A DNA stretch of 24,000 bases from Gammaproteobacteria bacterium (GTDB taxonomy: Bacteria; Pseudomonadota; Gammaproteobacteria; GRL18): positions 1-24,000 of the forward strand of contig JALVDE010000335.1 of NCBI GenBank assembly GCA_027009375.1, read 5' to 3'. The notes beneath the pieces are model-generated. The model searched no databases, was not told where the DNA came from, and worked only from the letters and a program-made list of their open reading frames with translations. Position numbers and translations under genes: made by a program. Every line of letters begins with the position of its first letter. Positions within the stretch are counted from its first letter, which is position 1. Below, piece by piece: positions 1 to 24,000 of this stretch.

Positions 1-10
1 GTGATTGAAA

Positions 11-73
11 GCGTTCAGCGTTCAGCGTTCAGCGTTCAGCGTTCAGCGTTCAGCGTTCAGCGTTCAGCGTTCA
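11..73. repeat. Perfect heptanucleotide tandem repeat (GCGTTCA) x9
   Basis: Direct reading: gcgttca repeated nine times without interruption from 11 to 73, plus one extra g at 74. Plus-strand frame 1 is open from base 1 to a TGA at 109-111, so the repeat may lie in the 3' end of a CDS entering from upstream. Confidence 0.95.
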
Positions 74-153
74 GAAAGAGCTTAGCTGTTTTTTTTAGAG
101 ATAATTTCTGATAACCATTAAATAATTCACTCAAAAATAACCGGCAATAAAAA

Positions 154-186
154 AGCCCCGAACAGACTGCTCTGTCGGGGCTTTTT
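154..186. terminator. Bidirectional rho-independent terminator (downstream of grxD, and of any plus-strand gene entering from the left)
   Basis: GC-rich hairpin agccccgaacaga-ctgc-tctgtcggggct (about 11 bp stem with one bulge). It is flanked by an A-run on the left (aataaaaaa) and a T-run on the right (ttttt), so it reads as stem plus U-tract on both strands. Confidence 0.7.
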
Positions 187-205
187 AAGTTCAAAAAGCA
201 GATAG

Positions 206-550
206 TTATTCTGCTTTTTCAGCACCTTCTTTTGAAGCAGCAACGGCTTCTTCACACATTTTTTTCAGTTCACCGCTCTGGAACATTTCCAGGGTAATGT
301 CACAGCCGCCAATCAGTTCGTGATTGATGTAAATCTGCGGGAACGTCGGCCAGTCGGCATAACGCGGCAGGTTTTCAAATATTTCCGGATCCTGCAGGAC
401 ATTAACATAGGCAAATTCAACACCGGTATTCATCAGTGCCTGTGCTGCACGGGATGAAAAGCCGCAGGATGGCATTTGCGGTGTGCCTTTCATAAAGATC
501 ACAATCGGGTTATTTTTTACGGCATCATCAATACGCTGCATTACATCCAT
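206..550 (-). CDS. grxD: Monothiol glutaredoxin, Grx4/GrxD family
   Basis: 114 aa with the CGFS active site (PSCGFS), WPTFPQ and GGCDI motifs. Collinear with E. coli GrxD as I recall it. AGGAG lies 8 nt upstream of the ATG at 550. Confidence 0.95.
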   Translation of the reverse strand: MDVMQRIDDAVKNNPIVIFMKGTPQMPSCGFSSRAAQALMNTGVEFAYVNVLQDPEIFENLPRYADWPTFPQIYINHELIGGCDITLEMFQSGELKKMCEEAVAASKEGAEKAE

Positions 551-685
551 AAATCGGGCTCCTGGTTTTAAATCGGATAAATTACATTAGTTAAATCTTA
601 TATGGGGCATAATATACCGGATTTCAATAAAAACCAAGTATTTTTGTATGTTAATTCCATTTTCAGTTCCCCTATTCTGTGGTCA

Positions 686-1438
686 TTAATGATTGTTAAG
701 GCTTTGAGATGACCATTTTTGAAGTACCCATGCTGATAGAGCACCCAATAATAGCCAGAAAATTCCATTAACAACACCGGTAGCGATCAAAAATTGGTGA
801 TGTAACTCTGTTAACTGTAGAACGACTTCAGGATCCATTTGCTTAAACGGGCTGCCCGTAATAGCAGGTGCCCCAATGAGATGAGGGATCAATAGAAAAA
901 AAACAGCAAATAATTTTTTTGCACCTGTAAGATAAAATAGTAACCCCAGTCCCGTTGCACTGGATATGACCGTAAATACCCACCAGATTTGACGAGCTTC
1001 AAGCGCTGCAGCCTGCATACCCGGTATTTCCGGGTGCAGGCCAAAAGAAGGTGCGATAAAAACCGAAAGATAGCCAGCCACACCCCAGACTATACCCTGC
1101 AATAAACTTACAGGTGTTTTTTTATACATACTGACCAGGTTCATCAAAGACAGCAATACAATTGCATAACCGATGCCAGACAGAATATTGGCTACCACCG
1201 TATAAAAAATTCGTTCTGCACCATCTTCTGGAGCCCACGCCTCTTCATCATGGTGATTATCACTCATTGTACCAGAACCAGAAGGGGTATGTTGATGCGA
1301 TTCCTGTTCAGTACTGCTTTCAAACTTTTCAGCCGCATAGATTATATCTGACACCTGAAACTGCTGTATAACACTGAATACAACACCCGCTATGATGCCC
1401 ACCAGAAGGGCACTAAAAATAATATTACGAAACAACAT
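686..1438 (-). CDS. cbtA: Predicted cobalt transporter subunit CbtA (multi-pass membrane protein with His-rich loop)
   Basis: 250 aa. It has an N-terminal TM helix followed by AEKFE, a His/acidic loop (HQHTPSGSG..DNHHDEE), and then several hydrophobic helices. It sits downstream of cbtB and the cbi operon, the usual CbtAB context. Confidence 0.8.
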   Translation of the reverse strand: MLFRNIIFSALLVGIIAGVVFSVIQQFQVSDIIYAAEKFESSTEQESHQHTPSGSGTMSDNHHDEEAWAPEDGAERIFYTVVANILSGIGYAIVLLSLMNLVSMYKKTPVSLLQGIVWGVAGYLSVFIAPSFGLHPEIPGMQAAALEARQIWWVFTVISSATGLGLLFYLTGAKKLFAVFFLLIPHLIGAPAITGSPFKQMDPEVVLQLTELHHQFLIATGVVNGIFWLLLGALSAWVLQKWSSQSLNNH

Positions 1439-1570
1439 AAAAGCTCTCTTTATCCGGGCAAAGCATCACCTGTAAAACAGGTAAGCCTGTAGCCGGTTGG
1501 TCACAGATTATTTTGTATTGCACAAAACAGCTCAAACAAAAATTTTATAACCGGTATAACATTAATTATT

Positions 1571-1768
1571 TTAGTGACAGGGGAATGCAAAGGTATGACG
1601 AGTATCATGGGCAGCATTGTGTGCTTCTGCAGTTGGTAAGAAACCGACAGCATAAAGAACAACCATACCCAATATAATAGCACCGGCTATTTGTGACAGT
1701 AGTGTCATAGATTTTGGTTGCAGCTCTGCCTTGCTTTCAGACAGGGGGTTCAGGGTTGTTGTTTTCAT
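1571..1768 (-). CDS. cbtB: Predicted cobalt transporter subunit CbtB (small single-TM protein)
   Basis: The C-terminus HNAAHDTRHTFAFPCH matches the CbtB signature (HDxRH..FPCH), preceded by one TM helix. I chose the ATG at 1768 (MKTTTLNP..., GGAG 10 nt upstream) rather than the ORF-track start at 1792. Confidence 0.8.
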   Translation of the reverse strand: MKTTTLNPLSESKAELQPKSMTLLSQIAGAIILGMVVLYAVGFLPTAEAHNAAHDTRHTFAFPCH

Positions 1769-1830
1769 TATAATATTACTCCGATATAGCACACATTATA
1801 TGTATACTGGTTAACTCAAGACTATTCACA

Positions 1831-1859
1831 ATTCTAATTGAGCGGTAAAAACTTGTAAA
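1831..1859 (-). promoter_or_regulatory. Candidate sigma70-type promoter for cbtBA (TTTACA-17 nt-TAGAAT on the minus strand)
   Basis: The minus strand reads TTTACA (1859..1854), a 17-nt spacer, then TAGAAT (1836..1831). This sits in the 112-nt gap between the cbiH stop and the cbtB start. Sequence match only. Confidence 0.3.
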
Positions 1860-1880
1860 GATCTACTGTCAAAACCTGAT

Positions 1881-3191
1881 TTACTGTCTGTGTACTTCGA
1901 TACTCATCAAGCGATTACCTTCAAAATCAGAAAAAACCCATTGAGTTTTACTGTCCGAAACCATCTCCCATACATGTTCAACCCTGTTTCGCTCAATTTC
2001 AACGTCCAAATTATTCACATTTAATGCAATAACATCCGGCGTGATAACACAACTGCTTTTATTTAACCTGGCTTTCAGTTCAACACCCCTGTAACTTATT
2101 TTCAAAATAAACGGCTGATTTTCCTCAATATTATTTAAAATATGTTCAAATTCAGTGATATCAGTAAGCTGTCTGACAGCCATTCCGTTAACCGGGCCGC
2201 TCTCCTGTTGCCATGCACTAAAAACCGATGCTTCTGTTGTATTAAAGTAGTCTGCTATTTCAGCAAATGAATGCTCAGGATGTTGTCTGGCATATTCAAT
2301 TACACAGTTATACCAGGAAGCCAGTCCCATATTCAGTGAACGCCCGGCCTTTTCACCTTCATGAATCTCCCCGGTTAGATCCTTATATTTATTGGCGTAG
2401 CCCCTTGGAGTGATCATAAGTTGTTCCTGCATAAAAGTGCTACTATTGCCAATGAGTACCGTGGACAACATACCGATATCACACTCAGACATTTTATCAA
2501 GAGTGGTGTACTGAATATTCTGTTTATGACGGTAGGCTGATTTAACAATTGCTACCGGTGTCTGTGCAGAGCGATAACGCAATAGTATTTTCTGAGCCTC
2601 TACAATCTGGCCGGTACGACGGCCACTTTTGGGGTTATATAAAGCAATAACAAAGTCACCCTTAGCCGCTGATTCAATACGACGGGCAATAACAGGCCAT
2701 GGTGTCAGCAGATCGGATAATGAAATAGAACAAAAATCATGGGTAAGCGGAGCACCCACCAGCGCAGCACATGCCGATAAGGCGGTTGTGCCTGGAACCA
2801 CTTCAACCTGAATAGAACTGTCCGGTGTCCAGCCGGACTGCAACAAAACTTCATAGGTAGGACCGGCCATCCCGTAGATCCCAATATCACCGGATGATAC
2901 CAGTGCAACCACTTTGCCCTGTTTGGCCTGGTCATAAGCTTCTATACAACGGTCAATTTCTTCAGTCATACCTTTTCGAATAACCTGTTTATCATCCAGT
3001 AAATCTTTAACCAGTCTGATATACGTACTATAGCCTATGACCACATCCGCCTTATTGATCACATCAAGTGCACGCTGTGTCATATGTTCACGGCTGCCAG
3101 GGCCAAAGCCGACCAGATAAATTTTTCCTGACACAGATGATGCTGAGGCCTCTGCAGTGGTTTTTATGGATTTCTGAGTATTTGATTGCAT
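1881..3191 (-). CDS. cbiH: Cobalt-factor III / precorrin-3B C17-methyltransferase (CbiH/CobJ) fused to an extra C-terminal ~160-aa ChuX/HutX-like domain
   Basis: The N-terminal ~270 aa is a tetrapyrrole methylase: KIYLVGFGPGS, VIGYSTY, SSGDIGIYGMAG, VPGTTA. At 436 aa the protein is far longer than a canonical ~240-aa CbiH. The C-terminal tail is described under findings. Confidence 0.9.
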   Translation of the reverse strand: MQSNTQKSIKTTAEASASSVSGKIYLVGFGPGSREHMTQRALDVINKADVVIGYSTYIRLVKDLLDDKQVIRKGMTEEIDRCIEAYDQAKQGKVVALVSSGDIGIYGMAGPTYEVLLQSGWTPDSSIQVEVVPGTTALSACAALVGAPLTHDFCSISLSDLLTPWPVIARRIESAAKGDFVIALYNPKSGRRTGQIVEAQKILLRYRSAQTPVAIVKSAYRHKQNIQYTTLDKMSECDIGMLSTVLIGNSSTFMQEQLMITPRGYANKYKDLTGEIHEGEKAGRSLNMGLASWYNCVIEYARQHPEHSFAEIADYFNTTEASVFSAWQQESGPVNGMAVRQLTDITEFEHILNNIEENQPFILKISYRGVELKARLNKSSCVITPDVIALNVNNLDVEIERNRVEHVWEMVSDSKTQWVFSDFEGNRLMSIEVHRQ

Positions 3192-3237
3192 ACAAGTTCT
3201 TTCTTTAAAGGTTAAGAGGTTATGGATTTTATACTAT

Positions 3238-3666
3238 TTATGAACGGAAGCGGGCAATGGAAACGGTTGCATTTCGATTATCAGCTCCACGGTATTTATG
3301 CTTTTCTATAATTAAGTCCTGCATTTGTGTCTGTGCTGATAATAAGGCAGCGGCTTCTGCAACGGCCGGTGTCCCCACAAATTTTCTCACCACTTCTGAA
3401 GGATTGGGCACCTGAACCACTGACAGTTCTCTGGCCGTATAAAAATCAATAGGCAAGTGATATTTTTTTGCAAAACTCAGCAGCCCAGGTTCATCGGATT
3501 TTTTATCAATACTGGCCAAAGTAATCACCTGGGCAAAGGCAAGCCCGCCCTTCTCCAGTGCCTGAAAAACGGCTGTTTCTATACTTTCCATCGGTGTATC
3601 CCGATCACAGCCGATACCAAGTACCACTGAAATTTCAGTGCTGGTTGACGGGGGGTCTATAGACAA
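3238..3666 (-). CDS. cbiG: CbiG C-terminal domain / CobE-like protein (second half of a split cbiG)
   Basis: VVLGIGCDRDT...IDKKSDEPGL...GTPAVAEAAALL is the CbiG_C/CobE pattern. It starts at TTG 3666 with GGAGGG 8 nt upstream. It overlaps the upstream cbiG fragment by 32 nt in a different frame. Confidence 0.75.
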   Translation of the reverse strand: MSIDPPSTSTEISVVLGIGCDRDTPMESIETAVFQALEKGGLAFAQVITLASIDKKSDEPGLLSFAKKYHLPIDFYTARELSVVQVPNPSEVVRKFVGTPAVAEAAALLSAQTQMQDLIIEKHKYRGADNRNATVSIARFRS

Positions 3667-4396
3667 TTAAACGTCCCTCCAGAGTTTTCCATAGTTCTTT
3701 TGATACCAGTGCATGTGTTACCCATAATACAGCAGCATAATTCTCCAGTTTCACATCGTGAAACTGTTTATACAAGTGAATGTTTTCAGGCAGTTTCTTT
3801 TTATAGGGCCACCAGTCAGTACTACCCGCTTCCTGTATAAATGCAATGGGCTCATCATTCACCACATGGGCGGCTACTTTAACCTGGTTCGCATGAGGAG
3901 CCTCCACTGTCCACCCCAGCTCCCTGCCCAGAATATCGACTGGCAATGTCTGACGAGCCTCTGAGGCTGTAGTATAAACAGGAGTCGCATTGAGATATTG
4001 AGCAACATCAGCTGCAAAAGCATTGGCTCCACCAATATGTCCGGATAAAACCGGTATCACAAACTGACCACAATCATCAATTACCACCACACCAGGATCT
4101 TCTCGCTTGGATTTTAAAAAAGGGGCCATTAAGCGAACAGCAGCTCCAATGGAAAAGACCAGTACCAGATAATCATACTCCTCGAATAACTGTCCCATAA
4201 GCAATTTGACGGGAGTCGTTATAGCTCTGGGGCTGTTTGCTGTTTCCGGAAAGTTCTCTTTAGAAGCAATAAATTTTTCTGCAAGAAAAACATCTGCATC
4301 AGGATAATATCCAGCCAGTTTTTTTACAATAGAGGTACCATGCAAAGTAATTGCCACCATGGCTATTCTGGTTTTATCAGCTTCAGAACTATTCAC
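3635..4396 (-). CDS. cbiG: CbiG N-terminal plus middle domains (cobalt-precorrin-5A hydrolase, first part of a split cbiG)
   Basis: 253 aa with IAMVAITLHG, LSGHIGGAN and the ending LIVYRPP, which normally precedes the GIGC segment of CbiG. The GTG start overlaps the cbiL stop as GTGA. The frame ends just after the C6 run. Confidence 0.8.
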   Translation of the reverse strand: MNSSEADKTRIAMVAITLHGTSIVKKLAGYYPDADVFLAEKFIASKENFPETANSPRAITTPVKLLMGQLFEEYDYLVLVFSIGAAVRLMAPFLKSKREDPGVVVIDDCGQFVIPVLSGHIGGANAFAADVAQYLNATPVYTTASEARQTLPVDILGRELGWTVEAPHANQVKVAAHVVNDEPIAFIQEAGSTDWWPYKKKLPENIHLYKQFHDVKLENYAAVLWVTHALVSKELWKTLEGRLIVYRPPVNQH

Positions 4397-5157
4397 TTTT
4401 TCTTTCCGCAGCCACGAATGATTTCACCATGTTCCCGGTGCGGGTTGTGAATAACCAGCAGTGAAAGGTAGTGTGGTCTGGTATGTCTAAGCGTTTGAAG
4501 ATCCGTTACAATTTTTTCATCCGGGGTCCCTGCTCGTTCAATAAAATAACTGCTCTGAAGTAACTGTTTCTGCTCCAGCAAATCAAGCAACTGTTCCATA
4601 ATGGGTTTTACTTTCATCAATACCAGAGTGTCAAAATCCTGCAGCATACGCTCAACAACCTTTACACCATAACCGGCTGGGATTACTGCCATTGTATCAT
4701 CGGCTTCAGTTAAAGGCTTGTTAACACAACTGGCGGCTGCCGCGAACGAAGTAACGCCTGCAATCACCCTGGTTTCCAGGGTCTCATCCAGGGCTTTTAC
4801 GGTACGGGCCAGGTGCCCGAAAGTAGAGTAGGTCGAGGCATCCCCCTCTACCAGAAAAACCGCATCTCGCCCGGATTTCAGAATTTCGATAACTGTCTCA
4901 GCAGCTTCCAGCCAGTACTTTGATAAAATTGCAATATCATGTGTCATGGGAAAGGCCAGCGCAAGTGCATCTTCCGGAACGTCCAGACCTGCCCGTTTAA
5001 CAATATCCAGTGCAAAACTTTCCGCACCTGTTTTTTTTACCGGATACAGCCATTGACAATGACTGTTCAGCACGGCCCAGGCTTCTCTGGTGATCAAACC
5101 TGGATCACCCGGCCCCAGAGAGGCAGCAATCAGCTTTCCTGTTTTTTTAGTTGCCAT
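4393..5157 (-). CDS. cbiL: Cobalt-factor II / precorrin-2 C20-methyltransferase
   Basis: 254 aa with KLIAASLGPGDPGLIT and VFLVEGDASTYSTF, a tetrapyrrole methylase fold typical of CbiL/CobI. Operon context supports the call. Confidence 0.9.
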   Translation of the reverse strand: MATKKTGKLIAASLGPGDPGLITREAWAVLNSHCQWLYPVKKTGAESFALDIVKRAGLDVPEDALALAFPMTHDIAILSKYWLEAAETVIEILKSGRDAVFLVEGDASTYSTFGHLARTVKALDETLETRVIAGVTSFAAAASCVNKPLTEADDTMAVIPAGYGVKVVERMLQDFDTLVLMKVKPIMEQLLDLLEQKQLLQSSYFIERAGTPDEKIVTDLQTLRHTRPHYLSLLVIHNPHREHGEIIRGCGKKK

Positions 5158-5186
5158 AAATTAATTTAAATCCTGATGGTTTACTG

Positions 5187-6509
5187 TTATTGTTTATTTT
5201 CGCCTATGGTCGCAGATACTATCCATACCGGATTATCTGCCTGCAAACGATTCATATTTAAAATAGGCTGACTATGAGCGGCCTGAATTTGTGTCAGCTG
5301 CCATGAAAAACCATACTTTTTCATTATATCCAGAGCTTCATGCAGATTTTCCAGAGTAATAAAGTTCATGACAAGAACACCGTTAGTTTTTATTTTATCA
5401 CAAACTAACTCAATAACTGCTTCCAGTTGCCCGGCGGAACCGCCAATAAATACAGCATCCGGTTCCGGCCAGTGTGCCATTTTTTCTGGTGCTTTGGCAC
5501 ACTCTATGGAATAATTATGAAGCTGCATTTTTTTTCTGTTATTATGAATCAACGCCAGATCATTACAATTTTTTTCAATCGCAAATACATATCCCTGCTC
5601 ACATAAGGAAGCGGCTTCAAGCCCAACCGAGCCTGAACCCGCACCAATATCCCAGACAATGCTTTTTTTATTCAGTTGCATTTTTGCCAGCACTACTGCT
5701 CTAATATCCCTTCGGGTAATCAGCCCTTTATCCGGTTTTCTTTGCTCATAAAAGTGATCCTCATAACCGAACAGCGGCTGCACTATAGGTGGTTTTATCC
5801 GTTCTATCACTAACAGGTTAGGTTGTTTATAGTGGCCTTCAGCAACCTCTTTAACAGACAGCCCCGTATTGATCCGCTCACCGGATTGCAGCAGGCATTC
5901 AAATACTGACAGTTCAAACTGTTCAGCCAGGTTTTCCAGCTGCATCATGTTTGCAATACGTTCCGGACTGTTATCCGGTGAAGTATAAACGGCCAGTAGA
6001 TCATGCTGAACAATATCCGTCAACAACCCATAAAGACCATGTTCCATACCACTGTCAATAGTCCACTCTCCAGCATCTGCAGTATGCACAGAACAGATTC
6101 GGGCTGTTTGCCATGCTTTACCCAGACGAGAAAAAGCAACTTGAACCATTGATAAGTTTGGATGTATCTGCAAAAGGTCATGAGGTATTTTTTTACTTAA
6201 AAAAGCCCCAATACCATGACAAAGGGGATCTCCGGTTGCCAGGACAATCACCCGCCTGTTTTGTTTCAAAGCCGTTTTGATTGTTTCTGGTAATCGTGTC
6301 AATTGCCCGGTTAAATCCATACGTTCAGCATCTGCACGGAAGTCATTATTAAACAACTGCATCGTTCGCCTGCCTGCAATCACCAGTTCTGCCTGCCTGA
6401 CTAATTGCAGCTCTGCTGCCGCCAGCCCCTGCATACCATTATCCAGCACGCCGATAATATGACAACGTCCGGAAAAAATACGGGGTTCCTGTTTGCTGCT
6501 GCCTGTCAT
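5187..6509 (-). CDS. cbiET: Bifunctional cobalt-precorrin-6B/7 C5,C15-methyltransferase and C12-decarboxylase (CbiE-CbiT fusion, CobL-like)
   Basis: 440 aa. The N-terminal half is a tetrapyrrole methylase (VLATGDPLCHGIG). The C-terminal half is a SAM-dependent methyltransferase with VWDIGAGSGSVGLEA and AVFIGGS. Confidence 0.9.
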   Translation of the reverse strand: MTGSSKQEPRIFSGRCHIIGVLDNGMQGLAAAELQLVRQAELVIAGRRTMQLFNNDFRADAERMDLTGQLTRLPETIKTALKQNRRVIVLATGDPLCHGIGAFLSKKIPHDLLQIHPNLSMVQVAFSRLGKAWQTARICSVHTADAGEWTIDSGMEHGLYGLLTDIVQHDLLAVYTSPDNSPERIANMMQLENLAEQFELSVFECLLQSGERINTGLSVKEVAEGHYKQPNLLVIERIKPPIVQPLFGYEDHFYEQRKPDKGLITRRDIRAVVLAKMQLNKKSIVWDIGAGSGSVGLEAASLCEQGYVFAIEKNCNDLALIHNNRKKMQLHNYSIECAKAPEKMAHWPEPDAVFIGGSAGQLEAVIELVCDKIKTNGVLVMNFITLENLHEALDIMKKYGFSWQLTQIQAAHSQPILNMNRLQADNPVWIVSATIGENKQ

Positions 6510-6514
6510 GTTAC

Positions 6515-7639
6515 TTACTCACTATCCAGCTCAAAACGTTTATTACCTTCAAAATCACAAATCATGATTTTTAAGGAAAACTGATGCTCATATTTGTCCA
6601 GCAGAGTTTTTCTGACTCGTCTGGCCAGATGGTAATAAAATTCATCTATCAGCCCCAGTTGTATCATTTGCTCACTGGCATATCTGGCGGTATCAGCTCG
6701 GGAAATATCATCAACTACATCTTCTGGAGCACCGGCTGCTCTGGCAATGTCTGCAACCAGAGTCATATTAACCGGATTTTTTCTGGCATGAGTAATGTTT
6801 TCACCCTGCGCCATTTTAGCCAGTTTGCCCACCATGGCACCAATAATAATCCGTCTGATACCATTATTAACACAGGTATCCAGAGCCACTTTTAAAAAGT
6901 CCCCCATCTGAACAAAGCAGACCGATGGTAACTCAGGCAATTCACGAATTACAAATTTTTCTGTGCGCCCTCCCGTTGTCAGCACAATAGTTTGCTGTTG
7001 TTGTTTCACCGCAACCTCAATGGACTGAATCACACTGGAACGAAAAGCCGCTGTTGACCACGGATGTACAATGCCGCTGGTACCCAATATAGAAATACCA
7101 TTGATAATACCCAGCCGCTCATTAAGGGTTCTTTTCGCCATTTTTTCACCCTCCGGTACAGATACCACCACTTTCATACCGTATTTTCGCAGCAAATCTG
7201 CCGCCACCTGCTGAATATTTTCTCTGATATTTTTCTGCGGTACCGGGTTTATGGCCGGCCCGTTGACTTTCAAACCCAGACCTTCCTGAGTCACCGTTCC
7301 TACACCGGGGCCGTTATCCAGAATAATTTTGCCCGCCATCTCTCTGATCAGATACAGATCAACAGTTAGTCTGGCCTTATCTGTTACGTCAGGGTCATCA
7401 CCCGCATCTTTAATAACAACGGCTCTGGCCTGCACTGGACTGATAATGTCACACTCAGCCACAGCAAAATTAACCTCTGTTCCATTAGGCAAACAACAGC
7501 AAACCGTATCCACAGGAGCCCCCTTAACAAGAGACAGAGCCGCTGCCCGTGCTGCGGCCGCTGTGCAGGCACCGGTAGTAAAACCTTTACGATTGCCTCT
7601 TTTTTTCCGATTAGATTTTTTTTTGGCAGCTTCAGGCAT
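6515..7639 (-). CDS. cbiD: Cobalt-precorrin-5B C1-methyltransferase
   Basis: 374 aa with RKGFTTGACTAAAARAA near the N-terminus and ILGTSGIVHPWS, both typical CbiD motifs. Confidence 0.9.
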   Translation of the reverse strand: MPEAAKKKSNRKKRGNRKGFTTGACTAAAARAAALSLVKGAPVDTVCCCLPNGTEVNFAVAECDIISPVQARAVVIKDAGDDPDVTDKARLTVDLYLIREMAGKIILDNGPGVGTVTQEGLGLKVNGPAINPVPQKNIRENIQQVAADLLRKYGMKVVVSVPEGEKMAKRTLNERLGIINGISILGTSGIVHPWSTAAFRSSVIQSIEVAVKQQQQTIVLTTGGRTEKFVIRELPELPSVCFVQMGDFLKVALDTCVNNGIRRIIIGAMVGKLAKMAQGENITHARKNPVNMTLVADIARAAGAPEDVVDDISRADTARYASEQMIQLGLIDEFYYHLARRVRKTLLDKYEHQFSLKIMICDFEGNKRFELDSE

Positions 7640-7666
7640 TACATATTATCCTGGTATGAGTGTTAC

Positions 7667-8326
7667 TCAGCCAATAGCCTGTGCCAACAGAGCATGTATT
7701 GCAGATACCACCAGTGTAGTTCCCCCTTTTCGACCCCGGGTAATAATCCAGGGTACTGATTGTAACTGAGCCAGGCTGTCTTTTGATTCGGCAGCCGAGA
7801 CAAAGCCAACTGGCATACCAATGATCAGTCCGGGTTTTATATTTTCTTCTTTTACCAGCCTGATCACTTCCAGCAGTGCAGTAGGTGCGTTACCAATTGC
7901 AATGACGGCCCCATCGAGCAAACCTTTTTCAGCCGCTTTGCGCATTGCCTGTACCGCCCGGGTTGTTGCCTGCTCTCTGGCCTGTTCAATAACATCCTCA
8001 TCACTGATAAACTGGTAGGTCTCAATACCAAAGTGTGCCAGCCTGGGTCTGGATAAACCGACACATATCATTTCCACATCGGCGATCACCGGACAGCCAT
8101 TTTTCAGAGCCTGAATACCGGCCACAACAGCTTCAGGATGAAAAGCCGTCAGGCCATTAAATTCAAAATCCGCAGTGGCATGGATCATACGTCGAACAAC
8201 CGGCCATTGCTCTGCCGTATAATTATGAGGCCCCGCCTCTTTATCAACGACATCAAAAGATGCATGCTCTATTTTCTGACCCTCACGGGTCATTTGTTCC
8301 ATTACATTATGTTGAGATTCAGCCAT
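7667..8326 (-). CDS. cbiC: Cobalt-precorrin-8 methylmutase (precorrin-8X methylmutase)
   Basis: 219 aa with RMIHATADFEF, IAIGNAPTAL and KPGLIIGMPVGFV, the CbiC/CobH pattern. Confidence 0.9.
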   Translation of the reverse strand: MAESQHNVMEQMTREGQKIEHASFDVVDKEAGPHNYTAEQWPVVRRMIHATADFEFNGLTAFHPEAVVAGIQALKNGCPVIADVEMICVGLSRPRLAHFGIETYQFISDEDVIEQAREQATTRAVQAMRKAAEKGLLDGAVIAIGNAPTALLEVIRLVKEENIKPGLIIGMPVGFVSAAESKDSLAQLQSVPWIITRGRKGGTTLVVSAIHALLAQAIG

Positions 8327-8347
8327 AAAATACTCTTATTTGTGTAA

Positions 8348-9103
8348 TTAAAGACATTCACGAATACGTTGTTCAACCAGCTCCAGAATTTCAGGCTCAA
8401 AACCAAAATGCCGACTGTGAACAAAGCTGATATCTGGATATTGTACACTGATCCGTTGTACCTGCCTGTCAATCCGTTCGAGTAATATACCATCAAATAA
8501 ATAATAGGGTAATATAACAACTTGTTTCATACCCAACTTTACCTGACGCTGAACTACCGTTTCCAGTCGGGGATAACATACTCCGGTAAATGCAAGTTCA
8601 ACCAGTTCATGCTCATTATCTTCAAATATCAACCGTGCCATTTTTGCCATTTCAGCATTGGCCTGTGCATCAGACGATCCCCGTGCCAGAACAATAACAC
8701 CGGTATTTTTGGGATCAGGCATCGCCAGACGTGACATTTGTTTTTTCAGATAGCGATTCATAATATTCAGAATCAACTCATCTGTACCGATATGTGAAGC
8801 ATAGACAAAACGGGTATCCGGATTTTTCTTTCTGGCAGCATCAATATATTCCGGTATTTCTTCTTTAACATGACCGGCTGCATTTAGTATTAAAGGAACG
8901 ACAATCACTTTATCTGATTTATCAGCCGCATCCTGAAGCCCGGCATCTAACAGATAGTCTGCCAGCTCGATATAACACACGTCTATATTCCATTGCGGAC
9001 ATTTTTGTTGAAGGTTTTGGGTAAATTCCTGTATCTGTTGGTTTCCAGTAGCATTTCTGGAACCATGCCCAATGAGCAATATGCTTTCTTTGAGTTTTGT
9101 CAT
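8348..9103 (-). CDS. cbiX: Sirohydrochlorin cobaltochelatase, two-domain (long) CbiX type
   Basis: 251 aa made of two tandem CbiX-like halves: ILLIGHGSRNATGN...VVPLILNAGHV, and VIVLARGSSDAQAN...VILPYYLFDGIL. Confidence 0.85.
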   Translation of the reverse strand: MTKLKESILLIGHGSRNATGNQQIQEFTQNLQQKCPQWNIDVCYIELADYLLDAGLQDAADKSDKVIVVPLILNAAGHVKEEIPEYIDAARKKNPDTRFVYASHIGTDELILNIMNRYLKKQMSRLAMPDPKNTGVIVLARGSSDAQANAEMAKMARLIFEDNEHELVELAFTGVCYPRLETVVQRQVKLGMKQVVILPYYLFDGILLERIDRQVQRISVQYPDISFVHSRHFGFEPEILELVEQRIRECL

Positions 9104-9117
9104 ATTTTTATCCTGGC

Positions 9118-9945
9118 TCAGTCTGTTGTTTTTTTTCGGTTGTTTTTAATTCTGAATTTATGGTTAAATTCTTCTGCATACAGGCGGGATTTTTTAATAT
9201 CCTTGAAATACCTGGCCCCAAGAGTTGGACTGATAATAATCATCGCCTGACTGGTTATTCCTTCTGCCTTGCATTTTGCTCGAATGGTTTTAATGGTTCC
9301 CCTGATAATTTTTTCTTCACCGGGCCAGCTTGCTTTCTGGACAACAAGAACCTGAGCATCTTCTGACCACCCGGCCTTTAGCAAACTGTCCTCTATTTTG
9401 TGCAGTAAAGTAATGGATAAAAACAGACACAATGTTGTCTTATGTCTGGCCAGTTCTTCCAGTGACTCGCCCTCAGGCATCGGGGTTCTTCCCTCAACCC
9501 GGGTAAAAATAACGGTTTGCGTAACCTCTGGCAATGTCAGTGTTTCCTTTGCAGCTGCCGCGGCTGCCAGTGCGGATGAAACACCCGGAACCAGCTCGGA
9601 CTCAATACCTTCGTTATCCAATGCCTGTATAATTTCAACCAGAACACCGTATAAACCCGGATCGCCTGTCTGCAGACGAATAACCACTGATTTATTTCTG
9701 GCTCTCTCTATCAGCCAATGATTTATCTGTTCCAGCGTCATTCCTTTGGAATCTGCAATTTCACAGTCTGCTTTTGACCAGCGCATTACAGTCTCACTGA
9801 CCAGTGAGCCGGTATATAAAATAGCATCGGCCCGGGCTATTAAATCTCTCCCCTTAACTGTAATTAAATCCGGATCGCCAGGACCGGCTCCAATAAACCA
9901 GACCTTCATTCCCCCTGATAAAGAATTATTTTCACTATTTTTCAA
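9118..9945 (-). CDS. cbiF: Cobalt-precorrin-4 C11-methyltransferase
   Basis: MKVWFIGAGPGDPDLITVKG, LQTGDPGLYG and VPGVSS motifs. The start is ambiguous: TTG at 9945 (GGAG 10 nt upstream) or ATG at 9909 (MKVWFIG..., closer to homologue N-termini). Confidence 0.9.
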   Translation of the reverse strand: MKNSENNSLSGGMKVWFIGAGPGDPDLITVKGRDLIARADAILYTGSLVSETVMRWSKADCEIADSKGMTLEQINHWLIERARNKSVVIRLQTGDPGLYGVLVEIIQALDNEGIESELVPGVSSALAAAAAAKETLTLPEVTQTVIFTRVEGRTPMPEGESLEELARHKTTLCLFLSITLLHKIEDSLLKAGWSEDAQVLVVQKASWPGEEKIIRGTIKTIRAKCKAEGITSQAMIIISPTLGARYFKDIKKSRLYAEEFNHKFRIKNNRKKTTD

Positions 9946-9966
9946 TTTATGATGACTCCATCCTGT

Positions 9967-11274
9967 TTATTTATTAACTGCCAAAAAAAATTGCAGTGAT
10001 GCCTGTGTTGAACTGGGAAAATACCAATGAATGTAGGACGCAATCAGAGAACCTGAAATAATGCCGTGATCACCTCTTGATACATCAAATGCAGGGCTAA
10101 CTTCATGATAACTTTCACGTATGGAGTGATGAAATTCATGCCCCTTCAAACCTACAAAGGTACCGCTGCGACATTCTCGATAGCCTAGTGAAGCCAGCCT
10201 GGGCGTCATTTTTGTTTCAATGGGCAATACACCCGCCATGGTCCATGACTGCCCTTGCAGATCGGTTAATGTTTGTCCCAGCAGCATCATTCCGCCGCAT
10301 TCAGCCAGTACCGGTTTATGCTGTTGCACAATTTTTTTGATTGAAAGCAAGCTGTCTGATGCTGATAATTGTTCGGCATACAGTTCGGGATACCCACCCG
10401 GCAGCCAGAGCGCATCAGCATTATCAGGTACCTTATCGCCTTCAAGAAGAGAAAAATAATGAATGTTTGCCCCCTGTTGCTTTAACCAGTCAATATTGGC
10501 CGGGTATATAAAACAGCAGGCATCATCTCTGGCAACCGCAATGTTTTTTCCTTTCAGGGGCTGGTTTGGCTGTTTATCCTGCAAGACCTGGGGTTTATGC
10601 TCTAAAGGTGCCGCTAAAAAAGCCGGTAAATCATGCTCTACAATATTAAGGTGAGCTCGAAAATCAGGCAATGGGCTGTCATCAGGTCTGACCAGCCCCA
10701 AATGCCGTTCTGGTAACGGAGGTACCGATTTATCCAGCCATGCAATCAGGGGTGGAAGATGATATTCACTTAAGTGAGCCTGTAGCAGCTCTGCATGATG
10801 GCGACTGCCAACACGATTAGCAATGATGCCTGTGATTTTTACACCGCATTGCTCTGCAAAACCTTTAAATCCCGATACCAGCGGCACAATTGAGCCGCTC
10901 ATACCCTTTGCATCAACAACCAGCCAGATATCCAGCCCCAGCTGTTGAGCCAGATTAAGCGTCGAGCCGTCCTGCCCCACACCCGTGCGACCATCAAAAA
11001 GCCCCATAACACCTTCAACTACAGAGACTTCAATATCCTTTTGTTGAGCTTGTAGCAGTTTGTCCTGACATTCTGCCAGTCCAGTCATTCGGGTGTCCAG
11101 ATTATAGGAATCAAGACCGGTCAGCTTCTTATGCCACAAAGGATCCAGGAAGTCCGGGCCAGCCTTAAAACCACAGACTTTCTTTCCGCAAGCCATAAAA
11201 TATTGAATAATAGCAAGTGTTGCGGTTGTTTTACCGCATCCGGACTGGACGCCGGCAATGACTATTGTTTGCAT
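9967..11274 (-). CDS. cbiA: Cobyrinate a,c-diamide synthase (glutamine-hydrolysing)
   Basis: 435 aa. The N-terminus has a P-loop (IAGVQSGCGKTT) and the C-terminus has a glutamine amidotransferase domain (LAECGGMMLLG, GHEFHHS). Confidence 0.9.
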   Translation of the reverse strand: MQTIVIAGVQSGCGKTTATLAIIQYFMACGKKVCGFKAGPDFLDPLWHKKLTGLDSYNLDTRMTGLAECQDKLLQAQQKDIEVSVVEGVMGLFDGRTGVGQDGSTLNLAQQLGLDIWLVVDAKGMSGSIVPLVSGFKGFAEQCGVKITGIIANRVGSRHHAELLQAHLSEYHLPPLIAWLDKSVPPLPERHLGLVRPDDSPLPDFRAHLNIVEHDLPAFLAAPLEHKPQVLQDKQPNQPLKGKNIAVARDDACCFIYPANIDWLKQQGANIHYFSLLEGDKVPDNADALWLPGGYPELYAEQLSASDSLLSIKKIVQQHKPVLAECGGMMLLGQTLTDLQGQSWTMAGVLPIETKMTPRLASLGYRECRSGTFVGLKGHEFHHSIRESYHEVSPAFDVSRGDHGIISGSLIASYIHWYFPSSTQASLQFFLAVNK

Positions 11275-11289
11275 AAGGAAGCCGTAATA

Positions 11290-13086
11290 TTAATCAAGAT
11301 GCGTCTGAAACCACATTTCCAGTAGTGCCATATGCCAGAGTTTACTGCCTTTAAGGCGGGTCATATTTTCTTTGGCTTCGGGATTTTTTAACAGGCGCTG
11401 GATATAGGAAGGTTCAAAAACTCCCCTTTCTTTACACTTCTGTGAGGTCAGTACATCGGTCATCATATCCAGGAATTCACCGCGTACATATTTGAGGGCG
11501 GGCATGGGGAAATAGCCTTTGGGGCGATCAATAACGGCATCGGGAATACGACCACGGGCAATGGTTTTCAGCACATGTTTACCACCCTGCTGGCCAATTT
11601 TATAGTGGCCGGGCATCTGTGCTGCCAGTTCTACCAGCTTATGATCCAGAAACGGCACCCTGGCTTCCAGACCCCAGGCCATGGTCATATTATCCACGCG
11701 TTTAACGGGATCGTCCACAATCAGGGTAGTGACATCCATACGCAGCACCCTGTCCAGAAATTCATCGGCATAAGGGGCGGTCAGCAGGTCATTAACCAGT
11801 TCTGAAGTATAATCCTTACCGTGAAAACGACGAGTAACAGACTGCAGAAATTCATCATGATGACGGTCAAAATAATAAGGAGCAAAGCTGTCCAGTTCAT
11901 TATGGCCTTCTTCCCAGGCTTTAACCATTAAGGGATACCAGAAATAACCGGCAAATACTTCATCCGCCCCCTGACCGCTCTGTACTACTTTAACTTCTTT
12001 GGCCACCCGTTCAGATAATAAATAAAAAGCCACGGCATCCTGACCGACCATCGGTTCAGCCATCTGGGTAATCGCTTCAGGCAGTCGATCCAGTACTTCA
12101 TGGTTGGGGATCATATATTTGTGGTGTAGCGTGTTATAGCGTTCTACCACCTGATCACTGTATTCAAACTCACTGCCCTGTTCGTCACCGATATCATTAA
12201 AACCGATAGAAAAGGTTCGGATATCCTCAACCCCTGCTTCTGCAAGCAACGCAACCAGCAGACTGGAATCCAGACCACCGGACAATAAGACACCGACCGG
12301 CACATCAGCAATGGTCAGACGTTTTTTTACGGCAGACATTAAGGCATCATGGATGGCCTCAGTCCATTGTACTTCGTTCCAGTCAGCCTTAAGCGGATCA
12401 CGGATGGCTTTCAGATGCCAGTAGCGATGGTATTTCATATTTCCGCCGGAATCAATTTTAATGCTGGTTCCGGGGGCCAGTTTTTTTACTCCCTGTAAAA
12501 TAGTGTCGGGGGCAGGGATCACGGCATGCAGGGTAAACTGATGATGCAGACCAACGGGATTAATTTCTTTATTAATATGACCAGCGGCCAGCAGAGCCTG
12601 CATATTAGAAGCAAAGACAAAACGGTTATCATCCAGGCTGTAGTACAGAGGCTTGATGCCCAGGCGATCCCGGGCGACAAACAGACTGTAATCTCGCAGG
12701 TCAAGAATGGCAAAAGCAAACATACCGTGCAGTCGCTCGACACATTGTTCACCCCATTCAACATAGGCTTTAATAATGACTTCTGAATCACCATCTGAAA
12801 AAAACTTATAACCTTTCTGGGTCAGCTGTTCTTTTAATTCGGGATAATTGTATATGGTGCCGTTAAACACCAGCGCCATGTGCAGCTGGTTATCCACCAT
12901 GGGCTGGTTGGACTTTTCAGACAGATCAATAATGGACAGGCGGCGATGGCCAAGCGCCACTGGGCCTTCATGGAAAATACCTTCATTGTCCGGGCCGCGC
13001 CGTTCGAGCTTCTTAAGCATGGCCTGGATCACATTCAGATCAGGTTTGGAGCCATCAAATTGAAAATCACCGCATATTCCGCACAT
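11290..13086 (-). CDS. asnB: Asparagine synthase family glutamine amidotransferase, AsnO-like (N-acetylglutaminylglutamine amidotransferase-type)
   Basis: 598 aa. It has the class-II amidotransferase N-terminus MCGICG and HRRLSIIDL, plus the PP-loop SGGLDSS. The N-terminal ~150 aa closely track my recollection of the Pseudomonas/Sinorhizobium AsnO-type proteins. Confidence 0.85.
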   Translation of the reverse strand: MCGICGDFQFDGSKPDLNVIQAMLKKLERRGPDNEGIFHEGPVALGHRRLSIIDLSEKSNQPMVDNQLHMALVFNGTIYNYPELKEQLTQKGYKFFSDGDSEVIIKAYVEWGEQCVERLHGMFAFAILDLRDYSLFVARDRLGIKPLYYSLDDNRFVFASNMQALLAAGHINKEINPVGLHHQFTLHAVIPAPDTILQGVKKLAPGTSIKIDSGGNMKYHRYWHLKAIRDPLKADWNEVQWTEAIHDALMSAVKKRLTIADVPVGVLLSGGLDSSLLVALLAEAGVEDIRTFSIGFNDIGDEQGSEFEYSDQVVERYNTLHHKYMIPNHEVLDRLPEAITQMAEPMVGQDAVAFYLLSERVAKEVKVVQSGQGADEVFAGYFWYPLMVKAWEEGHNELDSFAPYYFDRHHDEFLQSVTRRFHGKDYTSELVNDLLTAPYADEFLDRVLRMDVTTLIVDDPVKRVDNMTMAWGLEARVPFLDHKLVELAAQMPGHYKIGQQGGKHVLKTIARGRIPDAVIDRPKGYFPMPALKYVRGEFLDMMTDVLTSQKCKERGVFEPSYIQRLLKNPEAKENMTRLKGSKLWHMALLEMWFQTHLD

Positions 13087-13149
13087 AACCGGCTCTGTCC
13101 TTTTTTAAGTTATTTTTGAGTGACTGCTTTTATTTTTCCACCGCAGGCG

Positions 13150-13677
13150 CTATTCTTCTGTCGCTGGACGCAGCTGAATAACCACCAGTTTTGAAATCAC
13201 TCTGGACACACCCCGGGTACTTTTTGCCAGAGCAATGGCTTTAACAGCACTTTCTTCTGAATTAACACTACCCATTAAGGTGACCACACCGGCATTAACT
13301 TCAATGCCAATATCATCCCGTTTGACCACCGGATCTTCGGAGTATTTTTTACTGATCATGACATTAATTTTTGCATCGGCTTCTGCAGTACTTGCCGCCA
13401 CGACAGGTTCATAAACCGCTTTATCTTTATACGCCTGCTGCTCTTTAAGTCTTTGTTCCTTAGCTTCTTTTTCTTCCTGCGCCTTAATTTCCTCATTGGA
13501 ATCCACACCGGGCACCCAGTCAGTGGCATCACGTACGGTACTGCAGGCTGACAGCAGTGCAAAACTCAGTACCAGAGCAAAAGCAGCACCCAGTTTTTTT
13601 GCGCGGGTATTTAATATCATGGCATTAGTTAAAAAGTGTGTGTTCATAAAACGCATTTTCCTTATTGTTATATTCAA
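13150..13677 (-). CDS. BON-domain (OsmY-like) lipoprotein
   Basis: Lipobox LLSAC after a hydrophobic stretch, a Lys/Glu-rich linker, and a C-terminal BON pattern (IGIEVNAGVVTLMGSVNSEE..A.A....GV..V). The start is uncertain: TTG 13677, or ATG at 13656, 13647 or 13620. The last gives a classical 26-aa lipoprotein signal peptide. Confidence 0.75.
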   Translation of the reverse strand: MNITIRKMRFMNTHFLTNAMILNTRAKKLGAAFALVLSFALLSACSTVRDATDWVPGVDSNEEIKAQEEKEAKEQRLKEQQAYKDKAVYEPVVAASTAEADAKINVMISKKYSEDPVVKRDDIGIEVNAGVVTLMGSVNSEESAVKAIALAKSTRGVSRVISKLVVIQLRPATEE

Positions 13678-13697
13678 TTATCAGAGTTGTATTCAGA

Positions 13698-15254
13698 TTA
13701 TTCTGTCTGTTTTCCCCAGCCGCCTCCGCCAGGGGTTTTTATAGTCAGTTTCTGTCCAGGCCGGGCGGTTAATGATACCTTGCCGGGCAGGGCTTTGTCA
13801 TCCAGCAGGTTTTCTCCAGCTCTGCCCGCCAGACCACCGGCCAGCCCCCAGGGGCTGTGACGTCGTCTTTCAGTGAGCAAAGTAACCTGAGTTTTCTGTA
13901 AAAATTCCAGTTCACGGATCAAGCCCATTCCACCCTGATGATAACCCTCACCTCCGGAACCTTGCCGTAAGCTATATTGACTGATCCTCAAAGGGTAGTG
14001 ATGTTCCAGTGATTCTATGGGGGTATTGAGCGTATTGGTCATATGTGCCTGTACCCCGCTTTGACCGTTAAATACTTTACCGGCTCCCAGGCCGCCGCCT
14101 ATGGTTTCATAATAATCCCAGTGCTGCTCACTGTTGCGGCTGCCCATGGCAATATTATTCATGGTACCGTAACTGGCTGCCGGTATCCGCGCCTGCAGTT
14201 CATCAATCTGTGCCAGTGCCCCCAGGATTACATCCACCACCCGGGTAGAGGTTTCCACATTGCCTGCAGTCACGGCGGCAGGATACTGAGCATTAAGCAG
14301 GCAACCCTCCGGTGCAGAAATATCAATCATCCTGAAACTGCCGGCACAGGCCGGTGTCTGTGCCGGCATCAGACAGCGAAACACATAGTATACCGCCGCA
14401 GCCGCTACGGATAAGGGACAGTTAATATTTCCCCTGACCTGTGCAGCAGTGCCGGTAAAATCCACCTTAATTGAATGTTCTCTGACTTCCAGACTGACCG
14501 CTATTTTAACATCCTGATGTCCGGCACCGTCATCATCAAGATAGTCTTCAAAACGATACACTCCATCAGGTATCTGCTCCAGGGTGGATTTGGCCAGCCG
14601 CTCGCCGTAATCATTAAGATGCATCAGGGCTGAACTGAAATTCTGCTCTCCCTGCTGCTTAATTAAATCACCCAGACGTATGACCCCGGTCTGGTTGGCA
14701 CTGATCTGAGCCAGGAAATCCCCTTTTGAAGCATCGGGACGGCTCATATTAGACGTAATATCGGTCATAACCGACTCCTCCACCATCCCGTTCTGTACCA
14801 ATAATAGCGGAGATATAATCACGCCCTCTTCTTCCAGTGAGGTTGACAGGGGCATTGAACCGGGGGTGTCAGCACCAATATCAGCATGATGCGCCCGATT
14901 TACGACAAAAGCCGCCGGCTGCTGACTGTGCTGCCCAGCAAAAACCGGGGCAATCATGGTAACATCCGGTAAATGCGTTCCGCCCAGGTAGGGGTTATTA
15001 AGCACCAGCATGTCCCCTTCGGACCAGTCCCGGGAATTAACAATATCGGCCATGGCATAAGCCATACTGCCTAAATGAACCGGGATATGGGCCGCCTGGG
15101 CACATAACTGTCCCTGAGCATCAAACACCGCACAGGAATAATCCAGCCGATCCTTGATGTTTGGAGAAAAGGCACTGCGTCTCAGAACAGCACCCATTTC
15201 TTCACAAATGGATTCTATCCGGCTGACAAAAATGCTTAGTTCAATGGCGTTCAT
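13698..15254 (-). CDS. Hydantoinase B / 5-oxoprolinase family protein (HyuB-like)
   Basis: 518 aa with FSPNIKDRLDYSCAVFD, PVHLGSM and the C-terminal KTPGGGGWG, all typical of the hydantoinase_B family. No HyuA-type partner is present in the window. Confidence 0.85.
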   Translation of the reverse strand: MNAIELSIFVSRIESICEEMGAVLRRSAFSPNIKDRLDYSCAVFDAQGQLCAQAAHIPVHLGSMAYAMADIVNSRDWSEGDMLVLNNPYLGGTHLPDVTMIAPVFAGQHSQQPAAFVVNRAHHADIGADTPGSMPLSTSLEEEGVIISPLLLVQNGMVEESVMTDITSNMSRPDASKGDFLAQISANQTGVIRLGDLIKQQGEQNFSSALMHLNDYGERLAKSTLEQIPDGVYRFEDYLDDDGAGHQDVKIAVSLEVREHSIKVDFTGTAAQVRGNINCPLSVAAAAVYYVFRCLMPAQTPACAGSFRMIDISAPEGCLLNAQYPAAVTAGNVETSTRVVDVILGALAQIDELQARIPAASYGTMNNIAMGSRNSEQHWDYYETIGGGLGAGKVFNGQSGVQAHMTNTLNTPIESLEHHYPLRISQYSLRQGSGGEGYHQGGMGLIRELEFLQKTQVTLLTERRRHSPWGLAGGLAGRAGENLLDDKALPGKVSLTARPGQKLTIKTPGGGGWGKQTE

Positions 15255-15524
15255 TAAGAGCTGGTTTCAGGTTTCAGGGGATTACATGACATTTATAGGT
15301 ATATTTTACATGATTTAGGCTTAGTAGCATGTTTATTTGTGCAAAAACTCAAATAACCCACTATTTTAGTCTGTTATTTACCTGAAAAAAGGTTTATACT
15401 CTGAGGCACAAACATATTAGTTAATTATTTCACTGATTGAGTCTGTTGTCAGCCAGACAGGTTAACAGCATACTCAACAGGTTTAACATTTTACCTAAAA
15501 ATTACCTAAAAAACGGAGCACAAC

Positions 15525-16100
15525 ATGGCTTTTGAATTACCCGCATTACCTTATGCAAAAAATGCACTGGAACCCCATATTTCTGAAGAAACTCTGGAAT
15601 ATCACTACGGTAAGCACCACAACACTTATGTAGTTAATCTGAACAACCTGATTGCCGGTACTGACTTTGAAAACCAGTCTCTGGAAGACATTATCAAGAA
15701 TTCTGACGGCGGTATTTTCAATAATGCAGCCCAGGTCTGGAACCACACCTTCTACTGGAACTGCTTAAGCCCTAATGGCGGCGGTGAACCTACCGGTGCT
15801 TTAGCGGATGCTATTAATGCCAAATTCGGTTCATTCGAACAGTTCAAGAAAGATTTCAGCGATGCCTGTATCACTAACTTCGGTTCTGGCTGGACATGGC
15901 TGGTTAAAAACGGTTCCGGCGAACTGGAAATTGTTAAAACTTCCAATGCCGGCTGTCCTTTAACTGACGGTCTGACACCTCTGATGACCTGTGATGTCTG
16001 GGAACACGCTTACTACATTGATTACCGTAACGCCCGCCCTAGCTATGTGGAAGCCTTCTGGAACCTGGTTAACTGGGACTTTGTTGCCAGCAATCTGTAA
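15525..16100 (+). CDS. sodB: Iron superoxide dismutase
   Basis: 191 aa with [25 protein letters not shown] and [13 protein letters not shown]. The residue pattern is Fe-type ([10 protein letters not shown]). GGAG lies 6 nt upstream of the ATG. Confidence 0.97.
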
Positions 16101-16152
16101 ACTCAGGGCTGTCTATAAGCTCAGGGCTGTTACTTAGCTCAGGGCTGTTCTT
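16100..16152. repeat. Three tandem ~18-bp direct repeats (core AGCTCAGGGCTGT) immediately after the sodB stop
   Basis: The units are aactcagggctgtctata / agctcagggctgttactt / agctcagggctgttctt, followed by a partial agcctga. Periods are 18, 18 and 17 nt. Confidence 0.85.
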
Positions 16153-16158
16153 AGCCTG

Positions 16159-16190
16159 AAAATGTGATGGGATTACTCCCATCACATTTT
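16159..16190 (+). terminator. Rho-independent terminator of sodB
   Basis: Perfect 14-bp stem aaaatgtgatggga / tcccatcacatttt with loop ttac. The 3' arm ends in TTTT. Confidence 0.8.
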
Positions 16191-16248
16191 GCTTAGTGTG
16201 CTATAGTTATATCAGGTGTTTCTGTACAGATATAAATCAGGTATAGCT

Positions 16249-17145
16249 ATGGCAAACTACAATCTTATCTTTCAGGGTGAAATCATTGCAGGTACTTCCT
16301 TAGAGGAAGTTAAAGCCAATGTAGCCCGACTCTTTAAAGCCGATGCAGCCAAAACAGCCGCACTGTTCTCCGGCAAAACCATTATTATCAAACGCAACCT
16401 CGATTCAGACTCTGCCAGAAAATACCTGGCCATACTAAAAAAAGCCGGTGCAGTCGTCAAAGCCGTTAAAATCGAAACACAGGCTTCACCTGATACTGTC
16501 GAGCAGAAAACAGAGCCTGACCAATCCCGGGAAGCAACACCGGTTCCACCTTCCGAGCAACCATCTTCTACTAAACTCAGCTCTGGGCTGGCCTCACTGA
16601 TAAGCTACAATCAAGCTGTCAGGAACGATAATGAAACAGAAGACATAACAGAAGAAGAAGGTCTGCAACTGGCGCCATTAGGCTCCTATATACCCAATCT
16701 GCACAATAATAATGAAACTATTATTATCCCTGATCTGAGCCATTTAACCATGTCAGAGGCTGAAAGCGGTTCTCTGGAAGAGTTTGTTCAAAAACCGGAA
16801 CCTGCTGCATTGCCGGATATCAGTGAACTGAGTATGAGTGCAGCCAATGAGGGTTCCCTGGAAGAATTTGCCGCCCGGCCTGAACCGGCACCATTACCGG
16901 ATACCAGTATGCTGGATATTGCGGAACAGGACGATACGCCGCTTTCGTCTGAGAGCACTAAAACAGAACCGGTTGCTGTTCCCGATATTTCACAATTATC
17001 CATGTCTGAAGCCCAGGAGGGCTCTCTGGAAGGCCTGGAACAGAAACCTGAGCCAGCAGAAATACCTGATATCAGCCATTTAAGTATGGAAGAATCCGAA
17101 ACAGAAAAGATACAGGGAAAAGCGGTTTTTCAAATTGGCGATTAA
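16249..17145 (+). CDS. Acidic repeat protein of unknown function: small N-terminal alpha/beta domain, a low-complexity linker, and 5 x 28-aa repeats
   Basis: The ATG at 16249 (MANYNLIFQGEI...) is preferred over the GTG at 16216. The C-terminal half consists of PDISxLSMSEAxEGSLEEFxxKPEPAxL units. The protein is strongly acidic and Pro/Glu/Ser-rich, with no recognisable catalytic motif. Confidence 0.7.
   Translation: MANYNLIFQGEIIAGTSLEEVKANVARLFKADAAKTAALFSGKTIIIKRNLDSDSARKYLAILKKAGAVVKAVKIETQASPDTVEQKTEPDQSREATPVPPSEQPSSTKLSSGLASLISYNQAVRNDNETEDITEEEGLQLAPLGSYIPNLHNNNETIIIPDLSHLTMSEAESGSLEEFVQKPEPAALPDISELSMSAANEGSLEEFAARPEPAPLPDTSMLDIAEQDDTPLSSESTKTEPVAVPDISQLSMSEAQEGSLEGLEQKPEPAEIPDISHLSMEESETEKIQGKAVFQIGD
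16729..17142 (+). repeat. Intragenic tandem repeat with an 84-nt (28-codon) period, about 4.9 copies
   Basis: Units start at 16729, 16813, 16897, 16981 and 17065, each beginning CCN GAT and exactly 84 nt apart. The third copy is the most divergent. Confidence 0.85.
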
Positions 17146-17180
17146 AAAACAGCCAGAGCAGGCATAGTCCCATAATTTAA

Positions 17181-17209
17181 TTTTTATTAAGCGCTGAATT
17201 CAGTATAAT
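17181..17209 (+). promoter_or_regulatory. Candidate promoter upstream of the FHA gene: perfect TATAAT (17204-17209) abutting a 10-bp palindrome CTGAATTCAG (17194-17203)
   Basis: Sequence match only. The -35 element is weak (TTTTTA, 17-nt spacing) and the background is AT-rich, so a chance match is plausible. Confidence 0.25.
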
Positions 17210-17371
17210 CAGTTTTTATAAATATTATAAATGTAAGATCACTGTTCAGCACAAATTGAAGTACATTAGAGTAAAGACCTGCAGGCAGCCACGATCAGAT
17301 ATACTGAATAGTGACAGTTTAAATTAAAAAATTATCAATAAGAAATATTTTACAAGAAAAAGGGATATTCC

Positions 17372-17653
17372 GTGGGATTACTCAGGATACAGCTTAGTAC
17401 ACACGAGTATAAAGACTACAAGCTGAAAAAAGGCACCACCACTATCGGCCGTCAGGAAGGCAATGATATTGTCATCAATGATCTGGCCGTTTCTAAAAAA
17501 CATGCCCGTATAAACCGGGAATCCAGTTATTTTTTAACCGACCTGCGCAGCTCCAATGGCACCTTTATCAATGGAAAGAAAATACTGCACAGTAAGCTTT
17601 CTGATGGCGATATAATTCATTTTGCCGGGATTCAGGCCACTTTTTATACCTGA
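17372..17653 (+). CDS. Stand-alone FHA-domain protein
   Basis: 93 aa with TTTIGRQEGNDIVIND..VSKKHARI....YFLTDLRSSNGTFINGKKI, the canonical FHA pattern (GR...S..H...D..S.NGT.vNg). GTG start with AAGGGA upstream. Confidence 0.8.
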   Translation: MGLLRIQLSTHEYKDYKLKKGTTTIGRQEGNDIVINDLAVSKKHARINRESSYFLTDLRSSNGTFINGKKILHSKLSDGDIIHFAGIQATFYT

Positions 17654-17680
17654 ACCGTAAAGCTGAATAAGTCATCCAGA

Positions 17681-17962
17681 CTATTCTTCTACCAGACCAT
17701 TGCGCTGCAGAACTTTATAAATTTTTTTACTGGTTTTAGCGACCCGGTTAATATCACCAAAATCCGGAACCTCACCGGCTTGCAGTCGGTATTCCCAGTC
17801 CTGCAGTTCCGTATCCAGATATTCCAGTAACTTTAATGAACAGCCGTTGCATTGTCCGGAACATAAGTTGGCTTCCGGCATGTCAAACGGAATAGCCATT
17901 CTTACCTGTGTTATCAATGACCGCATGGCGGTTGGTCTGTCCGGTTTTTTATCTGAACTCAT
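17681..17962 (-). CDS. Small conserved-looking hypothetical protein with a C-x3-C-x2-C motif
   Basis: 93 aa with the motif LCSGQCNGCSLKLLEYL followed by predicted helices. It lies 15 nt downstream of the esterase gene on the same strand. I cannot name a family with confidence. Confidence 0.65.
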   Translation of the reverse strand: MSSDKKPDRPTAMRSLITQVRMAIPFDMPEANLCSGQCNGCSLKLLEYLDTELQDWEYRLQAGEVPDFGDINRVAKTSKKIYKVLQRNGLVEE

Positions 17963-17977
17963 GTTGTTTTAACAATA

Positions 17978-18757
17978 TTAATTCAAGTAAGGCTTAATTA
18001 AAGCCATAAACAGTTCCGGCTGCTCCGCATGCAGCCAGTGGCCGGCCTGTTTAATGGTTGAAAAAGAAGCCATGGGAAAAAGCTGCCGGATTTGGGCATG
18101 ATAGTTCCGACTCAGGTAATCTGACTGGCCGCCCCAGACAAACAATACCCGTTTTTCAAAGGGTATTATGTTTCCGGTATCAGGAAAGCCGGTAATATCT
18201 TTTATGGCTTTTTTGATCACCTCAAGATTCAGGCGCCATTGATACCGGCCATTTTTTAATTGCAGGTTCTGCAGTAAAAACTGCCGTAAGTCCGGATCTG
18301 ACAGATACTCTGATAAATACTGATCCGCTTCTCTGCGACTGCTGATCCGCTCCAGCGGTACTGCAGCAAAGGCATCAAGTACGGTTGAAAAATCATGCTG
18401 ATAATTGACCGGAGCGATATCCACTACCACCAATTTCTGTACCCGCTGCGGCTGAGTCAGGGCCAGCCACATGGCGACCTTGCCGCCCATACTATGAGCA
18501 ATAAAACGGGCTTCACTAATATGATGATGTGCCATAAATTCAGCAATGTCTTCCGCCATGGCCGGATAAGTCATAATATCTGAATGAGGGGATTTACCAT
18601 GATTGCGCAGATCCAGTGCGTAGACAGAGGAGTTTTCAGCCAGTGTTCTGGCTACCGGATGCCAGTTGCGGCTGCTACCGAACAGGCCATGCAGTATAAT
18701 AATCGGGGTGCTGTGTTCTTCCCGGACGGCTTCGTAGTAACTGGAGGCAAGCTGCAT
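17978..18757 (-). CDS. Alpha/beta-fold hydrolase, YbfF-like esterase
   Basis: 259 aa with the oxyanion region IIILHGLFGS, LDLRNHGKSPH, the nucleophile elbow AHSMGG, and a C-terminal GHW..AE (catalytic His). Confidence 0.85.
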   Translation of the reverse strand: MQLASSYYEAVREEHSTPIIILHGLFGSSRNWHPVARTLAENSSVYALDLRNHGKSPHSDIMTYPAMAEDIAEFMAHHHISEARFIAHSMGGKVAMWLALTQPQRVQKLVVVDIAPVNYQHDFSTVLDAFAAVPLERISSRREADQYLSEYLSDPDLRQFLLQNLQLKNGRYQWRLNLEVIKKAIKDITGFPDTGNIIPFEKRVLFVWGGQSDYLSRNYHAQIRQLFPMASFSTIKQAGHWLHAEQPELFMALIKPYLN

Positions 18758-18777
18758 AATCCGGACTCAAATCACGC

Positions 18778-19509
18778 TTACTGGATCTGAAAATTACTCT
18801 TGCGCTGATCATAAGCCTGAATCACTTCATCCAGGGCTTCCTGCTCATAATCTCTAAGGCCGCTGAGCAGCATGTTTTTGGCTCCATGACCCATTTCTTC
18901 GCCATTGGAAAGTATACTGAACTCCAGTCTGACTTCACCTTTCTTCCCATTTTTTTCTAAAATGGAATTAGTCAGCTTAAGTTCAATATTATCACCGGAC
19001 AGCCTGTCCAGAGTAATTTCCATATTTTTATAAATCACCAGAGGGCGGGCCGGATTAATCATCACCCCTTCCTCCTGCATTAAAGGCACCAGAATATGCG
19101 GAAAGGTCTGACCGGAAAACTGCACATATTGTTCTGATAACTGGGCAATAAAATCACTGTCCTGAGTCATTTCACCGGAAGTAATAACCTGCATAAAGGC
19201 TTTATCACTTTCATCCTGTAGCACATAGTGGTTGGGCTCATTATTTGAAAAAAACAGACTATTGGAATCCCCTACCATACCGGAGAATTCAAACTTCATA
19301 CTCTGGTAAACACCCTGCTCCGCCAGAAAAACCGAAAATAATAAGTCACCGGGAACACAGAAACGCTTATTGTCTTCATCATGAATTGGATTAAAATCAC
19401 CGGCTACCGCTTTGGCAAAAGTGCTGGCCTGGGTACGGGTAAAACTAATTCGCTTATTATCTGAATTAAAATAGTGATTAATATTCATAATGATTGACTG
19501 ATATTCCAT
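18778..19509 (-). CDS. Hypothetical protein with a MaoC/hotdog-like N-terminal motif (DUF3581-like)
   Basis: 243 aa. FAKAVAGDFNPIHDED resembles the MaoC dehydratase hydratase-2 motif region. The family assignment is from memory only. Confidence 0.6.
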   Translation of the reverse strand: MEYQSIIMNINHYFNSDNKRISFTRTQASTFAKAVAGDFNPIHDEDNKRFCVPGDLLFSVFLAEQGVYQSMKFEFSGMVGDSNSLFFSNNEPNHYVLQDESDKAFMQVITSGEMTQDSDFIAQLSEQYVQFSGQTFPHILVPLMQEEGVMINPARPLVIYKNMEITLDRLSGDNIELKLTNSILEKNGKKGEVRLEFSILSNGEEMGHGAKNMLLSGLRDYEQEALDEVIQAYDQRKSNFQIQ

Positions 19510-19584
19510 TGATTATTTAGGCTTAGCTTTTTATTGGCTAAATGGCTTTTAATTTTACCACTGATTGGTTTTTAGTACCTATAA

Positions 19585-21489
19585 CTATTTATACATACGT
19601 TCCTGATAAAGGTGGTTCAGAGTAATAATAAAGGCCAGGGTGTCTTTTTCCATATCGACATCATGCTCTGTGGGCAGCATTTTTTTATCTTGATAAATAA
19701 AGGTCAAAGGTTCCTGATCGGGACGCAGAACAGTGACCTTATCGGCTATACGCAGCGCATAGGTATCATTAAACTGCATTAAAACCAGATCCCGTTTTTT
19801 ATCGCTGAATACCGAATGTCCCATAATGGGATATTCCAGATCCTGCCCGGTCAGATCCAGGGCAGTTGCCAGTACATCGGGCTGACTGGTTAAACGGCTT
19901 ATATCCTGAGGTTTAATACCACCGCCCAGGATCATACCCGGAATATGGTATAAATTAACCGGCAGCATATCACTGCCGCGTACACGGATATTATGATCGG
20001 CCACAATCACAAACACTGTATCCTTATAATAATCTTCCTGTTTTGCCTGTTCGATAAAACGACCGATAGCATAATCAGCAAATTTAATGGCATTCAGATC
20101 ACTTTTTTCCGGCACCCCGTCTATCAGTTTGATTTTTCCGGCAGGAAAGTCAAAGGGGGAATGATTAGAGGTACTGAACATGACAGAAACAAAGGAGCGG
20201 TTTTCTGCATACAGACGTTTAAATTCCTGATGGGCCCGGTTTACCAGGTCTTCATCACTGACTCCCCAGGTGCCAATATATTCCGGGTTGATAAATTTGG
20301 GCTGATCAATGATCTCATCAAAACCATTACCTAAAAACCAGCCGCGCATATTATCAAAACGGCTTTCACCACCGTAAATAAACTGGGAGTAATAACCTTT
20401 TGGTTTAAGCAGTGAAGCCACAGTAAAAAAACCGCTCTGTGACTTGTTACGTTTAATCACTCCTTTGCCCGGCACTGCATAATTACCGGATACACTGCCG
20501 GCAATTCCGCGAATACTGCGGGTGCCGTTAGAATACAGGTTGGAAAATAAAATGCCTTCCTTACTCAGACGGTTAAAATTAGGCGTCAGTTTCGGATCAC
20601 CTCCCGTGGCCCCCACAAACTGAGCGCCCAGACTTTCCTGTAAAAATATCACCAGGTTTTTCGGCTTGCTGGCTGGAAAGTGGGTTTTCTCCAGACGACG
20701 AAAGGGTGAGTCACCATCAGATAAAGGGATATTAAGCCGCTTACTGACCCGCTGCATGGCTTCTGTAATATCCATTTCACCGTATTTGGTGAGTTTTTTA
20801 TTACCGTATTTTTTATCACTGTAAATGGCATAGCCAATACTGTAGATAGAGTTTTTGGTGATCTCATTAATCACCCGATCACTGGAGTACATAGCATCGG
20901 AAAGGTTAGCCGGGCGGTGACCAAAAGAAGAACGAATTCCCAGAGCGAGAATAAACACCAGTGGGAAAAACAGCAGGAAACGTTTGAAATAATGCATTTC
21001 AAATATGGGCGTAAAATCATGCAGTTTTTTAGCCCTGATAAAAGCATAACCGACCAGCGCCATCATAATAAAGGCCATCAGCAATTCCAGCTTATAGGCC
21101 GAAAAAATCATTTTAAACACTTCCTGTGGATAGATCAGGTACTCAACAAACAGGAAATTGGGTCGTACATCATATTCGTCAAAAAACGGAATCGTGGCAT
21201 TTTCTATATAGATAAAGAACAACAGAGCCACTAAAAAATAGCCGGTTAAAAAACGGTTAACAAATTTGCTGAGTGCTTTTGGAAACAGGCTGAGCATAAT
21301 CAGGGGGATCAGCAAAGTAGCGCTGGCCACGATGCTATCCATTCTCAGGCCATATAAAAAAGTCAGCCAGTAATTAACATCACTCTGGGTAAAGCGGTCA
21401 TAATAAATGGCAAATAATACCGCCCGGCCAGTAAAAAAAATACCGACTATGGCCAGGTAATAATAAAACAGGGTTTTAATGAGTCGCAT
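19585..21489 (-). CDS. LTA-synthase / phosphoglycerol-transferase family membrane sulfatase
   Basis: About 5 N-terminal TM helices followed by an alkaline-phosphatase-superfamily domain (NLVIFLQESLG, SNGTRSIRG, VFVIVADHN). I prefer the ATG at 21489 (MRLIKTLFYYY..., 13 nt after the upstream stop). The alternative ATG at 21567 would overlap the upstream gene by 65 nt. Confidence 0.8.
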   Translation of the reverse strand: MRLIKTLFYYYLAIVGIFFTGRAVLFAIYYDRFTQSDVNYWLTFLYGLRMDSIVASATLLIPLIMLSLFPKALSKFVNRFLTGYFLVALLFFIYIENATIPFFDEYDVRPNFLFVEYLIYPQEVFKMIFSAYKLELLMAFIMMALVGYAFIRAKKLHDFTPIFEMHYFKRFLLFFPLVFILALGIRSSFGHRPANLSDAMYSSDRVINEITKNSIYSIGYAIYSDKKYGNKKLTKYGEMDITEAMQRVSKRLNIPLSDGDSPFRRLEKTHFPASKPKNLVIFLQESLGAQFVGATGGDPKLTPNFNRLSKEGILFSNLYSNGTRSIRGIAGSVSGNYAVPGKGVIKRNKSQSGFFTVASLLKPKGYYSQFIYGGESRFDNMRGWFLGNGFDEIIDQPKFINPEYIGTWGVSDEDLVNRAHQEFKRLYAENRSFVSVMFSTSNHSPFDFPAGKIKLIDGVPEKSDLNAIKFADYAIGRFIEQAKQEDYYKDTVFVIVADHNIRVRGSDMLPVNLYHIPGMILGGGIKPQDISRLTSQPDVLATALDLTGQDLEYPIMGHSVFSDKKRDLVLMQFNDTYALRIADKVTVLRPDQEPLTFIYQDKKMLPTEHDVDMEKDTLAFIITLNHLYQERMYK

Positions 21490-21502
21490 ACTTTTAGCCT
21501 GT

Positions 21503-22198
21503 TCAGGAACCGACTCTGGCAGAACGTCTGGCTTCAAAAAGTGCCTTGTTATATGGATAGGCCACATTCAGCAGAAAGATAATGGAACCGGCAAACTCCA
21601 GCATTTCACCTTTTTTGGACGAAACCATAAGCCCCTGTACCAGCACCAGTAAAATGACATAAGCGGCAACCTGATAATTCTGGGCAATGGGTATGGCCAG
21701 ATTATCCACCACTTTCCTGACACCTTCTTTTTTCTTATATAAGGGAATAAGAACAAAGAGATACAAGAGCAGCATAATACCGATACCTCGGCCAAAAATT
21801 ACTTTATTAATCTTGGTATCATTAACCACCAGGTTATGCAGATTCATTTCACCCTGGGCATTGTGTTGTGCAAAGAACTCGGTGCTTTGCACATTAAAAA
21901 TCCGCTGACCCCAGGAAATTTCCTCACCGGCACCGAAAAAGAATAACAGGGCCAATAAAAAGGTCATAAACAGAAAAGTTTTTGAACGTTCTGCTTTTAA
22001 TAACCAGAAACGCTTTAGAGTAACGCCCAGACCAATCAGCAGAAAAACCACTGTAGACCACTCGGTAAAACCGTCTTCTATAACATAAATATTTTTAAAG
22101 GAGTCATGATCCCAATAGCTCCAGACAAAGCCAACCAGGGTAAATACAGTGACATAAGCCAGTGCCAGTTTTTCAAAAAGAGACAGATTTTTCAGCAT
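21503..22198 (-). CDS. Integral membrane protein of unknown function (about 6 TM helices, GAGEEISWGQRIF motif)
   Basis: 231 aa, strongly hydrophobic in periodic segments, with a conserved-looking EEISWGQR loop. It lies immediately upstream of, and is probably co-transcribed with, the sulfatase-family gene. Confidence 0.6.
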   Translation of the reverse strand: MLKNLSLFEKLALAYVTVFTLVGFVWSYWDHDSFKNIYVIEDGFTEWSTVVFLLIGLGVTLKRFWLLKAERSKTFLFMTFLLALLFFFGAGEEISWGQRIFNVQSTEFFAQHNAQGEMNLHNLVVNDTKINKVIFGRGIGIMLLLYLFVLIPLYKKKEGVRKVVDNLAIPIAQNYQVAAYVILLVLVQGLMVSSKKGEMLEFAGSIIFLLNVAYPYNKALFEARRSARVGS

Positions 22199-22299
22199 TA
22201 AAATGTTCCGCTATTGGTAATATTATTTATATTTCGGTTTAATTATGATTGAGTAAAGAGTTCAGAGCATGCTCTTAGAGTGATAAAAGAAATAAAAGT

Positions 22300-22617
22300 T
22301 CAAACCTGATAGACCACGCCATCCATCAGCTTAATATCAATTTTATGTAAATGCGCCCCTTTACAGGGGCCATGCACACAATGCCCGGTCGGCGGTTCAA
22401 ACTGGGCACCATGGGTACCGCATTGCAGCAGCAGACCATCTGCGCTCATAAACTGATCCGCATTCCACTCAAGAGGGACTCCGGCATGAGGGCAGCTGTT
22501 AATATAAGCATAAGCTGTGTCACCGTCACGATACACCAGCATGGAATAATTGTCATCGTAAGGACAGGTTATGGCCTGATGATCGGGAATATCACTTAAT
22601 AAGCATATTTTTTTCAT
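22300..22617 (-). CDS. Small Rieske [2Fe-2S] domain protein
   Basis: Has the Rieske ligand pairs CPHAG and CGTHGAQF (C-x-H ... C-x2-H). The ATG at 22617 (MKKICLLSD...) is preferred over the TTG at 22638. Confidence 0.8.
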   Translation of the reverse strand: MKKICLLSDIPDHQAITCPYDDNYSMLVYRDGDTAYAYINSCPHAGVPLEWNADQFMSADGLLLQCGTHGAQFEPPTGHCVHGPCKGAHLHKIDIKLMDGVVYQV

Positions 22618-22923
22618 AATTGATGACTGTCGGCACAATAAGCTATTGATTGGACATAGTTATATTTTATTAATGGCGGAATTTTAACACAGCACTAATA
22701 AAAAGTCCTTTAGCACTTATTCTGAATAATAGATAAACCACCCCTGGCAGTTAAATTAAATAATTAGAACTGACATCAGTTTTTAACCTGCTTTTTTGAT
22801 ATACTAATTCAAATTTTTTTCGTACCCGTTCAGGGTGGAAACTGGATAGAAATAACTAAAGCGTTACATTTTCTCAAAATTTAAATTCTCGAATAATCAA
22901 GCGAGCCGAACCAGTACTAATTT

Positions 22924-23766
22924 ATGGATAAACCCTGTTTTGAACTCAAAGGGAGCCTTTTTACCCTTACGGTATTACAGCTTTTTGACAATGATCTTAA
23001 ACTTCTGGAAACACAATTAACCGAACGGGTAAAAATGGCCCCCGGTTTTTTTAATCAGACCCCGGTGGTTATTGATTTGCATGCCCTGAATGAACAGCAG
23101 CAGAATCTGGATTTTTTTGATTTAAGAGAAATTTTACTGTCCCTGTCCATTATTCCGGTGGGTGTCAAAGGTGCTCTGCCTGCCGTTAAAACCCTGCTGG
23201 AAGCAGCCGGTCTGGCGGTTCTGGCAGAAGCCAGGCATAGCGCGGAAAAAATCTCTGCAGCTCCGCCATCAGAACCTGAGATCCCGATACTGGAAAATGA
23301 AGTAACCGAAGAACAGACGCCAGAAATTTCAGCCCCGGAGATACAGGAACCGGAAACCGGGCAACCAGCAGATAACCGTAAACCTGAAGCTAATCCCCGG
23401 GAAGCCGCCGATACCGCTGCCCCCCCTGGTACAGTACCTGCCAAAGTGGTTAAACAAACCATTCGCTCAGGTCGCCAGGTTTATGCCCGAGGCGGTGATC
23501 TGATCATTATCGGTTCGGTCAGTGCCGGCGCCGAAGTACTGGCTGATGGTAATATTCACATTTACGGTACTTTGCGGGGCCGGGCAATGGCTGGGGTCCA
23601 GGGTGATCAGTCAGCCGCTATTTTCTGTCACAGTCTGCAAAGTGAACTGGTGTCTATAGCCGGCATTTACCTGTTGAGTGAAGATATTCCAGAGGATAAA
23701 ATTGGCACACCAGTACAGGTTTATATGCACAATGAACGGCTTGAAATGGATCACCTGATTGCTTAA
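22924..23766 (+). CDS. minC: Septum site-determining protein MinC (with an extended Pro/Glu-rich interdomain linker)
   Basis: The N-terminus is [15 protein letters not shown]. The C-terminal beta-helix domain reads [45 protein letters not shown]. It is followed by minD. Confidence 0.9.
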
Positions 23767-23837
23767 TACGCTCACATAATTTCAAACGCAACCCTGAACA
23801 ATTCATCACAGCACAATCAAAAGGAACCGATCAGACA

Positions 23838-24000
23838 ATGTCAAAAAGTGAAAAAAAGGCAAAAATTATTGTAGTGACCTCAGGCAAGGGTGGTGTTGGC
23901 AAAACCACCACCAGTGCCGCATTCGGTACCGGCCTGGCACAAAAGGGCTACAAAACCGTTATTATTGATTTTGATATCGGTCTGCGTAACCTGGATCTGA
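23838..24000 (+). CDS. minD: Septum site-determining ATPase MinD (5' part, runs off the window)
   Basis: ATG at 23838 with AAGGA upstream. It translates to [54 protein letters not shown], showing the deviant Walker A motif. It is absent from the ORF track because no stop codon falls inside the window. Confidence 0.9.

Follow-up and report, generated by a model that had tools for sequence, protein, structure and literature searches.

Organization of the cbiH locus

The window, i.e. the whole 24,000-nucleotide stretch of gammaproteobacterial DNA analyzed here, carries an early-cobalt-insertion cbi operon, the last biosynthetic gene of which is a cbiH extended by a long C-terminal tail (cf. Table 1), and this gene order is kept in relatives. 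A first-pass annotation made from the letters of the DNA had described the encoded CbiH as oversized, with an extra C-terminal part, and this was confirmed, as the 436-residue product matches the TIGR01466 model only up to residue 266. All peptide strings quoted in that annotation were found in the translated reading frame, and the interval that it assigned to the extra part, 1884-2369, corresponds to residues 275-436. The enzyme domain was recognized by NCBIfam TIGR01466 cobJ_cbiH (residues 24-266, E-value 4e-98, 327.6 bits against a cutoff of 246.35), by Pfam TP_methylase PF00590 (residues 23-233, 1.7e-35) and, among PDB sequences, by 2zvb (4e-78) and 3nut (1e-35). With a score above the curated cutoff, residues 22-266 are, as judged from sequence, a bona fide CbiH/CobJ domain. 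Since the methyltransferase models (TIGR01466 and Pfam) span 239-247 positions, about 170 of the 436 residues are surplus to the enzyme. The earlier view that a new domain starts right after ...PRGYANKY was correct as to this surplus, but the first 20 residues or so belong to a C-terminal extension known in a CbiH subfamily, because the alignment with 2zvb, a solved stand-alone CbiH of 295 residues, reaches residue 286 of the window protein. The truly added domain comprises about residues 293-436 (nucleotides 1884-2315), i.e. about 145 amino acids. It is preceded by a linker, which is the best-conserved portion of the tail: its motif GE.xG.SL.MGL..W is invariant throughout the family (62 tails) and is retained in "stub" variants devoid of the beta part, and its first half aligns to the C-terminus of 2zvb. 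In an AlphaFold2 (AF2) model of the isolated tail, the linker has low pLDDT.

Table 1. Features of the cbiH locus, with positions in the window.
Feature	Position	Strand	Basis
Whole cbiH-plus-tail ORF, 436 aa + stop codon	1881..3191	(-)	ORF list
CbiH/CobJ class III tetrapyrrole methyltransferase domain, residues 22-266	2394..3128	(-)	TIGR01466, PF00590, PDB 2zvb/3nut
Linker, residues 267-292, KDLTGEIHEGEKAGRSLNMGLAS	2316..2393	(-)	invariant columns across 62 tails
Predicted helical HTH-like N-terminal subdomain of ChuX-like domain, residues 293-335, incl. YARQHPEHSFAEIADYFNTTEASVFSAW	2187..2315	(-)	AF2
Predicted beta-sheet subdomain of ChuX-like domain, residues 336-436	1884..2186	(-)	AF2, Foldseek
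Codons D396-V397-E398, place of the family's invariant His-x-His	1998..2006	(-)	hhalign, MAFFT
Early-cobalt-insertion cbi operon, upstream genes cbiA-F-X-C-D-ET-L-G(N/mid)-G(C)	3238..11274	(-)	NCBIfam
cbtB	1571..1792	(-)	TIGR02459/TIGR02458 (cbtB + cbtA)
cbtA	686..1438		TIGR02459/TIGR02458 (cbtB + cbtA)

The fusion of CbiH with the tail is native

It had been pointed out that the tail might belong to a gene of its own downstream of cbiH, with which a frameshift or a faulty assembly would have merged it. An arrangement of this type was found in the metagenome contig L082 (coverage of about 1.1x), where a stop codon splits a 300-residue CbiH from a 159-residue tail ORF. However, the exact 436-residue protein of the window is recorded on four independent contigs, three close variants are equal in length, and the junction with the enzyme is formed by the highly conserved linker. 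Furthermore, cbiH and the tail form a single ORF in 80 of the 80 loci kept from a genome scan (query: an alignment of nine tails plus the PRGYANKY segment), including complete genomes of Methylococcus, Methylomonas, Methylobacter and Methylotuvimicrobium, with Methylococcus capsulatus among these loci. The fusion is native, and the artefact explanation is already refuted, its probability being negligible. Three apparently stand-alone tail genes (P0035, P0038 and P0039) proved to be fragments or to come from the 1.1x-coverage contig, and were set aside as "Rosetta stone" evidence.

The tail is related to the HemS/ChuX superfamily

Searched by itself, the window tail gave no Pfam or NCBIfam match at E ≤ 10, no PDB sequence matched it, and a word-indexed protein search found nothing; in this form, the profile-HMM search suggested by the first-pass annotation was negative. 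The profile of the small "short-tail" subgroup to which the window belongs was equally uninformative, its comparison with the PDB giving HemS at a non-significant E-value of 1.2, and its hhalign comparison with ChuX being non-significant as well (E-value 0.01, probability 4%). Nor did the window tail match the HutX equivalog TIGR04108, for which its relatives score 21-31 bits, far below the cutoff of 110. However, among 1.84 billion proteins, the tail matched the CbiH tails P0003-P0005 over its full length (5e-11 to 9e-10), and the short-tail profile aligned with that of the "long-tail" proteins over 165 columns (hhalign E-value 1.6e-37, probability 99.95%). Fifty-seven of the 62 tails matched Pfam ChuX_HutX (PF06228) on their own, the best at 4e-14, and 55 matched PF05171, whereas the family profile found HemS (1e-10), ChuS (1e-9) and ChuX (1e-4). 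The short-tail member L003 by itself matched TIGR04108 with an E-value of 8e-7. The helical subdomain of the tail aligns with ChuX residues 7-35 (EFLKTEPDGTLEVVAEQYNTTLLEVV) and has weak similarity to the helix-turn-helix (HTH)-repeat proteins P0006 and P0010.

The predicted structure pointed in the same direction. The AF2 model of the tail (pLDDT 86.2, pTM 0.76), which could be drawn to the fold of the long-tail sequences that dominated its input alignment, contains 3+1 helices and nine strands. The three N-terminal helices have pLDDT above 90, and the beta-sheet subdomain, consisting of nine strands and one helix (pLDDT of about 85-95), stops just past the last strand with no C-terminal helix. 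Members of the superfamily consist of N-terminal helices and an eight- or nine-stranded antiparallel beta-sheet (PMC10404700), and the predicted three helices and curved antiparallel sheet of the window tail would fit this fold. In a Foldseek comparison with the PDB, as had been proposed for ChuX and HutX, the top 21 matches were all ChuX, HutX, HemS, PhuS or ChuS (E-values from 3.8e-8 to 1e-3, TM 0.55-0.67). Since the window tail alone matches no library entry, its assignment rests on transitive homology and predicted structure; on these grounds, it is very probably a divergent domain of HemS/ChuX/HutX fold, homologous to the HemS/ChuX superfamily. The original proposal of a ChuX/HutX-like tail is thus upheld through the relatives and the model, but not by the tail taken alone. 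The sequence from which that proposal started had been given as Escherichia coli ChuX (ECs_4384), which actually differs from it; the quoted string is the N-terminal half of ChuS (ECs_4379), in which ALDLRLFLNQWASVF aligns with NLDVEIERNRVEHVW of the window, and this is the resemblance that had been seen. Because ChuX and ChuS share one superfamily, the lead was still useful.

Pocket residues and evolutionary rate of the window copy

The CbiH-ChuX fusion family is widespread, with members in methanotrophs, iron oxidizers and sulfur oxidizers. Most of them have a long tail with invariant Trp-Gly, Arg, Arg, Glu and His-x-His residues, the last being H129 and H131 of the long-tail profile. His65 and His98 of ChuX and Arg100 of ChuS are proposed to contact haem in the binding pocket, as reported by Suits et al. 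in 2006 and 2009. The second His of the His-x-His falls in the column of ChuX His98 and ChuS Arg100, while ChuS His193 found no reliable placement in the helical region (MAFFT). In alignments made with hhalign and with MAFFT including ChuX and ChuS, the columns of ChuX His65 and His98, which hold an invariant Arg and His in long-tail relatives, are occupied by S366 and E398 in the window, so that ChuS Arg100 also corresponds to E398. The entire short-tail clade has lost the Trp-Gly, the two Arg, the Glu and the His-x-His, as well as the C-terminal helix; the window residues at the lost invariant positions are N358, Q359, I362, S366, K373, D396 and E398. This replacement of all haem-pocket positions that are invariant in long tails weakens, for the window copy, the earlier idea of a tethered carrier or sensor.

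These observations bear on the possibility that the domain of the window lineage binds no ligand and survives as a vestige that stabilizes or dimerizes CbiH. ChuX is a dimer that imitates the two-halved ChuS, and the class III methyltransferases form dimers too. Every family-invariant polar residue is lost, and the replaced positions are variable even inside the short-tail clade and among strains: between strains more than 92% identical, the pocket columns show S366N, L363C/F and R375M, which argues against a conserved ligand-binding site. The conserved residues of the beta part in the short-tail subgroup are limited to a hydrophobic/Gly core (I117, W137, F149, G154 and L157 in tail numbering). 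In addition, the window beta-sheet subdomain is only 26-29% identical to those of the loci L001-L004, compared with 87-90% for the methyltransferase domain, and it evolves 5-7 times faster than the latter. The stub variants P0018, P0047 and L046 have no beta part at all, which indicates that CbiH can function in some lineages without the ChuX-like domain. However, in the lineage of the window, the beta part has a dN/dS of 0.20-0.27 (0.04-0.08 for the methyltransferase domain), and among L001-L004 its value is 0.10-0.17. The window beta part is still under purifying selection, and a ratio that far below 1, together with an ORF intact in four of four strains, implies that some function is maintained. 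A purely structural role would also leave unexplained why a tetrapyrrole-carrier fold is joined to a tetrapyrrole enzyme in hundreds of genomes. We consider the vestigial or structural reading rather unlikely.

Operon context, ferredoxin and riboswitch

In most long-tail relatives, the cbiH-tail gene is followed by a translationally coupled gene for a thioredoxin-like 2Fe-2S ferredoxin, which usually overlaps the cbiH-tail stop codon by 8 nt. In the window, this slot is occupied by cbtB and cbtA, and a tblastn search revealed no 2Fe-2S ferredoxin gene. Of the 69 His-x-His loci whose downstream sequence was long enough, 66 had the ferredoxin gene, as against none of four short-tail loci. These counts would be expected if the domain were a redox module, in which a haem prosthetic group on the His-x-His relays electrons from the adjacent ferredoxin to cobalt-factor III, and CbiH60, with the Fe-S extension reported by Moore et al. 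in 2013, would be a precedent. Nevertheless, the stub variant P0047 retains the coupled ferredoxin without a beta part, while the long-tail locus L023 has none, so the presence of the ferredoxin follows the CbiH subfamily and not the ChuX domain. All short-tail loci fall into a single clade, so that the association counts as roughly one evolutionary event; because of this and of the stub variant, the idea that the ferredoxin goes strictly with the His-x-His beta-domain (Fisher p = 2e-5) was downgraded. A redox module could not apply to the window copy, which has neither the two His residues nor the ferredoxin, and this reading is highly improbable.

The first-pass annotation had also considered that the domain might sense haem or B12. 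As a sensor, it would tune CbiH, the committed ring-contraction enzyme, allosterically on binding haem or finished corrinoid, or its HTH-like helices would make a regulatory contact. No cobalamin riboswitch was detected in the window at gathering and permissive thresholds, though one is present in the operons of relatives, so protein-level feedback would be useful here. The helical segment resembles HTH repeats, and titles cited in PMC12670364 refer to ChuX as a regulator of ChuS and to PhuS as a transcriptional regulator. On the other hand, long-tail relatives with the conserved His and Arg keep the riboswitch too, hence the domain is no riboswitch substitute across the family; the window copy is devoid of the conserved putative ligand residues, and DNA binding is unsupported. 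Taken together, a regulatory role appears quite improbable.

Proposed function and significance

We propose that the ancestral domain would hold a cobalt-tetrapyrrole beside the active site of CbiH. The candidate ligand would be either the substrate, cobalt-factor III/cobalt-precorrin-3, or the labile product, cobalt-precorrin-4, with the His ligating the metal and the Arg residues pairing with the carboxylates. The intermediate might be protected there and handed on, in the way that haem passes from HutX and ChuS to HutZ, HutW and ChuW. The window lineage would possess a weakened derivative, which, in the absence of axial ligation, probably still binds the macrocycle or shields it, or else aids assembly of the dimeric enzyme. 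By analogy with the haem carriers, the chances are about even that the window tail is such a tethered, partly degenerate tetrapyrrole-holding domain; that this copy still binds a tetrapyrrole is, from its sequence and model, a slightly more doubtful matter. A broader and more tentative idea is that CbiH-ChuX constitutes an undescribed accessory module of oxygen-independent B12 synthesis in aerobes and microaerophiles. It would be a tethered chaperone that holds and shields the oxygen-labile compound consumed or formed in ring contraction, usually with a dedicated coupled ferredoxin that supplies reductant as the Fe-S domain of CbiH60 is said to do, and the window clade would be a His-less and ferredoxin-less variant in which the ligand is bound without axial ligation or the domain is bypassed. 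In its entirety, this scheme is unlikely.

Within the oxygen-independent B12 pathway, ring contraction poses the hardest chemistry, is understood least and has labile intermediates. The haem-carrier fold on CbiH points to a built-in means of holding, protecting or reducing cobalt-tetrapyrrole intermediates. We found no paper describing a CbiH-ChuX fusion in the literature, and in public annotation, the full-length proteins bear no other name than "precorrin-3B C(17)-methyltransferase", under which the ChuX-like domain is hidden. Hundreds of aerobic or microaerophilic bacteria possess the fusion, among them the genetically tractable methanotrophs Methylotuvimicrobium buryatense 5G and Methylococcus capsulatus, so that the transfer of intermediates between enzymes and the source of electrons become testable questions. 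If the proposal is true, the HemS/ChuX family extends from haem scavenging to cofactor biosynthesis. The chief value of the window copy is that of a naturally degenerate variant with which others can be compared.

Comparison with known systems

Residues 22-266 of the window protein are like canonical CbiH/CobJ (TIGR01466; 2zvb and 3nut), and so is the position of the gene after cbiG in the cbi operon. However, the canonical proteins end at about 240-295 residues and have no ChuX-like domain. The free-standing haem carriers ChuX and HutX (PF06228; PDB 2OVI, 6U9J, 5EXV and 2PH0) share with the window tail its predicted fold and size and the order of sequence elements, they are its best Foldseek matches (4e-8 to 2e-6, TM 0.61-0.67), and their family HMMs are matched by its relatives. 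They differ from it in that (i) the CbiH tail is fused to an enzyme, (ii) they come from haem-uptake operons, whereas the window gene lies in a B12 operon, no haem-utilization setting of the hutWXZ/chuWXY kind being found there, and (iii) their His65 and His98 (ChuX) are replaced by Ser and Glu in the window tail, from which the C-terminal helix is missing too. The two-domain proteins HemS, ChuS and PhuS (PF05171) are tandem duplications, while the window tail is a single domain that folds, as predicted, like each of their halves (Foldseek E-values from 3e-5 to 1e-3); the family profile matches HemS, and Arg100 of ChuS is replaced by Glu. Haem binds to ChuX, ChuS and HutX with 1:1 stoichiometry and is passed by ChuS to the SAM enzyme ChuW (PMC10404700), and HutX delivers haem to HutZ and HutW (PMC12670364). 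These carriers hold a tetrapyrrole and pass it to a tetrapyrrole-modifying enzyme, and by analogy, the tail of CbiH may do the same.

A different accessory domain is found at the C-terminus of CbiH60 from Bacillus megaterium, an aerobe that reportedly runs the oxygen-independent pathway. As Moore et al. are said to have described in 2013, this CbiH has a Cys-rich C-terminal extension that carries a 4Fe-4S cluster and is related to nitrite/sulfite reductases. The window CbiH resembles it in the C-terminal placement of the additional domain, but the two extensions are unrelated: the window tail contains just two Cys residues (C296 and C381) and gave no match to nitrite/sulfite-reductase or Fe-S families in Pfam, and is thus not of the CbiH60 type. 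Moreover, CbiH60 carries its own Fe-S center, whereas long-tail relatives encode a separate, translationally coupled 2Fe-2S ferredoxin. The occurrence of two such different extensions, in CbiH60 and in the window CbiH, suggests by analogy that helper modules are recruited to ring contraction time and again.

The C-terminal extension of CbiH is a native fusion

The CbiH of the window had been described in the first-pass annotation as carrying an extra C-terminal region, and comparison with family models confirmed this; all the peptide strings quoted there are present in the 436-residue translation. Residues 24-266 matched the CbiH/CobJ equivalog-domain model TIGR01466 (4e-98, 327.6 bits; cutoff 246.35), and Pfam TP_methylase also matched the methyltransferase part. 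Since methyltransferase family models cover 239-247 positions, the excess amounts to about 170 residues. The solved structure of a free-standing CbiH (PDB 2zvb, 295 aa) aligns to residue 286, through '...TPRGYANKY...GE..G.SL', so the extension begins with a C-terminal tail already found in a CbiH subfamily, and the truly additional domain lies beyond it (cf. the table). The reading that the tail is a separate gene joined to cbiH by an assembly or frameshift artefact was refuted: the identical protein is recorded on four independent contigs (NCBI, JGI, ENA, Logan), and cbiH plus tail formed one ORF (about 425-466 aa) in all 80 loci (L001-L080) kept from a scan of species-representative genomes, which gave more than 550 matching stretches. 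Gene order was the same across these loci, and the 90% cluster of the window protein holds three further variants, each of 436 aa. The fusion occurs in complete genomes (Methylococcus capsulatus, Methylomonas, Methylobacter, Methylotuvimicrobium buryatense 5G) as well as in Bathymodiolus methanotrophic symbionts, Gallionella/Sideroxydans/Ferrovum, Mariprofundaceae and Chromatiales/Thioalkalispiraceae.

Positions of the features discussed in the window and in related loci
Feature	Position	Strand	Remarks
cbiH-tail ORF	window 1881..3191	minus	436 aa
Truly additional domain	window 1884-2315	minus	~residues 293-436
CbiG_C, CobE-like	window 3238-3666	minus	142 aa, TTG start
CbiG_N/mid	window 3635-4396	minus	253 aa
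Early-cobalt-insertion corrin operon		minus	cbiA, cbiF, cbiX, cbiC, cbiD, cbiET, cbiL, split cbiG, then cbiH-tail
Ferredoxin gene after cbiH-tail	e.g. L075:10632-11006; L038:10623-10976		most long-tail loci among L005-L080
Stub CbiH variants	P0018 (L083:7001-7978); P0042-P0048 (L085:2515-3459); L046		
RF00174	L002:909-1058; L003:601-828; L059:1059-1291; L025:292-420; L075:285-414		operon heads
chuS	L081:8513-9541		E. coli O157:H7 Sakai
chuX	L081:14539-15033		E. coli O157:H7 Sakai

Homology and predicted fold of the tail

Searched by itself, the window tail gave no match with E<=10 in Pfam, NCBIfam or PDB sequences. HMMER, run exhaustively against 1.84 billion representatives, returned only ten hits, eight of them CbiH tails and two of them large HTH-repeat proteins (P0006 and P0010) that matched the helical segment only. 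The profile search proposed earlier was thus negative for this tail by itself but positive through its relatives: Pfam ChuX_HutX was matched individually by 57 of 62 tails (best 4e-14) and the HemS/ChuX domain by 55 of them, while a profile of nine tails reached HemS (2e-6), ChuX 2OVI (1.7e-5) and 6U9J (2e-5), and one of all 62 reached HemS (1e-10) and ChuS (1e-9). The five tails lacking a ChuX_HutX match belong to the window and to L001-L004, which are its closest relatives at 44-45% tail identity. A profile of the short-tail subgroup (the window's clade) alone did not reach HemS or ChuX; aligned by hhalign with that of the long tails (the family majority, with a His-x-His motif and a C-terminal helix), it gave a probability of 99.95% (E 1.6e-37, 165 columns), and the two groups are unambiguously homologous. 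The short-tail member L003 alone matched the HutX model TIGR04108 (8e-7). An AlphaFold2 model of residues 267-436, built from a 32-sequence alignment (pLDDT 86.2, pTM 0.76), contained three N-terminal helices, one further helix and nine strands, in agreement with the published fold description of the HemS/ChuX family (PMC10404700). The top 21 Foldseek matches of this model in the PDB were all ChuX/HutX/HemS/PhuS/ChuS structures (E from 3.8e-8, TM 0.55-0.67), the first unrelated fold appearing only at E ~1e-2 and TM <0.3. Profiles and predicted structure together indicate that the tail very probably has a ChuX/HutX-type fold, as originally supposed; neither of the two outcomes named in advance as refuting that idea was observed. 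The string given at that time as E. coli ChuX is, however, exactly the N-terminal half of ChuS, and true ChuX reads differently (cf. the genes of E. coli O157:H7 Sakai); both are members of one superfamily.

Residues 293-335 (window 2187-2315, ...QHPEHSFAEIADYFNTTEAS...) resemble a unit repeated at least five times in P0006 and P0010 (E ~2e-5 to 3e-4), and the N-terminal subdomain of ChuX-type proteins may, judging from this similarity, be HTH-derived.

Precomputed Pfam annotation of relatives (e.g. P0012, P0020) already shows this domain architecture, and detached fragments of the tail carry the NCBI name 'ChuX/HutX family heme-like substrate-binding protein'; full-length fusions are named only 'precorrin-3B C(17)-methyltransferase'. 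In the open-access literature we found no mention of CbiH together with ChuX, no use of PF06228/ChuX_HutX in a B12 context and, in the tetrapyrrole and corrin reviews covered, no mention of the fusion. We read the tail as a HemS/ChuX-type carrier fold recruited to B12 biosynthesis, of which the window copy is a divergent, HMM-invisible member.

Loss of family-invariant residues and relaxed constraint

Among 31 diverse long-tail members, W90, G91, R94, R98, E106, H129 and H131 were invariant (M. capsulatus tail numbering). When the tails were aligned with real ChuX and ChuS, R98 fell in the column of ChuX His65, and H131 in the one that holds ChuX His98, ChuS Arg100 and, from the C-half of ChuS, a His; in the ChuX and ChuS structures these positions reportedly face the haem pocket. 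All seven residues are replaced in the window (N358, Q359, I362, S366, K373, D396, E398), where a haem-based electron relay would be highly improbable. Their columns are also variable within the short-tail clade, and the pocket region varies even among >92%-identical strains (S366N, L363C/F, R375M). Short tails, unlike ChuX and the long tails, end directly after the last strand without a C-terminal helix.

Window and L001-L004 share 87-90% identity in the methyltransferase domain but only 26-29% in the beta part (residues 336-436). Synonymous changes are unsaturated within the window's own lineage, so dN/dS could be measured there, giving 0.20-0.27 for the beta part (best-supported pairs) and 0.04-0.08 for the enzyme domain; within L001-L004 the beta part gave 0.10-0.17. 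The domain is therefore maintained by selection under a constraint 3-5 times looser than that on the enzyme. It is no relic in decay, and its behaviour is also not that of a domain whose ligand site is fixed; we consider it rather unlikely that it persists as a purely structural remnant.

In stub forms of CbiH (314-325 aa) the invariant linker motif and the first helices are still present but the beta-sheet part is missing, and L046 encodes an 856-aa CbiG-CbiH fusion whose tail measures 68 aa; erosion of the ChuX-like domain has therefore occurred several times independently. Between window 1884-3191 and L088:1786-3093 (a close strain), dS was 0.33 in the methyltransferase part and only 0.04-0.09 in the tail, whereas close strain L086 showed the opposite, a higher dS in the tail; this mosaic pattern suggests that recombination has taken place inside the gene, close to where the two domains meet.

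Operon context

The fusion gene is the last biosynthetic gene of its operon and is followed by cbtB, cbtA and the Grx4 glutaredoxin gene. The two cbiG ORFs lie in different frames with a 32-nt overlap, and since the same split is present in L003, L082 (a low-coverage metagenome contig), L083, L085 and L086-L088, it is a conserved natural arrangement, not a frameshift error. No cbiJ/cobK (cobalt-precorrin-6A reductase) was found in the conserved cbiA-to-cbiH operon of the window (686-11274) or of L001-L080, and it must be encoded elsewhere or replaced by something else. The search for a cobalamin riboswitch was negative over the whole window, also when the threshold was made permissive for the operon-head region (11274-15300); RF00174 stands at the operon head in 5 of 7 related loci searched. 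In the window, an N-acetylglutaminylglutamine amidotransferase gene (11290-13086, TIGR03104) ends 15 nt before the start of cbiA, and the operon head has apparently been replaced. A domain acting as a haem or corrinoid sensor would fit the lack of the relatives' riboswitch in this operon, but long-tail relatives keep both domain and riboswitch, and we regard a sensor as improbable. The cbtB and cbtA genes lie downstream of the fusion gene in the window (686-1792) and at the operon head, just after the riboswitch, in most relatives (L007, L014, L025, L060-L075). After grx4, close strain L087 carries IS66-family transposase genes (6216-7311) and L086 and L088 a DUF1451 gene; the downstream flank is therefore variable.

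Proposed function and comparison with known systems

We propose that the ancestral ChuX-like domain would hold a cobalt-tetrapyrrole beside the CbiH active site, with His ligating cobalt and Arg residues pairing with the tetrapyrrole carboxylates, and would thereby protect the labile intermediate and pass it on. The window's domain would be a weakened derivative, which either binds with no axial ligand or serves chiefly in enzyme assembly. Haem is passed by ChuS to the SAM enzyme ChuW (PMC10404700) and by HutX to HutZ and HutW (PMC12670364); by analogy, a carrier function of the CbiH tail is plausible but unproven, and for the window's copy it is weakened. The family-level finding, a fusion with a coupled ferredoxin in tractable methanotrophs, is of more interest than this degenerate copy.

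The next gene in long-tail loci encodes a thioredoxin-like [2Fe-2S] ferredoxin of ~115 aa (PF01257 4e-6; NF041612 1e-14). Of the 69 His-x-His loci whose sequence extends far enough downstream, 66 have it; in 30 loci its start codon and the stop codon of cbiH-tail overlap by 8 nt, an arrangement that suggests translational coupling. Many long tails (e.g. L059, L012, L018, L028) have an acidic C-terminus with the motif ...(N/S/T)(D/N)E-stop, which may be constrained by the overlapping ferredoxin start and not by the function of the protein. The ferredoxin gene is lacking in all four short-tail loci (window, L002-L004), in the window over the whole of 1-24000; the position after cbiH-tail is taken by cbtBA in the window and by a CbiM-like gene in L002-L004. 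The link is not strict: the coupled ferredoxin is retained in a 314-aa stub reduced to linker and helices, it is missing from stub P0018, from L046 and from L023, a long-tail locus, and the short-tail loci are one clade. We therefore take the ferredoxin to be a partner of this CbiH subfamily and not of the beta domain in particular. It may be a redox partner for ring contraction. The Fe-S extension of Bacillus megaterium CbiH60 is reportedly needed to use oxidised cobalt-factor III, and a long-tail CbiH with its coupled ferredoxin recalls that enzyme with its extension.
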